Shown in pieces: positions 1-64,000 of a stretch of DNA of 64,000 bases. How positions within the stretch are numbered: position 1 is the first letter of the stretch; each line of letters starts with the position of its first letter. This DNA comes from Nitrosopumilus sp. (lineage in GTDB: Archaea > Thermoproteota > Nitrososphaeria > Nitrososphaerales > Nitrosopumilaceae). A program made the position numbers and the translations under genes. The DNA lies in NCBI GenBank assembly GCA_963662625.1, contig OY759726.1, positions 672,001 through 736,000 on the forward strand. Direction: 5' to 3'. The notes beneath the pieces were generated by a model. The model had not been told where the DNA came from. It made no database searches and was given only the letters and a program-made list of their open reading frames with translations.

Positions 1-1027
1 TCCCGGGGGAGGTTATCCCGGCGGCCGTCCGCCGCGGGTCCCTCGTCATCACCTGGAGGTGCTCGGGGGCGAGCAGTTCCGCCAGGTCGGCCGCCGCCTT
101 TTGGGACCGGCACACCGCGACGAACCCGTTCTCCCTGAGGCTCTGCCTCACGATGTCCCCCCTCTCCACGCCCCCGGCAAGCCGCAGCAGCTCGCGCCTG
201 ACGGAGGACGCCAGCGACCGCGAGGAGGTGATCAGGAAGCACCTCGAGTCGCGGCCGTGCTCCGACTGGGAGACGAGGTCCAGCGCCACGTGCCTGGGGT
301 CGGCCGAGGCGTCCGCGATTATGCCCAGCTCGGTGGGGCCGGCCAGCATGTCGATGGCCGTGCGCCTGCTCGCGACCGACTTTGCGAGCGTCACGAAAGA
401 GCCACCCGGCCCAACGATCTTGTCCACCCTCGGTATCGACTCCGTCCCGACAGACAGCGCCGCGATGGCCTGCGCCCCGCCGGCCCGGTAGACCTCCGTC
501 GCGCCGCAGATGCTCGCGGCCACCGCGGTCAGCGGGTCGACCCCGCCGCCGGGGGCCGGCGGGGACACGACCGCTATGCGCCCCACGCCGGCCACCCTCG
601 CCGGGACGACCGACATCACGACGGAGCTCGCGTACCTCGCCAGGCCGCCGGGGACGTAGCACCCGGCGCTCCGGATCGGGACGAACCTCTTCGACACCCT
701 GACCCCGCCGGACGCGACGGACCTGTCCCTCAGGGACGACCTCACGGCCGACTCCGTCCTCTCCAGCCTGGCCTTTGCCAGCCTGATCGCCCCCACCTCC
801 TCCGGCGAGACCCTCCCGAACGCCTCCCTGATCTCGGCCCCGCCCACCGCCAGGGAGGGCGGCGCGGCCCCGGAGAACCTCCTCTCGTACCTGCGGACGG
901 CGGCGTCCCCGTCCCTCCGGACGTCCCTGAATATGGCCTCGACCAGCGCGGCGTCCCCGCGGGGCGCCCCCGCCGCCAGCTTCTCGGCGGCGGCCGCGAC
1001 GTCGGTGACCTCGATTGTCCTGATCAA
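1..1027 (-). CDS. hisD: Histidinol dehydrogenase (partial, runs off window start)
   Basis: Manual minus-strand translation from TTG at 1027 (overlapping the hisG stop): MIRTIEVTDV...GCYVPGGLARYASSVVM...VDKIVGPGGSFVTLAK...IDMLAGPTEL, typical HisD motifs. Not in the ORF track because there is no stop in the window. Confidence 0.93.
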   Translation of the reverse strand, partial: MIRTIEVTDVAAAAEKLAAGAPRGDAALVEAIFRDVRRDGDAAVRRYERRFSGAAPPSLAVGGAEIREAFGRVSPEEVGAIRLAKARLERTESAVRSSLRDRSVASGGVRVSKRFVPIRSAGCYVPGGLARYASSVVMSVVPARVAGVGRIAVVSPPAPGGGVDPLTAVAASICGATEVYRAGGAQAIAALSVGTESIPRVDKIVGPGGSFVTLAKSVASRRTAIDMLAGPTELGIIADASADPRHVALDLVSQSEHGRDSRCFLITSSRSLASSVRRELLRLAGGVERGDIVRQSLRENGFVAVCRSQKAAADLAELLAPEHLQVMTRDPRRTAAGITSPG

Positions 1028-2001
1028 TTCTCCTCGTCGCGCTTTATCTCCTCCAGCTCCAGTATCTGGCGCGGCTCGTGCACCACGAGCCCCTGCGCGA
1101 TCTTCCGCATGCGGGGGATGAGCTTGTGAAAGTCTTCTTTTCTTACCACGGTGTTCACGCCGTACCAGCCGTCCTCGCTCAGCGGGCTGACCGTCGGCCT
1201 CTTCAGGGACGGCACCTGCGCCAGGAGCCTGGCCAGGTTGGCCTCCCTCACGTTGAGGTATATGTGGAGGTACCTCCTCCCGCGCACCGCCCCCCTCATC
1301 AGCGTCACGATGTCGAAGATCTTCTCGCGCTTGGCTGGGTCCCCGAGGGAGCCGCGGTTGGCGATCAGGTGCGCCGTCGACGAGAGCACCTCGTCGGCTA
1401 TCCTGAGCTTGTTCTGCCTCAGCGTGGTCCCCGTCTCGGTCACGTCCATTATCGCGTCGGCGTCGTCGGGGGGCTTGGCCTCGGTGGCGCCAAACGACAG
1501 GTGGATCTGCACGGCCCTGTTGGTGCCCATCCTCTTCCACGGGGTGACGGTGAGCGGCTCCTTGGAGCCGTGGTACCTCTTGTAGGACTTTAGCTGCTTG
1601 AGGAACCTGGCCGCCGTCGTCAGGTACTCCGAGGATATGCGGAGCGTCTTCTTTTTTTTGCCATAGTCGGCGATCATGGAGTCGAGGTCGGCGTAGCGGT
1701 ACTTGTCGGGGAACGCCACCACCAGGCGGATCCGCCCGTACTCCAGGTCCAGCATCGGCGCGACGTCGGCCCCGGTCTCCGCGACCCAGTCCCTCCCGGT
1801 TATCCCCACGTCGTACAGGCCCTCGTGCACCAGCGTGGGGATCTCCTGCGGGCGCAGCATCTTGACTACTATGCCCGGGTCGTCGAGGAACACGCGGTAG
1901 GTCCTGCCCTTCCTGTTGACCCGGGTCCAGGACCTCTCGAGGATCCTGAAGGTGGCCTCCTCGAGGCTGCCCTTGGGGATCGCGAACTTTACCTGGGCCA
2001 T
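1024..2001 (-). CDS. hisG: ATP phosphoribosyltransferase (long form)
   Basis: FAIPKGSL, RPQEIP, DVGITGRD, GATEAKP, DVTETGTTL and C-terminal regulatory domain (PTVSPL); ATG at 2001. Confidence 0.95.
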   Translation of the reverse strand: MAQVKFAIPKGSLEEATFRILERSWTRVNRKGRTYRVFLDDPGIVVKMLRPQEIPTLVHEGLYDVGITGRDWVAETGADVAPMLDLEYGRIRLVVAFPDKYRYADLDSMIADYGKKKKTLRISSEYLTTAARFLKQLKSYKRYHGSKEPLTVTPWKRMGTNRAVQIHLSFGATEAKPPDDADAIMDVTETGTTLRQNKLRIADEVLSSTAHLIANRGSLGDPAKREKIFDIVTLMRGAVRGRRYLHIYLNVREANLARLLAQVPSLKRPTVSPLSEDGWYGVNTVVRKEDFHKLIPRMRKIAQGLVVHEPRQILELEEIKRDEEN

Positions 2002-2034
2002 CTCGTATCCATGGGGGCGGGCCATATAATATGT

Positions 2035-3288
<1,254 letters not shown>

Positions 3289-3289
3289 G

Positions 3290-4384
3290 CTACCTCACTA
3301 TCCTCAGCAGCTTGTCGTCCCTGCTGTCCGGGAAGCCCTTCCCGTCCGTGTTGGAGGTGATCACGTAGAGGCTCCCGTCGTCCCCGGACGCCACGTCCCT
3401 GACCCTTCCCGTGCCGCTGAGGATGGACTTTTGGGACGGCAGCCCCTCCTCAAAGTCCAGCTGGTACAGGTTCGCGGCGCGCAGCGACGCCATCACGAAC
3501 GGGGAGCCCAGGCCCAGCCTGTCCCCGGAGTAGTGCAGGATGCCGCCGGGCTCTATGCTGGGGTCGTAGCACAGGACCGCGTCCTCGAACCTGTCGTCGC
3601 CCCCGCACTCCTGCTCCGGCCACCCGTAGTTGCCCCCGGGCAGGACCAGGTTGATCTCGTCGTTCTTGTCGGGGCCGAGCTCCGCCAGGTACATGTTGCC
3701 GGCCGCGTCCCATGCCATCCCCTGCGGGTTCCTGTGGCCGTACGAGTACACCGGCGATCCCGGGAAGGGGTTGTCTGCGGGCACGCTCCCGTCCGGGTTG
3801 AGCCGCAGCACCTTTCCCGATAGCGAGCCGAGGTCCTGCGGCATGTGCGAGGAGTCCGAGACGCTCCCCGTGCCCACGTACAGCTTCCCGTCGGGGCCGA
3901 ACTTCAAGAACCCCCCGTTGGAGAAGGCCGAGCCCGGGATCCCGTCAAACACGGTGCTGGCGCCTGCCAGCCTGTTCCCGGACTCCGTGATGCGCAGCAC
4001 CTTGTTCCAGAGGCCGCCGCCCTCCTCGTACGTGAGGAACACGTAGATGAAGTGGTTCGATGAAAAGTCGGGATCCAGCGCCACCCCCAGCAGCCCCCCG
4101 TCGAAGACGTCGGCCGGGCGCAGGGTCGCCAGCGGCTCCTCGAGGAGGATGCCGCCCTGGACCACCCTGATGGTGCCGCCCTTCTCCGTGACGAAGACCC
4201 TGTCCCCGGACACGGCTATGGACCTCGGGCGGGAGAGGTTTTCTGCCAGGACCTCCACGGGGCCGCCCCCCGGCCCCCCCGGCCCGGGTTCGGGCAGCGG
4301 GATGGGGTCGTCCGGGGAGCTGAGCACTAGGATGGAGAACGTCACGCCTGCGGCGATCGCCCCGATGCTGAGTCTCTTGTCCAC
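3290..4384 (-). CDS. PQQ-dependent sugar (glucose/sorbosone) dehydrogenase family, membrane-anchored
   Basis: GGLLGVALDPDF, FGPDGKLYV, YSYGHRNPQG, DEINLVLPGGNYGWP; N-terminal hydrophobic anchor; probable GTG start at 4384. Confidence 0.88.
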   Translation of the reverse strand: MDKRLSIGAIAAGVTFSILVLSSPDDPIPLPEPGPGGPGGGPVEVLAENLSRPRSIAVSGDRVFVTEKGGTIRVVQGGILLEEPLATLRPADVFDGGLLGVALDPDFSSNHFIYVFLTYEEGGGLWNKVLRITESGNRLAGASTVFDGIPGSAFSNGGFLKFGPDGKLYVGTGSVSDSSHMPQDLGSLSGKVLRLNPDGSVPADNPFPGSPVYSYGHRNPQGMAWDAAGNMYLAELGPDKNDEINLVLPGGNYGWPEQECGGDDRFEDAVLCYDPSIEPGGILHYSGDRLGLGSPFVMASLRAANLYQLDFEEGLPSQKSILSGTGRVRDVASGDDGSLYVITSNTDGKGFPDSRDDKLLRIVR

Positions 4385-4514
4385 GCAGGTATGGTCGCGC
4401 CGGATCCTATTAATTACTTTCAGGCCCAGCGGCCTGCCGCGTGACCGGGTTCCCGGGCACGGAAAGGCAGCCCCGGGGGCCGGTACGGGCGGGGCCGCGC
4501 GGCAGGCCGGGCCC

Positions 4515-5760
4515 CAGTTAAGCGAAAAGTAGACCAAATAGTCAACTCTCGCAATTCCAAACAGATCAACAGGGGATGGGCCCCGACAAGACTTGAATTG
4601 TCTCGAAACAAGACCCGCCAGGGCCGCGACATGGTGAACGACCCCCGCCTATATCAGGGTGTCGTCTCCGGCATGCGCGGGTTCCTGGCCCCGCTCATGC
4701 GGCCAGCGGGCCGCAACGCCGTGTTCGGAGTGGACGCCCTCAACCGGGGCATGCTTGGGGCCGCGCTCCGGGACTCGTCGGTCGGGGGGTGCGCCAACGC
4801 GGCCAAGGCCGTGCACGGCAGGGCGGCCCCCTCGGACAGGTGGTTCGCCTCGGCGCTCAGGGGGGCAGGCGGCGCCGGGATCCAGGATGCCCTCGGCGGC
4901 GCCGTGGGGAGGCAGGCGGCCGCGCTCAAAAAGGCCGGAAGGCTGCCCCGCAAGCCCTCCATCGCCATCGACATGCACCTGATACCGCGCTACGATTCCG
5001 CGCCGGGGCCCGGGCTGACCCGCTCCAGGAGCAAGAACGGGACCAAGCTGTTCGAGAGGTACATCACGGTCCAGTGCGTCGGGGGCAGGTACCCGCTGGT
5101 TTTGGGCGCGTACCGCGTGAACATGTTCGATTCCGTGCCTGGTTTCGTCGAAAAGGCGCTGCGGTCGGTACGGGACGCCGGAATCGGGCCCGGCCTCGTC
5201 CTGCTGGACAGGGAGTTCTTCACGGTGGAGACGATCAGGGCGCTGGACAGGGCCCGCGTCGGGTACCTCATGCCGTGCAGGAACACCGGCAACGTGGTGG
5301 CCGCGCTGCGGGAGTTCGCGCGCAACGCCAGGCCCGGCGTGTCCCCGGTGACGATCGAGGGGCGGAACTCCGCGGGGTACCACATCAAGATCGAGGAGAG
5401 GAAGAAGTGCGACGATCCCTCCGTCCCCGAGGAGCGGTACATCGGGTTTGCGACCAACCGCCCCGCAGCCAGCGCAAGGGGGTACCCGCGCAGGTGGGGC
5501 ATCGAGACGTCGTACAGGGTTATAGAGTCCATGAGGGCCAAGACCAGGGTCGCCGACGAGGGGGCCCGCATGCTGTGCTTCTACTACTCGCTGCTGGCGT
5601 ACAACGAGTGGGTGGTGGTGCGGGCCGTCCTTTCTGGAAGGGGTTGCAGGAACGGCGTGATGACCCAGCGGGCGTTCGCCTACCAGTTGGAGTCGGCCCG
5701 GATACTGGAGCCCAAGCCCCCGCCATGAGGGGGCAGGATCGGGTACATTTCGCTTAACTG
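4515..5760 (+). mobile_element. ISH3-family (IS4-like) insertion sequence
   Basis: TIRs CAGTTAAGCGAAAAGTA (4515-4531) and TACATTTCGCTTAACTG (5744-5760); 5-bp direct repeat GGCCC on both sides (4510-4514, 5761-5765). Confidence 0.88.
4598..5728 (+). CDS. DDE transposase (ISH3/IS4-like)
   Basis: IAIDMH, LLDREFF, YPRRWGIETSYR (Y-2-R-3-E signature). Start uncertain. Confidence 0.88.
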   Translation: MSRNKTRQGRDMVNDPRLYQGVVSGMRGFLAPLMRPAGRNAVFGVDALNRGMLGAALRDSSVGGCANAAKAVHGRAAPSDRWFASALRGAGGAGIQDALGGAVGRQAAALKKAGRLPRKPSIAIDMHLIPRYDSAPGPGLTRSRSKNGTKLFERYITVQCVGGRYPLVLGAYRVNMFDSVPGFVEKALRSVRDAGIGPGLVLLDREFFTVETIRALDRARVGYLMPCRNTGNVVAALREFARNARPGVSPVTIEGRNSAGYHIKIEERKKCDDPSVPEERYIGFATNRPAASARGYPRRWGIETSYRVIESMRAKTRVADEGARMLCFYYSLLAYNEWVVVRAVLSGRGCRNGVMTQRAFAYQLESARILEPKPPP

Positions 5761-5805
5761 GGCCCTTGGGAAAGCGTATTATACGGCCCGGATCCATGTA
5801 GGGTC

Positions 5806-5895
5806 AGCGGGGTGGGGAAGTCAGGCCATTTGGGACTAGGTCATCCCGGCGGGCTCATAACCCGCAAATCAGTAGTTCAAATCTACTCCCCGCTA
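5806..5895 (+). tRNA. tRNA-Met(CAT), initiator type, with 15-nt D-loop intron (5825-5839)
   Basis: Acceptor stem AGCGGGG/CCCCGCT (A1-U72), anticodon arm GCGGG-CTCATAA-CCCGC with three G-C pairs, T-loop TTCAAAT; BHB motif AGTC-AGG...GACT-AGG; TATA-like TATTATA at 5777-5783. Confidence 0.93.
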
Positions 5896-5896
5896 C

Positions 5897-7216
5897 TCAT
5901 CGTCCATACCTGCACAGCCACGGCAGCGACTCGCTGAAGGCGGGCTCCGGGTTGATCCGCCCCGCCCTCTGGGCCGGCCGCGACAGGTGCCTGTGGGCGG
6001 AGATCTCCGGCAGGTACAGCCGCCTCTCGAGCCTCCTGGGGACCACCAGGGTCCGCCTCTCGGCCGACCTCGCCCCGCACCTGGCGCACCGGTACCCCTG
6101 GCCTGCCCCCTTGGACTTCATCGACTTTGAGCACCTCCCGCAGAGGGGGTTGGAGCTTACCTCGTTCCTCGCCAGTGAGAGGACCTCCATGGACTCGACG
6201 TTGAGCACGCGGGGGAAGTTCCGCGACGCCCTGCGGACCCCGCCCCCGACGCGGATCCTGTCGCCCGGGATCAGCCCCATGGCCGCCTGCGCCATCCCGG
6301 TGGGCCTGTATACGGCGCACCCGAACCGCCCGCCCTCAAGCGAGATCGTGAAGAACGCGTGCCCGCCCCGGGCCGTCCTCGGCCCGGCCGCCACGGTGCC
6401 GGTGAGCGTCCCCGACGCGTAGGGCCTCAGGTCGGCGGGCCCGAGGCGGTTCTTCAGGTGGTCCCCCGTGCCCTGGTTGGACTGGAAGATCATGTGGCCG
6501 TCCAGCCTCTCGCCGGCCTCCAGCGTCCCCGCCGCGCGCAGCAGTGAGGGGGCGCTCTCCCCGCGGATGCCGCAGAAGACAGGGTCGGGCCCGCGGGGCG
6601 TGATGAGCACCCTGCGCCTTTTCTCGTCAAAGCTGCAGAAGGTGTCCGGGTTCTCCTCCTGCATGCGCCGCACGCTCCGGGCGGACACCGCGCGCCTTTT
6701 CCCGAACATCCGCCGCCTCCTGTAGCTCAGCAGCTCCAGTGTGTGGTCGCCAAAGCGGTAGCCCACCGCGCCTATCGCCCCGACCAGCCCCTGGCCGTTC
6801 CCCCGGAAAGAAAAGTCCAGGCCGTGCTCTGCGGCGAGCCTCCTCGCCTTCCCCCGGCCGACCAGCTGCCACAGCGCAAGCTCGCTGAACCTGGCAAGCG
6901 CGTCGGGGACGTCCAGGCCCTCGAGGAAGACGAGTCCGGGGTTGGCGCCGTTGGGCGTGTCGGAGTACCTCTCCACGAGCCCCCTCACCTGGTCCTTGGC
7001 ATCCGACGGGCTGGCGGTCCTGACCTTCAGCGCGACCGCCCCGTTGCCGCGGGTCTTCCAGGGTATGTTGGGGTTGAGCCTCACCAGCCTGGGAAAGCCG
7101 AGGAACTCCGCGCCCCGCTCCCTGAGCCGGCCTGCGATCTTGTATGCGAGGAACGTGGTGCACATCCCCTCCGGGGAGTCGGTGTCGTCGATGCCTATGT
7201 GGAGCGTGGCGTCCAT
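5897..7216 (-). CDS. tiaS: tRNA(Ile2) agmatinylcytidine synthase
   Basis: HIGIDDTDSPEGMCTT, PRLVRLNPNIPWKTRGNGAV, PRGPDPV, SNQGTGDH, C-terminal CxxC...CxxC zinc ribbon. Confidence 0.93.
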   Translation of the reverse strand: MDATLHIGIDDTDSPEGMCTTFLAYKIAGRLRERGAEFLGFPRLVRLNPNIPWKTRGNGAVALKVRTASPSDAKDQVRGLVERYSDTPNGANPGLVFLEGLDVPDALARFSELALWQLVGRGKARRLAAEHGLDFSFRGNGQGLVGAIGAVGYRFGDHTLELLSYRRRRMFGKRRAVSARSVRRMQEENPDTFCSFDEKRRRVLITPRGPDPVFCGIRGESAPSLLRAAGTLEAGERLDGHMIFQSNQGTGDHLKNRLGPADLRPYASGTLTGTVAAGPRTARGGHAFFTISLEGGRFGCAVYRPTGMAQAAMGLIPGDRIRVGGGVRRASRNFPRVLNVESMEVLSLARNEVSSNPLCGRCSKSMKSKGAGQGYRCARCGARSAERRTLVVPRRLERRLYLPEISAHRHLSRPAQRAGRINPEPAFSESLPWLCRYGR

Positions 7217-7297
7217 CACCACGTGGCGGGGCCCGGCACTTTTAGTTGTTTGACCCGCAGTTGGTTTAAATTGTTACCGGGGCCCTCCTAGGGCGGG

Positions 7298-8293
7298 TTG
7301 ATTGTCATAGACGAGGAGAGGATCTTCGAGGAGATCCGGGCCAGGAAGGCCGTGTCGGTCTCCCTGAACGGCCCGGACGGCATCCTGCCCAAGGTCCAGG
7401 AGACCGCGGTGAGGATCACCGAGAGGTTCGGCATCCCGGCCTTCGTCCTGGCCGACACGACGTGGGGGACGTGCGACCTGAACTCTGCCGGCTCGAGGGT
7501 GCTGGGCGCCGAGGTCCACTTCAACATAGGGCACACGATCAACACCGGCACCATGGGGGACGGCGTGGTGCTGGTGGACGCGTTTGACGACGTGGGCTTT
7601 GACGCCGTCGCCAGAAAGTGCGCCTCGGAGCTGGGGGAGAGGAGGGTGTCCCTGGTCACGGACAGCCAGCACCTCCGCCAGGTGGACGGCGTGAGGGCGA
7701 TCCTGGAGGGCGCCGGGATGGACGTCACGGTGGGCAGGGGCAGGGGGCAGCTGAACGACGGGCAGGTGTTCGGGTGCGAGTTCTACCCGGCGACGGGGCT
7801 GAAGGACGTGGTGGACGCCTACGTGTTCCTGGGCCAGAGCAACTTCCACGCGGCCGGGATCGCGCTGTCCACTGGCAAGCCGACGTACGTGCTGGACCCG
7901 TACTTTAACGAGGTCCGCGAGGTCACGGAGTTTGCCCTGAAGCTGAAAAAAAAGGCCACCATGGCAGTCTACAGGGCGGCCGGCGCCCGGACGTTCGGGG
8001 TCATCGTGGGGCTCAAGGAGGGGCAGCTGTCCAAGGTGTTCGCGCTGAAGTTCAAGAAGGAGCTGGAGAGGCGCGGGAAGGACGTCCAGCTGTTCGCGCT
8101 GACCGACATCACGAACGAGAGGCTGCGGAACCTGAAGGGGATCGACGCATTCGTCCAGGTGGCCTGCCCGAGGATCTCGACGGACAACCGGTTCGACATG
8201 CCCGTGCTGTCGACCCCGCAGGCAAACGCGCTGCTGAAGATCCTCGACGGGGAGGGCATAGAGGGGTACCTCGAGGCGCCCCACTGGCTTTGA
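7298..8293 (+). CDS. dph2: Diphthamide biosynthesis radical-SAM enzyme Dph2
   Basis: WGTCD, GQVFGC, ACPRIS (three Cys ligands), SNFHAAG. Confidence 0.92.
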   Translation: MIVIDEERIFEEIRARKAVSVSLNGPDGILPKVQETAVRITERFGIPAFVLADTTWGTCDLNSAGSRVLGAEVHFNIGHTINTGTMGDGVVLVDAFDDVGFDAVARKCASELGERRVSLVTDSQHLRQVDGVRAILEGAGMDVTVGRGRGQLNDGQVFGCEFYPATGLKDVVDAYVFLGQSNFHAAGIALSTGKPTYVLDPYFNEVREVTEFALKLKKKATMAVYRAAGARTFGVIVGLKEGQLSKVFALKFKKELERRGKDVQLFALTDITNERLRNLKGIDAFVQVACPRISTDNRFDMPVLSTPQANALLKILDGEGIEGYLEAPHWL

Positions 8294-8302
8294 GGCGCCC
8301 CG

Positions 8303-9373
8303 TCACGGCCTCAGCAGGATCTTCCCGAAGAGCCCCCTGCCCCCGAGCATCCTCGCGTGCGCCGCCGCCGCCTCCTCTAGGGGGTAGGCGGAGTCTATGA
8401 CCGATCTTATCCTGCCCCGGGACATCCAGCGGAGGCCCTGTTCCAGTTCTGCCCGCGTGCCCTGTGTCGAGCCCAGGATGTTGATCCCCTTGAAGAAGAC
8501 CTGCCTGAGATCCGTCCGCGTGTCATACCCCGTGGTGGCCCCGGTGGTGACGACCGTCGCGCCGTACTTTAACAGGGCCAGCTCCCTGTTCCAGTGCGAT
8601 CCCCCGATGTGCTCGAATATGACGTCCACCCCGGGCACGCCGCCCCAGGGTTCCGGGACTCCCCTGGCGATGGCCCGGACCTCCCCGTCCCAGCCATCCC
8701 TCCTGTGGTCCACGGCATGGTCGGCCCCGAGCTCCAGCAGCCTGTCCAGCTTGTCGCCGCTCGCGGTGGCGATCACGGTGCACCCGAACAGCTTTGCGAT
8801 CTGGATCCCGTAGTTCCCGACGCCCGAGCCCCCTCCCATCACCAGCACCAGCTGGCCCGGCCGGATCCCCGCCCTGCCCACCAGCATGTGCCACGAGGTG
8901 AGGAGCGTCATGGACGCGGCGGCCGCGTCCTCGTGCGAGACGTTGTCCGGGAGTTTGACCACGTTGGGTTCTGGCAGGTGGGCCAGCTCGCAGTACCCTC
9001 CCCACAGCGGGCCGGTCTCGAACCCCCAGATCCTCCGGCTCCTGCAGTCGTATTCGCGGCCGCCGGTGCACGCCTTGCAGGTCCTGCACGACAGGTTTCC
9101 GTGGGAGACCACCCGGTCGCCGACGCGCACGTCCCTTACCTCGTCGCCCACGGCGGTCACCGTGCCCGCCGCGTCGGTGCCCGAAACGTGGGGCAGCGGG
9201 ATCGCCAGCGGCTTTCCCCTCATCCCCCATATGTCGTCATAGTTCAGGGCCGCTGCCCTCACCCTGAAGACGACCTCGTCGGGCTTTGGGACCGGCTCGG
9301 GGATGTCCTTGATCTGCAGGATCTTGCCAAAGTCGTCGTCCGTGGCGTACTTTTCATATACCAGGGCCCTCAT
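8303..9373 (-). CDS. Zn-binding medium-chain alcohol dehydrogenase/reductase
   Basis: PHVSGTDAAG, structural Zn CRTCKAC...C, GGGSGVG nucleotide-binding motif. Confidence 0.9.
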   Translation of the reverse strand: MRALVYEKYATDDDFGKILQIKDIPEPVPKPDEVVFRVRAAALNYDDIWGMRGKPLAIPLPHVSGTDAAGTVTAVGDEVRDVRVGDRVVSHGNLSCRTCKACTGGREYDCRSRRIWGFETGPLWGGYCELAHLPEPNVVKLPDNVSHEDAAAASMTLLTSWHMLVGRAGIRPGQLVLVMGGGSGVGNYGIQIAKLFGCTVIATASGDKLDRLLELGADHAVDHRRDGWDGEVRAIARGVPEPWGGVPGVDVIFEHIGGSHWNRELALLKYGATVVTTGATTGYDTRTDLRQVFFKGINILGSTQGTRAELEQGLRWMSRGRIRSVIDSAYPLEEAAAAHARMLGGRGLFGKILLRP

Positions 9374-9569
9374 GGTTTTGTGCGGTTCTTTCTCTAGTTA
9401 TATGAGCTTCGGGCGCGGTTAGCCGTACAAAGTTCGGGTCGGATTCAGCATGGCGGGGAGCGCTGGCCGCGGTTTAGCGCGTGTCAGAGAACAGGACGGC
9501 GCGGGGGTGTCCGGGTTGTGGTTGCATGCAAAAGCGACGGGGGGTGGCCCGCCGGGCCCCGTGGGGTGC

Positions 9570-12500
9570 CTACGGCGACGCCGCCAGGCCTATCAGCATG
9601 GTGACCGACGAGCCGGGGGCCGGGTCGACTGCCGTGTAGGCGCCTGCCACCCCGGTCACGGGGTCGGCCGGGGCCGTCGCGACATAGCCGGCCGGCGGGT
9701 ACGCCTGCGCCTGCCAGTTGGCCGGCAGCAGGTCCGTCTTCGTGGCCACGCCGTCGTCGCCGGTGGTTATGGCGTCTATCGTGTTGATGGTGTACGAGTA
9801 GATCTGGACCTGCGCCCCCGGGAACGCGGCCTCGCCGGCGTCCCTGATGCCGTTGGCGTTGGCGTCCATGTAGGCGGTCACCGACAGGGACACCCGCTCG
9901 GACTGCGGCACGGGGTAGAAGCCGACGTCGAACGTCTCGACTGCGCGCCTCTCCGGGGTGACGTACGAGTAGAAGGCGTCCGTGCTCAGGGTGTGGCCCG
10001 GCGGGAAGTAGCCCGTCTGGACCAGCGTGAGGCGCGGCGCCGGCGCTATGCTGTCGAAGGCGTACGTGCCGTCGGGGCCGGTCGTGGCGGTCACCGACTG
10101 GCCGGACAGCGCGTCGATGGCGTACATCGTGTAGCCTGCCATGCCGGCCTCGCCGGAGCCCCGCGTGCCGTCGCCGTCGGCGTCCACGAAGACCGTCCCG
10201 GTGACGGTGGCGTAGTTGGACGCCGAGAGCGGCTCCAGCGCAAAGTCGACCGTCTGGGTGGCGCCCGCCGCCACGGTCACCGTCTCGAAGAAGGACTGGC
10301 CCACGGACGGGACGTGCGTGGCCGGCATGGCCACCTGGACTGTCCAGTCGCCGCCCGCCACGTCCGAGAAGGAGTAGTACCCGCCGGCGTTGGACCTGGA
10401 GGTGTACGAGGTGGAGCCGTTGAACAGCGTCACGTCTGCCTCGATGCCCGCCTCGAGCGCGCCCTTCGCGCCGTTGGCGTCGGCGTCGCTGAAGACGGTC
10501 CCCTGCACGGACGGGGTGGACACGGTGCCCAGGTCCTTCCAGGCGCCGCCCTGGACAGCCCAGAGGTTGTAGTTATGGAGCGCCAGGTCGCCGTTGGCGT
10601 CCAGCGCGTTGGGGCCGATGGCGCCGCTGGTCCTGGACGCGGCCACCGCGGGGACGTGCTGGAGCATGTCCGTGCCGGTGGCGCTCTGCGCCCGGTCTAT
10701 GGCCATCCCGGCCACCCAGACGGCGTCGTACGCGGAGTACGCGTAGACCGTCGGATCCCTGCCGAGGTTCTCCCTGACGTGTTCCATCACCTCGACGGTC
10801 TTGTCGGTGCGCTGCTCCTTGAACTGGATGGAGGTCATGCCGGTGGAGGTGGCAAAGGCGAGCGCCGTCGCGTCAATGGTTATCCTTGGGGTATTTGCGT
10901 TTATGCCGGAATCGAACCACGTCAGCGAGGGGAGCGTGTCCGTGGTGCTCGCGGCGGCCGACAGGTTCACGAGTTCGGCCCATCCCAGGAAGAGCACCCC
11001 GACGCCCGAGAGGTCGGCGCGTCCCTGGACTGCCGCCTGCGCGGCGGCCGCCGTGTCCGCAAAGTCCGTCGTGCCCGGCTCGTACGCCACCTGGGCGATC
11101 ACCGAGCCGCCCCTTGCCTGGTATGACGCCGTCACGACGTCGAGGAGCCCGGCGCCCCAGGTGTCGTCCCTGTATATGATTACCAGCGAGTTCTTGCCCG
11201 AGTCCACGATGTGCTGGGCGAGGATCGGCGCGTGCGCGACGCTGGTGGGGCTCATCCGGAAGACGTTGTCGGGCTGTGCCAGTGACTCCGCTGTAGAGCA
11301 GCAGCTCACCAGCACCATCCCGTTGGCGTTGACATAGTCAATGACGTAACTGACGCTGGCGCTTGTCGGGACGCCCAGCACCACGTCTACGCCCTCGGTC
11401 TTGAGGGCCTGCACCTGCGCCAGCGTGGTCGGGCCGTCGATCCTGTTGTCCTGGTACGGGGCCACGAGCGTCCAGTCCCTGCCCTGGTCTGCCAGCCACT
11501 GGTTAAAGTCGGTCACGGCCTTTGCGGAAGTCAGTATGGTCTCCTGACCCTCCGCCTTGAATTCTGGCGCGTCAGAGAGCAGCAGCCCCACCTTGACGTT
11601 GCCGGCAAGCGGGGTTATGCACTGGCTGGTGTACGGGTGCGGCTCCTGCCCCGGCGGGCACTGGCCCGTGGAGACGGCGCTGCCGTCGGTGGTGGACACC
11701 ACCCGGACCCCCTGGTTCATGGAGTCGTCGGCATAGTCCACCGAGAACGTTATGGAGGCGCCCAGCGACGCCGCGTCGGTGAAGGTCCGCGCCGCCGTCC
11801 ACTGGTTGCCCGATGCGTTGGAGGCCTGGACGGTGGAGCCGTTCATGGAGACTATGGGGTCGGAGATCGGCTCGGACGCCGTGAAGCTCAGGGTCACCGT
11901 GTCGCCCACGGTTGCAAAGCCCGGGTCGTCGTTGGACGACGCCAGGCCCACGAACGGCAGCGACGGGGCCTGCCCGTCGGCGGCGGCGACGTTGAGCGGC
12001 CCGGCAAACATGTTGCCGTCGGCGTCCGTGATGCCGGAGCCCACGGTGACTGACGCCGTGGCGTAGGCCGGGACCGCGGCGCCGCCGAAGGTCACCGTGA
12101 CGGAGGAGCCTGCGCTGGCGGCGCCGGTGACGTTCCTGACGCCGCCCGGTATCAGGGTCATGTTGGCAAAGTCAGCCGCGGAAGCCGTCACGGGCTCGGT
12201 GAATGTCACCGTGACGGAGTTGGGCCCGGTCACCGCCGAGGAGACGTGCAGCGGCGAGAGCCCCACGTTGCTGTAAAAGACCGACGAGCCGTCGGTGGTG
12301 GCCGTCGCCCGCGTGCCGTCGTTGCCGTCCATGTCTGAATAGTCGATCGTGAAGGCGAGCCTGCCGTCGGTGTCGCCCTGCTGCATCACCCTGGAGGCGG
12401 TCCACTGGTTGCCCGTCAGGTTGTAGACGCTGTCGGCGGCGTTGCCGTCGATGGTGACCGCCGGGAGCGATATCGCCTCGGACGCCGTGAAGCCCAGGGT

Positions 12501-15500
12501 CACCGTGTCGCCCACGGTGGCCTGCGAGGCGTTTGTCTGGTTGTCGGAGGACATGGTGACGCTGGACAGCGCTGGCGGCTGTCCCGCCTCCGCCCTGTAG
12601 CCCGTGACGGCCACGAACGCGGTGCCGTCGTTGTCCACGATTCCCGTGGTGACGTCCAGCAGGGCGGTCGCCGCCGTGGACACGGCGGGGCCGTCAAACG
12701 TGAGCGTTATGGTGTCCGTGCCGGAGCCCGAGACCGCCGTGACGCTCCTGGGGCCCCCCGGGAATAGCTGCAGGTTGGCAAACGCCGAGGCGCCGGCGGT
12801 GACCCCCTCGGAGAAGGCCACGGTTATCTGGTTCGGGCCCGTGACGGCCGCGGACACCAGGACTGGCACCTGCCCGGCGGCCACCATGTAGCCGGTCTTT
12901 GGCGAAAGGGCGTTTCCTATCAGGTCGGCTATGGAATCCGACACGTCCATCTGGCCGGAGGTCCCCACGGGGGCCTTGGGGCCGTCAAACGTGAGCGTTA
13001 TGGTGTCCGTGCCGGAGCCGGCGGCGCCGGTGACGTTCCTGGGATCGACGGCGTCGCCCACCACCAGACCGGTAAAGTCCGCGGCAGACGCCGTCACGGG
13101 CTCGGAGAATGTCACCGTGACCCGGTCGCTGCCGGTGATCCTGGCGGACAGAAGGGTCGGGTCGCCCATCGCTTCCACCTTTATGCTCCCTGCCTCGAGC
13201 GCGATGTCGGCCAGGTCCTTGACGCCGGTGACGTTGTTGATCACCCCGGTGGTGGACCGGTCCACGTCGTCGCCCGTGAAGAGCAGCTGGTGCGTCGCGG
13301 TCGTGAACTGCCCGCCAGCAGGGTCCCTGTTGTCGTTGGCGCCAAACACCAGGTCGGGGTAGGAGGTCACCGCGTTGGCGGTCACGCCCTCAGAGTACAC
13401 GATCTTTATGGAGTTGGCGTCGGCGAACTCCCCGCGGAGCACCAGCGGGGCCTGCCCGTCGGAGACCGGCACCCCGGCGAACTTGCCCTCCGTCTGGGGG
13501 GTCTTGGTGCCGTCGGCGGAGAATCCCGCAAACGCGTTCTGGCCGCGCGAGGTGTCCGATATGCCGGCCATTATGTCGATCTTGGCGGTGGCGTCGGTCC
13601 CTACCGCGTCGCCGTCGAAGGCCATGGTGTACGTGGAGCCCGATCCGGCGAATCCCGTGATCTTCCTTGCCTCGTCCTCGTAGAGGACGTTGTTGCTGCT
13701 GTCGGTGCCCGCGGCGATCATGAGGCCGTCAAAGTCCGCCAGTTCAGTGGCGACCGGCTCGGTGAACTCCGCCGTCAGCTGGTTGGGGCCGGTGATCGAC
13801 ACCGTCACCCTCGGCGGCTGCCCGTCCTCTACCGCCTTGTCCTGGAGGGGCTTTAGCGTGTTCCGCGGGGAGGCGTTGTCGATCGGGCCCGCTATGTCCA
13901 CGGTCGCGACCGCGTCGGTCCCCACCGGGTCCCCGTCGAAGGTCAGCTCGACCGCGGCGGCGATAGTGGAGACGTTCGTGACGGCCCTCGCCGTGGGGCT
14001 GCCGTCGATCCTCAGGTCGGTGTAGTCGCCCGGAAACGTGCTTACGCTCTCGGAGAACTCCACGGTCAGCTGGTTGGGGCCGGTCACTTTGGCGGAGAGC
14101 ACCGTCGGGATCTGCCCCGCCTTGACGGCGTAGTTGACGTACCCGGGCGGGCTCGGCACCTGGAACGCGTTTCCTGACGTGTCCTCGATTCCGCCGGTGA
14201 CGTTTACCGTCCCGCTGGTGCCGGTTGGCACGCCCGTGCCGCCGAAGGTCAGCTTGATGGAGGCTGACGGCTCACTCGTCACATCGTTGATGTTGCGGAA
14301 GTTGCCGTCGGACAGGCGGAACGCCACGAACGCGGACTTGAGGTCGCCGCCGTCGGGCTCTTTGACCGCTTCGGAGAACTTTGCGGTCACCTGGTTGGGC
14401 CCGGTGATGGAGATCGACTCCAGGGCGGGCGCCTGGCCGTCGCCGACCGGGACGTCCGCGTACTTGCCGGCGACGGGCTCGGTGGCGGCGCCGTCACCGT
14501 CACGGACCACGAACTTGTTGCCCGCCGGCCTGTCGGCCACCTTGCCGGAGATGTCGACGTAGCCGGTCGCGTCGTCGGCGACGGGGTCGCCGTTGAAGGC
14601 CATGGTGTACGTGGAGCCCGATCCCGCGAATCCCGTGATCTTCCTCGCTTCCCCGCCGGTGGTGGGGCCGATCGTGAGGCCGTCAAAGTCCGCCATCCTC
14701 GCGATGACCGGCTCGGTGAACTCCGCCGTCAGCTGGTTGGGGCCGGTGATCGACAGCTCCACCTCCGGCCGCTGCCCGTCGGACACCGGCTGGTTGTCGA
14801 TGTCGACTTTTCCGATGGCGTTGGGGGGAGTCGCGCCGTCTACCACGCTCTTTGAGATGTCTATGGTGGCCGTGGCGCCCGTGCCCACCTTGTCGCCGCC
14901 GAAGGTCAGGGTGTATGTGGCGCTCGGCCCGTTGCCCGGGGATATGCCGCTGAGCGTTCTTGCGGTGGCGCTGCCGTCGATCCGCAGGTCGTTGAAGTCT
15001 CCCTGCACTGCGGTGACGGACTCGGTGAACACCACGGTCACCTGGTCGGGGCCGGTGATCTCTATGGACTTGACCGCCGGCCTCTGCGAGGCGTCCACGG
15101 CGACCCCCGACCTCGCGACGATCGGGTTGCCCTTGGAGTCCAGCACGCCTTTGCCCACGCTGATGGTGCCGGTGCTGTCGGCCGGGGCGCTAGCAAGGGG
15201 CGGGACGTCGTCGTTGGAACCAAAGGTGATGTCGTAGGCGTTTGGAATGGAGGAGTGGGCGGCGGCGCTGGTCAGGGTACTGGCCGTGCGCTGGCCCGTG
15301 ACCAGGAAGTCGGTGATGTTGGTCAGAACGCCGCCGGTGGTGGCGGTGATGGTGCCGCCACCCATGGCCTCGGAGAACGTCACGGTGACTTTGTTGGCTG
15401 TGGTGATACCCGCCGACACCAGGGTGGGCGCCTGGCCGTCGTAGACTGCCACGTCGGTGACCTGGGCGGGGACCGGGTCGCCGGCGAGGAGCGCGTGCAC

Positions 15501-16835
15501 GTTCCCCGCAACGTCGGTCAGCGAGTCCTTGACGGTGACGGTCGCCGTGGCGCCCGTGCCCACCCCGTCGCCGTCAAACGTCAGGGTGAGCGTGTCGGTG
15601 CCGGAGCCGGCGACCGCGGTGATGCTCCTGTCATCCTGGTCGGCGGTGGTGCTGGTGTCGCCGTCGGCGTCTATCACCAGCGCGCCGAACGTGCCCGCGC
15701 CGGCCAGGACCCGCTCCTGGGACTTTATGGTTATCGTGTTGGGGCCCGAGACCACCATGTACTTGTCGTCCGTCTCGGCGCCTTCTGCCGGGTGGTCTGC
15801 GAGAGCCGGCCTCTGGCCGTCGGTCACTATCACGTTCAGCCGCGCGGCCGAGTCGTTCGCAGACGTCGCGTCGTCTGACACCACGCCTACGTTGAGGAGG
15901 CCCGTGGCCGAGACTTTCAACGCGGTGCCGGTCGCCAGCGTTAGCGTGGTGGTGCCGTTAAGATGGGTGGCGCCGTCGTTGGCAAGCGTCACTATCTTGC
16001 CGTCAATCCTGATGTTGGTATAGTCCTCAGCCGTATCGCTCGCGTCGGACAGGGTTTCGGACCATTTCACCTGGATCTTGTCGGTGCCCGTGACCGTGGC
16101 CGACACGACGTACGGGGCCTGGGCATCAATCAAATCCTGCTCGGGGACCGCGGCCAGCTCGTTCGTGGCAAGGTCGGCCACGCCGCCGGAGATGGCTATA
16201 GTCCCACTGGCCCCGGTCGAGGCCGGGGTGCCGTAGAAGGTTATGGTGTGCGTGTCGGTGCCGGAGCCCGAGAGCTTCATGATGTTCCTGGGCAGGTCAG
16301 TGGCGTTCTCGACGCCCTGGTTTATCTCCAGGGTGGTATAGTCGGTAATCTTTGCGACCACCCTCTCGTCGTACTTTACGGTGACCTTGTTCGGGCCGGT
16401 GACCGCGGTACCCGCGGCGACGACGCTGGGCTTGACGCCGTCGGTCGCCACGACGGACTCGTTGGTGTACGTCTCGGTGGCGTCGTCATCCAGGGCCACC
16501 GTGCCGGTGAGCCTCACGGTGGGCGTGGCGTCCGCGTCCAGCGCGTTGCCGGAGGGCAGGACCAGGGTCGCGGTGGCGGCGCCGTCAGAGTGGGTAATTG
16601 AAGCGGGATTCACGCCGTCGACCGTGAAGGCGGCCTGGCTGGAGGTCAGGTCATCCACGTCGGCCGCGAAGGTCACCGTCACCTGCAGGTTCGCGTCGAT
16701 GTTGTCAACGGAACCTCCGGTCTGCGCCCCCTTGAGGATGCTGTCGGGGGCCGTCTGCGCGAAGGACTCGCCTGCCAATGAGAAAGCGGACACCATTGAC
16801 ACCGCGAGTATCGCGAAGAGTACCGTGTTGTTCAT
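9570..16835 (-). CDS. Giant secreted/surface protein (2421 aa): tandem Ig-like repeats, LIV-type solute-binding domain, SdrD-B-like domains
   Basis: Signal peptide MNNTVLFAILAV...SFA; >12 repeats of (S/V)TGPNxxTVxFxExV...GSGTDTITLTFDG; VKVGLLL...GVPTSAS...SCCSTA...YAYSAYDAVW (type I periplasmic binding fold); GTVFxDxxxxGxxxxxExG repeats at the C-terminus. Confidence 0.85.
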   Translation of the reverse strand: MNNTVLFAILAVSMVSAFSLAGESFAQTAPDSILKGAQTGGSVDNIDANLQVTVTFAADVDDLTSSQAAFTVDGVNPASITHSDGAATATLVLPSGNALDADATPTVRLTGTVALDDDATETYTNESVVATDGVKPSVVAAGTAVTGPNKVTVKYDERVVAKITDYTTLEINQGVENATDLPRNIMKLSGSGTDTHTITFYGTPASTGASGTIAISGGVADLATNELAAVPEQDLIDAQAPYVVSATVTGTDKIQVKWSETLSDASDTAEDYTNIRIDGKIVTLANDGATHLNGTTTLTLATGTALKVSATGLLNVGVVSDDATSANDSAARLNVIVTDGQRPALADHPAEGAETDDKYMVVSGPNTITIKSQERVLAGAGTFGALVIDADGDTSTTADQDDRSITAVAGSGTDTLTLTFDGDGVGTGATATVTVKDSLTDVAGNVHALLAGDPVPAQVTDVAVYDGQAPTLVSAGITTANKVTVTFSEAMGGGTITATTGGVLTNITDFLVTGQRTASTLTSAAAHSSIPNAYDITFGSNDDVPPLASAPADSTGTISVGKGVLDSKGNPIVARSGVAVDASQRPAVKSIEITGPDQVTVVFTESVTAVQGDFNDLRIDGSATARTLSGISPGNGPSATYTLTFGGDKVGTGATATIDISKSVVDGATPPNAIGKVDIDNQPVSDGQRPEVELSITGPNQLTAEFTEPVIARMADFDGLTIGPTTGGEARKITGFAGSGSTYTMAFNGDPVADDATGYVDISGKVADRPAGNKFVVRDGDGAATEPVAGKYADVPVGDGQAPALESISITGPNQVTAKFSEAVKEPDGGDLKSAFVAFRLSDGNFRNINDVTSEPSASIKLTFGGTGVPTGTSGTVNVTGGIEDTSGNAFQVPSPPGYVNYAVKAGQIPTVLSAKVTGPNQLTVEFSESVSTFPGDYTDLRIDGSPTARAVTNVSTIAAAVELTFDGDPVGTDAVATVDIAGPIDNASPRNTLKPLQDKAVEDGQPPRVTVSITGPNQLTAEFTEPVATELADFDGLMIAAGTDSSNNVLYEDEARKITGFAGSGSTYTMAFDGDAVGTDATAKIDIMAGISDTSRGQNAFAGFSADGTKTPQTEGKFAGVPVSDGQAPLVLRGEFADANSIKIVYSEGVTANAVTSYPDLVFGANDNRDPAGGQFTTATHQLLFTGDDVDRSTTGVINNVTGVKDLADIALEAGSIKVEAMGDPTLLSARITGSDRVTVTFSEPVTASAADFTGLVVGDAVDPRNVTGAAGSGTDTITLTFDGPKAPVGTSGQMDVSDSIADLIGNALSPKTGYMVAAGQVPVLVSAAVTGPNQITVAFSEGVTAGASAFANLQLFPGGPRSVTAVSGSGTDTITLTFDGPAVSTAATALLDVTTGIVDNDGTAFVAVTGYRAEAGQPPALSSVTMSSDNQTNASQATVGDTVTLGFTASEAISLPAVTIDGNAADSVYNLTGNQWTASRVMQQGDTDGRLAFTIDYSDMDGNDGTRATATTDGSSVFYSNVGLSPLHVSSAVTGPNSVTVTFTEPVTASAADFANMTLIPGGVRNVTGAASAGSSVTVTFGGAAVPAYATASVTVGSGITDADGNMFAGPLNVAAADGQAPSLPFVGLASSNDDPGFATVGDTVTLSFTASEPISDPIVSMNGSTVQASNASGNQWTAARTFTDAASLGASITFSVDYADDSMNQGVRVVSTTDGSAVSTGQCPPGQEPHPYTSQCITPLAGNVKVGLLLSDAPEFKAEGQETILTSAKAVTDFNQWLADQGRDWTLVAPYQDNRIDGPTTLAQVQALKTEGVDVVLGVPTSASVSYVIDYVNANGMVLVSCCSTAESLAQPDNVFRMSPTSVAHAPILAQHIVDSGKNSLVIIYRDDTWGAGLLDVVTASYQARGGSVIAQVAYEPGTTDFADTAAAAQAAVQGRADLSGVGVLFLGWAELVNLSAAASTTDTLPSLTWFDSGINANTPRITIDATALAFATSTGMTSIQFKEQRTDKTVEVMEHVRENLGRDPTVYAYSAYDAVWVAGMAIDRAQSATGTDMLQHVPAVAASRTSGAIGPNALDANGDLALHNYNLWAVQGGAWKDLGTVSTPSVQGTVFSDADANGAKGALEAGIEADVTLFNGSTSYTSRSNAGGYYSFSDVAGGDWTVQVAMPATHVPSVGQSFFETVTVAAGATQTVDFALEPLSASNYATVTGTVFVDADGDGTRGSGEAGMAGYTMYAIDALSGQSVTATTGPDGTYAFDSIAPAPRLTLVQTGYFPPGHTLSTDAFYSYVTPERRAVETFDVGFYPVPQSERVSLSVTAYMDANANGIRDAGEAAFPGAQVQIYSYTINTIDAITTGDDGVATKTDLLPANWQAQAYPPAGYVATAPADPVTGVAGAYTAVDPAPGSSVTMLIGLAASP

Positions 16836-17134
16836 CCTAGATCATGCCCTCCATAGTTCCTATGGGTGGCAGACTCTCAAAAATGCCCTCTGCTGGGGGC
16901 GTGCAACGCTTGCATTCCGCCACGGTACGTGGCACTAGTACATTGAATTCCGCTTTCATGTTAGACTTACGTATGAAAGTGAGTATATAAAAGTGCATTG
17001 AAATCATTTCACACTATTGTCAACGTGTGCCACTCGGGCGGCGGCGCGGGCGGGATCCCACGTCCCGGGCGGCGGCCGGGGGCCGGCGATCGCCGGAGTC
17101 GGGCCGGCGCTCCCCCCGGCGCCGGATCCGGGCC

Positions 17135-17560
17135 CGGCAACCACGTGCGCCCCGGAAGAAGCCGGTTTCAGGTGGCGCCTGCCATAAGCGCGCCAGGAAG
17201 CAAACAAACGGACTGCCGGTACCGGCAAGGAAGCGTGGTCAACGCATCGTCTGTCCGTTCATTTTGGGCGTGACGGGTTCCCTTTTTGGGTACGGCGGCG
17301 GGCGTGGATTCGCCCACGATGCGTGTTTTGGCGGCTCACTGTCGGGCGATTTCATAAGGCGTTGGCTACGCGTGAAGGCTTCCGGGGCGGGGAACCGGCG
17401 CGCGGACGGCGGGGGGCGCTTCGCGGGGGCCGGCCTGCGCAAGGAATTCATGCGGGCGGCAGCGACGGGCCGGGAAGGAGAAGTGGCATGTAACGGGCGG
17501 GCCCGGGCCGGAGGCCGCCAGGATGGGGTTCTCCGCGATGCCGGGGAACGCGAGGCGCGT
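17135..17560 (+). pseudogene. Left end and N-terminal fragment of a second IS110-family element (degenerate)
   Basis: GRFAGAGLRKEFMRAAATGREG resembles a decayed GxDLHKxF RuvC start; upstream ~100 bp is nearly identical to 27750-27850 (minus strand). Confidence 0.55.
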
Positions 17561-17619
17561 CCCGGAGTCCTAGCCGGCGCGGCACGGGACGTGCCGGCTT
17601 CCCGGGAACGGGGCCGGGC

Positions 17620-18900
17620 GTGGCGTGGTTACGGTGTTAAGTATTGGACCACCTGGACTGCCTTGGCCTCCCCGTTGCCAAGCATGGCACGTACCGGCTC
17701 CCGCATCTCCCCCGTGCTGCCGTGCAGGACGTTGGACGTGCCGTGCCCGGTCCCCTCCCGCCGTGCCTCTGCCGGGTTCAGCTCCGGCGCGCGTGGGGGA
17801 AAGTACTCCAGCACCGCGTCGCCCCCGAACCCGGACAGCGCCCCTGCCACCTTCTTGGACTTGTGGGAGCTCGCGTTGTCCACGAGCATCACGAGCTTCC
17901 CGTGCAGGTACGAGAGAAAGTCCGTGAAGCTGTCGCCGCTTGCCTCGTCGCAGGACCTGCGGCCGGACCCGTTCCCGGACAGCGCCCCGAACGGGCAGGG
18001 CCTCTACCTGGGGAGGCTGACCGGCGTGGCGGCCTCCCCGCCCCTCGGGTACCAGCCGTTCCTGGCGTCCCGCCCGATTATGTGGGAGGGCTCGCCCCCG
18101 GCGAGGACGGCGTACCCCGGGGGCGTAGTAACGGCGTTAAGCATTGGACCACCTGGACTGCCTTGGCCTCCCCGTTGCCAAGCATGGCCCGGATCGGTGC
18201 CTGTATCCGCCCCACACAGTAGCGCATGGAGTCTGGCGCGCCGTGCCTGATCCAATTTTAATCACGGATACTGCGTACCCCCTGGCGATGCCAGCCGCTT
18301 TTTTTGAACTCGGCCTTCGCGCTTTCCGAGGCCGGTTTGGGGCGCCTGGGCCTGGGCTTCCTCCACGAGAAGCCCAGCCTCGCCAGTAGGTCGTACATGC
18401 CGCGGTCGCTGTACCGCACGCCGAACCTGTCCTGCACGTGCCGCACGACGAGCGGCGCGGTCCACGCCCCGGACTCCAGGCCGCACCTCCTGGGCCCGGC
18501 CACCAGGTCCGCCCTGAGCTCCCTGAGCTGGGAGGCGTCCAGCCTGCAGGGGGCGCCGGGCGGCGCCGCGTCGTGCCTGCCGGATATGCCGCCGCCCTCC
18601 ACGGCATGCAGGAGCCACCTGTGCACTGTGGCGTACGGCCTGTTGAGCAGCCTGCCCGTCTGGCGTATGGACCGGCCCTCCTTCCTGTGCATGTACGCCA
18701 GGAGCCTGGTGGCCGCCTTGGGGTCCTCCTCATCCCTGTGGCACTGCCGCAGGTATGACATGCGCGTGTTTGGGAGGAACATGCCTCCCGTGGGTATCGA
18801 TGACTTCATGGGGGCGGTGCGGGTTTCCACGTATTGGATCTTTTGGTCAGGGATTGTTGTCCGAGTTGTGATCCAATATCAATCACGGGTACTACGCCCC
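17620..18900 (-). mobile_element. IS630-family remnants (two partial copies)
   Basis: ORF A 18258-18830 with HTH and WTAPLV...GVRYS...LGFSWRKPRP...EFKK (A-run); DDE fragment LVDNASSHKS...FPPRAPELNPAE at 17629-17892; 3' end duplicated (17637-17690 vs 18137-18190); inverted repeat GGGGCGTAGTA (18120-18130)/TACTACGCCCC (18890-18900). Confidence 0.8.
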
Positions 18901-19591
18901 CCAACCCTCCGGCGGCGCGGCCCGTCGCCCAGCCGAGGAAGGCGCACGGGGCGGGCGCGGCGGTCCCGGCGGGCCTGCCCCGGGGCGGGCACGCCGCTGC
19001 GTGCCACGTCCCGGGCGGGGAGGCCGCGCGGGAGAGGCGGCTGGCCGGGCACCGGGCAAGGACGGCGCGGGAGAGGACGCGCTCCAAGAACCCGGCGCGC
19101 GGGATGCCCCCGCGAGGGCGGGCCGGGATCCCCGGGGCGCCGTTCTCGCGTGCGTGCGTGCGGGAGCTGCGCGGGCCGGGGGGCAGGGGGGCGTGGCGGG
19201 CGCCCCGGGACCGCCGGGTTCCCGGACGGGGGCGCCGCCGACTGCGACGCCGGGATCAATGCTGCGGCGGACGGGAACGCCCGGCTCCCCGCCGCGGTTA
19301 CCGGGGCGGCCGGGCGGGGTCCCCGGTGGCGGGGCCCGCGGGCGGCGTGCCTGGCGCGGGCCCCTGCCCGGTCTCTGCAAGGCCGTGCGGCGATCCCTCG
19401 CGCGCGGGATCGCGCGCGGCGCGTTCAATGCGCGCGGGAAGGGCGCTGGGGCCGCGGCCAAGGCGCGCCTTGGCCGGGATCGATCCCGCCTGCTTGCGCC
19501 CGGCTCCGCGGTGCTGGGCTTTGCGTTGACCTCTAGTCAGCTGGCCGGCAAGGAACCCACGTTTAACTCTGGAAGTGGCCCGGTATGGGTG

Positions 19592-20155
19592 ATGGGCAAA
19601 AAACGCCACGGTGAGATCATGCGGGTTTTGGGCGCCGAATGCGGATTTGCCGCGGCCATGAGCAGCGGCTTTGCCATGTTCGCGATCATGCTTTCGCTGA
19701 CCATATCTTACTATCAGATTGACGTGTGGGCCCTGACGGCAATCATGATCGGGGTATCGTTCGCTTGCGTTCTGGCCAGGGTGGGCCTGTTCGCGTCATG
19801 CCCCTCAATCTACAAGCCCAGAGAAGTGATCAGGCCGGTATTAGTCCTGATGGTCTTGCCCGTCATGGGCGGGGGCGCGCTGGGGATAGCGGCAGGCTAT
19901 TGGTACAACTACCACCCCGGAAACGCATTGTGCGAAAAGGTGGAAGGTGCAGGATCGGATCCGCTCGGCGAGGAATATGTCGAGCTTGGGCCGCCCGGCG
20001 AAAGATTGGCGGGCGGGTGCGCAGACTTTAGGGATGGCGCGCGGCCGTTTCTCAATGCGGTACTAATTCCGGTTTCGATGCTGCTCGCGTTTCCATCGCT
20101 TGCCTCGCGCGGGACTTTGGTGCTGCCAGAAGGCGGCGGCCAGGAATCCGCGTGA
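19592..20155 (+). CDS. Hypothetical multi-pass membrane protein (187 aa)
   Basis: ATG at 19592 downstream of TTTAAC; several hydrophobic segments. Confidence 0.6.
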   Translation: MGKKRHGEIMRVLGAECGFAAAMSSGFAMFAIMLSLTISYYQIDVWALTAIMIGVSFACVLARVGLFASCPSIYKPREVIRPVLVLMVLPVMGGGALGIAAGYWYNYHPGNALCEKVEGAGSDPLGEEYVELGPPGERLAGGCADFRDGARPFLNAVLIPVSMLLAFPSLASRGTLVLPEGGGQESA

Positions 20156-20186
20156 AGGGCGCTGCGCGGTGCCGCCCCTCGGTTTT

Positions 20187-20291
20187 GCGCCTTCTACGGA
20201 GTGTTTTTGCGGTGTGCGCCAGCAGGAGGCGTACCAGTATTCCGTCGCACAGGACTGGCGCCTTCTACGGAGTGTTTTTGCGGTGTGCGCC
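20187..20291. repeat. Two perfect 34-bp direct repeats separated by 37 bp
   Basis: GCGCCTTCTACGGAGTGTTTTTGCGGTGTGCGCC at 20187-20220 and 20258-20291. Confidence 0.85.
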
Positions 20292-20639
20292 GGGGTTTGA
20301 TAATGACGGGGCGCGAAGACGGAGATCCCGGCAAGGCGCAAGAGGAATGCGGCCGGGACGGCCACGCCGATCAAGGGAACCCCGACGGCGGCGAATGCGG
20401 CTGGCCGGCGGCCGGCGCCCCCCGCATTTTTCCCTGGCCTAAACGCGCAAGTCCGGGCCCGCGCCGGATTCGTTCCCGGGGGGTGGGCCCGCACGGCACG
20501 GGGGGCCGGGCGGCGACTTTAACCCAACAGATCTAATGAGATTTTGTTTGGTGGCCGGAACTGCAAAAAAAAAACAATGTGATTTGAAATGCGGTTTATT
20601 TGATCTTCGGAGTTCCGGCGCATTGCCGGCCGTGGCCGC

Positions 20640-20730
20640 AGGTAGATCACATTAGGTAGCTTATCATACCGTCGATAACGTGCCTGAGTGATCACTTGTG
20701 ATCACTTTTTCACGCCTAGGTGATCTACCT
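20640..20730. repeat. 91-bp element with 11-bp inverted ends and internal GTGATCAC palindromes
   Basis: AGGTAGATCAC...GTGATCTACCT; internal AGTGATCACT and TGTGATCACT. Confidence 0.7.
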
Positions 20731-20790
20731 AGCGTGAAATTTTCGGTTATTTACCCCTTATTGACCCCCAAAAAGCAAATAGCAGGCGTG

Positions 20791-21546
20791 TTAATTTCTA
20801 TATGCGCTGATCCGGAACGGCCCGCGCATCGCGCCGCGGGCGCGCCCCGTCACGCTTGTCGCGGCCGGTTTCGCGATCCTCACCCCCGTGATCTCCCGCA
20901 CGGCCCCCGCCGCCTTCCCGAACGGGACGGCCGCGTGGCGCAGCGCGGCCACCGCGGCCACCGCGTTCCTGCCGCAGCTCCCGCGCGCCGGGAGGCCGCT
21001 TGGCGCCACGTGCCCCCTGCCGCACTTGGGGCACGCGGCGGTCTGGACGGCGCGGCGCGTCTCCGTCACGGTAACCTCAAAGCCCGGCATGTCCCGCGTG
21101 GCGGGCCTGCCCGGCACGGTCCTGCGGCCGCACCGGCCGCACCCGGGCGGGACGCCCCCCTCGAACCCGTGGCGCACCGTGCGCCCCGGCGCGTGCCCGC
21201 GGGACGCCCCGCGGTGCCCCGGCTGCCCGCCGGGCTTCCCCGCGGGGGCCCTGCCGCCGCCCCCCTCCGGAGCCGCCTTCCGGGCCTTCCTCCTCGCCCG
21301 CCTGGCTTCCTTCCATCCCGGCGACTTGGCCGACGGCGGGGAGTGGGCGTTCCCGGGGTACGCGAGGCGGGCCCGGGGCCTCCTGGTTTCTGCCACCGCC
21401 TCCTTGTTCACTGCCACCACCTCCTCGTATTTTGGCTTGATCGAGCCGGCATCGCCGGGCGCCCGTGCCAGCATGCCCTCCAGCTGCCTGGCCGTTCTGC
21501 GCCTTGCCACGCACGGACTGGCACCTACCGCCATAAGGATCAGCAT
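20791..21546 (-). pseudogene. IS66-family transposase, N-terminal remnant
   Basis: NAHSPPS, KPGGQPGHRG, CGRCG and CPKCG zinc finger; no catalytic half. Confidence 0.8.
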
Positions 21547-22082
21547 GATCGCGCCTTGCTGGTTAAAGGGTCAGCATACGTGACCTCATACGAGCCGTCA
21601 GTAGCAATTAATTTAAGGCATGCGTTCCTAAACATCATATGGATAAAATCACAAAATCAGATTCAGCCAGAATTCAATCCCACGCAGCCAAGACCGGCAC
21701 CAACGCCGGTTTTGCGCGGAGAGCGCAGTCTGCAGCCGACAAAAACCAATAATTCGCGATCTAGCGCGGGTTGATGGCGGCGCGCCGCGCCTGCTGGGGG
21801 CGTTTTTTTTTTTTTTTTTTTTTTGATGCTACGGCGGCCCCGCCCGGGGTGGCGCCCGCGGATAATTTCGCATCCCGAATGGCCGTACGGCAGCCCGTCG
21901 CATGACCCGGCACGATCCACGGGCCATGGCCTAGGCGGGCAAAACGGCAATATTGAGGCGCGCCCCAGACACCTCGGAATGCATCGCGTCATGTGGACCG
22001 GGGGCGGGGGACGCCGCGCCGGCCACAGTCCCCCGGCTGCCGGACCGCGCGCCACGCGGGGTTCTAGGGGATGAGGCCCAAG

Positions 22083-22649
22083 ATGGCAGACTACAAGACA
22101 CACTACCCGGCCTCCGTAAGGCTGTACGGCGATCCCCGCGCACGCAAGATCACGTACGACGACAACCAGGACAGGGTACTTGTCACCGAAGTCAGCTCGC
22201 CACTCCAGACACTGGAGTCGATCTTCCTGCGGGAGGGCTTTTCCCGTACCATGCTTGAAGAAAAAAAGCGGGGCCAGATATCGCAGGGGCTGGTAAAGCG
22301 CCTGACTGCCGACTGGGACATGCACGTCCGGTTCATTCGGCTGCACCGGGGGAGCATCGCGGTCGACGCTGAGGTCGAGACGTCAAGGGAATACCTGGAA
22401 CACCTTGGCGGAAGGTGGATCTCCGTGATTTACGAGGTGATCGAGATCCTTCAAAGGAACGGGCTGGAGTGCGCGATATGGCACAAGCGCGCACGCAGGT
22501 ATGTCAGCAGCATACTCAGAGACGGAAGGCTGGGGCTCGACTGGACGTCCGGAAAAACAGAATGGAAGCCGGCGGTAGCCGGCGCTGCGGCCGGCGCCGC
22601 CGTTGGCATAATAATTGGCCTGCTGTTGAACCTCCGAGAAGACGAGTGA
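22083..22649 (+). CDS. Hypothetical protein with C-terminal membrane anchor
   Basis: Protein-like composition; ends AGAAVGIIIGLLLNLREDE. Confidence 0.6.
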   Translation: MADYKTHYPASVRLYGDPRARKITYDDNQDRVLVTEVSSPLQTLESIFLREGFSRTMLEEKKRGQISQGLVKRLTADWDMHVRFIRLHRGSIAVDAEVETSREYLEHLGGRWISVIYEVIEILQRNGLECAIWHKRARRYVSSILRDGRLGLDWTSGKTEWKPAVAGAAAGAAVGIIIGLLLNLREDE

Positions 22650-23157
22650 TCCACGGGTTCAAGGCACGCGGCCCCGTTCCGCGAGGCCGGCTCGCGCTAG
22701 CTGGGCCACGCAGGAATAAAGCGCTGGAACCATGGCGGCGATCAAGGGCCCCTGGCGCCGCGTGCACCGTGCTGGATCCTGGTGCACACCTCCGCCGTCC
22801 ACGGGCGCCACGGCCGTTCCGGTTTTGGCCCCCCGGCATGCTCCCTTCTGCACGCCGTCCCGGGATCTTCCGGCGCCGTCGCGGCCGTGCCCTGCCCGGG
22901 ACGCCGCGATCAAAATCTGTTTCGGTCTGGCAAATTGATCTCATGGACTTATGCCCGGCGCTATACTAGGCCTTGGCTGGCACCGCCCCATCGTACTCAG
23001 CTCCAGAGTGGTGGGTGCAGGCACGCGGCCCCGCGTTCGGTTGCGTGAAACAAGCCTCCTTGGGCCATGGTAACGCGAGACCGCACGCCGTGCGTCATGT
23101 ACCGGATGGCCCATAGATTTACAATAGGATTGTAGTGAAGGGAATCGCCGGTTGGCC

Positions 23158-23685
23158 CTATGCTCCTCTGAAACCAAGCGTGATGAAAAATGCAACAAAT
23201 AGCACCAAACCTATAAAAAATATAAAATTGATCATATTCAAGAGCCTCGCCTTTGACTTAATCTCATCTTCGGCACTCTTTAAGCACTTTACGTATTCGT
23301 CAATTATCGCTTCATGGTAATCCTCTTTCGCAGATTCTGTCCAGCTTTTGATCACGCCAAAATCCGTTTTGGAGCCTTTCATCATGTGCGTGCCCAGCAG
23401 CACGGTTTGTTGAGATTCTGCCCCGTTTGAGTATATGCAAATTATTATCGTAAGGAACATTAGAAGCGAGCCTATCGCCAGCAGGTTAAGTGAACTGTCC
23501 AATTGGAATCCTTCTGGTGCGGCAAGCGAACCATAAAACCCAATCATAACAGTTGCAATAATTCCTGACACCATCATCATGTCTTTCGTTTTTTTGGTCA
23601 GACTTTCTGATGCCTTCTCCCTTCTTTCATATTCCAACCTCAGCTCTTCAATAAACTCCTCGTTCATCGCCTGCAACCTCGACAA
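23158..23685 (-). CDS. Hypothetical membrane protein (3 TM)
   Basis: Low-GC ORF with helical N-terminus and three hydrophobic segments. Confidence 0.6.
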   Translation of the reverse strand: MSRLQAMNEEFIEELRLEYERREKASESLTKKTKDMMMVSGIIATVMIGFYGSLAAPEGFQLDSSLNLLAIGSLLMFLTIIICIYSNGAESQQTVLLGTHMMKGSKTDFGVIKSWTESAKEDYHEAIIDEYVKCLKSAEDEIKSKARLLNMINFIFFIGLVLFVAFFITLGFRGA

Positions 23686-24428
23686 CTCTTTTATAAATCA
23701 ACGCGCAATTATCCACATGGTTGAAGACAGTGACGATAACCTTGGTAAGCCTATACGCGTGGGAGGTAAAATCAAGCGCGCGTGGTTCTCAGAGGAAAGC
23801 TCCTCAGACTCTTCGGATGACGAAGAGTAATCTTATTTTTTTGAACACATAGCTACCCCGGCGCAGTCGCCCCGATGGACCGGCCCCTGTGCCGTGTGGG
23901 CCTGGCGCCCCTGGGCATGAATCTAGCGCGGGCCTGAACTTGTACGTCTAGGCTAGGGTAAAAAATGCAGGAGCGATGAATGCCGGCTACTTGTCGTATT
24001 CATCATTGTTGGGATTCTCTTGATCAGCGTGGTTGTCTTGATCGTATTCCTCTTGCGTCTTGTCAGGATCTCCGTCTTGGTGTCCCATTCTTATCAAACC
24101 ATTGTGCCGCACTCCCCTATAAAAACACTCCAGCGAGAAAGCGCAAGATTAAGAGGCGATACCGCGCAGCGCCGAGCACTTCACGCGGATTCCCGGCTGC
24201 CGCCCTCTGGCAGCACCAAAGTCCCGCGCGAGGCAAGCGATGGAAACGCGAGCAGCATCGAAACCGGAATTAGTACCGCATTGAGAAACGGCCGCGCGCC
24301 AGGCCCTCCAAAAACCGCAGGGCGAAACTTGCATAAATCGCCATCGACTTGCTCTGCAAAAACGGCAACCTGGGTTTAATCTGAAGAAACTTGGCGGCGT
24401 CCTGGGTTATTCCATACTATCTGGATTC

Positions 24429-24773
24429 ATGCTCTCCATCCTGATATTTGCAGGAATTGACGCGTCGGAAACTGGAATGGCGATCGCCCTGTTGGAGGCT
24501 GTTGCGGGTGTCCCGGGTTCTCACCACCCTTACCTCGTGCCGATCATTGCAATATTCTTAACAGTTGGCGAGGCCGTAGTGATCGTAATCAGCATAAGGC
24601 GCATATATGAACACGGATATGCTGGTGCGGTTGTTTCTGGCATGGGGTTCTTTGGGACGTTGTCGGTATTTGGGGGGGCGGTGGAGGATGTCCAAGCTTT
24701 GACTTACGCGGGGATCGCCATGTGGGCTGTGGGTTGCATTGCGGTTAGGCTCGATGGGCGCAGCGGCAACTAA
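24429..24773 (+). CDS. Small hydrophobic membrane protein
   Basis: 114 aa, mostly hydrophobic helices. Confidence 0.5.
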   Translation: MLSILIFAGIDASETGMAIALLEAVAGVPGSHHPYLVPIIAIFLTVGEAVVIVISIRRIYEHGYAGAVVSGMGFFGTLSVFGGAVEDVQALTYAGIAMWAVGCIAVRLDGRSGN

Positions 24774-25218
24774 AAGCTCGTGTGGATCCGAGGAAGGCAA
24801 TTTCCTGACGCTGCGGGACTTTGGGATCCAAGCGGCCGCCTGAAATCCCGGCCGGGGGCGATGGCACGGGCCCCGCGCGGCCCTCCCACAAGAGCATCGG
24901 GGGCGGGATACGATGCCGCGGGGCCTGCCCGGGCATGTCCGGCACCACTGCGGGGAGAGGCTGCGCGGATCGCGTCACATGGATGGCTGCGGGGTGCCGC
25001 CGCTTGCGTGTGGGCTAAGATGGGACACAAAATCGATCAGGAAAGGCAGCCCCGAATGGGGAGGGACGCCCACTGGTAGGCGGGATAATTTTCGTGCCCT
25101 ACAGATCGCTTCATGCTGAGCCACGGTCAAATATGCTTTAAAAAAAATCTTATTCACTCCCGTGTGTCTTAATCAGCAACATAATTGCAGTATTTTGGCA
25201 TAAACGAAGGATGGCAGC

Positions 25219-25893
25219 GTGTTGAAAGGATCAAAACAGCCAAAGTGGCAGATTCCAACAGATAAGCTGGCATTAGGGGCAGCGCATTCCCTCCGCAACG
25301 CCGGCAGGCTATCGCAAGATGCCAAATTATTGTTTAAATCTGGGAGTTACGCGTCGTGCGTATCACTGGCGGTTTTGGCGTTGGAAGAGCTAGGAAAAAT
25401 GTTTTTGTTGCTACATGTAATCCAAACCAAATCTGAGATAACACAAAAAAAGTGGGACGATAAATTCAAGGATCACCGAAAGAAAATACGGTTCATAACT
25501 GAATATTTACAAATGTGTTACAACAACAATCCGCATGAAGACATTTACAAATTATCCAGGCGGTTGGAGAGGTTGGGAGAGGAAAAAACAAAGGCATTTT
25601 ATGTGGACTGGGATAACGGCGCCGGCAAGTGGAGGTATTATGACAGGCACGAGCCCGATAAGCAAAAAATCGCAGAATATGCTTTGAAATACTGTGAAAA
25701 ACTTGTCGTCATCTCAAACAAGATTTTTGACGAAGACGACTCTGGCGATCCTGAAGAAATAATAAAGCTGTTCCGATCAGGAAAAGCCTATGCCTTTTGC
25801 AAAAACTGCGGATTATGCATGATGACGCCGACGGAATTAAAGTGGCATGGCGGACTCTGCGGCATCAACCTAAATTGGCACAAACTGAACTAA
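25219..25893 (+). CDS. AbiV-family (HEPN-like) protein with C-terminal Cys/His zinc finger
   Basis: NAGRLSQDAKLL...SLAVLALEELGK...DHRKK...AFYVDW; CKNC...H...C tail. Confidence 0.75.
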   Translation: MLKGSKQPKWQIPTDKLALGAAHSLRNAGRLSQDAKLLFKSGSYASCVSLAVLALEELGKMFLLLHVIQTKSEITQKKWDDKFKDHRKKIRFITEYLQMCYNNNPHEDIYKLSRRLERLGEEKTKAFYVDWDNGAGKWRYYDRHEPDKQKIAEYALKYCEKLVVISNKIFDEDDSGDPEEIIKLFRSGKAYAFCKNCGLCMMTPTELKWHGGLCGINLNWHKLN

Positions 25894-25914
25894 AGCTTTT
25901 TCAGAACTGCTCTT

Positions 25915-26316
25915 GTAAGAGTTACCCCCATGCCGCCAGGGTAGCGCCTGACAGCAGGTCCCTGAACGCCTGGCAGACGTTCTGCCCCCTCCCGCGCCAG
26001 GCCGTCATGCGGGCCATCAGGATCCCGAACGCACCCGTCCCGTCCTCGGTCTTGAGGGAGTGCCTTGTCTTCCTGGCTATCGCCGACGGCCTCAGGCTGC
26101 GCTAGGCCAGGTTGTTTGTGGATCCCATGCCCGGGCGGGGCAGGAACGTGAACGGGTGGGGGGCGGCCCGCCCAGGCGTCGCGCCGAACCGGCACCCCGC
26201 CCGCGAGCACTCCCCGGCGGGCCGGGACGCATCCCCCGCCATGCCGCCGTGCCGCTTCCTGTCGTCCGGGCCCGGCTCCAGGGCCTTGGCCCTGTGGGTA
26301 GGGGGTAACCTCTTAC
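25915..26316 (-). mobile_element. IS66-derived non-autonomous element (402 bp)
   Basis: TIRs GTAAGAGTTACCCCC / GGGGGTAACCTCTTAC; perfect 8-bp TSD CTGCTCTT (25907-25914, 26317-26324); internal STNNLA*...LRPSAIARK IS66 C-terminal motif. Confidence 0.88.
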
Positions 26317-26636
26317 CTGCTCTTTTGCCAACTCGTACTTGGAGTATGTCTACAGTGGCGATCATTGAAAACCCCGGATGGGACGGTGCGGGAGCCTGCA
26401 GGCGTCCGGTTCTACCGAGCGCGTCCTGAAATACCCTGAAACTACACGCTTCAGGCCCGACAGCGTCTCGCATAGCAGCGATCAAAAGTTCTTGAGCGCC
26501 AAGGACTTCCTGTCGGCATGCCCCGTCACGTCAAGCCCGGCGGGGGGCGTCCCCGGGTATTCAGACAGGGCGGCGGGCGCCTTCGCGGGGGCGGGATCGG
26601 GCGCGTTTACCTTTACTGACAACCCGAAAGCGGTGA

Positions 26637-27302
26637 TTACGCGTCAGGTCTAATGAATTTCTTCACAGTATATTCTATCGCGTTTTTTGGGGTGTGGTTT
26701 TGCCAATAGAGATCATAAAAGCTGCCTGCAAAACGCCTAAATCGATCCACGCGCTTTTCAAAGTCATCATATGTGAGTTTAATGCCTTCATCGTGATCAA
26801 CGAACATGCGATCTTTGACGAACCAGCTCCCGTGTGCCATTATGTTGCGTAATTCGTTGTCCATCCCGGTCACTATGCTACTTTCAAGTCCTTTTTTCTC
26901 CAGTTCAGAAATAATTCGCCCATACGTGGATCTTTTGCCTAGTTTCGGGCCTATTTTTTTCAGATCCAGCCCGAACAGTAAAAGCCTCTTCATTATTTCA
27001 AATTCCGAATGTGCACATTCGGCAAGTAGTACAAACGGCATAACCTCCTTCTCCCTTTCAAAAGTTCCAAAAGAGTCGTGTTTTTTGCTCAGATTGAAAA
27101 AGACGGCGTCCCTCTGTTCCAAAAAAGATAATGCTCTGCAGTTGCCATAATATTGGAGGTTGGTCCTTTCTCTTATTGACCATTCGGTGTCAGGATCAAA
27201 TTCCGGTTGCTTTTTGAAAAATTGGTTCGAGTCTAAAAACTGGTAAAGCCTCCTTGCAAGAATCGTCATGCGCTGTACGTCACGGTCATAGTTGTAGGAC
27301 AT
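26637..27302 (-). CDS. HEPN-domain putative RNase
   Basis: Helical protein with TYGRII...ELRNIMAHG (RxxxxH). Confidence 0.65.
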   Translation of the reverse strand: MSYNYDRDVQRMTILARRLYQFLDSNQFFKKQPEFDPDTEWSIRERTNLQYYGNCRALSFLEQRDAVFFNLSKKHDSFGTFEREKEVMPFVLLAECAHSEFEIMKRLLLFGLDLKKIGPKLGKRSTYGRIISELEKKGLESSIVTGMDNELRNIMAHGSWFVKDRMFVDHDEGIKLTYDDFEKRVDRFRRFAGSFYDLYWQNHTPKNAIEYTVKKFIRPDA

Positions 27303-27589
27303 GCCATCTGGGTTTCTATTTAGTTCTAATTAATGGGTTTAGAGTTTTTGGTTATGGGCTCTGTTCAATCAGGGTGATATGACCGTCCTGCAGTTCTAAA
27401 GCGGGCTTTGGAGCTTCTCCCGGGCTGGCCCTGTCGGCACCGGGGTTTAGGAGAACGGGATCCCATCATTGGAATAGCGTTTCAGCTCCTCCTCGGCCTC
27501 CCTTTTGACCTTCTCCATGTCGATCCATTCAGATTTGAACGAGTCCGGCGATTCTATGGTTTATTTGGTCTCGGCTTCTATCGTATTCA

Positions 27590-27850
27590 TGGTGTCCAAC
27601 AATTCGTCCGGGCTGAACCTGTCCGCCTGTTCCAAACCACTTCCCTTCCCGATCCATCACCGCCACCTGCATGAATTCCTCGTGCAGGTTGGTTCCCACG
27701 CACTCCCCCGCCGTCCGTGCACCGGTTACCCTCCCCGGAGGTCTTCACGCGCTTCCTCACCGGAGCCGGCAATCCGTTTGTTTGCTTCCTGGCGCGCTTA
27801 TGGCAGATACCATCTGAAACCGGCTTCTTTCGGGGCGCATGTGGTTACTG
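27590..27850 (-). pseudogene. Second-family IS110 left-end remnant
   Basis: Homologous to 17135-17500 with an internal deletion; encodes NLHEEFMQVAVMDREG. Confidence 0.6.
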
Positions 27851-28067
27851 GGGAGAAATTTTCAATAATAGTCACTATGGGCATAGTAATTATATAGATT
27901 TCATTTCCAGTTTAAGCTGTGGCTTGGGTTGCAGTAGCTGCAGTAGCTGTAGTTGGTGCATTGGCATATGTACTATCAAAAGATGCAGATCAGCCTCGAT
28001 GCCCTTACTGCAAGTCGGTTGTTAAGAGATATGCACGCAGGTGTCCTAAGTGTAAGGCTAAATTAGG

Positions 28068-28418
28068 ATGGGAAGTATGACAGTTGGAAAATTCCAAACC
28101 CGCATGATTAGATTTGTAAATAAAGTGAGTCGTTATTCTCCAATTTACTATCTAGTAGTCATTATATCCTTATTTCTATTACAACTAGATATTTTCAGAG
28201 AAACAATTCCCATTGAGGATATAATTAACGTGATCATATCTATTGCCATATTCACTTTTTCAACTAATTGCATAGATAAGATGTTGAAACGAAGCAGGTT
28301 AGATCCTAAGCCTTTTCTTTACTGTCCTACATGTGAAAATGCAAAGATGAGGACAAAAGGAGAGTGGGTTTGTGAAAACTGCCAACAGGTTTTTTCACAA
28401 CCAAAAAAAGATGTATAA
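28068..28418 (+). CDS. 2-TM protein with C-terminal zinc ribbon
   Basis: Two hydrophobic helices followed by CPTC...CENC. Confidence 0.6.
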   Translation: MGSMTVGKFQTRMIRFVNKVSRYSPIYYLVVIISLFLLQLDIFRETIPIEDIINVIISIAIFTFSTNCIDKMLKRSRLDPKPFLYCPTCENAKMRTKGEWVCENCQQVFSQPKKDV

Positions 28419-28436
28419 TCCACGTATGTACTACAA

Positions 28437-28509
28437 ATAGTTTGTTGCGCAACTCGGTTTTCAGGCACGGAAATAGCCTTGTGAAGACGGGTTCAGGCAG
28501 GGTTACGCA
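28437..28509. mobile_element. Miniature IS5-family TIR element, one end interrupted by IS110
   Basis: ATAGTTTGTTGCGCAACT resembles the IS5 TIR GTAGTCTGTTGCACAACT; the other end GGTTACGCA abuts the IS110 right end. Confidence 0.6.
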
Positions 28510-29340
28510 CCTATGTTAACCACCCAGGCGTAGTTGCCGCAATGTATCCCGTGGCTTTTCCGATCCGTGACTGGGTTGCACGGCATGGGATTCATGGCCA
28601 GCGCTGGCAGGACTGTCCGGGATGCGGGCAGCGCGTGGGGGTCACCCCCGGCGCGCCTTCCACGTCCTGGCCAGCGTGCACCGGCACGGCCTCTCGTTGC
28701 GGGACTAATAGGGCGTCCTGGTGGCCGGCATGTGCCGCATCATGGTGACAATCTTGTGGGCCACCATGATTATGGCCGGCCCGTGCCTGTCCGCGTGCCT
28801 CCGGCGCGCGGACGCGTGCGCGGCCTCCATCCTGGCGTCGTGCCGCACGGTCACGTCCGCGGCCCCGCGCATGGCCCAGCTGGCCAGGCTGCTGGGGTCG
28901 ATCTTCTTGATCCTCCCCGCGTACGGCCGGTTCCCCGACTGGCAGGCCGCCGGGCACGGCCCGGCCCACGACGCCGCCTGCCTTGGCCCCCTGGACCCCG
29001 GGGACGTCCCCTATCCCGGGGGCCATCAGCACCGCGGCGAGCGCGCCGGCGCCGGCCGTGCCGGCCGGCAGCCTCGCGTCACCGTTGTGGGCGGCCTCCA
29101 TCCCGGGGGCCCCCCGTCACGGAGATCTCCTCCGTCAGGTACCCCGCCTGCCGGGCGCGCCGGCCCGGGACCGCCCCGTCGCACGCGGAGCCCGGCCCCG
29201 CGGACTCCGGCTGCCCCCAGAGCCTTTTCGGAGTGCATGTCCGCGGCGTCCACCCGGGCGTCGTGGCGGCCTGGGAGGCTGCGGGCGCGGCCAAGTCTTC
29301 TTCACCTGCGTGGTCCACGTGCGGGTGCGCGGTCGCCGCA
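28510..29340 (-). pseudogene. Degenerate, 5'-truncated third copy of the IS110 element
   Basis: Right end CCTATGTTAACCACCCAGGCGTAGTTGCC and the 3' coding half align with 47427-48200, with frameshifts. Confidence 0.88.
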
Positions 29341-29356
29341 AACGATGAAAAACCGG

Positions 29357-29689
29357 TCACAGCTCGGGGCCGCTGTAGGAACCGAGCCCAAAGTATTTTG
29401 CCACGTCGTCATACACCTTGCTTCTGTGCGCAATCACATGGACGGTGATCTTGCCCTCGTCGCGCTTCACCTCGTAGACGATCCTGTAACGGAAGGGATC
29501 CAGGCGTATTGATCGCATGCCCTTCAGGTCCTGCGTGAGTTTCTTGCCCAGATGCGGATTACTTTCCAGGTCGTCGATGGCGCCGTTGATCGCTTTGAGC
29601 AGCTTGGGATCTGATTTTTTTGCGAGTTTTTTGTAGTTCTTGCCGCAGCGGTTTGATAGCTCTACGGTGAGACCCTTGCCTTCGTCCAC
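29357..29689 (-). CDS. RelE/ParE-family toxin
   Basis: LESNPHLGKKLTQDLKGMRSIRLDPFRYRIVYEV...IAHRSKVY. Confidence 0.88.
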   Translation of the reverse strand: MDEGKGLTVELSNRCGKNYKKLAKKSDPKLLKAINGAIDDLESNPHLGKKLTQDLKGMRSIRLDPFRYRIVYEVKRDEGKITVHVIAHRSKVYDDVAKYFGLGSYSGPEL

Positions 29690-30006
29690 GGTACCGCCCT
29701 GCCCTCTTTGGCCTCTGCCATGCTTGATTCCAGCTCCTTCATCAGGATGGCGTCGTTTAGGATCTCCAGAGTTTCTTGCTGGCCTTCAGAGAGCCTGGGC
29801 CTGGCAATCTTTCCCTTTTTGAATATGTTCACGTGTATTTTTTCAATGTCCACGGCGGGTCTGCCGGAGCATGCCGCGTCGGCCAGCATGAAAAACGGCA
29901 CCGCGTCGTAAAGGTCGAGGCCCCCTCGCAGCGCCGGGATGCCCTCCGGGAGGTTCATGGCCGCGGCTTTTTGGCGGAATACGGTCTCTTTGGTTTTTGG
30001 CGGCAT
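29662..30006 (-). CDS. Putative antitoxin
   Basis: Overlaps the toxin start; C-terminus ETLEILNDAILMKELESSMAEAKEGRAVPW resembles Phd/RelB-type neutralisation tails. Confidence 0.7.
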   Translation of the reverse strand: MPPKTKETVFRQKAAAMNLPEGIPALRGGLDLYDAVPFFMLADAACSGRPAVDIEKIHVNIFKKGKIARPRLSEGQQETLEILNDAILMKELESSMAEAKEGRAVPWTKARVSP

Positions 30007-30007
30007 G

Positions 30008-30496
30008 TCAGATCATCGACCACTCCTCTAGCTCCTGCCACGCGTCCTCGCACTGTTTTTTCTTGAAATACCCCTGCTTGTTCTTGACTCTCTCGATTAT
30101 TTTGGCTTTTGTCATTTTCGGGTGTATCCTCTTGAGAAAGTGGATGGAGGCCAGTATTTCAAGTCTGGCCGGATCATGTTTTTTGTCGCTCATAAACTCG
30201 ATAAACTTGTCGAATTTTCTTTGTGTGGGTTTTGCAAAATGCCCGGCGGCCGGTATCCTGTGATATACCTCCTGCAGCGTGAATCCGACGCTTGCCAGGT
30301 GCGAGGAGTACGGGCCACGAAGGTACCATGAGAAGTTGTGCCCCAGGTAGATCCCGAATGCCTGCATCAGGTAAACCGTCTTTTGCAGGGTTAGCCTGCC
30401 GTTAAACGTGGACATGTCGAAATTGTCCAGATTCCTCAAGACCACCCCCAGGTTAATTGCCTCGTCACTGATGCTGTCTGACATGTTTGCCACCAT
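30008..30496 (-). CDS. YwgA/SocA(Panacea)-like winged-helix protein
   Basis: RLTLQKTVYL...FSWYLRGPYS...LEILASIHFL. Confidence 0.65.
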   Translation of the reverse strand: MVANMSDSISDEAINLGVVLRNLDNFDMSTFNGRLTLQKTVYLMQAFGIYLGHNFSWYLRGPYSSHLASVGFTLQEVYHRIPAAGHFAKPTQRKFDKFIEFMSDKKHDPARLEILASIHFLKRIHPKMTKAKIIERVKNKQGYFKKKQCEDAWQELEEWSMI

Positions 30497-31207
30497 TCCT
30501 TGGTTGGGGACTGTATTCCAACGCTATATCTATATTGTTTGAGCCCGGGCGCGCTTTATTTTGTGTGAAACTGTAAGGGGGATCCACGCCTGCCTGATCC
30601 GCGCAAGATCCCATGATTATATGCCCGCGGCATGGTTCAAAAAGATTGCTGGTGTGAGCGTGCCCAGTTCGTCGCTTCAGGGGCGAGGATTCCACAATAT
30701 GCGCGCCGTGGGGCCTAGACATCGGAATTTTCGCCTGCTGTGGGCGGTTTTGGGGGCTGGATGTACCGCTGCCCTGACACGTCCATATAAAAACCCCTGA
30801 AATTCCATGGTGGTACGACCCGTAGCCCGGGGGCGGCTCCAAGCGTAGACGCCCAAAGTCCCCGCTGTCGTGCCGGGGCACGTTGCTGACCTCCCCTAGG
30901 CGGATCCCGCAGTGTCTGCCGCGCTGCCATTGATGGCCATTCGTGGCCCCGTGCCGTGCGGCATGCCCGCACGCATCCCGTCATGCCCGCACGCTTGCCC
31001 TCGATTATGACCCCGGGCGTCCCCATGGGATCCTGACCGGCCTCCATGATCTAGGTACGTCTGATCACACTGCAAATGTTTTTTCGCCGGATGATCCAAT
31101 AATATTTTCTCTGCCCACAAAACCATATTTTGCAGTAGAAATCGTTGGCATCTGGAATAAAAGCAGGAAAGCAGGAGATATATACCGCTGTCAACGGGAG
31201 CAGGATC

Positions 31208-31972
31208 ATGCAGGAGAGAATGCTGAGCACCGTGGGGATGCGGCGGGAGGCAGGCTCCAAGTACGTGGTCTCGTATGGGGGCGGCATCAACTCCACCGCA
31301 ATGATCGTTTTTTTGGTCAACAGGAAACTCCCACTTGACTACGTCGTGTTCTCTGACACTGGTGACGAGATGCCTGAAACGTACGAGTACTTGGACGTGA
31401 TGGGAAGGTATCTCAGGAGAAGGAACATAGCGTTTGAGGTCGTAAGGGTACGAAACAAGACATCGCTGTCAGATCGATGCCTCAAGCGGAAAGTGATCCC
31501 GTCGCAGATCTGGAGGTGGTGCACCCGCGACATGAAGGTGAGGCCCATACACGCGTTTTACCGGAAACTGCACGCCCACGTCTACCAGTACATGGGGATC
31601 GACTACGGGGAGGTCCGCAGGATGAAGCCCGCAAAAGTCGACTATGTGACCAACCTGTACCCGCTAATAGACTTTAAGATGGGGAGAGACGAGTGCGTCC
31701 GAGTGATCAAAAAGGCCAGGCTTCCAATTCCGGTGAAGAGCGGGTGCTACATGTGCCCGTTCAACAACATTGAGAGGTGGCAGGAAATCTATGAGAAGCA
31801 CCCTGATCTGTACCGATACGCCATGAAGGTTGAGGAGAACGGCAAGCATTTTGGGAAGCAGAGCCTGGCACCGAAGGGGCATACGCTGCGCGGGCTGGAA
31901 GGACTAATCAAGACAGGAAGGTTGCCCGTCGTCCAGGTTGACAGCCCATGCGGCAGTGAGTGCATGGTCTAG
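31208..31972 (+). CDS. PAPS-reductase/adenine nucleotide alpha-hydrolase family protein (MGE type)
   Basis: PP-loop SYGGGINS, FSDTGDEMPETY, RWCTRDMKVRPI, YPLID, KSGCYMCPF, C-terminal CGSEC. Confidence 0.82.
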   Translation: MQERMLSTVGMRREAGSKYVVSYGGGINSTAMIVFLVNRKLPLDYVVFSDTGDEMPETYEYLDVMGRYLRRRNIAFEVVRVRNKTSLSDRCLKRKVIPSQIWRWCTRDMKVRPIHAFYRKLHAHVYQYMGIDYGEVRRMKPAKVDYVTNLYPLIDFKMGRDECVRVIKKARLPIPVKSGCYMCPFNNIERWQEIYEKHPDLYRYAMKVEENGKHFGKQSLAPKGHTLRGLEGLIKTGRLPVVQVDSPCGSECMV

Positions 31973-32400
31973 TTTTCCTCCCCCGCCGGATCGTCTATAT
32001 GGGTGTGCAGCACGCACTCTACGGTTTGGAGCCTGTTTACAAGGTTCAACAGGACGCTGTTTTTTGAGAGCAGTTTATTGGCATCGTCAAGATCTGTTAT
32101 CTGATCGTCATCTGGCAGATCTATGGTGTTGTTGAGTTCCGTTTTGATCTGTTTTATCTGTTCCAGCATGTTGTCTAGCATGGCCTGGCCTATGTCGTCT
32201 TTTGAGATCTTACGCAGGTTTGTGGCGTATTCTTCAAGGTGCCGCGGCTTTTCATTCAAGAATTCCATCATCCTGCACATTGCCAACTCCAGCTGATCCC
32301 GTATGGCTCTGTGGTGGGTCTCGTTCAAATCCCCCAGCCTCCTTCGCATGCGAGTAATTTCATCGATGAGCTGCCGTGAATTGTTATTACGCGTTGACAT
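31969..32400 (-). CDS. Hypothetical helical/coiled-coil protein
   Basis: Third gene of an overlapping minus-strand operon. Confidence 0.65.
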   Translation of the reverse strand: MSTRNNNSRQLIDEITRMRRRLGDLNETHHRAIRDQLELAMCRMMEFLNEKPRHLEEYATNLRKISKDDIGQAMLDNMLEQIKQIKTELNNTIDLPDDDQITDLDDANKLLSKNSVLLNLVNRLQTVECVLHTHIDDPAGEEN

Positions 32401-32923
32401 TCTTACCCCTGAGAATCTTTATGGCATAGTCGTGCACCTTCATTTTTGATTTTTCCGCGGATTGCTTTAGGCCGTCGTACGTGTTTTTATCCAATGGCAG
32501 CACCAGCAGGCTTATCTGCTCGGGCCTTGTCTTGTCCAGCAGTGCCTTGCACTCTGCAACCGAGAGCGACGGGTTCTTTCGTATGAGGTGCATCAGCGTG
32601 CGTATGTCGTCGCTTTTCATGTCCTTGGCGATTTTGGCAACTTGTGATCGTTTTGGTTCGTCTAGCCGCCACATGTGATAAAACATTTCTATTCCGGAAT
32701 GGCTTTCTTTTGCAAGCTCTTTGAGCGCAGGGTCAAGATCGTTTATCTTGTCTATTTGGCGTATCTGGTATGCTGTGACGCCAAAATATCTCGACATCTC
32801 TTTGATCCCCCACTTCTCCAAGAGCGTCCTGCACGCAACGGCGAAACGGAACAGGCTTTCCGGTTTTATTTTTGGGCCCTTAAAGCATCCCATGCATATG
32901 GCTACCGCGTCTTCTTCCTTCAT
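32387..32923 (-). CDS. HTH protein resembling the ParB DNA-binding region, lacking the N-terminal ParB domain
   Basis: IKEMSRYFGVTAYQIRQ HTH; C-terminal LVLPLDKNTYDGLKQSAEK RHH-like segment; ATGA overlap with the upstream gene. Confidence 0.6.
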   Translation of the reverse strand: MKEEDAVAICMGCFKGPKIKPESLFRFAVACRTLLEKWGIKEMSRYFGVTAYQIRQIDKINDLDPALKELAKESHSGIEMFYHMWRLDEPKRSQVAKIAKDMKSDDIRTLMHLIRKNPSLSVAECKALLDKTRPEQISLLVLPLDKNTYDGLKQSAEKSKMKVHDYAIKILRGKNVNA

Positions 32924-33729
32924 CGGTGTCCCCCCTCGTTATATTCCCGTATCCAAGTCTCCACAATGTCAACAAGCAGGTCCTCTCCGTCAATTCTCCT
33001 GATGTGCGCCACCTTTTCTATCAGCTTGTAGTAGTTGTCTGGCAGAATGATCTTGTACGTTTTCTCGCGAAGCATCTTTTCTGCGCGCCTCTCGATCGTA
33101 GGTATGTCGTCTGACGGGGTGGACTGTCTTATGGCAGCGTGCATCTTTCTTTTTTTATTCCGATCCTCTATTTTTGATAATTTCTTCGCCACCAGTATTC
33201 CCTTGTCGGTGTCTTGAAATTTCATGTAAATGTCTTCCACCTGCTTTGCGGACAGCTTTCCGTCCCGCCTGGCGAATTTTTTCAGGTCCTCGGGAATTGC
33301 GTCATATGTGAAGTATCCCCGCACTGCACTATCTGACACCCCCAAAGCCTTGGCCACTCGCCCCAGATCCTTGAATTTTTCAAACAGTGCCTTGGCCGCC
33401 AGTGATTTGTCTTCTTTTGTCATCGCCTCACGATAAAGATTCTCGCTAAGCGACAACACCATGGCATCGTGCAGCTTGATGTTCTGGAAGACAAAACAGG
33501 GAACCTCTGCCATTTTTGCGGCCTTGCATGCTATCAGCCTTCTCTGCCCGCTAAATACGAGATACCTGCTATTTTCCGGCTTTACTAGCAGGGGCACGCG
33601 CAGCCCGTTTTTCTTGATGTTCCCAGCGAGTTCCTCGATGTTGGTCAGCACTTCGCTTTTCCTGACATTTGCGCCGTCCCATAATTCCAGTTTTTCTAGT
33701 GGAATTTGTTCAAGCTTTGGCTCGGCCAT
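32920..33729 (-). CDS. ParB/Spo0J-like protein
   Basis: NVRK...ELAGNIKKNGLRVPLLV...SGQRRLIA...LSENLYRE, HTH (RVAKALGVSDSAVR). Confidence 0.88.
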   Translation of the reverse strand: MAEPKLEQIPLEKLELWDGANVRKSEVLTNIEELAGNIKKNGLRVPLLVKPENSRYLVFSGQRRLIACKAAKMAEVPCFVFQNIKLHDAMVLSLSENLYREAMTKEDKSLAAKALFEKFKDLGRVAKALGVSDSAVRGYFTYDAIPEDLKKFARRDGKLSAKQVEDIYMKFQDTDKGILVAKKLSKIEDRNKKRKMHAAIRQSTPSDDIPTIERRAEKMLREKTYKIILPDNYYKLIEKVAHIRRIDGEDLLVDIVETWIREYNEGGHR

Positions 33730-33879
33730 ATGATATACAGATCAGGATAAATATATCAACCTGATCATGGCTCTGGCGGGAAAAATTGCCGATCGCGGTG
33801 CTATTTGCTATCCGCCTGTGCGCACACTCGGAATACTGGCAAGATGGGCATGATTGTTGCGGCACCGACATATGATCAC

Positions 33880-34110
33880 ATGATGGCCTCCACGCCTTTG
33901 ACAGCACCCCGGATCCGCCCATGCCGTGCCACGTCAGCCCCGCCCCCATACCAGGACCCCTCTTCTGCTACCTCCGGTTTCGGGCCCCTACCCGTAAGGC
34001 CGCCGACTGACCGAATCCCCCGTCGGGCCACGCCACTCCATCCTCCCGACCTGCCGCCGCCCGCATGAATTCCTTGTGCAGGCCAGCCCCCGCACCATGT
34101 CGTGTATGCC
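33880..34110 (-). pseudogene. Second-family IS110 N-terminal fragment
   Basis: CCTGCACAAGGAATTCATGCGGGCGGC on the minus strand matches 17434-17460. Confidence 0.5.
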
Positions 34111-34329
34111 GCACAGCATCTCCCCGCCATTGCATCTGACGCGGGGTTACGTTTCGCTTGACTGGTTTCTGGGAAGACTATTTGTAGAGCATGATGCCTA
34201 GGTTTGGTAGAATGATGATAACCCCCTCCATGGCTGATGAGAAAATAAAAGGGGGTTTTTACGTGTTCTTGGCACATTGTTGTCAGGATGAATTCAAGGC
34301 GAGTGTTAAGCTACAAACAGTGGGGGCAA

Positions 34330-35025
34330 ATGTCTGACCTAGCAGAGTACCCATCCATTCAGTTATCGGGTTTGCTTGGGCGTCAACTAAATGACGTCGA
34401 GTCGAAATTTTCCCCAAAGGGCGGCGTGTTCTACGAGGGAGCCATGGGAATTCCCTTGCCGTGCCCACGAGTCTCCATAATAGGTTCTAGAGGGGCATCA
34501 GGGCAAGGACTCTCGGACGCCAGAGAAATCACAAAATTCCTAGTTGAAAAAGGGGCGGTTATTGTAAGCGGACTCGCCAGGGGCATCGATACCGTGGGAC
34601 ATGAAACCGCCATAGAGTGTGGCGGCAGGGCCATTGCCGTAATAGGAACCCCGCTAAACAGGGCATACCCCAAAGAAAACACCGAGCTGCAGGGCAAAAT
34701 CATGGAGAATTGCTTGGTCATTTCACAGTATCCGGTGGGTCACCCGACAACGCCAAAAGACTTTGTGTTGAGGAATAGGACCATGGCGGTAATTTCTGAC
34801 GCGACCGTAATCGTGGAGGCCGGAGAATCCAGCGGCTCATTGCATCAGGGCTGGGAGACGCTCAGGATAGGCAGGCCGCTGTTTGTCTGCAGGGCAGTAG
34901 TAGAAAACGAAAAACTAGAGTGGCCAAAAAAGATGATCAATTACGGCGCAATGGTGCTTGATGAGCCCTCTGACATTTTAGAAAACCTGCCGTCAGACAT
35001 CAAAATGCCTGGGCTATTTCAGTAG
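34330..35025 (+). CDS. DprA/Smf-family protein (short form)
   Basis: VSIIGSRGAS, IVSGLARGIDTVGH, FVLRNRTMAVISDATVIVEAGESSGS. Confidence 0.9.
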   Translation: MSDLAEYPSIQLSGLLGRQLNDVESKFSPKGGVFYEGAMGIPLPCPRVSIIGSRGASGQGLSDAREITKFLVEKGAVIVSGLARGIDTVGHETAIECGGRAIAVIGTPLNRAYPKENTELQGKIMENCLVISQYPVGHPTTPKDFVLRNRTMAVISDATVIVEAGESSGSLHQGWETLRIGRPLFVCRAVVENEKLEWPKKMINYGAMVLDEPSDILENLPSDIKMPGLFQ

Positions 35026-35675
35026 TTGCCCGACATGGAAATTACGGAAGTTGGTTTTGGCTCGCTGCTAGCTTATACTCCAAGAGGCGACTTGCCTGAA
35101 CACCGCGAGTCTGTAACCCTGATGAGGCGCCTCAAAAACGATGCTGTTTTGTCGTCGAAAAGACTAATGTCGCTGGCTATTGCGGAACACATCAAAATGG
35201 GCCTTGGCGGCTTCCCGTTTTCTGATTATTTCAATAAAGCCACGGTATTGATTCCTGTCCCGAAAGGCTCCATGCTGCCAAGGGATGGGCTTTGGGTGCC
35301 CTGGCGCATGGCGACTGCGTTAGAAAGCAGGGGTTTGGGGACAAACGAGGATTGTTTGGTTCGGGAAACGCCCCTGCCAAAATCATCTACAGTTTCAGCT
35401 CCAAATAGACCAAAAGCGTTTCAGCATTACGAATCAATGGGGGTTAGAGGGCCATCACCTCCCCCGGGGAAATCGTTTTGGTGGATGATGTGATGACACG
35501 GGGGGCGACGGCCCTGGGCGCGGCAAACAGAATCAAGGAAGCGTTTCCCAACGCAAAAATACGCGTGTTCGCAGCAATGAGAACAATCAGTAACCCTTAC
35601 GAGTTTTCAAGTTTTATTGCACCGTGTACTGGCAAAATAAAACTAGCGGGGACGGAGACGTTTCGGAGACCCTGA
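35026..35675 (+). pseudogene. Type I phosphoribosyltransferase (ComF-like), split by a 1-nt frameshift near 35460
   Basis: VLIPVPKGS in frame 1; EIVLVDDVMTRGAT PRPP-binding motif in the -1 frame. Confidence 0.8.
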
Positions 35676-36778
35676 TGCCTTGGGAAGCTGCCTAAACGCA
35701 GAATGCCAGAACTTCCATCTGTTCCGCGTATTGCAAAATGCTAGCGCCCTAATGATCTGGCAAAGCTACCTATTGCGGCGATCAAAAGTCCTTGGAGGGA
35801 AGGACTGGTCGGGAGCTTCACCCTCCCAGTGTCTGCGACAAGCGCTGGCAAGCTTGCCGGGCCAGGGTTCGTTGGCTGGAAAGCCGTGCCTGCAAGATCG
35901 TATTTGGCGGTGCTGCCGGGGCGGCCGGGAATGGACAAGGCGGTCAGGAGGAGGTACGCGGGCGACCTGGGACTCTACATAGACGCCATTAGGTCCAAAC
36001 CCACCAAGGCATGGGACAAGATAACCAGCGTCGCGCCGCCCCTCAGGGGGAAGCTTGCGAGCACCGCTTTAGCTACTATCTCGAGCTGCCCGGATCTTGA
36101 AAACGGCGTATGACCCGCATAGCGAGGCGGTGGTTGCAAGTAATACCGGCATGTTCGTGAAAGGCGCCTCGTTGGGCGGTGGCGACGGCTTGTAATACAC
36201 TACCGCGGCGATCAGAATAACCGACGCCACAATCAAAGCCTGATGGCATTGCGGCGAGTCCCGGACAGTACCGTGAAGGCGCCGTCAAACCTGGATCTCA
36301 TGGTGCCAAACCAAGAGCCTACACCATATGCCAATCCGATCGCCAAAGACATGGCGACATCCGTCAGATATGCCTGATCATACATGTCAGTGCGGGACAG
36401 CTCGTATGACAGTGCGGCGGGCATAAGAATCACCACGGGGAAGATCACGACGGCGTAATCGCCGGGTAGCGAGTCTGCATTCATGCCAGGTCTGGCGCGC
36501 CAGCGCATATAACGCCATCGTTTGGGGCCGCGCCGGCATTTCTGAAGGGGGCACGTCCTATTAGGACGGTGCATCGTTCCACACCGCCAAGGTCGTGAAG
36601 GGACACGTCTCGCGCAATCCCGCGCGAGGGTCACGTGCCTTCCCGCCCGCCACGCACGAGGGCCGGACGCGGCGGCGCGGCCCGTCCACCATTGCGCCAA
36701 TTTCAATTGCGTGCATCTTTGTCATCCCAACCTGCAACAGTCAAGCACAGCCGGGGTGCGGGATCTATTAGAGAGGAT

Positions 36779-37084
36779 TCAGCCCAATCGCCCGTTGTGC
36801 GGGGGAAGTTTCCCATCATGGGTTTTTTGGTATTTTCTCAGTTCGGAGCGTTCTCGTTCTTCTGCACGCTGCTTGCTTCCGGCGGTCTCTGTTCTGTATT
36901 TAGCGGAACGGCCTACGGGATCACTTCCATTTACAAAATGGGATCTTAATCTATCTCGTATCTTGCCCTCCCCGACATACATGATCTTGCCATTGCTGTC
37001 CCCTATTTCGTAAATGCCAAGACCGTTTGGTTCTGCTGAGACGTTCGTTTTGTTAAATGCAGTCCATTTCTTAGTAAGTGGCAC
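36779..37084 (-). CDS. Stand-alone GIY-YIG nuclease-like protein
   Basis: GIYEIG...MYVGEG..RDRLRSH...E...N. Confidence 0.75.
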   Translation of the reverse strand: MPLTKKWTAFNKTNVSAEPNGLGIYEIGDSNGKIMYVGEGKIRDRLRSHFVNGSDPVGRSAKYRTETAGSKQRAEERERSELRKYQKTHDGKLPPHNGRLG

Positions 37085-37398
37085 TCCGGTGATTATTGGC
37101 AGCCATTGCCATTAATCTTCTTCCAAGTGCCAGTTAAGCAAAACGTGTCGGATCCAGCCCCGTCCGTTGGCGTCGCGGGCCTGCCTTCGGATTTCTTGGC
37201 CCCGTCCCGCCCATCCACAGCGGCTGAAAATGCTGTCTGGTTCGCATCCATGAAAAAATTGGGGCTGACTGTTAGTCAATGGGCAGGTTTTTCAAACGCC
37301 AGCCAATACCAAAACGGCCACATTTACGCGAGGGGCATGCATTTGCAACCCGTAGCTGTATTTTCTTATTTTATTCCATGGCCAGGGGCATGCTGGCA

Positions 37399-38258
37399 TC
37401 ACAATAGCTGAAGCAATCTTCCTTCGTCGGGTTGAAATATGCCATTGTGGCTGGGGCTCTTTCGGTCAAAATAAGCGGCCGGCGTGCCGTCAAGCTCCAT
37501 TTTATCCTTGGCGAGTAACTCGCATCCACGCATTTTTGTGATCCTATGGACGATCTGGCGGTTGGAAAGTTTGGAGCATCTCATTAGCTGGTTCGCCGCC
37601 GTTTTTCCACGGTAAGCCAGTTCCAATATTTTTGCGTCTTCTTTGTTTATTTTAACTTTGTATTCGCACTCAACAAAAGCGACTGTTTTGCCAGACCGCT
37701 CGCGATTCACGTTTTTTGCCTGAGCACGGTTCTAGAAAAATGCAGTTCTGCGTTCCGCCAATTAGATCTAAGCAAATTTTTTAATAGGGCGGCCAAGGCG
37801 GCGAGTTCGATCGCAAGTACTAGCAACAGCATACCAAGAGCCAAGGGCCATAACAATATTGATTGGGATCCATCCCAAGACTCAAGACGGCCGTCAGAGC
37901 TTATGGCGATATCCAAACCCGAGGGGTTTGAAACATACAACTCAAACTCACGCGGCATTTTTGGTGACATTCTAGGAAACTCCGCAACCAGTGTTTTATT
38001 GTCCATTCTGCTGATTTGCCCCTCCGCACATGCGTCAGAAAACTTTGTTATGGTGCTGTTGCCTGCCACAATCGACATAACTGCGTTATCAGCTTGTACA
38101 AATCCTGTGTTGTTGATGCTTATTGTGTTGAGTTTGTCCGGCTTTACTTCGTCTGGCGATACTTCAAAATTCGTCAAAAGTTCAGCTTTGAATGTGCCAG
38201 AACCTACAAACGCCATATCCAACAGCAGGACAGGATGCCATGCAACACGATTGTTCAT
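37399..38258 (-). CDS. Membrane protein plus wHTH-like ORF (two ORFs, 37707-38258 and 37399-37710, possibly one split gene)
   Basis: Beta-rich domain, TM helix, then DAKILELAYRG...SNRQIVHRI HTH-like segment. Confidence 0.4.
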
Positions 38259-38531
38259 GCGTTATCTGCTTCCTCCTGCTTTAACTGAGGTGCCACCCTC
38301 TCCGTCTGTCGCCTGACCTGATTCCGCCCCCATACTCTTGCATGCAGCGTGTTGCCGACTCTTTCTTTGCCATTTCCATTCAGCCCCCAGGTTGAACAAG
38401 CGGGAGACGGCATATCACACCGCCGGTCTTCGCCTGCTTAAACTGCGCCTGCGAGGAATTGTGCCGTATGGGAATAACTCAAGCGTCGTCCCGAGGAAGG
38501 CGGGCGGCGGGTCGTAGCGATTTTTGGGGGC

Positions 38532-39332
38532 TCACGCGGCTGCCTGGCCAACGTCTTCCCTGATCTTTTTGATCGCGCCGGGCTGCTGGGCCGGGTCAAC
38601 TATGCGGATGCCATCGCCTCGGAGGAGGTCGATCGACTGGCGCGTTTTTGTAGGCAGGTTTTGCGTCCTTAGCCGCGAGGCGCTGAATACCAGCGGGGTG
38701 TTGTCAGGATACTTCCTTGATGACGCGATGGCTTTGATTTCGTACAGGAACAGGGTCAGGCTATCAACCACGGCGTTGCTGGCAAAGTTTATCACGTCTA
38801 TCGTGTTTACCAGTTTTTCGCCACGCATGAATGCAAAGTCCCGCGTCTGGGGGATTTCCATGGCGTCTATGGGGTATTTTTCCAAGTATGAGTTTTCTGG
38901 AAAGCTGAGTCTTCTGACATGGTTCTTTATTTGCGCCTTTGTTTGACGGACCGAGGCGGCCTCGCCCGCCGGTTGCCGCGTCCCATGAACGCTTATCATT
39001 TTATCGAATACGTCTTGCAGGGCGGCGTCGATGCTTTTGGCCTGTATTTTAACCGGCTCCGAGTAGAAGACGCTGCCGTGAAAGGAATCATGGAGTTTCC
39101 ACAGGTGATCGTCGCCGTCGACGTCCAAGACCGGCTTGTAGTTCTCAAAGGATTTTTCCAAGCCGCGTATTGTCTCAACGCCCAGCCGTTTAAAAAATTC
39201 CCTGAAATTCGTGATGTGCCTGTTGTGCAGCCGCCTGTTTTTTTTATCAAGCAGCGCTATGCCGATGTTGACTGGCTCGAACCTTACGGCATTGGGGACG
39301 TATTTGATTACCGAAAACTCGCACTCTTGCAT
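38532..39332 (-). CDS. DUF3037-domain protein
   Basis: FSVIKYVPNAVRFEPVNIGIAL...FYSEP. Confidence 0.8.
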   Translation of the reverse strand: MQECEFSVIKYVPNAVRFEPVNIGIALLDKKNRRLHNRHITNFREFFKRLGVETIRGLEKSFENYKPVLDVDGDDHLWKLHDSFHGSVFYSEPVKIQAKSIDAALQDVFDKMISVHGTRQPAGEAASVRQTKAQIKNHVRRLSFPENSYLEKYPIDAMEIPQTRDFAFMRGEKLVNTIDVINFASNAVVDSLTLFLYEIKAIASSRKYPDNTPLVFSASRLRTQNLPTKTRQSIDLLRGDGIRIVDPAQQPGAIKKIREDVGQAAA

Positions 39333-39335
39333 TTT

Positions 39336-40067
39336 TTATCCTTGTAACGATGGTAATTTATCCTTATTAGTCTCCACGTGCTCTACTGCCATCCTTTCAG
39401 TGAACCGGCTGAGCAGGACCTCCACGCTGTTTATATAGTCTTCGTGGCCGGCTTTCCAGCTTGGCGGGATCTTTTTGATGATCTCCGGTATCGTGCCAGA
39501 CAGGCCCACGACGTTGCTTATTCCCCTCTCAAAAAGTTGCATTTTATTAATTTGTTCCACAATAAAGTACATGTGCTGTAACTTTGTTCGCATTTTCCGC
39601 AATCCAGAGACGTCACGCTTGGGGCGATTTCTCTGGAAGGCCAAATCGTGATCAAATAAGTAATAGTCAACCTTGCTGGGCAGGGCCTCGTTTGGCAGTA
39701 GGCAGATGTTGCCGCCGTGCCTATCAAAATTCTCAACGTACTTGTCAAATATGATAAAAACCGGCACGTGGCTTATGTTGCCCACCATGTGTTGGCTGAT
39801 TTCCCTTCCTTGCTGCGTGTACGAGTTGACGGTTTCAAACGGCTCCAGGTAGACCTGGGCAAAATGTTCTCCGGGGCAAAGCTGTTCTAGATCTTTATTG
39901 CCTTGAATGATGCCTCGGGAAATCTTGGCGATGACGGGCTCGAATACCGGCAGTTCTAGTTCCAGGCCGATGAGATTGCATACCAGTTCGTTTATTCCGA
40001 TTCGAAAGTCATCCGGCTTGTTGAACTTAATTTGGTAGGATTCGTTGTCGTCCCCCACCATCAGTAC
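39336..40067 (-). pseudogene. HipA-like (PI3/4-kinase fold) kinase, N-terminus replaced by IS481 remnant
   Basis: YQIKF, NELVCNLIG...LPV, FDKYVENFDRHGGN, LFDHDLAF. Confidence 0.8.
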
Positions 40068-40703
40068 GGGGCGGTGCGGTCTGGAGTTTATGAGCTCGAT
40101 CCCGAGGTCCAGCAGCTCCGCCCCGGACGCGGTGGGCTTCCACGACCGGGGAGGATCCTTCCTGCGGCCGTTCCGGCCCACGAAGCACGAGCCGTTGTCG
40201 GAGAGTACGGTCGCAGGCGTGCCGAACAGCCCGATCGCGTCCCTGGGCGCCGGCACGGCGTTCTCCGACGTGGCCTGTGTGAACACGCGCGCGGCCACCG
40301 CCCCGGCCTTCTTCAATATCCGGCATGCGGAGCAGTAGCTTATGTCATGGCCCCTCCTGAGGCGCCTCGCGGTGCGCACCACGCCTGCCGGGCGCCTCCC
40401 GTGGGCGCCGGTGACCAGCCGTATCCGGGCGGCGGTCATGCAGGCCCGCGGCCTGCCCATCCTAGCCACCGTCGTTCCGGTCTCCAGGAACCCCGCCCAC
40501 GGCCTCCGCACGTGCCTGACGGTGATTCCCAGATCCCGGGCCACCCGGGCGGCCGGCACGCCATCTTTGGCTGCCTGGCCAGGTACTTCCGGGACCCCCC
40601 AGCAAGTCTCCCTGTCATAGCCTTCCGTGATCGGTACAGCCTAAAATGGCCGGCTACCGTCCTCTTGATCCGGCGCGGACCGACTTTCCGTACAATTGAA
40701 TAG
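40068..40703 (-). mobile_element. IS481-family remnant with internal deletion
   Basis: VARDLGITVRHVRR, LSDNGSCF; homologous to 48905-49690. Confidence 0.85.
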
Positions 40704-41057
40704 TCAAAGCATTATGAAATGGCTCAACAAGCCACCCACCAGTGCGTACCATGTGGATGAGTCCGTGATTGTTGTTAGGCGCAAAAAGGCACTCATCCCT
40801 GTCAAAAGGAAAGGTTGCCCAAGACTTTGGCCATGAGGCAGTCTTTCCGGCACGACGGCTACATGCGCGGTGGGATTGGGAGGAATGGCTTCATGTAGCT
40901 GCCTAGGATTCTGGGTTTGGGTCGCTTTGGATCTTCCTTTCCAGTAAGCCCATATACTGTTTCGCTATTTCCAGCGTGTCTTGATCGTTGATGTCAATGG
41001 TTCCCACGTCTTTCACGGTTAATTTCCCCAGTGCGGAAATTGATTCGCGGGCGGGTG

Positions 41058-42491
41058 TCAGGCTTTGCGCGCTTGGTTTTTTCTTAGGTTTTGGTTTGGG
41101 CTTGGCGCTGTTTTTTTGGGGTTCTTTTGGGCGGTGGCAGGGTGCCCGGAGACATCTAATTCAATGCCCGGAATTAGGTTCGCGTCTTTGAATATGTGCA
41201 GGATGGTTCTTGCGCCAGACGCATGTGGGGAACTCATGCCGGTGATCCCGCGACCCGGGGCCAGCCGGGCCGACGTTCTAATCGACGAGTAGAGGCCTTC
41301 CAAAGTCATGTTTTTGTTTATCTGTAGTTGGTCTGCCAATATCTTCAGGTGAGAGTTTTGGATTAGTTGGGCCGATGTCGACTCTAATAATTTTCGATCT
41401 CCTGAAAAGTGGGCTTTTGTGTAATCGCTGCCATGAGTAGTCAGCTTATACGTGTGGGGATCCAGCTCTTCGATAATGTGAACTGATTTTAAAAACGAAA
41501 TGCTGTATAACAGGGTTCGTTGGCTCAATGAAGTCAGTGATGCGAGCTTTGCTAAGGAAATTGATTTGGCATCTGCGCGCTGCTGGTATAGTGCCTTGTT
41601 AATCGAAATGAACTTGTCATAACCAATGTTGGCTGGAATTTTCCAGCGCTCTTCGTTCGTGGTGTCATCCATTTCTCTACCCAAATTTTTTGTGACGGTT
41701 TGCCTTATAAAACCACCCACCACGTTTTTTATTTCGGCCGATTCCACCCCGATTGCGGTGGAAGCCTCTTGGTAATCGGCGTCCTCTACTTGTGAGAATG
41801 CCTTTCGGACGTCTTTCTGGGATAAAAGGCTCAACACTCTTGATTTTAATGCCGCTGGTTTTTTTCCTGAATGCCAGATTAATGCATAGATATCGGCAAT
41901 GTCCTTCCATTTTTTATGGTCCTTTGTCCTTTTAGGCAGTGATATGAGTTTGGTTGCCAACAGCACGCCGGCGGTTGGAAGCCTGATTGTCACCCCATAT
42001 TCCTTCACTTCAACAAACTGCCCCTTTTCAAACACGGCCTCCAGCAGCCGCTCGTCTGCAGGCGTGATTCCCAGTACATCATGGATTCTGTCGGGGGTGT
42101 TGTCCACCAACGGGTCGACGTACAGATCAAACAGGTTGTAATATGGTATTTTTTTCGCCTGCTCGGGCGTTAATGCCTTTCGAGTATCCCTATGATAGTG
42201 CTGGACAAACCTAAAACCAATTGAATAGAATCCAATCCCCTCCAACGCTTTGACGGACTGGTTGAATGCAGAGTTTATCAGGGACTCCCTGGATTCTTTT
42301 TTTGAAAAATGGAACCCCAGATCAATGTCTTTTGATCCGTGGTAGTTCCTTCCTTTCTCTTTTCTGTAATTTTCATTTACGGTCAAGTACACGGCCCATC
42401 CCCCAAGCAGGCATGTCGGTTTTGTGACTTTTGAAAGTACGGTAGCCAGGTTGTTTTTTGAGATTTCAGTCTCATGGTTTTCGTAAAGCAT
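41058..42491 (-). CDS. AbiEii-like nucleotidyltransferase with C-terminal winged-helix domain
   Basis: LLGGWAV, GSKDID, LLATKL, KKWKDIADI; -1 frame continues to a stop at 40903. Confidence 0.75.
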   Translation of the reverse strand: MLYENHETEISKNNLATVLSKVTKPTCLLGGWAVYLTVNENYRKEKGRNYHGSKDIDLGFHFSKKESRESLINSAFNQSVKALEGIGFYSIGFRFVQHYHRDTRKALTPEQAKKIPYYNLFDLYVDPLVDNTPDRIHDVLGITPADERLLEAVFEKGQFVEVKEYGVTIRLPTAGVLLATKLISLPKRTKDHKKWKDIADIYALIWHSGKKPAALKSRVLSLLSQKDVRKAFSQVEDADYQEASTAIGVESAEIKNVVGGFIRQTVTKNLGREMDDTTNEERWKIPANIGYDKFISINKALYQQRADAKSISLAKLASLTSLSQRTLLYSISFLKSVHIIEELDPHTYKLTTHGSDYTKAHFSGDRKLLESTSAQLIQNSHLKILADQLQINKNMTLEGLYSSIRTSARLAPGRGITGMSSPHASGARTILHIFKDANLIPGIELDVSGHPATAQKNPKKTAPSPNQNLRKNQARKA

Positions 42492-43077
42492 CTTTCTCCA
42501 TCTTTTCCAATAGCATGTCCCCCGCCTCGACGCACGCGCCGCCTTCACGGTACAAGTCCAGGGTTATTTGGGGCATCGATACGAGCGTCAGGCCGTCCAC
42601 CTGAAACGATTTGTAAAATACGTGGTCATCGCCAGTCAAGATTCTCACGTTTCCCTTTCCGACTAGCCCGTTTTCGACCAGCGACTCGTGCCAGAGGAGT
42701 CTGTCTGATGGCCGTATGTAGATGTCGGTCCGTGACGGGAACAGGTAGTTTTGTACCTTGTTGTCTGCCTGGTACGTCGTTAGGGCATACTCCAGGCCGG
42801 TTTCCCCCAGCAGCTCCAGCGGTCTTTGTACCAGATAGTCCCTGTATTGCGGGATCGGCTGCCACCGCAGCCACCAGTCCATCAGCGACTTGAAATCCCT
42901 CACCTTGGTTTTTTTGGTTGCCCCTTGCTCTTCTAGTTTTTTTAGTAAATTGTGGACCCATGAGTATCCGCTGTCTGCCAGCTTTGCTATTCGGTATTTT
43001 GTCAGCGTGCCGGTGGGTTCGTTGAGCAGTATCCTGGCCACCCGGCCTTTGATGTTGGTTCGCGTTTCCTTTTTCAT
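42472..43077 (-). CDS. AbiEi-like antitoxin/regulator (wHTH N-terminus)
   Basis: YRIAKLADSGYSWVHNLLKKLEEQG; C-terminal VSMPQITLDLY..GG; overlaps the NTase start. Confidence 0.72.
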   Translation of the reverse strand: MKKETRTNIKGRVARILLNEPTGTLTKYRIAKLADSGYSWVHNLLKKLEEQGATKKTKVRDFKSLMDWWLRWQPIPQYRDYLVQRPLELLGETGLEYALTTYQADNKVQNYLFPSRTDIYIRPSDRLLWHESLVENGLVGKGNVRILTGDDHVFYKSFQVDGLTLVSMPQITLDLYREGGACVEAGDMLLEKMEKDALRKP

Positions 43078-43401
43078 TCCAGCACTTTATTTCGATCCCG
43101 GTTCCAGTATTATATGTTGTTTTAATTTAAATAATGTCTCTAACAACAATATATCGTTTTACATTAAATATACTTCATAAAAGCGATAAAACGTGCCTGA
43201 ATCAGGCGGCACGGATCGAAAGATGCGTGTATTTTGCCTTTAAATATGGTATTATGGCGGGCAAAGGTTCCCGATGGCCGTGGGCCCCCACAGGATTAGC
43301 GCCTGAAAGGATGCTGATCACCTGCTTCGCGCCTGCCATATCCGGGGGCCCGGCGGCGTGCACTCTGCACCTCATGGGGGGTTGTTTGCGGACGTCGCGG
43401 C

Positions 43402-43511
43402 CAAGGTTGCTGCGGCGCGACAGAACCGGCGTTTCCACGCCCAGGTCGCCGAAAGGGGCCGTGCGGCCGGCGGACAAGGTTGCTGCAGCGCGACAGAACC
43501 GGCGTTTCCAC
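43402..43511. repeat. Two 37-bp direct repeats (1 mismatch) separated by 36 bp
   Basis: CAAGGTTGCTGC(G/A)GCGCGACAGAACCGGCGTTTCCAC at 43402-43438 and 43475-43511. Confidence 0.85.
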
Positions 43512-43646
43512 TGTACGGTTTTTATAATACGTGTCTCCAAAACATCTTACAAGCTTGTCGTTTTCTCCGGTCGGCTCTGCCGGTTAGAGGGGACGTAGTC
43601 TTGGGCCAAGGTTTAAGCTAGGACCACCCAAGGCATTTTTAAAGAT

Positions 43647-43730
43647 GCAGGGATCTCCTAGCTTGGTATGGAGCTTACCTTAAGAGTAAGAGTCCTAGCG
43701 GATTCGTGGGTTCGAATCCCACTCCCTGCG
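43647..43730 (+). tRNA. tRNA-Leu(TAA)
   Basis: Acceptor GCAGGGA/TCCCTGC, anticodon arm CTTAC-CTTAAGA-GTAAG, long variable arm, GTGGG-TTCGAAT-CCCAC; TTTAAG box upstream. Confidence 0.93.
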
Positions 43731-43887
43731 TCAAAGCCCACGCCCCAGACCCGTGCAGTCGCCATAAGGGGGGGGCCACGGCCATGTGCGGGCTTTGTGT
43801 CCGTTTAGGCGGGTTGGGAACCCGATCCGCCTCGTGATCGTGCTACGCTGCCCGGCAGGGGCATAACGTGGAAGAGGGACCAGTGCG

Positions 43888-44042
43888 TTCTGGAGACGGC
43901 GCCTTGGAATGGGCGGGGGTCGTTCACCATGCCGCTGCCCTGGCGGGTCTTGTTTCGAGACAACTCAAGCCTTGCAGGGGCCATCCCCCGTTGATCCGTT
44001 TGGAATTGCGGTGGCTGACTGTGTGTGCATTTCGCGTAACTG
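43888..44042 (-). mobile_element. Left-end remnant of the ISH3 element
   Basis: Reverse complement aligns to 4515-4670 (CAGTTACGCGAAATG..., LSRNKTRQG..MVNDPR). Confidence 0.85.
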
Positions 44043-44102
44043 GTTCCCAAAAAACACATTAAGTGTAGGCTTTTCTTTCCTAGAAGGATTAAGCATCAAA
44101 AC

Positions 44103-44333
44103 ATGGCTGGAGTCAAGCTGGTTATTGTAGGTTTAACAGTTGTAGGAATCGGAGCTTCCTTATGGTGTGGTGTTGTCTACCAGGCAGGCACCGATGCCAC
44201 GTTGGCTGACTTTATGGACGGCTTTCCTGTAGCAGTAAAAGGCATCATGGTTCTGGCGGCGGTGGCCGGGGTAGGGTTTGGCATTTTTGCGTGGGGCATT
44301 CGTGCTAAAATCGGATCTAGCGGGAACCTTTGA
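44103..44333 (+). CDS. Small 2-TM protein
   Basis: 76 aa with two hydrophobic helices. Confidence 0.5.
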   Translation: MAGVKLVIVGLTVVGIGASLWCGVVYQAGTDATLADFMDGFPVAVKGIMVLAAVAGVGFGIFAWGIRAKIGSSGNL

Positions 44334-44487
44334 GGCAGGCAGACTGCCGCCGACCACCCTTCAACTCCAAGCTGTGCGGCCTTCACAGGTTAGGCGTATG
44401 CGTTCTGGCACCCCATGCCGCGCCACGGCAAAAGGGTCCACGGCCGCTTCAGGAAAGCAGACACGCCCATGGAAGGCGGGGGCAAAA

Positions 44488-45774
44488 TCAGGAAGGCCCG
44501 GGGCGGGAAGGGATCCGCGATACTGCCCGCGTCAGGCCGTCGCAAATGACCTTCCAATTGCCGTGATCGGGGCCGTACGAGCTAATGCTCTCCAGCGCGG
44601 CCTCCATGACACTCTCTTCGAGGCGTTTTTTCATGGTTGCCTCGGGCACCCTGTACCTTTCGACGTTGTCCAGGCCGCCCCCGCCAAACGCACGGACGTC
44701 GTGCCCGCGCCGCAGCTCTTCAACAGCCTCGTCCACGTCTGCGGCGGTAAGCGAGTATGTGGAACGGCCTACAAGCGGAATGCCGTCTCCGACCGTGATG
44801 ATCTTGAGCTTCTCACGCGTGCCAAGGCCGCCGAACCACCTCTTCTCGCATTCTTCTGACAGGCCATTAAAAATGACGTGGGTCGCGATATCGTTGTTTA
44901 CGATGTGGTAGACGAGCCACTCCTTTTCCGGCCTTAGCGTCTCGGATTCGAGGAATCTGGACACGAAGCGGGTTGCGTGGCGCCAAAACCGGTTTTCCCT
45001 CCCAAGGTAAGCCGCGTCGACGAAAACCATCGGGTCAAAAACGCGGGGGCGCTCCGGGGGGCGGGAATAAGGCGTCATGATCGGCTTGACGCGGCGATCC
45101 TGTTTTTTTCCGATCCTGGCCCTTTCCAGCCTCTTGGGATAGGCGTCAACTGTTCCGTCTTCCTTGCGCAGTTCCAGCCGAATCCTGCTGAACCCGAACG
45201 AAACTGCGTCCCGGCAGTACTCCTCCTCGATTCTCCTGTGCTGCCTTTCGGTATACTCGGACAGTTCCCCCAGTTTCTTGACCGTTGGCCGGTTGCGATC
45301 AAGCAGATCCAGGATGACCATTTCGCCCAAGGCGTTGATCCGTTCCTGAATCCTCTTGGCGTTCGATATTTTTTCATTTATCCGCCTCCTGTTCTCCCAG
45401 TACCTGCGGGCATGCAGGTATGGAATGTTCCAGTCCACGTGGTGCCGCGGGCGGCAGCCCCCGCCATGCTTGCCGGCAGGGGCCATCTTTAAGAGCATCC
45501 TGTCGAATGCCGCGCGCCATGAATGATATTGCCTGTCAACCTCGCGCCCGTCGGCCATCCTGCGGGAGATCTCCTGATCCCCGTAGGTGGAGGGATCAAA
45601 TTCCAGCGAATCGTCCCAGGAGTCGTGTACCTTTTTCTGCACGGGGATCCAAGACGCCGGTTTCCTTTTAAAGAAAGCGGGCAGGAGAGGGGCGACCCCT
45701 CTTTCAGAGGTGTGGGCGGGAGGAGCCAAAGGCTGAGGCGGCGCCCGCCGCAGAAAGGATCCGGCAAGCGGCAT
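44488..45774 (-). CDS. Hypothetical protein (true start probably further downstream)
   Basis: Long ORF with a coiled-coil middle and globular C-half; no family recognised. Confidence 0.55.
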   Translation of the reverse strand: MPLAGSFLRRAPPQPLAPPAHTSERGVAPLLPAFFKRKPASWIPVQKKVHDSWDDSLEFDPSTYGDQEISRRMADGREVDRQYHSWRAAFDRMLLKMAPAGKHGGGCRPRHHVDWNIPYLHARRYWENRRRINEKISNAKRIQERINALGEMVILDLLDRNRPTVKKLGELSEYTERQHRRIEEEYCRDAVSFGFSRIRLELRKEDGTVDAYPKRLERARIGKKQDRRVKPIMTPYSRPPERPRVFDPMVFVDAAYLGRENRFWRHATRFVSRFLESETLRPEKEWLVYHIVNNDIATHVIFNGLSEECEKRWFGGLGTREKLKIITVGDGIPLVGRSTYSLTAADVDEAVEELRRGHDVRAFGGGGLDNVERYRVPEATMKKRLEESVMEAALESISSYGPDHGNWKVICDGLTRAVSRIPSRPGPS

Positions 45775-45795
45775 GGCAGTGGCGTCGGCGCCGTT

Positions 45796-45830
45796 TTAAA
45801 AAAAAGCCCAGCCCATCACTGGGCTGGGCG
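45796..45830 (-). terminator. GC hairpin followed by T-tract
   Basis: Minus strand GCCCAGCCCA-GTGA-TGGGCTGGGC-TTTTTTTT. Confidence 0.55.
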
Positions 45831-45912
45831 CATGGGCTGTTCTTCCAGCATGCCCCCGCCGAGGGGCAAGGCCGGACAATCCCCGCGTGCCGGAATTTTG
45901 GGCGTTTTGTAA

Positions 45913-45999
45913 CTAGTGCGGGTTCTTCCCGGACGGGTTTCCTGTCTTGCTGGCGCCGCCGGATTTGCCTTTCCCGCCGCCGCGTCCTGCCTTGGCCAT
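45913..45999 (-). CDS. 28-aa Gly/Lys-rich microprotein
   Basis: MAKAGRGGGKGKSGGASKTGNPSGKNPH; GGAGGTGA Shine-Dalgarno 4 nt upstream of the ATG. Confidence 0.6.
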   Translation of the reverse strand: MAKAGRGGGKGKSGGASKTGNPSGKNPH

Positions 46000-47426
46000 T
46001 ATTTCACCTCCCTTAGTTTCATATGTATTGTTACCCAAAATGCCTTTTAAGGAAAGCGGACAGTTGTGCGTGCTCCCTAGAGTGACGCTCACAAATAATT
46101 TCGCCTCCTGAATGGCCATACGGCAGCACGTCGCATGATCCGGCACGATCCACGGATTATGGCCCGGCCGTGCCGCTTGGAGTCCCTGCGCCCCAGCCTC
46201 CCCCGCCCACCGGTCGTGCTGGGCCGCCGTGGGCCTTACCCCCTGCACGATGTTCTCCCACCTGCGCGAGCGCGCGTGGTCCCCGGACGTCCCCTTGAAC
46301 GCCGACATGGTTATCCCGGTCGGCCGCCTCCTGCCGTACCCCTTCCTGGCCTCCCGGTACCGGGCATTCTCCTCCCTCTCCCTCGTGCCCGTCCTGCCGG
46401 CGCGCGCCTCCGGGCCGCCCCCCGGCCGGCCCCGCGCCGCCCCGCCCCACGCGCCGCCAGCGCCCCTGCCCCAGGCGGCGGGCGCCACCCTGGCCGGGAT
46501 GATCGGCCCCACGCCCATGCCGCGGCACCTCCGCACGTTGTCCCGCGACGCGTACGCCCCGTCCGCGATCAGGCGCGCCCCGCGGGGGCCGGGCGGCTGG
46601 CCGCACTGCAGCGCGAGCGGCGCCACGCCGCTCGCGGGGAGGTTGGGCGGGGGCGAGCCCGCGCGCGGCAGGGGATCCCCCGCCGCGGCGGCCTTCCCGC
46701 GGATCAGCGCCATGCGCCTGTCCTGCTTCCCGCCCTGCTTCCCCTCCTGCTTCCCGCCCTGCTTCCCGCCCTGCTTCCCCTCTTGCCGCTTCCCGTCACG
46801 CGGCCCCGCCACGGTTCCCAGGAGCTCCTTCAGCATGGGGGAGTCGCCCGTCCTGTCGTCGGTCACCACCGCCGCGGGCATCTTCTTCGTGTCGGCGTCG
46901 GCCAGCAGGTGCAGCCTGGCGAACCCGCGCCTCGCCTCCCGCTTCTTCCGTATCCACTCGCCCCGGTTGCACTGCTTCAGGCCGGTCGAGTCCGCCAGCA
47001 GGGTCATGGGCTGGCCGCCGCCGGAGACGCGGACGACTCCCCCGCCGATGCCCGCGCCGGGGCGCGCCATCCTCCTGGCCAGCACCGAGTAGTGCGGCGC
47101 GCCGCGCCCCCCCAGCATCCCCGCGAGGAGCCCGGACAGCTGCCTGTACTGGACCCCGAGCGAGGTCCTCACCGCGGCGGCGGCCATGACCAGCGCCCAG
47201 GCGTACCTGAACGGGGCGCCCTCCTTGCCGGCGTTGGCCTCCCTCAGGTCGTCCCCCGGCCGGGGCCATGCGACACCGCCAGGCCCCGCCCGCGCCTGGC
47301 GCATTTCTCGTTGTCGGTCGCAGCCAACGGGGACGGTGCGCGGCCGTGATCCAAGGCCTTTTCGGTTTGGCGTGGTTGGGCCCGGGGTTCAACTGTTCAG
47401 GCCCGGCAATTTCTGGCAGTTGTGCA

Positions 47427-48829
47427 CCTATGTTAACCACTCAGGCGTAGTTGCCGCAATGCATCCCGCGGTTTTTCCGATCCGTGACTGGGTTGCATGG
47501 CATGAGATTTATAGCTAGCGCTGGCAAGACGATCCGGGATGCGGGCAGCGCGGGGGGCCGCCCCCGGCGCGCCTTCCCCGTCCCGGCCAGCTTGCGCCGG
47601 CACGGCCCCTCGTTGCGGGACTCGTAGGGTGTCTTGGTGGTCAGCATGTGCCACATTATGGTGACCATCTTGTGGGCCACCACCATGATTGCCGGCCCAT
47701 GCTTGTCCGCGTGCCTCCGGCGCGCGGACGCATACACGGCTTCCATCCTGGCGTCGTGCCGCACGGCGGTGTTCGCGGCCTCGCGCATGGCCCAGTTGAC
47801 CAGGCTGCCGGGGTCGATCTTCTTGATCCTCCCCGCGTACGGCCGGTTCCCCGACTGGCAGGCCGCCGGGCACAGCCCGGCCCACGACACCATCTGCCTT
47901 GGCCCCCTGAACCTGGAGACGTCCCCGATCCCGGGGGCCATCAGCACCGCGGTGAACGTGCCGACGCCGGTCATGCTGGCCAGCAGCCTCGCGTCACCGT
48001 TGTGGGCGGCCCCCGTCCCGGGGAGCCCCTCCGTCACGGAGATCTCCTCCGTCAGGTGCCTCACCTGCCGGGCGCACTGGCCCAGGACCAACCCGTCGTG
48101 CCCAGAGCCCGGCCCCGCGGATTCCAGCTGCCCCAGGGCCTTTTCGGAGTGCATGGTGGAGGCGTCCATTTGGATGTCGTGGCGGTCCAGGAGGCTGCGG
48201 GCGCGGCTTGTCACGCGCGTCCTGTCCCGGGCCAGCCTCACCCTCTGCCTGACCATCGCGCGTATCCCCCTGGTGTGGCCCGGGGGGACGTAGCACTCCG
48301 GTATCATGTCCATCCCCGGCACCTGCGCTATCTTCTCTGCGTCAATCCTGTCGGTCTTCTTGGCGGTCCTGGCTATCAGGGCCATCTTGTACGTGTTGGC
48401 CAGTTTGATGCCGGTCCCGGCCGCCTCGAAGGCGTCAAACGTCTTGTTCCACATGTTGCCAGTCGTCTCGCAGGCGGCCCTGCAGGGGCCGCCGCCCAGG
48501 TACCTGCGCGCCATCACCCCTGCGAACTTCGCCGCGCCGTCCCGGGTGTTGGGGTACTGCCCCCTCTCGAGAACCTTCCCGTTCCCGTCCACCACGCACG
48601 CGCCGCGCTTTCTCTTCCCCATGCCTGTCCCTATGCTTGTCTTTCTCATCCTTTCCTATCACCTCCTTTCGGATGTCTGACGGATCGGAAGCTGCACACA
48701 CCTATCAGGGCGCGAAGCCCAGTGACACGGCAGCTCGGATTGCCCCATTCAACAGAAAGGGCGCCAGGCCCACGCGCTACCAGGGGTCGATCCATCGGGG
48801 CAACTACGCCTGGGTGGTTATCATGTGTT
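47427..48829 (-). mobile_element. IS110-family element copy 1 (1403 bp)
   Basis: Flanked by core TG on both sides; 22-bp sub-terminal IRs; ORF 47441-48649. Confidence 0.92.
47441..48649 (-). CDS. IS110 DEDD recombinase (first Asp mutated)
   Basis: SIGTGMGK, ACETTG, KTDRIDA, MTGVG, WAGLCP...QSG, VAHKM. Confidence 0.88.
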   Translation of the reverse strand: MRKTSIGTGMGKRKRGACVVDGNGKVLERGQYPNTRDGAAKFAGVMARRYLGGGPCRAACETTGNMWNKTFDAFEAAGTGIKLANTYKMALIARTAKKTDRIDAEKIAQVPGMDMIPECYVPPGHTRGIRAMVRQRVRLARDRTRVTSRARSLLDRHDIQMDASTMHSEKALGQLESAGPGSGHDGLVLGQCARQVRHLTEEISVTEGLPGTGAAHNGDARLLASMTGVGTFTAVLMAPGIGDVSRFRGPRQMVSWAGLCPAACQSGNRPYAGRIKKIDPGSLVNWAMREAANTAVRHDARMEAVYASARRRHADKHGPAIMVVAHKMVTIMWHMLTTKTPYESRNEGPCRRKLAGTGKARRGRPPALPASRIVLPALAINLMPCNPVTDRKNRGMHCGNYA

Positions 48830-48886
48830 CAACAGACTACAGGCAAGGGTAATTATTAAAGCGCCGCCCGGTTTGCTTTATGGCTT

Positions 48887-49946
48887 TGTAGTAAATGCGG
48901 ATGTGGTCAATTGTACGGAAAGTCGGTCCGCGCCGGATCGAGAGGACTGTATCCGACTATTTTAGGCTGTACCGATCACGGAAGGCCATGACAGGAAGAC
49001 TTGCTGGGGGGTCCCGGAAGTACCTGGTCAGGCAGCGAGAGAAGGGCGTGCCGTCATCCCGGGTGGCGGCGGACCTGGGAATCACCGCCAGGCACGCACG
49101 GAGGATGCGGGCGAGGTTCCTGTAGACCGGAACGACGGTGGCTAGGATGGGCAGGCCGCGCGCCTGCATGAGTGCCGCCCAGATACGGCTGGCTACAGAC
49201 GCGCACCCGAGGCACCGGTGGGGGTGGTGCGCACCGCGAGGCGCCTCAGGAGGGGCCATGATATAAGCTACTGCTCCGCATGCCGGATACTGGAGAAGGC
49301 CGGGGCGGTGGCCGCGTCTGCCGCAAAACCGGGGAGGCGCGAGCGGGTGCGCTACGAGCGCAAATGCCCGGACGCCATGTGGCACGTCGACTGGCACGAG
49401 ATGAAGGACCCCCGGTTCAGGGGCCTCCAGCTGGTCGCGTACCTGGACGACGCCTCGCGGTGCGCGGTGGCCGCGCGCGTGTTCACGCAGGCCACGCCGG
49501 GGAACGCCGTGCTGGCGCTCAGGGACGCGATCGGGCGGTTCGGCACGCCGGCCACCGTGCTCCCCGGCAACGGCTCGTGCTTCGTGGGCCGGAACGGCCG
49601 CAGGAAGGCCCCTCCCCGGCCGTGGAAGCCCACCGCGTTCGAGGCGGAGCTGCCGGGCCTCGGGATCGAGCTCATAAACTCCAGGCCGCACCACCCCCAG
49701 ACCAACGGGAAGATCGAGAGGTTCTTCCGGAGCGTGGAGGACGGGACATGGCACTACGAGAGCATGTCCGAGTACATGGCGTACTACAACGAGGACAGGC
49801 CGCGCTTCTCCCTGGACATCGACAACTACCAGACCCCGCTGAAGGCCTTCCATGACAAGGAGGCCGTGGCAGCGATCAGGGAGAGCAACCCGGGATGGAT
49901 GGAGGCGGAGGCGGATGACTAGCGGACCGACTTTTCATATACTACA
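48887..49946 (+). mobile_element. IS481-family element, transposase disrupted
   Basis: Ends TGTAGTA...TACTACA; WHVDWH, YLDDASR, PQTNGKIERF, YNEDRP; in-frame stop at 49123-49125 and a frameshift. Confidence 0.88.
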
Positions 49947-49995
49947 AAGACTGCGAATGTAAAACAAGTGATATATATTTGAAGGACACAATACA

Positions 49996-50640
49996 ATGGA
50001 ATTGGGCTTTATAGATATTTTCAAGAAAAGCAGGAGACAGATAAACAGGGAGAACCAAGAACAGGGTAGGAGGGGAGAGAGGCAAATCAGGGAAAAATAC
50101 GAGTTCTCTGGCCATGAGGTTGAAAGGACCGGCAGGGGCCACGACTTTAAGGTGTCTAAGACCAACTGGCTTACAGGTAAAAAAGAAATCAAATACGTAG
50201 AAGTCAAGACCGGCAATTCAAGGCAGTCGCCACTGCAGAAAAAAAAGATGAGGCGATTGGGCGAGAGGTATGTGGTGGAAAGGGTGGGCACTGGGCTGTT
50301 TGGGCTTGGATCTACCACCACATACGGCACTCCCAAGAACCCACCTGCTGGAACCTGGGGCCCGGGCTCCCTGCTGGGCGGATCCGCCCCGAGGAAGAAG
50401 AGGTCGGCCAAAAAGCCTTCCAGCAGCATCTGGGGCCCGGGCTCCCTGCTGGGCGGATCCGCCCCGAGGAAGAAGAGGTCGGCCAAAAAGCCTTCCAGCA
50501 GCATCTGGGAATCGCCAAAAAGGAAGAGCAATCCCGGAAGGAAGAGCCCAACAAAATCATCTGCCAGCATCTGGGGCTCGGGTGTCTCTACCAGAAGAAA
50601 GAGCAGGGCCAAAGGATCTGGTTTCGGGATGTGGTCCTAG
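49996..50640 (+). CDS. PD-(D/E)XK nuclease-like protein with basic repetitive tail
   Basis: GRRGE...GHDF...YVEVKTG; 75-bp tandem duplication at 50355-50504. Confidence 0.72.
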   Translation: MELGFIDIFKKSRRQINRENQEQGRRGERQIREKYEFSGHEVERTGRGHDFKVSKTNWLTGKKEIKYVEVKTGNSRQSPLQKKKMRRLGERYVVERVGTGLFGLGSTTTYGTPKNPPAGTWGPGSLLGGSAPRKKRSAKKPSSSIWGPGSLLGGSAPRKKRSAKKPSSSIWESPKRKSNPGRKSPTKSSASIWGSGVSTRRKSRAKGSGFGMWS

Positions 50641-51146
50641 CTCTAGGTAACGCAATACAGGTTTATTGGCACACTCTTGCCACTATCTAGTTGCAGGTGA
50701 CTGTATGGACCATGTACGTGGCAGGCTTTCAGGTCGCTGCCAGCTGCGCATCCGACTTGGCGTGGCCTAGGCCATTAGCGGCCTGGGCGGCAGGCACGCA
50801 TGGCAACTAACGTCACGATTAATATTTTGCACTGCACCACACAAGGATACGCAAGGACGAGGACATGGCAGAAAAACACCCCAGAAAGGGCAGGAGGTGC
50901 CAGCACAGGCATTCGCAAGGACGACTCCCAGTCCGTGGGAAGCCGTCACCAACGAACGGCAGAGGGGCGAGTACCATGCCGCACGTGGGGAGGCGGACTG
51001 GTCTTCGTAGGCCGCACTCTAGGGGGACGATTGGATGCTCCCACCTTTATGCCACCACGGGGGGCGTTATTAGTGCAGAAAATGCGGACATGTGCTGAAT
51101 GTAAGGAACGTGGGTAAGGCCACGGTGCCCGGATCAGGCTACAGAC

Positions 51147-51335
51147 GTGTGGCTTGATAGCACGTCGGGGTTGGGCTTTGAGGGCATCTGCAGCACCATC
51201 TTCGGCAGGTGCGGGTTCAAGACTAAGAAGATTGGCGGCACCTCCGACGGCGGACACGACATACTGGTTTGGGGAGATTCAGGCAAGATGGTCGTGGAGT
51301 GCAAGCACCAAGAAAAGAAGGCGGGGCGGCCTTAG
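51147..51335 (+). pseudogene. Mrr-like restriction endonuclease fragment
   Basis: FEGIC..IF...GF...SDGGHDI...VVECKH, then a stop. Confidence 0.65.
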
Positions 51336-51609
51336 GCCGAAGTCCGGGGGGCGCGAGGTTGACGGGGAAACGCTTGACGGCCATCCCGAACCCAAGGTCA
51401 CGGCGGGGCGAAGACGTCGGGAGGGGGACCTGCGTGGCGGGGCCATCTCCGAATCGGGGCGCTCCGTGCCAGCCGCCGCCGGGCCGGATCCGGTCAGGCT
51501 TGCAGCCGACTCCAAAAGAGCGCGGCGGGGCGTCGGCCGATCCCCCTCAGTGGGGCCGGATCCGGCGCGCGGGTACTCGCTTTAAATATTCCCGCGCCAG
51601 ACCTTGGCC

Positions 51610-52542
51610 ATGACGGCTGCCCGAAAGGACGGCGGGTACGAGGATCCCGCGCCGGACGACGTGATCGACGAGATCGAGGACCGTATGGGCGACGACGATC
51701 TTGCCGGCGCCCTGCTTGCAACAAACAGGGAACTGGCGAGGACGCCGGACAGCATAGAGCTCCACTCCCTGAAGGGCGAGATCCTCTCCAGCACGGGGAG
51801 GTACGGCGAGGCGTCGGCCGCGTATGACCGGATCCTGGAGTTGGAGCCGGACGATCCGGAGGCGTGGATCCACAAGAGCTTCGTCTTTTTAGCGCTGGAC
51901 CGCCCCGAGGACAGCCTGGATGCAGCAGACAGGGCGATTGGGCTTGGCCTGGACGACTCCGTGGCTCTGGTGGCGAGGGCCGAGGCGCTGCTGGAGCTGG
52001 GAAGGCACGGCGAGGCGATGAAGGTAGTCAACGACGTGCTCGCGGGGGACCCGGGGCACGTCGACGTGCTGGGCCTCGAGGCCGAGATCCTCTCGGCGAT
52101 GGGCAGGCATGGCGAGGCCGCGGCCCTGCTGGAAAAGCTTTCGGGCTGGGATCCGGGGTCGGCCGAGGCGCTGGTCCTGCTCTCCGGCGAGCACATGATG
52201 GCGGGGGACTTTGGGAGGGCCCTGGAGGTCGCAGACAGGGCCGTGGCGCTCGACGGGGACGATCCCGCGGCATGGGAGATCAAGGGCGCGTCGCTATACG
52301 AGCTTGGCAGGCCGGAGGAGGCCCTGGAGTGCATCCTGAATGCCCAAGACATGGATCCTGCAGGCGGCGAGACGTGGTACCAAAAGGCAAGGATCCTCGC
52401 TGGCGGCGAGCGGGACGGGGCGCTTGACGCCCTTCTTGTGGCCGTCTCGATAAATCCCGACAACAAGAAAAGGGCTGGCGCGGACGGGTCGTTTGCGGGC
52501 CTCCGGCAGGACGCGAGGTTCAAGAAGATGACCGGCCCCTAG
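51610..52542 (+). CDS. Tetratricopeptide repeat protein
   Basis: Multiple W/H..KG..L...GR.EEA...D.A..LDP units; TTTAAATA box upstream. Confidence 0.9.
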   Translation: MTAARKDGGYEDPAPDDVIDEIEDRMGDDDLAGALLATNRELARTPDSIELHSLKGEILSSTGRYGEASAAYDRILELEPDDPEAWIHKSFVFLALDRPEDSLDAADRAIGLGLDDSVALVARAEALLELGRHGEAMKVVNDVLAGDPGHVDVLGLEAEILSAMGRHGEAAALLEKLSGWDPGSAEALVLLSGEHMMAGDFGRALEVADRAVALDGDDPAAWEIKGASLYELGRPEEALECILNAQDMDPAGGETWYQKARILAGGERDGALDALLVAVSINPDNKKRAGADGSFAGLRQDARFKKMTGP

Positions 52543-52724
52543 CGGGATCCCGGGGCGCGGGGGCCGCGGTGCCGGGCGGCCTGCGCGCATGGCCGGCCCA
52601 AGAAGGGGGCACCGCATCCCAAAGACGGAAAGGCCGTCAGCCGTGGCGCGATCGCTGCGTGCGGGGGCAGGCGGGCAGCTGCCCGGGGGCAGGCCGGAGG
52701 GCGCTGGCCGCGGGCTCCCCGGCG

Positions 52725-54221
52725 TCATACTAGGACGAGGAAGAGAGGAACGGGGATCATCGTGCGCCCGTTCTTCGCCGAGAGATCACGCTTTGTCAGC
52801 ACCAGCCCCTCGGAGACGCCGCTGGCCTTCTTAAAGTCAATCAGCCCCTGCAGGTCGCCGGAACCAATCTGGTTTTGGTACTTTACTTCCACGGGGATCG
52901 TCCGATCGCCGGGGTATATGACAAAGTCCACCTCGCGGCCGCCGCCTCCCCGCCAGTAGGACACCGATTCCCGGTAGTCAAAGCTCATCCTAAACCTGCT
53001 CAGGCCGAAGGCAAGCCTTACAGAGTGATCCGCGACCACGTTCTCGACGAGCTTGCCGGTCAGGGCCTCGTCCTGGAGCGCCTTCAAGGAGAATTCAAAG
53101 GGCTCTTCCCTGCGGCTCATGGCGTTCAGTGCGTGGAAGAAGAACGGGTCCTGAAAGTAGATTTTCTTCGGCGATGGGTGGTGCGGCCGCCTCTGCTTGG
53201 CGTCGTACCTGTGCATGTATAATAGCACGAACGCGCCGGAGAGGGTCTTCGTATAATCCTCCACGGTGTGGTGGCTTCCCACGTCCGTGCCTTTTTTGAG
53301 CGACTGCCAAGAGGTCGGGGAGCACAGGCTCCGGACATAGTTGGGGGTCAGCTGCGGGAGGTAGTCCCCCCTGTGAACGCGCCCCATGTCCCCCTTGATG
53401 GAGTCCAGGCACGTGTGGTAAGTCGACGCGGGGATGTTCCCGTTTTCCAATAGATCGTTGACGGCCGGCGGGACGCCCCCCGTAATCAGGTAGTTCCCGA
53501 AGTGCTTGTCCAGGGCGTCCTGGTATGCCGAAAGCGAGGCGACGGTGCCGTCGATCTCGCCCCCAAGCAGGGCATCCAGCAGGTCGTGGCGGGTCGACAG
53601 GGCATGCATGTCGTTGTCTTTGATGAATTTCCCGAGTTCGGGATCCACCGACGAGACGTACTCGGCGAATTTCATCGGGGGCATGATCTTGTCCAAGGAA
53701 TCGCCCTGTGCGGCCCCCCTTCTGCCCGGCATCTGTTCCCCGCCCGGCCTCAAGTCAGCAGAGTGGGAGCCTGCCGCAATCACGGTGCAGTTGTCCAGCT
53801 TGCCCCGGTCCTTGAGTTTTTTGATGGCGTTTTGCCAGCCTTGAATGTTTGAAATTTCGTCAAGAAACAGGATGGCCCTGCTGCCTTTTCTGAACGGCGC
53901 GCTCCTGTCAAGGTACGCGCCGACCACGCCGGAGACGTCCGCGGGAGATCTCTCCACGTCAAACGAATAGTACATGAGGGTCCACGGATCCCGCCCCTCC
54001 CGGAGGCGCTCCCTGATCATCAGCTTGGCCATGGTCGTCTTGCCCACCTGCCTGGGCCCGCGAAGCGTGTAGATCAGATCCTCCTCAAGGAATTTTTTTT
54101 GGATCCTGGGTTTCCACTTTAGCGCGGAGTCCTCCCAACGGCGTATGGAGTGGTCGCCATCGATTGCTGCAGGATCCTTCCACCACGGGTTATATCCCAG
54201 CAGCTCGTTATATGACATCAC
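52725..54221 (-). CDS. AAA+ ATPase (AAA_14/DUF4143 type) with C-terminal PD-(D/E)XK domain
   Basis: YNPWW, GPRQVGKTT, LFLDEI, YLITGGVP, KKIYFQDP, REVDFV...PVEVKY. Confidence 0.9.
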   Translation of the reverse strand: MMSYNELLGYNPWWKDPAAIDGDHSIRRWEDSALKWKPRIQKKFLEEDLIYTLRGPRQVGKTTMAKLMIRERLREGRDPWTLMYYSFDVERSPADVSGVVGAYLDRSAPFRKGSRAILFLDEISNIQGWQNAIKKLKDRGKLDNCTVIAAGSHSADLRPGGEQMPGRRGAAQGDSLDKIMPPMKFAEYVSSVDPELGKFIKDNDMHALSTRHDLLDALLGGEIDGTVASLSAYQDALDKHFGNYLITGGVPPAVNDLLENGNIPASTYHTCLDSIKGDMGRVHRGDYLPQLTPNYVRSLCSPTSWQSLKKGTDVGSHHTVEDYTKTLSGAFVLLYMHRYDAKQRRPHHPSPKKIYFQDPFFFHALNAMSRREEPFEFSLKALQDEALTGKLVENVVADHSVRLAFGLSRFRMSFDYRESVSYWRGGGGREVDFVIYPGDRTIPVEVKYQNQIGSGDLQGLIDFKKASGVSEGLVLTKRDLSAKNGRTMIPVPLFLVLV

Positions 54222-54334
54222 GCGCCGCTGCCAGTCCCTTTATAAGCATGGTTTTCTGAACTGCCAGTCCTTTTATAACCATTGGTGCCAACTGGTGCCA
54301 GTTCATTTATAAATCAACATGAAAGGCAGGGCCC

Positions 54335-54475
54335 ATGGTGGTGCCAAGGGAGGGCATCAGGGCATGCATGAAGTGCGGGTGCGTGTACTCGGAGATATCG
54401 TCGAACAACGCAATGAGGTGTCCCGTCTGCAAGAACATGCTGGGGGAGAAGATCGGCATAGTCCGGAACGGCTGA
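54335..54475 (+). CDS. 46-aa zinc-ribbon microprotein
   Basis: MVVPREGIRACMKCGCVYSEISSNNAMRCPVCKNMLGEKIGIVRNG; TTTATAAA at 54306-54313. Confidence 0.65.
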   Translation: MVVPREGIRACMKCGCVYSEISSNNAMRCPVCKNMLGEKIGIVRNG

Positions 54476-54597
54476 CGCGGTGATCGGTCGCGGCACCGCC
54501 GAGGGGCCGCTGTGGCAGGCCGGCCGCGGCTCCAAGCCGCACGGCGGTGTAAAAAACAGCCGTAAACAGTTATAATTACAGCGGCGAGACCCCAAGC

Positions 54598-55146
54598 ATG
54601 GAAGAGACCTCCGTGTTCCCCGGGGACAGGATAGCCTCCATAGAGGAGTACGAGGCGGGCCACAACGCCTTTGACGACGGCGACATGGTCCGCGCGGCCA
54701 CCATAGGCAGCGTCGACATAGACCGGGAGACGCGCGTCGCGAGCATCAAGCACCCCAAGGGCCAAGCCATGCCGAGGGTCGGCGACACCGTCATCGGCAC
54801 GGTCAGCGCCGTGATGTCGTCGATGTTCGCGGTGATAATAGACTACATCAACGGCAAGCCGACCGTGTCCAAGGTGGAGTGCATCTGCTCGACGCGGGAC
54901 GCCCGGAGGAGGAACGTCGCGCTCGCAAACGACATAGTCGCGCTGAAGATCCTCAACCACCTCAACGGCACGATACACGCCACCGTGGACGAGCCCCAGC
55001 TGGGGGTCCTGTTCACAAAGTGCAGGAAGTGCGGCGGCGAGGTGGTCCAGATGCGCGACGCCATAAAGTGCAAGGAGTGCGCGTGGATCGACGACAGGAA
55101 GCTCTCAAGGAAGTTCGGCAACGGCGACTTTGTGAGACTGGGATGA
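54598..55146 (+). CDS. csl4: Exosome RNA-binding subunit Csl4
   Basis: VFPGDRIASIEEY, S1 domain (PRVGDTVIG), LGVLFTKCRKCG...CKEC...RKLS. Confidence 0.92.
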   Translation: MEETSVFPGDRIASIEEYEAGHNAFDDGDMVRAATIGSVDIDRETRVASIKHPKGQAMPRVGDTVIGTVSAVMSSMFAVIIDYINGKPTVSKVECICSTRDARRRNVALANDIVALKILNHLNGTIHATVDEPQLGVLFTKCRKCGGEVVQMRDAIKCKECAWIDDRKLSRKFGNGDFVRLG

Positions 55147-55958
55147 TCCGCGTCTCGTTCCAGGGGGAGCGTGGCGCGTACAGCGAGGCTGCCGCAAGGT
55201 CGTTCTTCGGGGGGGAGATCGAGGCCGTCCCCACGCAGACGTTCGCCGAGGCCCTCGAGCGCGCCTCGTCCGGGGATACCGGCTACGCCGTGCTCCCGGT
55301 GGAGAACTCGCTGGAGGGGAGCGTGGGGGAGAGCTACGACCTGCTGTACCTGACGGACCTCAGCGCGGTGGGCGAGACGTACCACAGGATAGAGCACTGC
55401 CTGATCGGGACCGGCAGGCTGGGGGGCATCGGGACCGTGTACTCGCACCCGCAGGCGCTGGGCCAGTGCAGGGGGTTTATCGAGAGAAACGGCATGAAGA
55501 CAGTGCCCGCGTACGACACCGCGGGGAGCGTGAAGATGATAAAGTCGATCGGCCGGGAGGACGTGGCCTGCATAGCGAGCAGGGAGGCGTCCGGGATCTA
55601 CGGCGTCCCAGTGGTGGCAAGCGACATCGCGAACAACCCCAACAACTACACCCGGTTCCTGGTGCTGTCCGGGGGGGCCAGCCCGGAGACCGGCAGCGAC
55701 AAGACGTCGGTGATATTCTCCATAAAGCACGAGCCGGGCTCCCTGTTCAGGGTGATAGGGAGGTTCCACGCGAGCGGCGTGAACCTCACCAAGATAGAGT
55801 CCAGGCCGGCCGGGACGGACGCCTGGGAGTACATATTTTACGTGGACTTTGAGGGGCACGCCGACAGCCCCGGCATCGCGGAGATGCTCAGGGGACTGGA
55901 GGCGGACACGGTCTCCCTGAAGGTGCTCGGCTCGTACCCCTCGGCCAGGCGCGGCTAG
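55143..55958 (+). CDS. pheA: Prephenate dehydratase
   Basis: VSFQGERGAYSE, PVENSLEGSV, SHPQALGQC, NYTRF, NLTKIESRP. Confidence 0.95.
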   Translation: MIRVSFQGERGAYSEAAARSFFGGEIEAVPTQTFAEALERASSGDTGYAVLPVENSLEGSVGESYDLLYLTDLSAVGETYHRIEHCLIGTGRLGGIGTVYSHPQALGQCRGFIERNGMKTVPAYDTAGSVKMIKSIGREDVACIASREASGIYGVPVVASDIANNPNNYTRFLVLSGGASPETGSDKTSVIFSIKHEPGSLFRVIGRFHASGVNLTKIESRPAGTDAWEYIFYVDFEGHADSPGIAEMLRGLEADTVSLKVLGSYPSARRG

Positions 55959-56419
55959 AAGCCCCTGGGCCTCCTCAGCGTAAAGGCCGTGCTGAACCCG
56001 ATGATCACCACGCCGGACGTTATCACGATGATGTGGTAGGTGAACAGGATCGGGTCGGTGGTGATCTCGAAGGTGGCGTCCACCACCACGTCCGACGGGC
56101 CGGTGTTGCGCACGTTGATGTACGTGACGCCGTCCTGGGCGTGGCTCCATTCCTGGTAGGCCTCCCCCTCGAACGAGTCGGTGATGTCCAAGCCGCCGGC
56201 GGGGCTCTTGAGCACGAGCTCAAAGCTGTCGCCCGTGATCCCCATCTTCTGGGTGCCGCCCCGATCGGAGGTGACCTGGTACGAGGTGAACTCCCCCGGC
56301 CCGAGCGTGTCGCTGACCGGCACCACCTGGAGGCCGACGTCGGAGACGAACGAGAACACCCCGATGGCTATGATCCCTACCCCGATGATCATCCCGACGA
56401 CCGTCCACTTTGATATCAT
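55955..56419 (-). CDS. Conserved-type 2-TM hypothetical protein
   Basis: MISKWTVVGMIIGVGIIAIG...ILFTYHIIVITSGVVIIGFS...RRPRGF. Confidence 0.7.
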   Translation of the reverse strand: MISKWTVVGMIIGVGIIAIGVFSFVSDVGLQVVPVSDTLGPGEFTSYQVTSDRGGTQKMGITGDSFELVLKSPAGGLDITDSFEGEAYQEWSHAQDGVTYINVRNTGPSDVVVDATFEITTDPILFTYHIIVITSGVVIIGFSTAFTLRRPRGF

Positions 56420-56504
56420 GGTGTGGAGTCCCCGCGCGCCGCTTAAAAAACTAGCTCCGCGCGTAGTCTGTTGAACACATGATAACCACCCAGGCGTAGT
56501 TGCC

Positions 56505-56645
56505 CCGATGGATCGACCCCTGGTAGCGCGTGGGCCTGGCGCCCTTTCTGTTGAATGGGGCAATCCGAGCTGCCGTGTCACTGGGCTTCGCGCCCTGATA
56601 GGTGTGTGCAGCTTCCGATCCGTCAGACATCCGAAAGGAGGTGAT
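56505..56645 (+). ncRNA. Candidate bridge/seek RNA in the IS110 left non-coding end (boundaries approximate)
   Basis: TCTGTTG (56547-56553) equals target-left+core; ATAGGTG (56598-56604) equals donor-left+core; each follows a GGGC-N5-GCCC hairpin. Confidence 0.65.
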
Positions 56646-56653
56646 AGGAAAGG

Positions 56654-57862
56654 ATGAGAAAGACAAGCATAGGGACAGGCATGGGGAAGAGAAAGCGCGG
56701 CGCGTGCGTGGTGGACGGGAACGGGAAGGTTCTCGAGAGGGGGCAGTACCCCAACACCCGGGACGGCGCGGCGAAGTTCGCAGGGGTGATGGCGCGCAGG
56801 TACCTGGGCGGCGGCCCCTGCAGGGCCGCCTGCGAGACGACTGGCAACATGTGGAACAAGACGTTTGACGCCTTCGAGGCGGCCGGGACCGGCATCAAAC
56901 TGGCCAACACGTACAAGATGGCCCTGATAGCCAGGACCGCCAAGAAGACCGACAGGATTGACGCAGAGAAGATAGCGCAGGTGCCGGGGATGGACATGAT
57001 ACCGGAGTGCTACGTCCCCCCGGGCCACACCAGGGGGATACGCGCGATGGTCAGGCAGAGGGTGAGGCTGGCCCGGGACAGGACGCGCGTGACAAGCCGC
57101 GCCCGCAGCCTCCTGGACCGCCACGACATCCAAATGGACGCCTCCACCATGCACTCCGAAAAGGCCCTGGGGCAGCTGGAATCCGCGGGGCCGGGCTCTG
57201 GGCACGACGGGTTGGTCCTGGGCCAGTGCGCCCGGCAGGTGAGGCACCTGACGGAGGAGATCTCCGTGACGGAGGGGCTCCCCGGGACGGGGGCCGCCCA
57301 CAACGGTGACGCGAGGCTGCTGGCCAGCATGACCGGCGTCGGCACGTTCACCGCGGTGCTGATGGCCCCCGGGATCGGGGACGTCTCCAGGTTCAGGGGG
57401 CCAAGGCAGATGGTGTCGTGGGCCGGGCTGTGCCCGGCGGCCTGCCAGTCGGGGAACCGGCCGTACGCGGGGAGGATCAAGAAGATCGACCCCGGCAGCC
57501 TGGTCAACTGGGCCATGCGCGAGGCCGCGAACACCGCCGTGCGGCACGACGCCAGGATGGAAGCCGTGTATGCGTCCGCGCGCCGGAGGCACGCGGACAA
57601 GCATGGGCCGGCAATCATGGTGGTGGCCCACAAGATGGTCACCATAATGTGGCACATGCTGACCACCAAGACACCCTACGAGTCCCGCAACGAGGGGCCG
57701 TGCCGGCGCAAGCTGGCCGGGACGGGGAAGGCGCGCCGGGGGCGGCCCCCCGCGCTGCCCGCATCCCGGATCGTCTTGCCAGCGCTAGCTATAAATCTCA
57801 TGCCATGCAACCCAGTCACGGATCGGAAAAACCGCGGGATGCATTGCGGCAACTACGCCTGA
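56654..57862 (+). CDS. IS110 DEDD recombinase (first Asp mutated)
   Basis: Same protein as 47441-48649; GGAGGTGA SD-like sequence upstream. Confidence 0.88.
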   Translation: MRKTSIGTGMGKRKRGACVVDGNGKVLERGQYPNTRDGAAKFAGVMARRYLGGGPCRAACETTGNMWNKTFDAFEAAGTGIKLANTYKMALIARTAKKTDRIDAEKIAQVPGMDMIPECYVPPGHTRGIRAMVRQRVRLARDRTRVTSRARSLLDRHDIQMDASTMHSEKALGQLESAGPGSGHDGLVLGQCARQVRHLTEEISVTEGLPGTGAAHNGDARLLASMTGVGTFTAVLMAPGIGDVSRFRGPRQMVSWAGLCPAACQSGNRPYAGRIKKIDPGSLVNWAMREAANTAVRHDARMEAVYASARRRHADKHGPAIMVVAHKMVTIMWHMLTTKTPYESRNEGPCRRKLAGTGKARRGRPPALPASRIVLPALAINLMPCNPVTDRKNRGMHCGNYA

Positions 57863-57930
57863 GTGGTTAACATAGGTGCACAACTCGGCACGATCCCCGG
57901 GCCGTGGCCAGGCCGTGCCGCTTGGAGTCC

Positions 57931-59061
57931 CTACGCCCCCGCCTCACCCGCCCACCGGTCGTGCTGGGCCATCCTGAGCCTTGCCTCCTGCACGATGTTC
58001 TCCCACCTGCGCGAGTGCACGTGGTCCCCGAACATCCTCTTGAACGCCGATATGATTATCTCGATCAGCCACCTCCTGCCGTACCCCTTCCTAGCCTCCC
58101 GGTACCGGACGTTCTCCTCCCTCTCCCTCGTGCCCACCCTGCCGGCGCGCGCCTCCGGGCCGCCCCCCAGCTGGTCCCGCACCGCCTCGCCCCACGCGCC
58201 GCCGGTGCCCTTGCCCCTGGCGGTGGACGCCACCTTGACCGGGATGATAGGCCCCACGCCCATGTCGCGGCACCTCCGCATGTTGTCCCGCGACGCGTAC
58301 GCCCCGTCCGCGATCAGGCGCGCCCCGTGGGAGCCGGGCGGCTGGCCGCACTGCAGCGCGAGCGGCGCCACGCCGCTCGCGAGGAGGTTGGGCGGGGGCG
58401 AGCCCACGCGCGGCAGGGGATCCCCAGCCGCGGCTGCCTTCCCGCGGATCAGCGCCATGCGCCTGTCCTGCTTCCCCGCCGGCTTCCCGTCCGGCTTCCC
58501 GCCACGCGGCTCCACCACGGTTCCCAGGAGCTCCTTCAGCATGGGGGAGTCGCCCGTCCTGTCGTCGGTCACCACCGCCGCGAGTATCTTCTTCGTGTCG
58601 GCGTCGGCCAGCAGGTGCAGCTTGACGAACCCGCGCTTCACCTTCCACTTCTTCCGTATCCACTCGCCCCGGTTGCACTGCTTCAGGCCCGTGGCGTCGG
58701 CCAGCAGGGTCATGGGCTGGCCGCCGCCGGAGACGCGGACGACTCCCCCGCCGATGTCCACGTCGAGGCGCGCCATCCTCCTGGCCAGCACCGAGTAGTG
58801 CGGCGCGCCGTGCCCCCCCAGCATCCCCGCGAGGAGCCCGGACAGCTGCCTGTACCGGGCCCCGAGCGAGGTCCTCACCGCGGCGGCGGCCATGACCAGC
58901 GCCCCGGCGTACCTGAACGGGGCGCCCTCCTTGCCGGCGTTGGCCTCCCTCAGGTCGTCCTCCCAGCCGGGGTCATACGACACAGCCAGGCCCCTCCCGC
59001 GCCTGACGTATTTCTCGTTGTCGGTCGCAGCCAACGGGGACGGTGCGCGGCCGTGATCCAA
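57931..59061 (-). CDS. IS5-family DDE transposase
   Basis: PHYSVLARR, LADATGLKQCNRGEW, FVKLHL, ADGAY, YGRRWLIEIIISAFKRMFG. Confidence 0.88.
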   Translation of the reverse strand: MDHGRAPSPLAATDNEKYVRRGRGLAVSYDPGWEDDLREANAGKEGAPFRYAGALVMAAAAVRTSLGARYRQLSGLLAGMLGGHGAPHYSVLARRMARLDVDIGGGVVRVSGGGQPMTLLADATGLKQCNRGEWIRKKWKVKRGFVKLHLLADADTKKILAAVVTDDRTGDSPMLKELLGTVVEPRGGKPDGKPAGKQDRRMALIRGKAAAAGDPLPRVGSPPPNLLASGVAPLALQCGQPPGSHGARLIADGAYASRDNMRRCRDMGVGPIIPVKVASTARGKGTGGAWGEAVRDQLGGGPEARAGRVGTREREENVRYREARKGYGRRWLIEIIISAFKRMFGDHVHSRRWENIVQEARLRMAQHDRWAGEAGA

Positions 59062-59294
59062 GGCCTTTTCGGTTTGACATGGTTGGGCCGGGGGTTCAAC
59101 TGTTTAGACCCGGCAATTTCTGGCAGTTGTGCAACAGACTACCGCGCGATGCGTTCCCGGGAGGCGGCGCGGGGGGCCTGGGACCTGGCATACCTACCAC
59201 AGACACAGGAAACTAGCGGATCGATGTGGCTATCCACGGACTCGCACGTCAGTGTTACCCATGCCCAGTCAGAAAATCCTAGAAGCTGCAGGCC

Positions 59295-60728
59295 TTACAT
59301 CAGCGACACGTCGTGGGGCTGGCTTTCCGCGAACCCGGCCCTAGACATCTTGATGAACTCGGCGTTTGCCTGCATCTGCGGGATGGTGTGGGCGCCGCAG
59401 TAGCTCAGCCCGGAGCGGATGCCGCCCGTCAGCTGCTTCAGCATGTCGGTGACCGTCCCCTTGTAGGGGACCATCGCCTCCACGCCCTCGGCCACGTAGT
59501 CGTTGAGGTCGTCGTCAAGGGAGATCGTCCCGGTCTCCTTTGACTTCCTCCCGATGGAGGCCGCCAGGGACGCCATCCCGCGGTAGACCTTGAAGCGCTT
59601 TCCGTTCTTTGTCAGCACCATTCCGGGCGACTCGTCGGTCCCGCCCAGCATGCTCCCAACCATCACGCTCGAGGCGCCGGCTGCCAGCGCCTTCGTGGCG
59701 TCGCCGGAGTTCCTGGTGCCGCCGTCGGATATTATCGGGATGCCGCTGTCGTTGCCCACCCGGGCGCAGTCCACCACGGCGGTAAGCTGGGGCACGCCGG
59801 ATCCCGTGATGACGCGGGTGATGCAGATGGAGCCCGAGCCGACGCCGACCTTGACTGCGTCGACGCCAGCCTTGATCAGGTCGTCGGCCCCCCTGGCGGT
59901 GGCGACGTTCCCGGCAATCAGCTCGCAGCCGGGAAACGCCTTCTTTATGTTGCGCACGGTGTTGACCGCGTTCTCGCTGTGCCCGTGCGCAATGTCCACC
60001 ACCAGCACGTCCGCCCCGGCGTCCAGGATGGCCTCGGCCCTCTCCAAAAAGTCCCCCTTCACGCCGACCGCCGCCCCCACTAGCGGGCGGCCCTTCCCGT
60101 CCTTGGAGGCGGACGGGTAGTCCTCCGTGTTCGTTATGTCCTTGGACGTGACCAGCCCCCTCGCGACCCCGGAGTCGTCCACCAGCGGGAGCTTCTCGAT
60201 CCTGTGCTTGTGGAGGATGCGCTTCGCCTCGTCAAGGGAGATGCCCGGCCTGGCGGTGACGACGTCCTTGGTCATGACGTCCCTGATCGGCGTGTCCATG
60301 TTCGACTCAAGCAGCAGGTCCCTGGCAGTGACTATCCCCACCAGCTTGGAGTCAGAGTCGGTCACCAGGATGCCCGAGATGCCCTTGTCCGTGGCATAGT
60401 CGATCGCGTCCAGGATGGCCTTGTCCTGGCCTATGGAGTACGGGTTCTCTATCATGACGCTGCCGGATCGCTTGACCTTGAGTACCTCGCTTACCTGCTC
60501 CCTGATGGTCAGGAACCTGTGGATGATCCCGATGCCCCCCGCCCGGGCCATCGCCACGGCCATGGCGGACTCTGTGACGGTGTCCATGTTGGCGCTTACT
60601 AGCGGTATGTTGATCGAGATGTTCCGCGACAGCCTTGTGCTCAGGTCCGTCTGGGTGCGGCTGGTGATGTCAGAATACTTGGGGACTAGGAGAACATCGT
60701 CAAACGTCAACCCCTCCCTGAATTCCAA
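59295..60728 (-). CDS. guaB: Inosine-5'-monophosphate dehydrogenase
   Basis: GLTFDDVLLVP, SANMDTVTE, CBS pair, VGVGSGSICITR, YRGMAS, AEGVE; TTG start at 60728. Confidence 0.96.
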   Translation of the reverse strand: MEFREGLTFDDVLLVPKYSDITSRTQTDLSTRLSRNISINIPLVSANMDTVTESAMAVAMARAGGIGIIHRFLTIREQVSEVLKVKRSGSVMIENPYSIGQDKAILDAIDYATDKGISGILVTDSDSKLVGIVTARDLLLESNMDTPIRDVMTKDVVTARPGISLDEAKRILHKHRIEKLPLVDDSGVARGLVTSKDITNTEDYPSASKDGKGRPLVGAAVGVKGDFLERAEAILDAGADVLVVDIAHGHSENAVNTVRNIKKAFPGCELIAGNVATARGADDLIKAGVDAVKVGVGSGSICITRVITGSGVPQLTAVVDCARVGNDSGIPIISDGGTRNSGDATKALAAGASSVMVGSMLGGTDESPGMVLTKNGKRFKVYRGMASLAASIGRKSKETGTISLDDDLNDYVAEGVEAMVPYKGTVTDMLKQLTGGIRSGLSYCGAHTIPQMQANAEFIKMSRAGFAESQPHDVSLM

Positions 60729-60852
60729 GCTAAACCTTGTAAAGAATGCCCCGGATGGATTATAAGCCTTTGTTTCCGGCATGCCGGGCGCGCGGCCGCC
60801 GGGGCCGGGAAACGTCCGCTTCCTTTAAACAAAATCAGGACGGGGGGTCATC

Positions 60853-61650
60853 ATGGCTAAGAAGATTCATCAGGATGGCAGGAGGGGCAGGAAGGGCCCC
60901 GCCCGCGCGGGAAGGCCGGAGTTGGTGTATTTTGATACCAACGTGTGGGTCAAGTTGATGCTCAAGGCAGAATACGCCGGGATCCGGGACGTGCCGGATG
61001 CCGTGCGTGACGAGGTGTACAGCGTGCCGGACCACCTGCTGGACAGGCTAAAGCCCGGAAAGAGGTGCGTGGTCATAACCGACTGGCTGCGCGCAGAGGC
61101 GATGGGCGTGCTGCGGAAGACCCTTACCAAGATGGAGGAGTACGGCGGCAGCGAGCCAAAACGCATCAGGAGGGTGCAGGCAGCGGTAGAGGTCAAGGTG
61201 CGGCGGCGCCTGGAGGAGGACATGGAGTCCCTGGTGCGTTCGGGCAAGGCCGTCTACAAGAGGCCGGGCGTAAACTCGGCCGACCTGCACGCAAAGACCG
61301 TGAAAAGCATGGGGAAGGACGTCGGCTGGCGCATAAGGGTGGCCAACACGTGCCCCGAGTGCGAGAGGCGCCTGGGACGGGAGGACAATGGCGTGTGCCC
61401 GCACTGCATGGAGCAGATCACGCCCAACATGTCCTACGAGTGCCGCGCGCTGGAGTGCGAGGACTGGGTGCACGCGGTCGTCGCGGAGGCATGCGGCGTG
61501 AGGCTGTTCTACACCTTCGACAAGGGCTTCCGCAAGCCCCACGATGACGGGAAGTTCGGGTTCAAGGTCAAGGTGCTCAAGGAGAAGGCGGCGGGGCGCC
61601 AAAACGTGGACGCCGCCGGGGGAGGAGGGGGGTCCGGCCAGGATGCGTAG
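60853..61650 (+). CDS. PIN-domain protein with inserted zinc ribbon
   Basis: VYFDTNVW, E in LRAEA, DWVHAVVA, FYTFDKGF; CPEC...CPHC insert. Confidence 0.78.
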   Translation: MAKKIHQDGRRGRKGPARAGRPELVYFDTNVWVKLMLKAEYAGIRDVPDAVRDEVYSVPDHLLDRLKPGKRCVVITDWLRAEAMGVLRKTLTKMEEYGGSEPKRIRRVQAAVEVKVRRRLEEDMESLVRSGKAVYKRPGVNSADLHAKTVKSMGKDVGWRIRVANTCPECERRLGREDNGVCPHCMEQITPNMSYECRALECEDWVHAVVAEACGVRLFYTFDKGFRKPHDDGKFGFKVKVLKEKAAGRQNVDAAGGGGGSGQDA

Positions 61651-62274
61651 GCGCCCTATGCGGCCTGCCGCCGGGACCAAAAAACCCCGCGGGATCTGGG
61701 GCGTCGCGCCCCGCGTCCGCGGCTGGCGCGTGGCCCGTCCCGCGATCCCCGTCGCCGCGAAGCCCGCCCCCCCCCCCGGAATTCGCAAGGACCAATCATG
61801 CGCAACGCCTAATAATTCGGCCGGCCAAGTACCGGCATGGCACATAGCGCTAACGTTACAAAGAGCAAGGGGAAGGGCGGGTGGCCGTCCAAGAACCCCG
61901 GCAAGCCGTCAGGCGGCGGCAGGGACAACAACTAGGGCCCCGCCCGCCATTCTTTTTTTTTGCAAGCCAGCGCGGCGCCCGCCGCGGGGTCTCCCGGATC
62001 TCCGGCGCGGGCTGTGCGTTTTGCGTCATCCCTGCAAACCGTTTCGTCGGCGCCCATGCCCGCGCGCACCGCCAAGGGGCATTCCGTGCTGTTTTTAGGA
62101 TCTGCGTGGGCCAGGGCGCGGCGTTTTGCGGCATCCCGGGGGCGATCCTCCCCTACGCACGGCCGGCCCCCCGCGAGCCCCCGTGCCGGGGGCCCGGGCG
62201 CGGGAGCCGGGGAATCGCCCCTGGCGCGCCGCCGAAGTAATATTAAAAAGGGGATGGATCGATACCCAATCTGA

Positions 62275-63903
62275 ATGGCATCGATTCAGCAGGGCCCGAA
62301 CGGGCCGGTACTGGTCCTAAAGGAGAGCGCCCTGCAGCAGAAGGGCAAGGACGCCCAGCAGAACAACATCACGGCCGCGAAGCTGGTGGCCGACCTGGTG
62401 CGCAGCAGCCTAGGGCCGCGCGGCCTTGACAAGATGCTGGTGGACTCGCTAGGCGACGTCACCATCACGAACGACGGCGCCACCATCCTCAAGGAGATCG
62501 ACGTGCAGCACCCCGCCGCCAAGATGATGGTCGAGATCTCGAAGACCGTGGACAACGAGGTGGGGGACGGCACGACGTCGTCGGTGGTATTCGGCGGGGC
62601 CCTGCTCGCCAGGGCCGAGGAACTGCTCAAGAAAGACGTCCACTCGTCGGTAATCGTCGAGGGGTACCAGGCGGCGGCCGAAAAGACGCTCGAGATTTAC
62701 GCCAAGCTGGCCAAGAAGATAGAGCCCGACGACCGCGGGTCGCTCCTGAAGATCGCCAACACCAGCATGCAGTCGAAGCTGATCTCGGAGGACGGCGACG
62801 CGATATCCAAGATCGTGGTCAACGCGATCCTGGAGGTGGCCACGAAGCAGGCAAGCGAGTACGCGGTGGACCTAGACAACATAAAGGTGGAGAAGAAGGC
62901 CGGCGGCTCCATCCAGGACACGCAGGTGGTCAGGGGGATAGTCTTGGACAAGGAGATAGTCCACAGCGCGATGCCCACGAGGATCGAGAAGGCGAAGATC
63001 GCGCTGCTGAACGCGGCGCTGGAGATAGAAAAGACCGAGATGAGCTCGGAGATAAGGATTACCGACCCGACCCAGATGCAGATGTTCCTCGAGGAGGAGA
63101 ACAGGCTGCTAAAGTCAATGGTCGACCAGATTCACGACGTCGGGGCCAACGTGCTGATCTGCCAGAAGGGGATCGACGACATCGCGCAGCACTACCTCTC
63201 AAAGCACGGCATAATGGCGGTCCGCCGCGTCAAGGAGAGCGACATGATCAAGCTCTCAAAGGCCACAGGCGGGCGCGTCACCACCAGCCTCGACGACCTC
63301 ACCGAGGGCGACCTCGGCGTGGCCGACCTGGCGCACCAGAAGAAGGTAGAGTCCGACAAGTGGGTGTTCATAGAGGGGTGCAGGCACCCCCAGTCCGTGA
63401 CCCTCCTGATCAGGGGCGGATCCCAGCGGGTGATCGACGAGGTGGACCGCTCGATCCACGACTCGCTCATGGTGGTCAAGGACGTCATAGAAAAGCCGGA
63501 GATCGTCGCGGGCGGAGGCGCCCCCGAGTCGTACGCTGCGGCCCAGCTGAAGGACTGGGCAGACAGCTTCGACGGCCGGCAGCAGCTCGCGATAAAAAAG
63601 TACGCCGAGGCGCTTGAGACCATCCCGCTCACCATAGCGGAGAACGCCGGGATGGACCCCATCGACACGATGGCCAACCTCAGGGCCAAGCAGAACCAGG
63701 GCCACAAGTGGACCGGCATAGACGCGAGGCACACCAAGATAGAGGACATGCTCTCGATCGACGTCATCGAGCCCATTGCGGTAAAGGAGCAGATCATAAA
63801 GTCGGCCACCGAGGCAGCTTGCATGGTCCTGCGCATCGACGACGTCATCGCGGTGTCCGGCGAGCCCTCTGGCGGCGGCCCCCCCGCCCCGCCGATGGGC
63901 TAG
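62275..63903 (+). CDS. ths: Thermosome (group II chaperonin) subunit
   Basis: SSLGPRGLDKML, TNDGATIL, GDGTTS, VAGGGAPE, LRIDDVI. Confidence 0.96.
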   Translation: MASIQQGPNGPVLVLKESALQQKGKDAQQNNITAAKLVADLVRSSLGPRGLDKMLVDSLGDVTITNDGATILKEIDVQHPAAKMMVEISKTVDNEVGDGTTSSVVFGGALLARAEELLKKDVHSSVIVEGYQAAAEKTLEIYAKLAKKIEPDDRGSLLKIANTSMQSKLISEDGDAISKIVVNAILEVATKQASEYAVDLDNIKVEKKAGGSIQDTQVVRGIVLDKEIVHSAMPTRIEKAKIALLNAALEIEKTEMSSEIRITDPTQMQMFLEEENRLLKSMVDQIHDVGANVLICQKGIDDIAQHYLSKHGIMAVRRVKESDMIKLSKATGGRVTTSLDDLTEGDLGVADLAHQKKVESDKWVFIEGCRHPQSVTLLIRGGSQRVIDEVDRSIHDSLMVVKDVIEKPEIVAGGGAPESYAAAQLKDWADSFDGRQQLAIKKYAEALETIPLTIAENAGMDPIDTMANLRAKQNQGHKWTGIDARHTKIEDMLSIDVIEPIAVKEQIIKSATEAACMVLRIDDVIAVSGEPSGGGPPAPPMG

Positions 63904-63928
63904 GGCGCGCACGATTTTCGCGTTGCCA

Positions 63929-64000
63929 ATGCACAGGATCGGCATCGACCTGGGCGGCACGAAGACCGAGGGCATCCTGCTCGACGGGTCCCTCGGGGTT
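63929..64000 (+). CDS. ROK-family protein (partial)
   Basis: MHRIGIDLGGTKTEG. Confidence 0.8.
   Translation, partial: MHRIGIDLGGTKTEGILLDGSLGV

Follow-up and report, generated by a model that had tools for sequence, protein, structure and literature searches.

Which process changes the DNA of IS elements almost exclusively from A:T to G:C, and what does it act on? The question is raised by positions 46150-47330 of the window (the whole stretch of 64,000 nucleotides that was analysed), where a first-pass annotation had proposed one-directional A:T to G:C decay. The stretch is the interior of a dead IS5-family element, copy B, with its transposase on the minus strand (Table 1), whose reading frame is open over 463 amino acids, yet with the catalytic E and numerous further residues altered. 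Scored within 46150-47330 against the unanimous state of four near-identical, active-type IS5 copies, with 39 gap columns and 13 non-unanimous columns excluded, copy B displays 29 A>G and 25 T>C changes, i.e. 54 of 312 A/T sites (17%), versus 4 G>A and 3 C>T changes, i.e. 7 of 817 G/C sites (0.9%), besides 18 transversions. The leftmost ~60 nt of copy B are unlike the remaining IS5 copies.

Table 1. Features in the window, with positions counted from its first letter
Feature	Positions	Strand	Basis
DDE_Tnp_1-type IS copy, unmutated, family 5 reference	4507..5765	+	genome copy comparison
Extreme-GC tract	18901..19304	.	GC-shifted copy of repeat at genome 1426713-1427121
IS66-family remnant, GC about 0.75	20804..21592	.	
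IS110 fragment i700p, truncated and strongly hypermutated, GC 0.736	28492..29290	-	within low-GC island
IS5-family copy B, hypermutated	46141..47426	-	DDE_Tnp_1 37.4 bits; TNNA pairing
IS110-family copy i719, lightly hypermutated	47424..48839	-	DEDD_Tnp_IS110 64 bits
rve-type (IS481/IS3-like) IS copy, moderately changed	48906..49947	+	family reference comparison
IS110-family copy i728	56464..57879	+	inverted repeat I1, 99%
IS5-family copy A, near-intact	57886..59133	-	DDE_Tnp_1 75.6 bits

The peptides quoted initially for the two IS5 copies of the window, GRRWLIEIIISAFKRMFGDHVH and GEAVRDQLG in copy A and GRRRPTGITMSAFKGTSGDHAR and GGAARGRPG in copy B, were reproduced exactly in the translations. 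Assignment to the IS5 family relies on an AT-form copy with a DDE_Tnp_1 match of 77.6 bits, a DDE_Tnp_1_5 match and the motif Y-x2-R-x3-E-x6-K (YGRRWLIEIIISAFK), which we take to be the transposase signature of the family; in copy B a G replaces the E of this motif and the DDE_Tnp_1 match is reduced to the N-terminal part of the domain. Copy A carries 10 A:T>G:C changes in all. Two IS5 copies are fully identical to each other, and patches of changes common to subsets of the IS5 copies give the family a mosaic appearance.

Both IS5 copies of the window have been entered by IS110-family elements at a terminal inverted repeat, copy B by i719 at the right one and copy A by i728 at the left one. 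Membership in the IS110 family is evident from DEDD_Tnp_IS110 and Transposase_20 matches (98 and 78.2 bits in the intact copy i1194, 61.9 bits for the latter in i719). Compared with i1194, i719 has 22 A>G and 22 T>C changes and zero other differences, among them the loss of the first catalytic D (IGIDIG > IGTGMG), and i728 has the identical set of 44 changes. Further copies are more heavily affected, with 89 A:T>G:C changes, 1 reverse transition and 1 transversion in i476, with 199, 2 and 9, respectively, in the 1.4 kb copy i17; the fragment i700p counts 41 A>G and 43 T>C changes besides 12 reverse transitions and 19 transversions. On one and the same strand A>G and T>C occur interleaved and in equal measure, and C>T hardly occurs. 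The middle of the IS110 element is changed more than its ends.

The same one-way mark is found in nine IS families across the genome. The annotation had extended the pattern to other IS remnants, which holds for IS110, IS66, rve-type and IS630-type elements and two further DDE_Tnp_1 families. The rve-type copy of the window has 30 A:T>G:C changes, 18 reverse transitions and 17 transversions relative to its family reference. In family 5, the reference copy differs from three other genome copies by 0 transitions and 0 to 3 transversions, and a fifth copy (genome 394347-395326) carries 70 A:T>G:C changes. An extreme-GC tract at 18900-19500 had been regarded as an end product of the decay; its part 18901-19304 is 83.4% identical to the repeat listed in Table 1, with 45 sites that are G/C here and A/T there, 5 opposite sites and 11 transversions. 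The dose is graded, from 0 to 38% of A/T sites changed per IS copy, with transposase genes ruined, and the changed copies additionally hold indels, truncations and ordinary changes.

That this A:T>G:C transition hypermutation of IS copies is real and so polarised can be stated with high confidence. The decay is made up almost wholly of transitions, and nearly all of these run in one direction (54 versus 7 in copy B, 199 versus 2 in i17). The polarity does not depend on a majority rule or on GC content, as it follows from the loss of catalytic residues, from declining Pfam scores and from the transposases of outgroups. DEDD_Tnp_IS110 scores descend from 98 to 64 to 33.8 bits to no match while GC climbs from 0.632 to 0.772. 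At the 39 residues that differ between i719 and i1194, the outgroup transposases of three relatives agree with i1194 at 29, with i719 at 0 and with neither at 10; at the 74 residues that differ between i476 and i1194 the corresponding numbers are 62, 0 and 12. The reverse polarity, C>T decay from AT forms, is ruled out by the same Pfam scores and outgroups. In seven of the nine families the AT-richest copy served as the reference, which by itself inflates the A:T>G:C counts, so that the polarity in these families is supported only by the pair asymmetry described below.

The process is episodic rather than clock-like, as indicated by a ratio of A:T>G:C hits to other changes that varies from about 4:6 (copy c7193) to 44:0 (i719) and by the contrast between i728, with 44 of 521 A/T sites changed, and the 10 hits in the enclosing copy A. 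The sharing of hit sites among copies probably reflects in part descent or gene conversion and in part recurrence, and event counts are not independent because of these shared sites. Tree-like descent of the hit sets was tested; the patterns are not tree-like.

In the unit event the two A:T pairs of a 5'-TNNA-3' site are converted together, which gives CNNG, and this paired event is new. Its geometry places the two adenines on opposite strands with a 3' stagger of 3 bp or, in fewer cases, of 2 or 4 bp. Joint T(+3)A changes number 11 in i719, 7 in the IS5 copy c31741 (with 16 changes in total) and 17 in the family-5 copy 394347, which has no ANNT pairs, versus maxima of 4, 2 and 6 in 500 shuffles each. 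Over the whole element, copy B differs from copy c1672946 by 66 A:T>G:C changes with 14 TNNA pairs (shuffle maximum 4), 4 TNNA pairs account for 8 of the 10 changes in copy A, and the rve-type copy of the window has 37 TNNA sites, of which 5 are changed at both positions and 1 at one. Summed over the nine families, TNNA>CNNG amounts to 474 events from reference to copy versus 28 in reverse, with 137, 32 and 59 events for the control orders ANNT, ANNA and TNNT. Susceptibility of the tetramers declines from TCGA over TCCA/TGGA and others to TGCA, TTAA and TAAA. At the position 5' of the target there is a mild preference for G and a bias against A.

The changes fall in every codon position and in the non-coding parts, with the T..A order favoured in each phase, which excludes codon-level selection as the origin of the 3-nt spacing. 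Sequential hits, in which a first change would promote the second, are excluded by the lack of enrichment at sites with an ancestral C at -3. In heavily changed copies about 45% of the changes are unpaired, and a second component consequently exists.

The hypermutation very probably singles out IS copies instead of acting on the whole genome. Hypermutated copies with a GC content of 0.72-0.76 adjoin flanks of 0.36-0.48, with sharp steps at the element edges. Intergenic DNA has a GC content of 0.593 and a TNNA/ANNT ratio of 1.017, and no depletion of TNNA or TCGA is seen in the genome as a whole (TCGA observed/expected 1.27). In eleven pairs of non-IS duplicates changes are balanced, with 0-3 TNNA pairs each; the pair of 7.4 kb with 97% identity, for example, differs by 87 transitions and 110 transversions. 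A non-IS pair of NYN paralogues does have an excess of weak-to-strong transitions (85 versus 27) and lacks TNNA pairing. The low-GC island of the window (23000-42900), considered as a neutral non-IS comparator, is aligned by relatives at no more than 82% identity and in short pieces only. In the relatives G016, G008, G020 and G002 the changes of IS copies are balanced and pairs are not in excess. Of a possible repeat-directed process, as suggested initially, the targeting of IS copies is retained, with the qualification that the non-IS duplicates compared are spared.

The best explanation as a whole, plausible but short of probable in our judgement, is an IS-confined TNNA>CNNG hypermutation by symmetric conversion of both adenines. 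As its mechanism, two-fold-symmetric adenine deamination is tentatively proposed. A protein would bind duplex DNA in a two-fold-symmetric manner, a half-site model of which roughly fits the tetramer preferences, and would convert the adenine on each strand; the simplest route is deamination, as the resulting hypoxanthine is read as G. The target might be mobile-element DNA while it is unlike the chromosome, e.g. when the element is excised, circular or newly synthesised. Replacement of the T opposite hypoxanthine by C prior to replication would fix both changes in one descendant. The net effect would be akin to fungal repeat-induced point mutation (RIP), with the opposite chemistry.

Several considerations weigh against symmetric deamination. 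Lesions on two strands should part at replication, and joint fixation would need an extra repair step. A generic double-stranded DNA enzyme by itself leaves the targeting of IS elements alone unexplained, with the link to transposition intermediates being conjecture, and the affected IS families differ in their transposition chemistry. The purine-DNA glycosylase family PF02245 excises hypoxanthine; a member is present in this genome and counts against deamination, which it would tend to reverse.

The enzyme inventory reveals nothing that sets this genome apart from its low-GC congeners. Loss of mismatch correction had been put forward as a cause, and EndoV, NucS and MutS have no match in this 99.5%-complete closed genome, the only one searched for NucS. 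EndoV and MutS likewise have no match in two low-GC congeners, and of 24 relatives from the family that were screened for EndoV, 20 gave none. Absence of these proteins is insufficient on its own, as the process operates here and is unseen in the IS copies of relatives, with EndoV and MutS equally unfound in the congeners. Adenine deamination had been named as another possible cause; a search of this genome for deaminases with PF00383 gave one dCMP-deaminase-type protein and none beyond it, and PF00962 (A_deaminase) gave none, which does not establish the cause. The genome further encodes an ITPase and several N6-adenine methyltransferases, among which an Eco57I-type enzyme lies beside a 370-aa ORF of no assigned identity.

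The main rival, which we consider somewhat less likely, invokes error-prone synthesis of DNA with a GC bias and restricted to the element, either in donor-site gap repair after excision or in copy-out replication. With both strands newly made, misinsertion of G opposite T and of C opposite A would land on one molecule, and template switching among copies would spread the changes and yield mosaics. Such synthesis accounts for the sharp element boundaries, for both types of change within one descendant, for untouched identical copies next to mutated ones, and for the IS5 mosaic patches and hit sets shared without other shared changes. It requires no new enzyme in a genome in which MutS or NucS for mispair correction were not found, and the lesser change at the IS110 ends is expected if copies with usable ends stay mobilised. 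However, wobble errors of polymerases should be bidirectional unless nucleotide pools or repair are strongly biased, whereas 2 reverse transitions are observed versus 199, and neither a pairing restricted to T..A at 3 nt (not A..T, A..A or T..T) nor a sequence preference with two half-sites is predicted. Transitions are moreover balanced in the IS-rich relative G008, a genome outside the MutS and NucS searches.

Improbable is the general version of the initial proposal, a genome-wide GC-ward mutation pressure or GC-biased repair that drives the high GC of the lineage and is simply made visible in dead IS copies that are free of selection, although the GC shift of this lineage is huge. GC3 is 0.885-0.94 (about 0.89) here versus 0.29-0.44 (about 0.37) in relatives of the same genus. 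In the three genes from which the four-fold and codon spectrum was derived (103 four-fold sites), an ancestral A at a four-fold position has been replaced in 63 of 71 cases and an ancestral T in 30 of 32, with 90 of the 93 replacements being G or C, and codon positions 1 and 2 show 61 A>G and 19 T>C versus 9 G>A and 3 C>T changes. The bias in the NYN pair and the lack of matches to EndoV, NucS and MutS point in the same direction. Yet dead IS copies (GC 0.72-0.78) exceed intergenic DNA in GC content and adjoin AT-rich flanks, TNNA is undepleted in intergenic DNA and in the whole genome, and among the A/T>G/C replacements at four-fold sites 31 of 90 (34%) are transversions versus less than 5% in lightly decayed IS copies. 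TNNA pairing is absent from native genes (6 versus 14 in the control order) as from the NYN pair, the IS110 copy is proportionally more hit than the IS5 copy that encloses it, and hits relative to other changes span from below 1 to above 44. The proposal that the decay of IS copies could explain the high GC of the lineage is therefore unsupported as stated, considering these transversions, the missing pairing in native genes and an intergenic GC content of 59.3%, and the GC shift of the genus is kept apart from the IS process by its different substitution spectrum.

Gene conversion as the source of the GC forms, whether GC-biased between IS copies or from diverged GC-rich homologues, is very improbable. 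Patches common to subsets of copies and nested or overlapping hit sets would fit, but conversion creates no alleles, and private new G/C states occur (16 in i17, 12 in i1507 and 21 in i1699). Co-transfer within tracts would pair A..T, A..A and T..T equally with T..A, which is not observed, and a diverged homologue would bring transversions, of which i719 has none among 44 differences.

Polishing fails in repeats, and a paired near-palindromic motif with TCGA foremost resembles a two-strand adenine-methylation site; a base-calling or polishing artefact at methylated adenines is nevertheless hardly credible, as the changes are copy-specific (four family-5 copies without transition differences and two identical IS5 copies stand beside copies with 70-199 changes), non-IS repeats are clean, the changed copies bear indels, truncations and ordinary changes too, and the separately assembled contigs of public run X1, which may derive from the same sample as the genome, carry the exact GC-form sequence plus AT-form variants, with i17-specific pieces at 0 mismatches and a depth of 22-44, one of which spans a flank-IS junction.

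Among the known systems that resemble the hypermutation of IS DNA is one of fungi. RIP in Neurospora introduces C:G>T:A transitions in CpA context on both strands of multi-copy mobile DNA at graded dose. Common to both are one-way transitions on both strands, mobile DNA as the object, a dose from light to saturating, composition-shifted relics, ruined genes and untouched DNA alongside. In contrast to RIP, the transitions here are A:T>G:C, as judged by Pfam scores and outgroups, and occur as paired TNNA>CNNG events rather than in CpA context, the host is an archaeon without meiosis, and duplicates other than IS elements, as long as 7.4 kb, have escaped. Duplication as such is hence not the trigger; RIP mutates any sufficiently long duplicate irrespective of its coding content, which none of the eleven non-IS pairs with their 0-3 TNNA pairs reflects.

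ADAR hyper-editing of double-stranded RNA and the biased hypermutation of RNA viruses likewise produce clustered A>G and U>C changes from both strands of a duplex. ADAR dislikes a 5' G, unlike the process here, for which a 5' G is mildly favoured and an A disfavoured and which affects the chromosomal DNA of DNA transposons. Fixation of edits via cDNA finds no counterpart, as a search for reverse transcriptase (PF00078) in this genome and 8 relatives gave no match. Diversity-generating retroelements, which change adenines to any base in a template/variable repeat pair with a reverse transcriptase, are rejected on the grounds that changes are restricted to A>G/T>C and span whole IS elements and that no reverse transcriptase was found, and guide-directed targeting by Argonaute is rejected with no match to Piwi (PF02171) in this genome or the 8 relatives searched.

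GC-biased gene conversion and T:G very-short-patch repair also give a net push from A:T to G:C and spread alleles between repeats. They act, however, on existing mismatches and generate neither private G/C states nor strict T..A pairing; derived alleles held by a donor are not what the private states and the T..A-specific pairing of the IS copies reveal. One-way clusters of transitions by deamination in conflicts with mobile or foreign DNA are the hallmark shared with the action of APOBEC3/AID on retroelements and with DddA-type double-stranded DNA cytosine deaminase toxins. These enzymes, as well as YwqJ, a cytidine deaminase toxin of single-stranded DNA (bioRxiv 10.64898/2026.09.29.755374), all act on cytosine, whereas adenines are changed here.

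Within a literature search largely outside subscription journals, neither an A:T>G:C hypermutation of prokaryotic IS elements nor a natural DNA adenine deaminase was found reported. To our knowledge, directed hypermutation is not described as a way of transposon inactivation in prokaryotes, and the pattern looks like an undescribed route of mutating mobile DNA to death.

A more specific version of symmetric conversion, which may be called 'restriction by editing', is speculative and rather doubtful: a symmetric double-stranded DNA enzyme would convert the adenines of TNNA, best of TCGA, to hypoxanthine on mobile-element DNA that is transiently unprotected, e.g. when fully unmethylated after conservative synthesis, or when excised. 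If true, prokaryotes would possess an equivalent of RIP, and the enzyme would be the first double-stranded DNA adenine deaminase from nature. A natural enzyme that turns A:T to G:C in duplex DNA would be of interest for base-editing work, and the TNNA>CNNG signature, with TCGA as the best target and both strands changed at once, is searchable in other genomes and testable on oligonucleotides.

Kept apart from the IS process, the GC content of synonymous sites has risen from about 0.37 to about 0.89 inside a single genus of ammonia-oxidising archaea, a jump that bears on the high GC of some sponge-associated Thaumarchaeota, reported but unexplained (PMC7848895). If the IS process is active, it would constitute a new kind of archaeal genome defence and explain why in this IS-laden genome most of the copies are dead.

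The window lies in a closed genome of 1,858,698 bp and 63.4% GC, the source of which is an ammonia-oxidising archaeon: it has amoA, and genes for TiaS, diphthamide synthase and a thermosome subunit lie in the window. Positions 46150-47330, where the first-pass annotation had proposed one-directional A:T to G:C decay, fall within copy B of an IS5-family element that occurs nine times at full length. Scored in this range against four near-identical copies wherever these agree, with 39 gapped and 13 non-unanimous columns left out, copy B carries 29 A>G and 25 T>C changes versus 4 G>A and 3 C>T, besides 18 transversions; 54 of 312 A/T sites versus 7 of 817 G/C sites are changed, a roughly twenty-fold bias per site. 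The proposed decay of copy B is thereby borne out, and the two peptide pairs quoted for copy B and the nearly intact copy A are found exactly as given. IS5 copies are mosaics, in which AT-form (unmutated) patches alternate with GC-form (changed) patches. Among them the copy number of a 12-nt unit in the transposase gene, which encodes GKPD/GKQG-type repeats, differs. The left end of copy B is unlike other IS5 copies and matches at 82% a segment that is GC-shifted relative to it; judged from these matches, two related elements may be combined in copy B.

Positions, base composition and changes of elements and other features (IS110 copies counted against the intact copy i1194)
Feature	Position	GC	Adjacent flank GC	A:T>G:C	Reverse transitions	Transversions
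IS5-family copy B	window 46141-47426					
Left end of copy B	window 46082-46173					
Segment matching the left end	window 21849-21940					
12-nt unit, IS5 transposase gene	window 46700-46790 (IS5 copies generally)					
IS5-family copy A	window 57886-59133					
IS110 copy i719	window 47424-48839			44	0	0
IS110 copy i728	window 56464-57879			44	0	0
IS110 copy i476				89	1	1
IS110 copy i17	genome 17305-18727			199	2	9
Hypermutated copy	genome 394347	0.744	0.36-0.42			
Hypermutated copy	genome 1665197	0.746	0.43-0.48			
Hypermutated copy	genome 1750928	0.721	0.40-0.46			
Hypermutated IS110 copy	genome 1507275	0.756	0.51-0.64			
IS110 insertion points in IS5	window 47419-47426, 57879-57886; genome 1195673-1195699					
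Inverted IS110+IS5 units	window 47418-48871, 56432-57885					
Surface protein gene and duplicate	window 9570-16835; genome 652423-659842					
NYN-domain paralogues	genome 9747-10550, 66266-67077 (outside window)					
Housekeeping genes (GC3)	window 59295-60782, 62275-63903, 2035-3288					
Low-GC island	window 23000-45800					
75-nt tandem duplication	window 50355-50504					

The IS110-family element adjoining IS5 is present in eight full-length copies with a GC content of 0.632 to 0.772, each with about as many A>G as T>C changes; in i17 the changes affect 38% of the A/T sites. Summed over nine aligned families (IS110, IS5, two more DDE_Tnp_1 types, IS66, an rve type and three IS630-like groups), there are 3273 A:T>G:C changes, 747 reverse transitions and 1348 transversions relative to each family's AT-richest copy, a reference which inflates the first figure, while copies are not independent; two DDE_Tnp_1 families have a reference that belongs to a set of at least four near-identical copies, and for IS110 and IS5 polarity is shown independently of reference choice. 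The dose of hypermutation does not follow a clock. Hits (A:T>G:C changes) stand to other changes at about 4:6 in IS5 copy c7193, as read off alignment columns, and at 44:0 in the window IS110 copies, and i728 is hit at 44 of 521 A/T sites, while IS5 copy A around its insertion has 10 hits in all.

As active copies multiply and majority rule could therefore mislead, polarity was based on function and outgroups. The AT form of the IS5 transposase keeps the IS5-type signature Y-x2-R-x3-E-x6-K, in which copy B has exchanged the E for G, and AT-form copies reach DDE_Tnp_1 scores of 77.6 and 75.6 bits, copy B only 37.4. Along the IS110 GC series the DEDD_Tnp_IS110 score falls from 98 over 64 and 33.8 bits to no match, with the first catalytic aspartate already gone in the window copy (IGIDIG to IGTGMG). 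The window IS110 copy differs at 39 positions and the next copy at 74; transposases of three relatives, 52-64% identical, agree with the AT form at 29 and 62 of these, respectively, and with the GC form at none in either. The AT forms are therefore the ancestral state.

Beyond what the first-pass annotation had claimed, the changes are paired. T>C followed by A>G 3 nt downstream occurs far above chance, converting 5'-TNNA-3' to CNNG with adenines on opposite strands jointly changed; spacings of 2 and 4 nt are present, though rarer. In lightly hit copies nearly all changes are paired, with 14 of 16 in seven pairs in IS5 copy c31741 (maximum of two pairs over 500 shuffles) and 8 of 10 in four pairs in copy A (maximum of one over 500). 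In the window IS110 copy both, one or neither position is changed at 11, 2 and 36 TNNA sites, compared with 3, 6 and 45 sites of the control order ANNT and 0, 7 and 69 of ANNA. Over all families TNNA>CNNG is seen in 474 cases when reading from the reference to the copy and in 28 when reading from the copy to the reference, with 137 (ANNT), 32 (ANNA) and 59 (TNNT) for the control orders. A codon effect does not explain the 3-nt spacing, as hits fall on every codon position and also outside the coding sequence, with T..A favoured in each phase. Nor does a first hit attract a second; ancestral C at -3 shows no enrichment, and the pairs are thus joint events. The fraction hit depends on the tetramer, namely TCGA 0.79, TCCA/TGGA 0.66, TATA 0.57, TAGA 0.50, TACA 0.47, TCAA 0.34, TGAA 0.26, TGCA 0.23, TTAA 0.20 and TAAA 0.18, and these values are roughly fitted by a model of two independent half-sites.

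The hypermutation targets IS copies. At the edges of four hypermutated copies GC changes abruptly, from 0.72-0.76 inside to the lower values of the flanks given in the table. Eleven non-IS duplicate pairs hold 0-3 TNNA pairs each versus 18 in an IS control pair, with weak/strong transitions roughly balanced and transversions exceeding transitions in most. One of them, the NYN-domain paralogues, shows 85 versus 27 weak-to-strong transitions with no TNNA pair, which suggests a second pressure toward GC, one that lacks pairing and differs in kind from the IS process. In relatives' IS110 copies (G016, G008, G020), a fragment pair of the same-genus genome G002 and twenty DDE_Tnp_1 copies of the IS-rich, high-GC G008, changes are balanced with 0-5 pairs per comparison. 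Young IS copies of G008 (loci L098-L100) have 34 transitions, equal in both directions, and 2 transversions, unlike the genome of the window. The gene for a 2421-aa surface protein (ANF_receptor, SdrD_B, Big_5) has a second copy, 97% identical over 7.4 kb, with 110 transversions exceeding 87 transitions.

It is established that the change runs one way, that its pairing has two-fold symmetry, that certain sequences are preferred, that only IS copies are affected and that the dose is graded. In B-DNA the two target adenines of TNNA face each other over the minor groove, which together with the half-site behaviour suggests a protein that would bind duplex DNA symmetrically and convert both adenines, most simply by deamination to hypoxanthine, a reading we favour tentatively. 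As both changes end in one descendant, they would have to be fixed before replication, putatively by removal of the T opposite hypoxanthine, and as hits occur only in IS copies, the target would have to differ from the chromosome, perhaps by being excised or circular, or by lacking methylation because both strands are newly made. The main rival, only slightly less likely, is error-prone and GC-biased DNA synthesis restricted to the element, for instance in gap repair after excision or in copy-out replication; it accounts for boundaries, joint fixation, mosaics and untouched sister copies with no new enzyme, but predicts neither the strict T..A order nor the near-total one-way bias. With respect to candidate enzymes, the proposed repair and deaminase inventory yields no item separating this genome from its low-GC congeners: Endonuclease V was not found here, in 20 of 24 family relatives or in both congeners, MutS in none of five genomes searched, this one included, NucS, for which the search covered this genome alone, was not found, and neither were A_deaminase, Piwi and reverse transcriptase in this genome, which has one dCMP-deaminase-type protein, ITPase, purine-DNA glycosylase and several N6-adenine methyltransferases.

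The lineage itself has been pushed hard toward GC, a very large jump inside a single genus. GC3 of three housekeeping genes is 0.885-0.94 versus 0.29-0.44 in two same-genus relatives (64-90% protein identity), and two further genera of the family have 0.14-0.23 (orthologues compared: L043-L047, L079-L082 and L087-L090), with locus GC across the family of 0.30-0.61. The push follows from substitutions polarised with two further relatives. At four-fold sites ancestral A (71 sites) became G in 39, C in 23 and T in 1 and was kept in 8, while ancestral T (32 sites) became C in 20, G in 8 and A in 2 and was kept in 2; first and second codon positions show 61 A>G, 19 T>C and 16 A>C versus 9 G>A and 3 C>T. 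Some sponge-associated Thaumarchaeota are reported to have an elevated GC of 47-67% versus 32.5-34.2% in free-living ones, and transposase enrichment is likewise reported for some (PMC7848895). A genome-wide pressure acting on dead IS copies is an improbable source of the hypermutation. The dead copies exceed the composition of non-repeat intergenic DNA, which by a crude gene call has 59.3% GC and a TNNA/ANNT ratio of 1.02 (coding DNA 63.2% and 1.00), and TCGA depletion was not seen across the genome. The link drawn in the first-pass annotation from IS decay to high GC is not upheld in the form given, as one third of four-fold replacements are transversions and T..A pairing is absent from three native genes (6 versus 14 in control order); this comparison uses only 103 four-fold sites and is blurred by saturation and codon preference. 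The window also holds a low-GC island (about 0.46-0.63 by kilobase) with HEPN/AbiV, a PAPS-reductase-domain protein beside a ParB_N protein, DprA, a HipA-like kinase with DUF3037 and an AbiEii-like protein, by gene content probably a foreign defence and toxin-antitoxin island, and a perfect 75-nt tandem duplication within an ORF without Pfam match.

Conversion alone has little probability, although hit sets overlap heavily, with 43 of the 44 hit sites of the window IS110 copy recurring in i476 and all 44 in i17. Tree-like descent is contradicted by 18 sites common to i1063 and three heavy copies but absent from i476, versus 17 common to i476 and those three but absent from i1063. Changes of other kinds are almost never common between IS110 copies. 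The overlap is therefore a mixture of descent or conversion and recurrent hits at the same susceptible sites. Three insertions of the IS110-family element share one position in the IS5 terminal inverted repeat, after TTGTGCA, which suggests that it targets this repeat specifically. Two IS110+IS5 units are inverted, with arms 99% complementary, around about 7.5 kb holding an rve remnant, a TPR protein, an AAA_14/DUF4143 ATPase and prephenate dehydratase, a layout similar to a composite transposon. An artefact is also given little weight, as separately assembled contigs of a public run, which may be the genome's own sample and so lends technical, not independent biological support, contain i17-specific pieces at 0 mismatches and depths of 22-44. 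One of these contigs, of 1453 nt, spans the flank-IS junction, and variants that correspond to the AT-form copies occur as well.

A literature search found neither the TNNA>CNNG signature nor A:T>G:C hypermutation of IS elements in prokaryotes described before. In its effect the process comes closest to fungal RIP, although it lacks two features that define RIP. The finding is mobile-element-directed hypermutation of a new variety, and the enzyme-based reading, if true, would represent a new kind of system.

Follow-up and report, generated by a model that had tools for sequence, protein, structure and literature searches.

IS4321 and IS5075, members of the IS1111 group, reportedly insert into the 38-bp repeats of Tn21-family (Tn3-type) transposons in bacteria, a habit that Partridge and Hall are said to have described in 2003. 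Another IS1111-group member with a transposon as its landing site is IS1111 of Coxiella burnetii, described in the MITE QMITE2 in 20 of 21 copies; a stretch of 10-20 bp of QMITE2 is kept on the 5′ side, and occupied QMITE2 copies decay afterwards (PMC5896051). Given these bacterial precedents (IS4321/IS5075 in Tn21 ends, IS1111 in QMITE2), repeat-tip targeting is an already known behavior. The element analyzed here resembled IS4321/IS5075 as an IS110-family member with subterminal repeats that entered the terminal inverted repeats of a different transposon at a single position and in a single orientation, and 7 occupied IS5/MITE repeats were found beside 14 empty IS5-type repeats. It differed from them in its archaeal host, in its target, an IS5-family repeat and MITEs, and in its upstream RNA region; by the family rule given for IS1111, the RNA region of IS4321/IS5075 is downstream. 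It also differed from the Coxiella case, where the target is described as a GTAG palindrome inside a bacterial MITE instead of the repeat tip of an autonomous IS (PMC5896051).

For the RNA itself, a model was IS621, which is described with a DEDD and Ser recombinase, an upstream RNA with target and donor loops, a core dinucleotide that is common to target and donor and lies inside the guides, and, following one target guide, a pair of bases that agrees with the donor in a “handshake-like” manner (PMC11208160, PMC11208158). All of these had counterparts here, with a predicted RNA and with a recombinase whose first Asp was replaced in the window copies. However, the core is CT in IS621 and TG in this element, the guide complementary to the top strand comes first here, the subterminal repeats reported for IS621 are only 2-3 bp, and protein similarity was about 25 bits. 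ISMtsp17, compared by description only, is likewise an IS1111-type element with a long non-coding region upstream of the gene (PMC11187229). The closest annotated proteins in a plasmid collection (tblastn) were those of haloarchaeal IS110 elements such as ISHvo9, archaeal but distant, with 33-34% identity over 93-94% of 363 aa; these hits were untyped and were compared by protein only.

Insertion sites in the window and in the genome

The host of the window, the whole 64,000-nucleotide stretch of DNA analyzed, was archaeal as the sequence-only reading had held: the archaeal SSU model scored 1456 bits, and 35 of 35 related loci belonged to Nitrosopumilaceae/Nitrososphaerales. The archaeon is an ammonia oxidizer of the Nitrosopumilaceae. 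Two 1403-bp elements, 100% identical and in inverted orientation, were located 7.6 kb apart in the window (Table 1). Their assignment to the IS110 family was borne out by PF01548 (63.7 bits) and PF02371 (61.5 bits), both above the Pfam cut-off, and by NF033542 (192.6 bits; cut-off 140). The junctions of copy B read GTAGTCTGT-TG-[AACACATG...CATAGG]-TG-CACAACT at 56463-57885, and copy A showed the reverse complement of this arrangement at 47417-48839. The TG was present at both junctions and only once in the uninterrupted terminal repeat CAGTTGTGCAACAGACTA (59124-59141), with no target duplication beyond this core dinucleotide. Copy A interrupted IS5-A at the end upstream of the transposase, and copy B interrupted IS5-B at the end downstream of it. 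The earlier claim that both copies split the IS5 terminal inverted repeat at the same TG was thereby confirmed. A third copy, claimed to do likewise, indeed adjoined the same TG, but its host was the repeat of an IS5-derived MITE and not a full IS5.

Table 1. Positions of the elements, their hosts and the predicted guides in the window
Feature	Position	Strand	Remarks
IS110-family (IS1111-type) copy B, 1403 bp	56474-57876	+	core TG flanks 56472-56473 / 57877-57878
IS110-family copy A, exact reverse complement of copy B	47427-48829	-	CDS 47441-48649 minus; left end 48650-48829
Recombinase ORF, 402 aa, DEDD_Tnp_IS110 and Transposase_20	56654-57862	+	363-aa stop codon lost
Left non-coding end, 180 nt, encodes predicted bridge/seek RNA	56474-56653	+	two loops
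Target loop 5′ guide UAGCGCG	56524-56530 (nt 51-57)	+	covaries in L001, L002-5, L006
Target loop 3′ guide UCUGUUG, left target and core of repeat tip	56547-56553 (nt 74-80)	+	
Donor loop 5′ guide CGUGU (UGUGU in most copies)	56574-56578	+	pairs with left-end positions 4-8
Donor loop 3′ guide AUAGGUG, right end and core	56598-56604	+	AUAGAUG where end is CATAGA (L002-L006)
Left subterminal inverted repeat	56479-56504	+	24/26 match 57848-57873; TG and AACAC (7 nt) precede
Right subterminal inverted repeat	57848-57873	-	AGG (3 nt) follows; overlaps end of 402-aa ORF
Severed tip TAGTCTGTTG of IS5 copy B repeat	56464-56473	+	
Severed tip CAACAGACTA of IS5 copy A repeat	48830-48839	-	
IS5 copy B body, transposase ORF 57931-59061	57877-59141	-	far repeat intact
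Intact unoccupied repeat of IS5 copy B (empty target)	59124-59141	-	
IS5 copy A body	46141-47426	-	90% identical to copy B, 75% G+C
Old 5′-truncated third IS110 copy	28510-29291	-	element positions 620-1403, 88% identical
IS5-derived MITE, 72+ nt	28438-28509	+	left repeat whole, right repeat cut at CA/TG by third IS110 copy

The interrupted transposons had the DDE_Tnp_1 transposase, the terminal inverted repeats and the short direct repeats of the IS5 family. Their transposase matched PF01609 and PF13737 and scored 160.3 bits with NF033579 (cut-off 140), the repeats were 17-18 bp long, and seven of eight elements had direct repeats of 8 bp, the remaining one having 7-bp repeats. The composite of IS5-B and IS110 was flanked by the 7-bp direct repeat CCGCGCG. 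The far end of IS5-A, truncated at 46141 with unique DNA to its left, had no repeat. As a separate observation, the IS5 family inserted upstream of TATA-like boxes, at a distance of about 14 nt.

Across the genome, 9 of 12 left junctions adjoined the 10-nt repeat tip TA(G/A)T(C/T)TGTTG, with differing flanks, and the remaining three were elsewhere. Seven elements were located within recognizable repeats (four IS5, three IS5-derived MITEs). Orientation was uniform in all insertions, and the left end faced the repeat tip in all seven of these cases. The 7-mer TCTGTTG occurred 65 times in the 1.86-Mb genome: 14 empty IS5 tips, 7 occupied tips, 9 copies of the element's own guide, 1 repeat-like site and 34 unrelated sites; none of the 34 unrelated sites in this census carried an IS110 element. 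The old copies at 18714, 1508665 and 1699640 had the tip on the left only and unique DNA on the right, and the copy at 1699640 was at the tip despite a different target loop. In the remnant at 1230212 the guide UCUGUUG was present and the insertion was elsewhere. The claim of targeting to IS5 repeats thus stood as to the fixed position and single orientation, but the target was a short RNA-specified word that the repeats of MITEs (three copies) also offered. A listing of all copies with their flanks had been proposed as a check, with copies in unrelated sequence counting against the claim; nine junctions were at the tip and three elsewhere, and the three old copies with unique right-hand DNA touched on that point.

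The predicted left-end RNA and the type of the element

The left non-coding end was predicted to form a long-range stem (nt 34-42/143-151), a target loop closed by 44-47/84-87 and a donor loop closed by 96-100/135-139, with an apical hairpin in each loop. RNAalifold independently predicted the same five helices. In the consensus structure 95.5% of the cells were paired and 6 pairs were changed on both sides, a score reached by 0 of 500 shuffles, and slid controls were 30-50% paired. Folded as a single sequence, the left end did not exceed shuffles in stability (z = -0.49), and an Rfam search of it gave no match.

The guide UAGCGCG was complementary to the top strand of the TG and right target, the AA right after UCUGUUG corresponded to the first two bases of the element, and the two target guides jointly spelled the first 10-16 nt of the IS5/MITE terminal inverted repeat. 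All four guides were in register, occupying the same columns in 11 aligned left ends. Across 22 elements, 67 of 88 variable positions agreed between the left-target guide and its flank, compared with 38.1 in shuffled pairings, and 0 of 20000 shuffles reached this value. The right-target guide paired with right-target positions 3-5 in four combinations (the element itself, L001, L002-5 and L006). The donor guides shifted with the ends (AUAGGUG/AUAGAUG; UGUGU/UGUAU/UGUCU), the middle base of the donor 5′ guide being A in L001 and C in L032/33, and G.U wobbles arose only with the sense strand as RNA. Against the IS5-type repeat the right-target guide showed a C.A mismatch, its fit to the MITE variant was better, MITE tips mismatched the left guide at 1-2 positions, and guide and flank disagreed at 1-2 positions in 8 of 13 copies from two relatives with several subtypes. 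In relatives from other Nitrosopumilaceae the guides covaried with targets and ends, and the insertions were elsewhere. The RNA-guided basis, which the sequence-only reading had taken over from known systems, was shown by this covariation of guide and target. Judged from these alignments, the left end is a predicted non-coding RNA with guides to the target and to the joined ends.

The IS1111 group is described as having subterminal inverted repeats of 7-17 bp, usually 11-13, beyond which the left terminus extends by 7 (or 6) bp and the right terminus by 3 bp. Here, 24 of 26 repeat positions matched, and the extensions were 7 and 3 nt when the shared TG is assigned to the left end. The guide complementary to the top strand is reported to lie 5′ of the one complementary to the bottom strand in IS1111 elements (PMC11187229); the same order, UAGCGCG before UCUGUUG, was found in the target loop and likewise in the donor loop. 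The family rule, as given, also has the recombinase gene followed by a long non-coding region, but 180 nt were found upstream and 14 nt downstream; in the 363-aa form the downstream region was 131 nt, mostly former coding sequence. Exceptions to this rule, ISMtsp17 among them, have been described (PMC11187229). A long left end and a short right end were shared with IS621, but the absent or 2-3-bp subterminal repeats and the bottom-strand guide first in each loop (LTG 50-58, RTG 77-80), as defined for IS621 (PMC11208160, PMC11208158), were not found. Its ends and guide order assign the element to the IS1111 type within the IS110 family, with its predicted RNA upstream of the gene. That IS1111-like subterminal repeats occur together with a long upstream end that is non-coding had been pointed out before; both features were found, and the repeats, put at 22 bp, were somewhat longer than claimed.

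The recombinase and the divergence of its copies

In the window copies, Gly9 (codon 56678-56680) replaced the first catalytic Asp, changing GIDIGK to GTGMGK. This Asp was kept in the genome copy at 1194294-1195696 and in five of five aligned relatives. The window-copy recombinase retained the ACETTG, KKTDRIDAEKIA and QSG motifs, the Ser of QSG aligning with that of ESG in IS621; the catalytic roles were assigned from IS621 by motif and not by full alignment. The copy at 1194294-1195696, with an intact 363-aa gene, was the sole copy with an intact recombinase. These residues imply that the window copies, which are identical and seem recent, are probably non-autonomous, and, since the first Asp was lost while RNA and ends were intact, they were most likely mobilized in trans by the enzyme, possibly also the RNA, from 1194294-1195696.

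Decay among the IS110 copies did not appear clock-like. Differences from the intact copy were A>G or T>C in 44 of 44, 89 of 90 and 199 of 217 cases, the sets of changed sites were nearly perfectly nested (44/44; 88/89), and the changes were clustered in patches of about 4-12 nt with both strands affected. A tentative explanation is that dispersed copies swap very short heteroduplex patches always resolved to G:C, or that a mutator linked to mobilization acts. If either process were real, the element would naturally record whatever drives this symbiont-like archaeon to a G+C content of 63%, with a median GC3 of 0.88. This extreme A:T>G:C bias is worth a separate study.

Mechanism, alternatives and implications

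By analogy with IS621 and the IS1111 family, the DEDD/Ser recombinase would be loaded with the left-end RNA and would join a circular form of the element to the IS5/MITE repeat by recombination at the TG common to both, always in one orientation, so that the 10-nt tip ends up to the left of the element and the remainder of the repeat to its right. The resulting 1.4-kb gap between the cleavage tip and the inner repeat should disable that IS5 end. A 2026 preprint describes IS621 as mainly copy-and-paste; if the element moved in the same way, the IS5 repeat would stay split. The sequence-only reading had proposed that the insertions may immobilize IS5 copies and that precise excision would restore the repeat. 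Part of the IS5/MITE family is probably frozen in place. We consider it very likely that an IS1111-type element is guided by RNA into the tip of the IS5/MITE repeat at the TG and that the window copies moved in trans.

Most IS110 copies could instead have been carried as passengers within transposing IS5/MITE composites, without targeting of their own. Such movement would leave the 7-8-bp direct repeats that flanked the whole IS5 and IS110 composite at three places, and copy A and the copy at 1194294 occupied the same kind of IS5 end. However, insertions were found in both IS5 ends and in MITE repeats, the IS5 bodies beside near-identical IS110 copies differed by 10%, the majority of IS5 copies were unoccupied (14 empty targets), the predicted guide RNA agreed with the insertion site, and a split repeat would be an unlikely substrate for transposition; passenger spread is therefore quite unlikely. 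It is very unlikely that the recombinase itself reads the tip, TAG included, with the left-end matches being incidental. The TAG upstream of the 7-nt guide match was conserved at occupied sites, the RNA has no complement that would account for it, and Rfam had no match for the left end, but this trinucleotide would be accounted for by sites that had been repeat tips, and neither the guide/flank covariation in 22 elements, unequaled in the shuffles, nor the covariation of three further guide segments fits a target read by protein.

The element might also be retained for the benefit of the host, as an RNA-guided brake that disables IS5/MITE ends. Four of 17 recognizable full-length IS5 ends and three MITE ends were split, and IS5 tips varied at guide-distal positions (TAGCTTG, TAGCCTG). 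This role appeared quite unlikely because 14 perfect IS5-type targets were still empty, the recombinase was intact in one copy only, and relatives of the same genus directed the same element to unrelated sequences. Finally, identical inverted copies at so short a distance in a repeat-rich single-contig assembly could raise the suspicion of collapsed or chimeric repeats. The junction type recurred at nine places with differing flanks, though, and flank A, the tip and the IS110 left end were joined in short-read contigs of two of four public runs (X2 and X4), one X2 contig also spanning the right junction, all four runs being from one study that is possibly the source of the assembly. An artifact at these junctions is barely credible. 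The right-end-to-left-end joint of a circle was not found in the assembled contigs of the public runs.

RNA-guided insertion at the repeat tip, the reading we prefer, would extend repeat-tip targeting between transposons from the bacterial Tn21 and MITE cases to Thaumarchaeota. Copies with a dead recombinase apparently still move while their ends and RNA are intact. The compact archaeal pair of RNA and recombinase, with an IS1111-type guide order and an upstream RNA, could help to relate the two subgroups. In close relatives from the same archaeal family the same scaffold carries other guides and has other targets, an RNA-guided IS naturally re-aimed, and its targeting behavior can be read directly from sequence.

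IS110 junctions in the window and across the genome

Two IS110-family elements of 1403 bp were found in the window as exact reverse complements of each other, and each split an IS5-family element within its terminal inverted repeat. The severed outer 10 nt of the repeat (the tip) adjoined the left end of the IS110 element. The empty site was visible in IS5-B, where the far repeat was unbroken and carried a single TG, and copy A showed the mirror arrangement in IS5-A. The sequence-only reading, which placed the IS110 copies at the TG of IS5 terminal repeats, was borne out by both window junctions and by this unbroken repeat. Its third copy, a 5'-truncated remnant, adjoined the same dinucleotide, but there the split repeat belonged to a small MITE derived from IS5. 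Contigs of four public sequencing runs from one study carried the junction sequences; neither a circle joint nor an empty-site joint for the locus was seen in them, which was uninformative either way. The run listing contained no RNA sample. One contig of run X3 (depth 33.6; shorter side 31 letters) joined window 59142 to 56463, linking the right end of IS5-B with the start of the IS110-carrying tip. Possible sources are two IS5 copies placed head to tail, a tandem present in another strain, and a k-mer artefact at the repeat.

Coordinates of the IS110 and IS5-family features in the window
Feature	Position	Strand	Remark
Copy B, tip	56464-56473		TAGTCTGTTG
Copy B, IS110 element	56474-57876	plus	AACACATG...CATAGG
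Copy B, inner side	as far as 59141		TG-CACAACT, then IS5 body
IS5-B, far repeat	59124-59141		unbroken
Copy A, inner repeat	47417-47426		
Copy A, IS110 element	47427-48829	minus	
Copy A, tip	48830-48839		
Third IS110 copy	28510-29291		remnant
MITE at third copy	28438-28509		
IS5-A, transposase-downstream end	46141		first ~9 nt and the repeat gone
DNA left of IS5-A	45850-46145		296 nt, unique in genome
A/T box beside copy B	56442-56449		TTAAAAAA, 14 nt left of tip 56464
ORF start beside copy B	56420	minus	ATG
Second example flank of an IS5/MITE tip	48850-48860		

The host genome was a single contig of 1.86 Mb with 63.4% G+C. Its label as archaeal held, with a full-length match to the archaeal SSU model (1456 bits) and with all 35 loci of recombinase relatives coming from Nitrosopumilaceae or Nitrososphaerales assemblies. 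BLAST of the genome revealed eight full-length IS110 copies with 85-100% mutual identity plus several remnants. The sequence TA(G/A)T(C/T)TGTTG adjoined 9 of the 12 copies that kept a left junction; the other three were remnants (1230212, 16031 and 1533452), the last two of which had other guides. The 12 copies that kept a right junction adjoined an IS5 repeat (three), a MITE repeat (three) or other DNA (six), and remnant 1774209 continued directly into the IS5 interior. Seven elements lay within recognisable repeats (four IS5, three MITE), with the left end toward the tip in every case. Three old copies (18714, 1508665 and 1699640) had the tip at the left and DNA at the right that was unique genome-wide and without similarity to IS5 or MITE, so a simple internal deletion of IS5 was not supported. 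The claim that the element is specific for terminal repeats was upheld by the seven elements within repeats and by most left junctions, but not by the three junctions elsewhere or the three tip-only copies.

The 7-mer TCTGTTG occurred 65 times in the genome: at 14 empty IS5 tips, 7 occupied ones, 9 of the element's own guides, 1 repeat-like site and 34 unrelated sites. None of the 34 unrelated sites held the IS110 element, and by this census the association of IS110 with repeat tips was far beyond chance. Saturation was low: the element occupied 4 of the 17 full-length IS5 ends that could be recognised. Beside the left end of the intact copy (1194294-1195696), 15 bp made up of the 10-nt tip and 5 nt from the direct repeat of IS5 were duplicated in tandem at 1194269-1194293, and the true 8-bp direct repeat of IS5 adjoined the outer tip (L049, this locus, about 1476-1500). 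The duplication may be a trace of aberrant recombination at the left junction. Old copy 1699637-1701037 was located at a TAGTCTGTTG tip although its target loop was another one, with CGCCAUG as the 3' guide; its right junction had AG in place of TG, followed by CGCCAC. It is possibly a trans-guided insertion or a recombinant.

The IS5 proteins matched DDE_Tnp_1/DDE_Tnp_1_5, and NF033579 over its cut-off. TAGTC... was the true IS5 end, and direct repeats of 8 bp (7 of 8 elements) or 7 bp (copy B) flanked the elements, including the IS5+IS110 composites. IS5-A, with 75% G+C and 90% identity to IS5-B, is the older of the two. With its far repeat lost, this old copy would have no usable end left. 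The left flank of IS5-A was ruled out as another mobile element, as it was unique in the genome. At the landing sites, 22 of 45 pattern matches for IS5/MITE tips had an A/T run of at least 6 that ended 8-30 nt outside the tip, compared with 5.5% of random sites. At 6 of 34 tips (1.5% of random sites), a long high-GC3 ORF read outward and began at an ATG 43-45 nt away. The IS5 family thus seems to favour insertion about 14 nt ahead of TATA-like boxes whose genes appear to be leaderless. Promoter capture, in which the IS110 left end would borrow a host TATA box, was rejected: the A/T boxes serve genes reading away from the element, and occupied ends were not enriched on the TATA side relative to empty ends.

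Guide segments of the left end and choice of target

The recombinase gene was surrounded by 180 nt of non-coding DNA upstream (the left end) and 14 nt downstream. Relatives in other genomes had the same left-end scaffold and different flanks, which made a covariation test possible. Within the left end, four short stretches varied together with the DNA that each should read. Nucleotides 74-80 (UCUGUUG) equalled the left target plus TG, and the same columns read AUCAUG in relative L001 (flank ...ATCATG), GUCGUG in L002, L004 and L005 (...GTCGTG), UUUGUG in L003 (...TTTGTG) and AAUUUG in L006. Across 22 elements, the left guide agreed with the flank at 67 of 88 variable positions, compared with 38.1 after shuffling, and 0 of 20000 shuffles reached this value. 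Within the right-target guide UAGCGCG (nt 51-57), positions 53-55 paired with positions 3-5 of the right target, and four distinct combinations occurred (the own element, L001, L002-5 and L006); the G.U wobbles of this right-target guide were sensible only with the sense strand as RNA. Nucleotides 125-131 (AUAGGUG) equalled the right end plus TG, changing to AUAGAUG where the right end was CATAGA, and nucleotides 101-105 paired with the left end, their middle base tracking C, T or G at left-end position 5. In the predicted fold, the four guide segments lay on the sides of two internal loops, a long-range stem enclosed all of them, and every loop had a closing stem and a GGGC/GCCC hairpin cap. 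Among 11 sequences, 95.5% of cells were paired, 6 pairs had changed on both sides and 0 of 500 shuffles reached the score, whereas slid alignments were only 30-50% paired. RNAalifold, unaided, found the same five helices. The Rfam search of the left end gave no family match, and the single-sequence fold was uninformative (z = -0.49). From its sequence, the left end has the predicted architecture of the bridge/seek RNAs known from IS621 and IS1111-family elements.

UGUGCA (nt 132-137), complementary to TGCACA, was also considered as the right-target guide and rejected, because relatives that have other targets conserved it too, and because GCAGC forms the stem that closes the donor loop. The right-target guide matched the MITE variant TGCGCAA perfectly and had one C.A mismatch to the IS5 variant TGCACAA, and the MITE tips had one or two mismatches to the left guide. 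No natural site was perfect for both guides. Several guide subtypes were present among L015-L021 (one Nitrosopumilus assembly) and among L040, L047, L052, L062 and L065 (genome G002), and they were cross-matched: the guide of a copy fitted its flank less well than did the guide of a sister subtype. Guide RNAs acting in trans among co-resident copies are suggested by this pattern. In L002, L004 and L005 (= L056, L050 and L038), the element lay within a conserved stretch of some 24 nt, GTAAGTGTTTACGTCG-TG-CCTA..., beyond which the DNA on either side was unrelated; this relative targets a short dispersed repeat rather than a transposon end.

State of the copies and their proposed mobilisation

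The window ORF was 402 aa long, compared with 360-366 aa in relatives and 363 aa in the intact copy, which was itself located in an IS5 repeat. The N-terminal GIDIGK...KCD of the relatives and the intact copy was GTGMGK...KRG in the window copies, which puts Gly in place of the first DEDD Asp. About 40 further conserved residues were altered and the stop codon was lost, and the ACETTG, KKTDRIDAEKIA and QSG motifs were kept. A single base separated the left-end RNA from its counterpart in the intact copy. As identical copies with a dead gene were found in two separate IS5 ends, they are most simply explained by mobilisation in trans by the intact copy. The element would move as a circle, a promoter may arise at its joined ends, and an IS5 end split by it may be disabled. 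Gene conversion between the inverted copies A and B is an alternative explanation of their identity. Trans action fits the 171 changes common to the pair 18714/1508665 at different loci, as well as the cross-matched guides and flanks among the several guide subtypes of the relatives.

Differences from the intact copy were almost solely A>G and T>C, which made up 44 of 44 for the window copies, 89 of 90 for copy 476461 and 199 of 217 for copy 18714 (the comparison covered the window copies and genome copies 1194294, 476458, 1063451, 17308, 1507277 and 1699637). The changed sites were nested (44/44 and 88/89 shared; 17 and 34.5 expected if independent) and clustered (39 runs vs 70.5 +/- 5 shuffled) in patches of 4-12 nt affecting both strands, and isolated A/T flanked by G/C was preferred. 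G+C rose from 63% to 77% along the copy series. Clock-like decay of the IS110 copies in situ was ruled out by the nesting, and RIP-like repeat-specific mutation was unneeded, as the median GC3 of the genome was already 0.88 and the IS5 copies trended alike.

Subgroup placement and precedents

The element had the subterminal inverted repeats claimed for it, but these measured 26 nt with 24 matches instead of 22 bp. Terminal extensions were TG+AACAC (7 nt) at the left and AGG (3 nt) at the right, and in both loops the guide complementary to the top strand came before the other. Long subterminal repeats, 7/3 extensions and the top-strand guide first are IS1111 hallmarks according to the seekRNA paper (PMC11187229). 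The guide order in IS621 is the reverse of this (LTG 50-58, RTG 77-80). The RNA region lay upstream as it does in the IS110 group, and ISMtsp17 is recorded in the seekRNA paper as an IS1111-type exception with an upstream RNA region (PMC11187229). The recombinase scored only about 25 bits against the solved IS621 and ISCro4 proteins. Among annotated proteins of the plasmid collection, the closest were haloarchaeal, with 33-34% identity, one being named as ISHvo9 family.

IS4321/IS5075 are reportedly IS110-family elements that target the terminal repeats of another transposon. Use of a MITE as a landing pad is described for IS1111 in QMITE2 (20 of 21 copies) in PMC5896051, and RNA guidance of the IS110/IS1111 family has already been described (PMC11208160, PMC11208158, PMC11187229). 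A full-text search of a limited paper library, directed at IS110 in Thaumarchaeota and other archaea and at IS1111 in the inverted repeats of an IS, found no account of this arrangement. The element is of a known type and has an uncommon layout. A 2026 preprint reports that many off-target insertions of IS621 are at half-matched sites, which is one possible explanation of the three tip-only copies. IS621 is also described there as mostly copied out as a single-stranded circle with the donor staying in place, and this would make regular restoration of the repeats by excision less likely.

Follow-up and report, generated by a model that had tools for sequence, protein, structure and literature searches.

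The question raised by positions 56505-56626 of the window (the whole 64,000-nt stretch of DNA that was analysed) is whether this non-coding interval encodes an RNA that directs a mobile element to its target, and if so, which of its segments do the reading. The original prediction was of a guide RNA of the bridge or seek type belonging to an IS110-family element, and the fold, the covariation and the family of the transposase all back that identification. We put at about 90% the probability that the interval specifies a bridge (seek) RNA, belonging to an IS110-family insertion sequence of a Nitrosopumilaceae archaeon. As such it is a new example of the RNA-guided recombinase system described in 2024, and not a new kind of system: the RNA-guided principle itself has been known since that year, and the layout, for which novelty had been suggested, is one already published.

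The element and its insertion site

The interval belongs to the 5′ non-coding end of an IS110-family element that is placed in an IS5-like terminal inverted repeat (TIR). The element body (1403 nt; 56474-57876, plus strand) is bordered on its left by TCTGT and the core dinucleotide TG (56467-56473, plus strand), which form the tip of the IS5-like repeat and serve as the left target, and it is followed by a second core TG at 57877-57878. The last five nucleotides of the element, ATAGG, make up with this second TG the left donor at the right junction (57872-57878, plus strand), beyond which the IS5-like repeat continues as the right target CACAACT (57879-57885, plus strand). Both 7-mers had been named beforehand, TCTGTTG as the IS5 TIR sequence through the core and ATAGGTG as the element’s right end plus core, and they are found in precisely these places. 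The rest of the interrupted IS5-family element occupies 57879-59142 on the minus strand, with its transposase ORF at 57931-59061 (minus strand) and its far terminal repeat intact at 59126-59142. This intact end is the reverse complement of GTAGTCTGTTGCACAAC, and so it is between the TG and the CA of the IS5 terminal repeat that the IS110 element sits. An empty site has a single core TG, and an occupied one has a TG at each junction, with no target duplication beyond this dinucleotide at the IS110 junctions.

Eight full-length copies of the element, at 87-100% identity, occur in the genome (one contig, 1.86 Mb), together with fragments. Strings representing the empty site, built from the flanks of each copy, were sought in the same genome. 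For the focal copy (c0) there are 17 uninterrupted paralogous sites, which read TCTGTTG/CACAAC across the junction; c1 and c2 have 15 each, c3 and c4 have one or two, which are MITE-like repeats, and none was found by this means for c5-c7. The second copy in the window (47425-48829, minus strand, with its bridge RNA at 48677-48798) is likewise inserted in an IS5-like element, at its other end. Among the sequencing runs listed for the focal interval there is no RNA run. Neither a joint of the two IS110 ends nor a contig spanning the element was found for 55900-59300 in the contigs of four runs from one study, in which rare forms would be invisible.

The element is bounded by a subterminal inverted repeat of 43 nt with 81% complementarity (left arm 56472-56514, plus strand; partner arm 57838-57880), and such repeats are also present in its relatives. 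The RNA is held in the 180-nt left non-coding end (56474-56653). The right end is short, with the ORF entering the right repeat in the focal copy and about 135 nt lying 3′ of the stop in the intact copy.

The element’s sole protein is a recombinase (56654-57862, plus strand) with the Pfam domains DEDD_Tnp_IS110 (2.2e-17) and Transposase_20 (1e-16), and its score with NCBIfam NF033542, “IS110 family RNA-guided transposase”, is 192.6 bits (cutoff, 140). Its similarity to proteins of solved structure is equally weak for ISCro4 (4.5e-05) and IS621 (7e-05), and in the latter case is marginal and restricted to the Tnp domain. In the focal copy the ORF extends to 402 aa, having lost its natural stop at codon 364. 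This copy also reads IGTGMGK where the family has IGIDIGK, so that the first catalytic Asp is replaced (Asp9 to Gly); the equivalent residue in IS621, Asp11, is described as essential (PMC11208158). Since this Asp is missing, the focal copy probably depends for its mobilization on protein supplied in trans from the one intact copy in the genome.

Relatives and the reach of the RNA family

Relatives were collected by protein searches in the genomes of relatives and in one genome per species, the latter yielding 79 loci at 32-65% identity. They are mostly from Nitrosopumilaceae and Nitrososphaerales, with a few from Bathyarchaeia and Methanosarcinales, and the upstream regions of all of them consist of conserved and variable blocks in alternation. 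The covariance model R1 has 87 matches in 92 sources and 13 in the focal element’s own genome, and the interval itself (56505-56626, plus strand) matches it over its full 122 nt with 132.2 bits. In all 87 R1 matches adjoining a transposase gene, that of the window included, the RNA lies upstream of the gene. A sample of 151 genomes from the phylum contains six with a match at E ≤ 1e-5, the source genome counted. With filters off and E ≤ 1, the model has no match in four distant IS110 loci (three haloarchaeal and one from Sphingobium; plasmid hits at about 30% protein identity), and a scan of 55900-58200 against Rfam 15 gave no match at E ≤ 1.

The fold of the RNA

An alignment of 26 relatives reveals five helices, which basically depict a closing stem and two arms, each arm consisting of a basal stem, an internal loop and a hairpin cap. 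All five are formed by the plus strand. The closing stem P1 (56507-56515 with 56616-56624) has nine base pairs, six of which have changed on both sides. The target loop is enclosed by the basal stem P2 (56517-56520 with 56557-56560) and capped by hairpin 1 (P3, 56532-56544), where three of the four pairs show compensatory changes. The donor loop is enclosed by the nearly invariant P4 (56567-56573 with 56608-56614) and capped by hairpin 2 (P5, 56583-56595), in which compensation is seen in all four pairs.

Bases proposed to pair can do so in 94.9% of the cells of this alignment (28-50% in slid controls), compensatory changes occur in 14 of its 28 pairs, and none of 500 shuffles matches the observed value on all five measures. 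The same five helices are recovered by RNAalifold from the same alignment when the proposed structure is not supplied. G-U pairs are common in the helices; 25 of the 26 sequences have G-U at pair 63/110, for instance, and 11 have U-G at pair 5/119. A single-sequence fold of the left end, which pairs the guides with one another, is no better than those of shuffles (z −0.70), and the comparative structure is preferred.

The two capping hairpins of an element resemble each other more closely than hairpins drawn from different elements, as measured in the 60 of 87 rows whose hairpins are 13 nt long, which give 36 unique pairs. Within elements, the stems agree at 6.56 of 8 positions (permuted, 5.68 ± 0.13) and the loops at 3.28 of 5 (permuted, 2.43 ± 0.15), values that none of 10,000 permutations reaches in either case.

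There is a slim chance that the scaffold acts as DNA, either as a folded single strand or as a set of protein-binding sites, with its matches serving for DNA-DNA pairing or protein contacts. The left end does bear an arm of the subterminal inverted repeat as well, and this is a possible protein-binding site. However, the frequent G-U pairs are typical of RNA helices, the fold arises from one strand only, and the homologous systems, as described in PMC11187229 and PMC11208160, rely on an RNA that is co-purified with the protein.

Guides and covariation

Considered as a bridge RNA, the scaffold carries four guides. Rereading by script confirms the two modules that had been predicted, TGGGC-CTGGC-GCCCT-T-TCTGTTG (56531-56553) and TGGGC-TTCGC-GCCCT-G-ATAGGTG (56582-56604), which lie 51 nt apart. 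They had been described as tandem hairpin-plus-guide units, but the units are not free-standing; each hairpin is flanked by a guide on either side, and each arm has its own basal stem.

In the target loop, the left-target guide TCTGTTG (56547-56553, plus strand) is on the 3′ side. Having the sequence of the top strand across left target and core, it pairs with the bottom strand. The right-target guide GGTAGCGCG (56522-56530, plus strand) lies 5′ of hairpin 1 and pairs with the core and right target. This role had been assigned to TGTGCA (56605-56610), wrongly, because the GCA of that hexamer starts P4 and is invariant in 26 of 26 relatives whatever their target; the hexamer is made up of the tail of the loop and the adjoining stem. 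In the donor loop, the right-donor guide GTGT (56575-56578, plus strand) pairs with left-end positions 2-5 (ACAC), and the left-donor guide ATAGGTG (56598-56604, plus strand) equals the right end plus core. A right-side guide had been proposed in GTGTCA (56575-56580), of which GTGT covaries with the left end and the remaining CA drops out.

Covariation between the guides and the DNA was assessed in 73 of the 87 R1 rows, the other 14 being dropped because the left end was not found or a guide was incomplete. Element ends were defined without reference to the guides: left ends by the conserved motif A-N4-ATG/GGG, and right ends by the reverse complement of the left subterminal repeat in combination with a conserved end motif. 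All four guides covary with the flanks or ends that they are proposed to read, so that the first module reads the target and the second the donor, as had been predicted. For the left-target guide (five non-core positions, 48 unique pairs) the mean match is 4.02 of 5, compared with 1.60 ± 0.16 in permutations, and for the right-target guide (seven non-core positions, 31 unique pairs) it is 5.29 of 7, compared with 2.50 ± 0.23. The right-donor 4-mer forms 3.0 of 4 Watson-Crick pairs with left-end positions 2-5 (19 unique pairs; permuted, 1.9 ± 0.2). None of 10,000 permutations reaches any of these three values. The left-donor 5-mer matches the right end at 4.67 of 5 positions (12 unique pairs; permuted, 4.06 ± 0.18), a value reached by 7 of 10,000 permutations. 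The compared elements are kin, and these permutation p-values consequently overstate independence; more weight attaches to how many distinct words match.

By that count, 20 of the 48 unique left-target pairs match at 7/7, and these involve 20 distinct 7-mers; a further 18 match at 6/7, and 10 at 5/7 or less. Where relatives have other targets, their 7-mers thus differ and agree with the flanks of the element concerned, and the pattern that would have argued against guide function, of unchanged 7-mers beside different targets, is not what is seen. Right-target matches are 9/9 in three relatives (L081, L085 and L118) and 8/9 in about 7-10 rows. The right-donor guide shows four clear compensatory states (GTCT/AGAC, GCTT/AAGC, AAAG/CTTT and GTAT/ATAC). 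The left-donor guide varies little (ATAGGTG, ATAGATG, ATGGATG) and mostly tracks the right end. Altogether, the 73 usable loci display 52 distinct guide combinations.

The limits of the target guides are sharp. For the left-target guide, identity is 0.70-1.00 at positions −7 to −1 and falls to 0.17 at −8, and the right-target guide extends from the core to +6. Within the core, identity is 1.00 for T at −2, which is present in every one of the 69 unique left-flank pairs, and 0.99 for G at −1. At its own site, the right-target guide of the focal copy has five identities out of nine, or seven if G-T wobble is included, positions +2 and +4 being mismatched. The MITE-like sites occupied by c3 and c4 suit it better (7/9). 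One relative (L076) has a right flank that misfits its guide by eye; its row, in which the right end was found only with four mismatches, is uncounted. By eye, the variable triplet at 56605-56607 has no consistent pairing with the right target, the left end or 56579-56581, and positions beside the right-target guide that would correspond to an IS621-like handshake display no consistent pattern.

These matches also bear on whether the structure might simply be a 5′ leader through which transposase translation is controlled, its guide-like matches being leftovers of a resemblance between ends and target. A GNRA-tetraloop hairpin, TCC-GAAA-GGA (56630-56644, plus strand), overlaps a Shine-Dalgarno-like box, GGAGGTGA, upstream of the transposase start, and judging from its position this hairpin may well be part of a leader that regulates translation. 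As an account of the scaffold as a whole the idea is improbable, and slightly more so than action as DNA, since a leader gives no reason for the loops to change in step with flanking host DNA, as they do in the 20 different 7-mers that match their own left flank at 7/7 and in the right-target guides, which track the right flanks. That both 7-mers of the window match by chance, as either may do alone at about the 1% originally estimated (when the 180-nt non-coding end is put through 200,000 mononucleotide shuffles, TCTGTTG occurs in 1,558 of them and ATAGGTG in 1,846, or ∼0.8-0.9%), has a negligible probability, because they occur jointly in only 16 of these shuffles (∼1 in 10,000, before counting that they occupy the same position in a repeated scaffold), and it is refuted by the covariation, the rule holding in dozens of relatives with other sequences.

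Proposed mechanism

For a bridge RNA of this form, both the association with the recombinase and the chemistry can be modeled on IS621, ISEc11 and ISEc21. Judging from the homologous IS621 and seekRNA elements, as these are described in PMC11208160, PMC11208158 and PMC11187229, the RNA would load onto recombinase dimers. One loop would then hold the 13-bp target, namely the tips of IS5-family terminal repeats of the type TCTGT-TG-CNCNAC, and the other would hold the junction at which the two ends meet in the excised circle, ATAGG-TG-AACAC, with the GUGU of the donor loop pairing with positions 2-5 of the left end. The DEDD/Ser recombinase and RNA would join the ends of the circle with the target, and strand exchange would take place at TG.

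Comparison with known systems

There are close parallels in layout with IS621, in the descriptions given by Durrant et al. (PMC11208160) and Hiraizumi et al. (PMC11208158). In both elements the RNA is encoded in the left end, upstream of a DEDD/Ser recombinase, and has two pseudo-symmetric internal loops with the order stem-guide-stem-loop-guide, one for the target and one for the donor. In both, each loop pairs with the two DNA strands, and a core dinucleotide that is common to target and donor lies within the pairing. Relative to the same descriptions, the present RNA deviates in several respects. The order of its guides is reversed, with the top-strand guide 5′ and the bottom-strand guide 3′; its core is TG, rather than the CT of IS621; and its closing stem makes it a three-way junction, in which the linker has 6 nt, whereas IS621 has a 5′ stem-loop and a flexible linker. 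The near identity of its capping hairpins and the length of its subterminal repeats are further differences.

The seekRNAs of the IS1111 family (ISEc11, ISKpn4 and ISPa11), as described in PMC11187229, agree with the present RNA in having the top-strand match 5′ of the bottom-strand match. They also share the long subterminal inverted repeats and the overlap of the two matches in the target. The difference is in the position of the RNA, which for the IS1111 group is downstream of the transposase gene and here is upstream. ISEc21, an element of the IS110 type described in the same source, resembles the present one in its upstream non-coding region and in having a target within another insertion sequence, but its bottom-strand match is 5′ of the top-strand match, the opposite of the order seen here, and it has no long subterminal repeat. 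The source also presents natural retargeting for ISMch6, a relative of ISEc21.

The element therefore mixes the traits of the two groups, combining the guide order and long repeats of IS1111 with the upstream RNA of IS110. Such a mixture is probably not unprecedented, because Siddiquee et al. (PMC11187229) mention rare IS1111 members with upstream regions; the exceptions on RNA position named there are ISMtsp17, and ISHvo10 and ISAcp5, which have long regions on both sides. With respect to repeat length, the IS110 group in the narrow sense (IS621 and ISEc21) has a subterminal repeat of 2-3 bp, compared with the 43-nt arms found here, which fall within the 7-17 bp or more that define IS1111. 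Subterminal inverted repeats are also reported for the IS1111-family elements IS4321 and IS5075, with insertion sites in the TIRs of other transposons. They are bacterial, and their targets are Tn21-family repeats. In these two features, subterminal inverted repeats and targets in the terminal repeats of other mobile DNA, they are like the present element.

Implications

The traits that separate IS110 from IS1111 (RNA position, guide order and repeat length) can thus combine in a mixed fashion. The terminal repeats into which these elements home are those of the IS5 family and of its MITE-like derivatives, and so the elements are parasites of other mobile DNA rather than of host genes. Together, the relatives provide a naturally retargeted set of bridge RNAs from ammonia-oxidizing and other archaea, for a 13-bp target composed of 5 nt, TG and 6 nt. 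The compact 122-nt scaffold, with two near-identical and putatively protein-binding hairpins, is a candidate for engineering. According to PMC13604230, millions of candidate loci have already been mined in this field. Among the papers listed by a literature search, none combines “bridge RNA” with thaumarchaeal names; such elements may already appear in the supplementary tables of PMC11208160 and PMC11187229.

A more speculative reading, which we regard as unlikely, is that the archaeal clade represents a third configuration of bridge RNA, with the RNA upstream, IS1111-type polarity and long repeats, and with a closed junction in which the arms are 6 nt apart and end in near-identical hairpins that co-evolve. 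In the IS621 synaptic complex, as described in PMC11208158, the two loops are supplied by two RNA molecules; if the third configuration is real, a single rigid molecule of 122 nt could alone hold target and donor in one complex, and would offer engineering a smaller scaffold with a different geometry.

Copies in the genome and their decay

The copies of the element in this genome differ nearly exclusively through A>G and T>C changes. The least changed is c2 (genome positions 1194284-1195705), which has the IGIDIGK motif and the stop at codon 364, and the focal copy and its twin in the window carry 44 A>G or T>C changes and no changes of any other kind. Among these 44 are the replacement of Asp9 by Gly and the loss of the stop. 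This one-directional A>G decay of insertion sequence copies may be more unusual than the bridge RNA itself. The two window copies are identical at every aligned element position; sharing all of their changes and yet occupying different sites, they imply a recent move, presumably with the protein supplied in trans.

The RNA gene of the focal copy is intact, its single change being in a linker. Only 1 of 74 A/T sites is mutated in its RNA region, compared with 41 of 384 in the ORF (p 0.007), and in the most decayed copy the corresponding values are 17 of 74 and 168 of 384 (p 0.0007). Decayed copies have thus mutated less in the RNA region than in the ORF, which points to selection on the RNA region.

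Copies c3-c7 have ATGGGCG as the left-donor guide, and their right ends still read ATAGGTG or ATGGGTG, a mismatch for which the A>G/T>C decay is the simplest explanation. The decayed copy c6, which has two in-frame stops, is a special case, with target guides TGTATGGTG and CGCCATG that fit its flanks at 3/9 and 2/7. Neither a swap of flanks nor an inversion fits as the source of these guides, and the right flank of c6 resembles a diverged IS5-type repeat by eye (8/12), which makes conversion of the loop after insertion the likeliest origin. A candidate TATA-like box is located at 56479-56487, in the A/T-rich subterminal repeat approximately 26 nt 5′ of P1, and another candidate box, at 57790-57798, is confined to the three youngest copies.

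Transition Bias among Repeated Elements

The eight full-length IS110 copies of the genome form a largely nested, one-directional series, in which nearly all differences are A>G and T>C transitions. The copies compared comprise two in the window (56474-57878 and 47425-48829) and six at genome positions 1194284, 476448, 1063440, 1699627, 1508686 (minus strand) and 18727 (minus strand). Changes were counted against c2, the least changed and intact copy. Relative to c2, the two window copies, c0 and c1, each carry 44 A>G/T>C changes, with no reverse and no other substitutions, and c3 carries 89, with no reverse change and one of another kind. The more heavily changed copies c7 and c5 have 186 and 199 such changes, respectively, accompanied by 11 reverse and 15 other substitutions in c7 and by 2 and 9 in c5. 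All 44 changes of c0 and 88 of the 89 changes of c3 recur in c5, and GC content rises along the series from 63% to 78%. Conserved residues, the start codon and the stop codon have been lost, which sets the direction of change. Substitutions are roughly equally frequent on both strands, and an A that precedes G or C is altered far more often than one that precedes A or T.

One possible cause of this decay is a strong A:T>G:C mutation bias in DNA that is not under selection, with a class of sites that can be saturated. Alternatively, it is possible that the changes result from a process aimed at repeats or at copying.

A>G/T>C changes also exceed G>A/C>T changes among the IS5-like copies (52 vs 5, 65 vs 7 and 20 vs 2), in a comparison that covered window 57879-59142 and eight other genome copies and for which the reference was the copy of lowest GC, a choice that itself favors the A>G/T>C direction. 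One contig of run X3 (side 31) has the IS5-like right end (59142) joined back to the left end (56463), a joint that would be consistent with the IS5 element lying in tandem or forming a circle.

Guides and Flanks of Individual Copies

Decayed IS110 copies at genome 1699627-1701050, 1230064-1230184 and 15918-16003 (loci L007, L013 and L019) carry, as a mosaic with the first set, target guides of a second set: TGTA[C/T]GGTG with CGCCATG or GCGCATG. The two guide strands of c6 are mutually complementary and do not match the flanks of that copy, and the left-target guide resembles CGCCA in the right flank.

Directly to the left of c2, the only intact IS110 copy, there is a tandem duplication of a 15-nt unit whose final bases are the left target and the core (CCTAATAGTCTGTTG; locus L003, genome 1194240-1194283). 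The window also holds a third, 5'-truncated IS110 copy, of which the right end alone is present (28508-28521, minus strand, and about 28489-29291).

Leader Hairpin and Right-End Box

A hairpin of 3 bp, capped by a GNRA loop (window 56630-56644), overlaps the GGAGGTGA box 5' of the transposase start. The hairpin is kept in many relatives, where the loop is GAAA, GTAA or GCAA, and it may serve in translation control. At the IS110 right end (window 57784-57806), the three least-mutated copies, and only these, have an A/T-rich box, CTATAAAT, which is replaced by CCATGAAT in the remaining copies; the box could be an archaeal TATA box that reads outward across the circle junction.

Relatives beyond the Window Genome

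Near relatives of the window transposase occur on short bacterial-binned contigs labelled Gemmatimonadales (L105) and Kaiserbacteria (L091), and the covariance model of the bridge RNA (R1) also matches L105, at 48 bits. These bacterial labels likely reflect mis-binning or transfer. A distant IS110-family relative in Haloarcula marismortui (L143; pNG500 64291-66724) directly adjoins an annotated IS5-family transposase gene, which hints that homing into IS5-type elements is perhaps wider than the archaeal clade of the window element.
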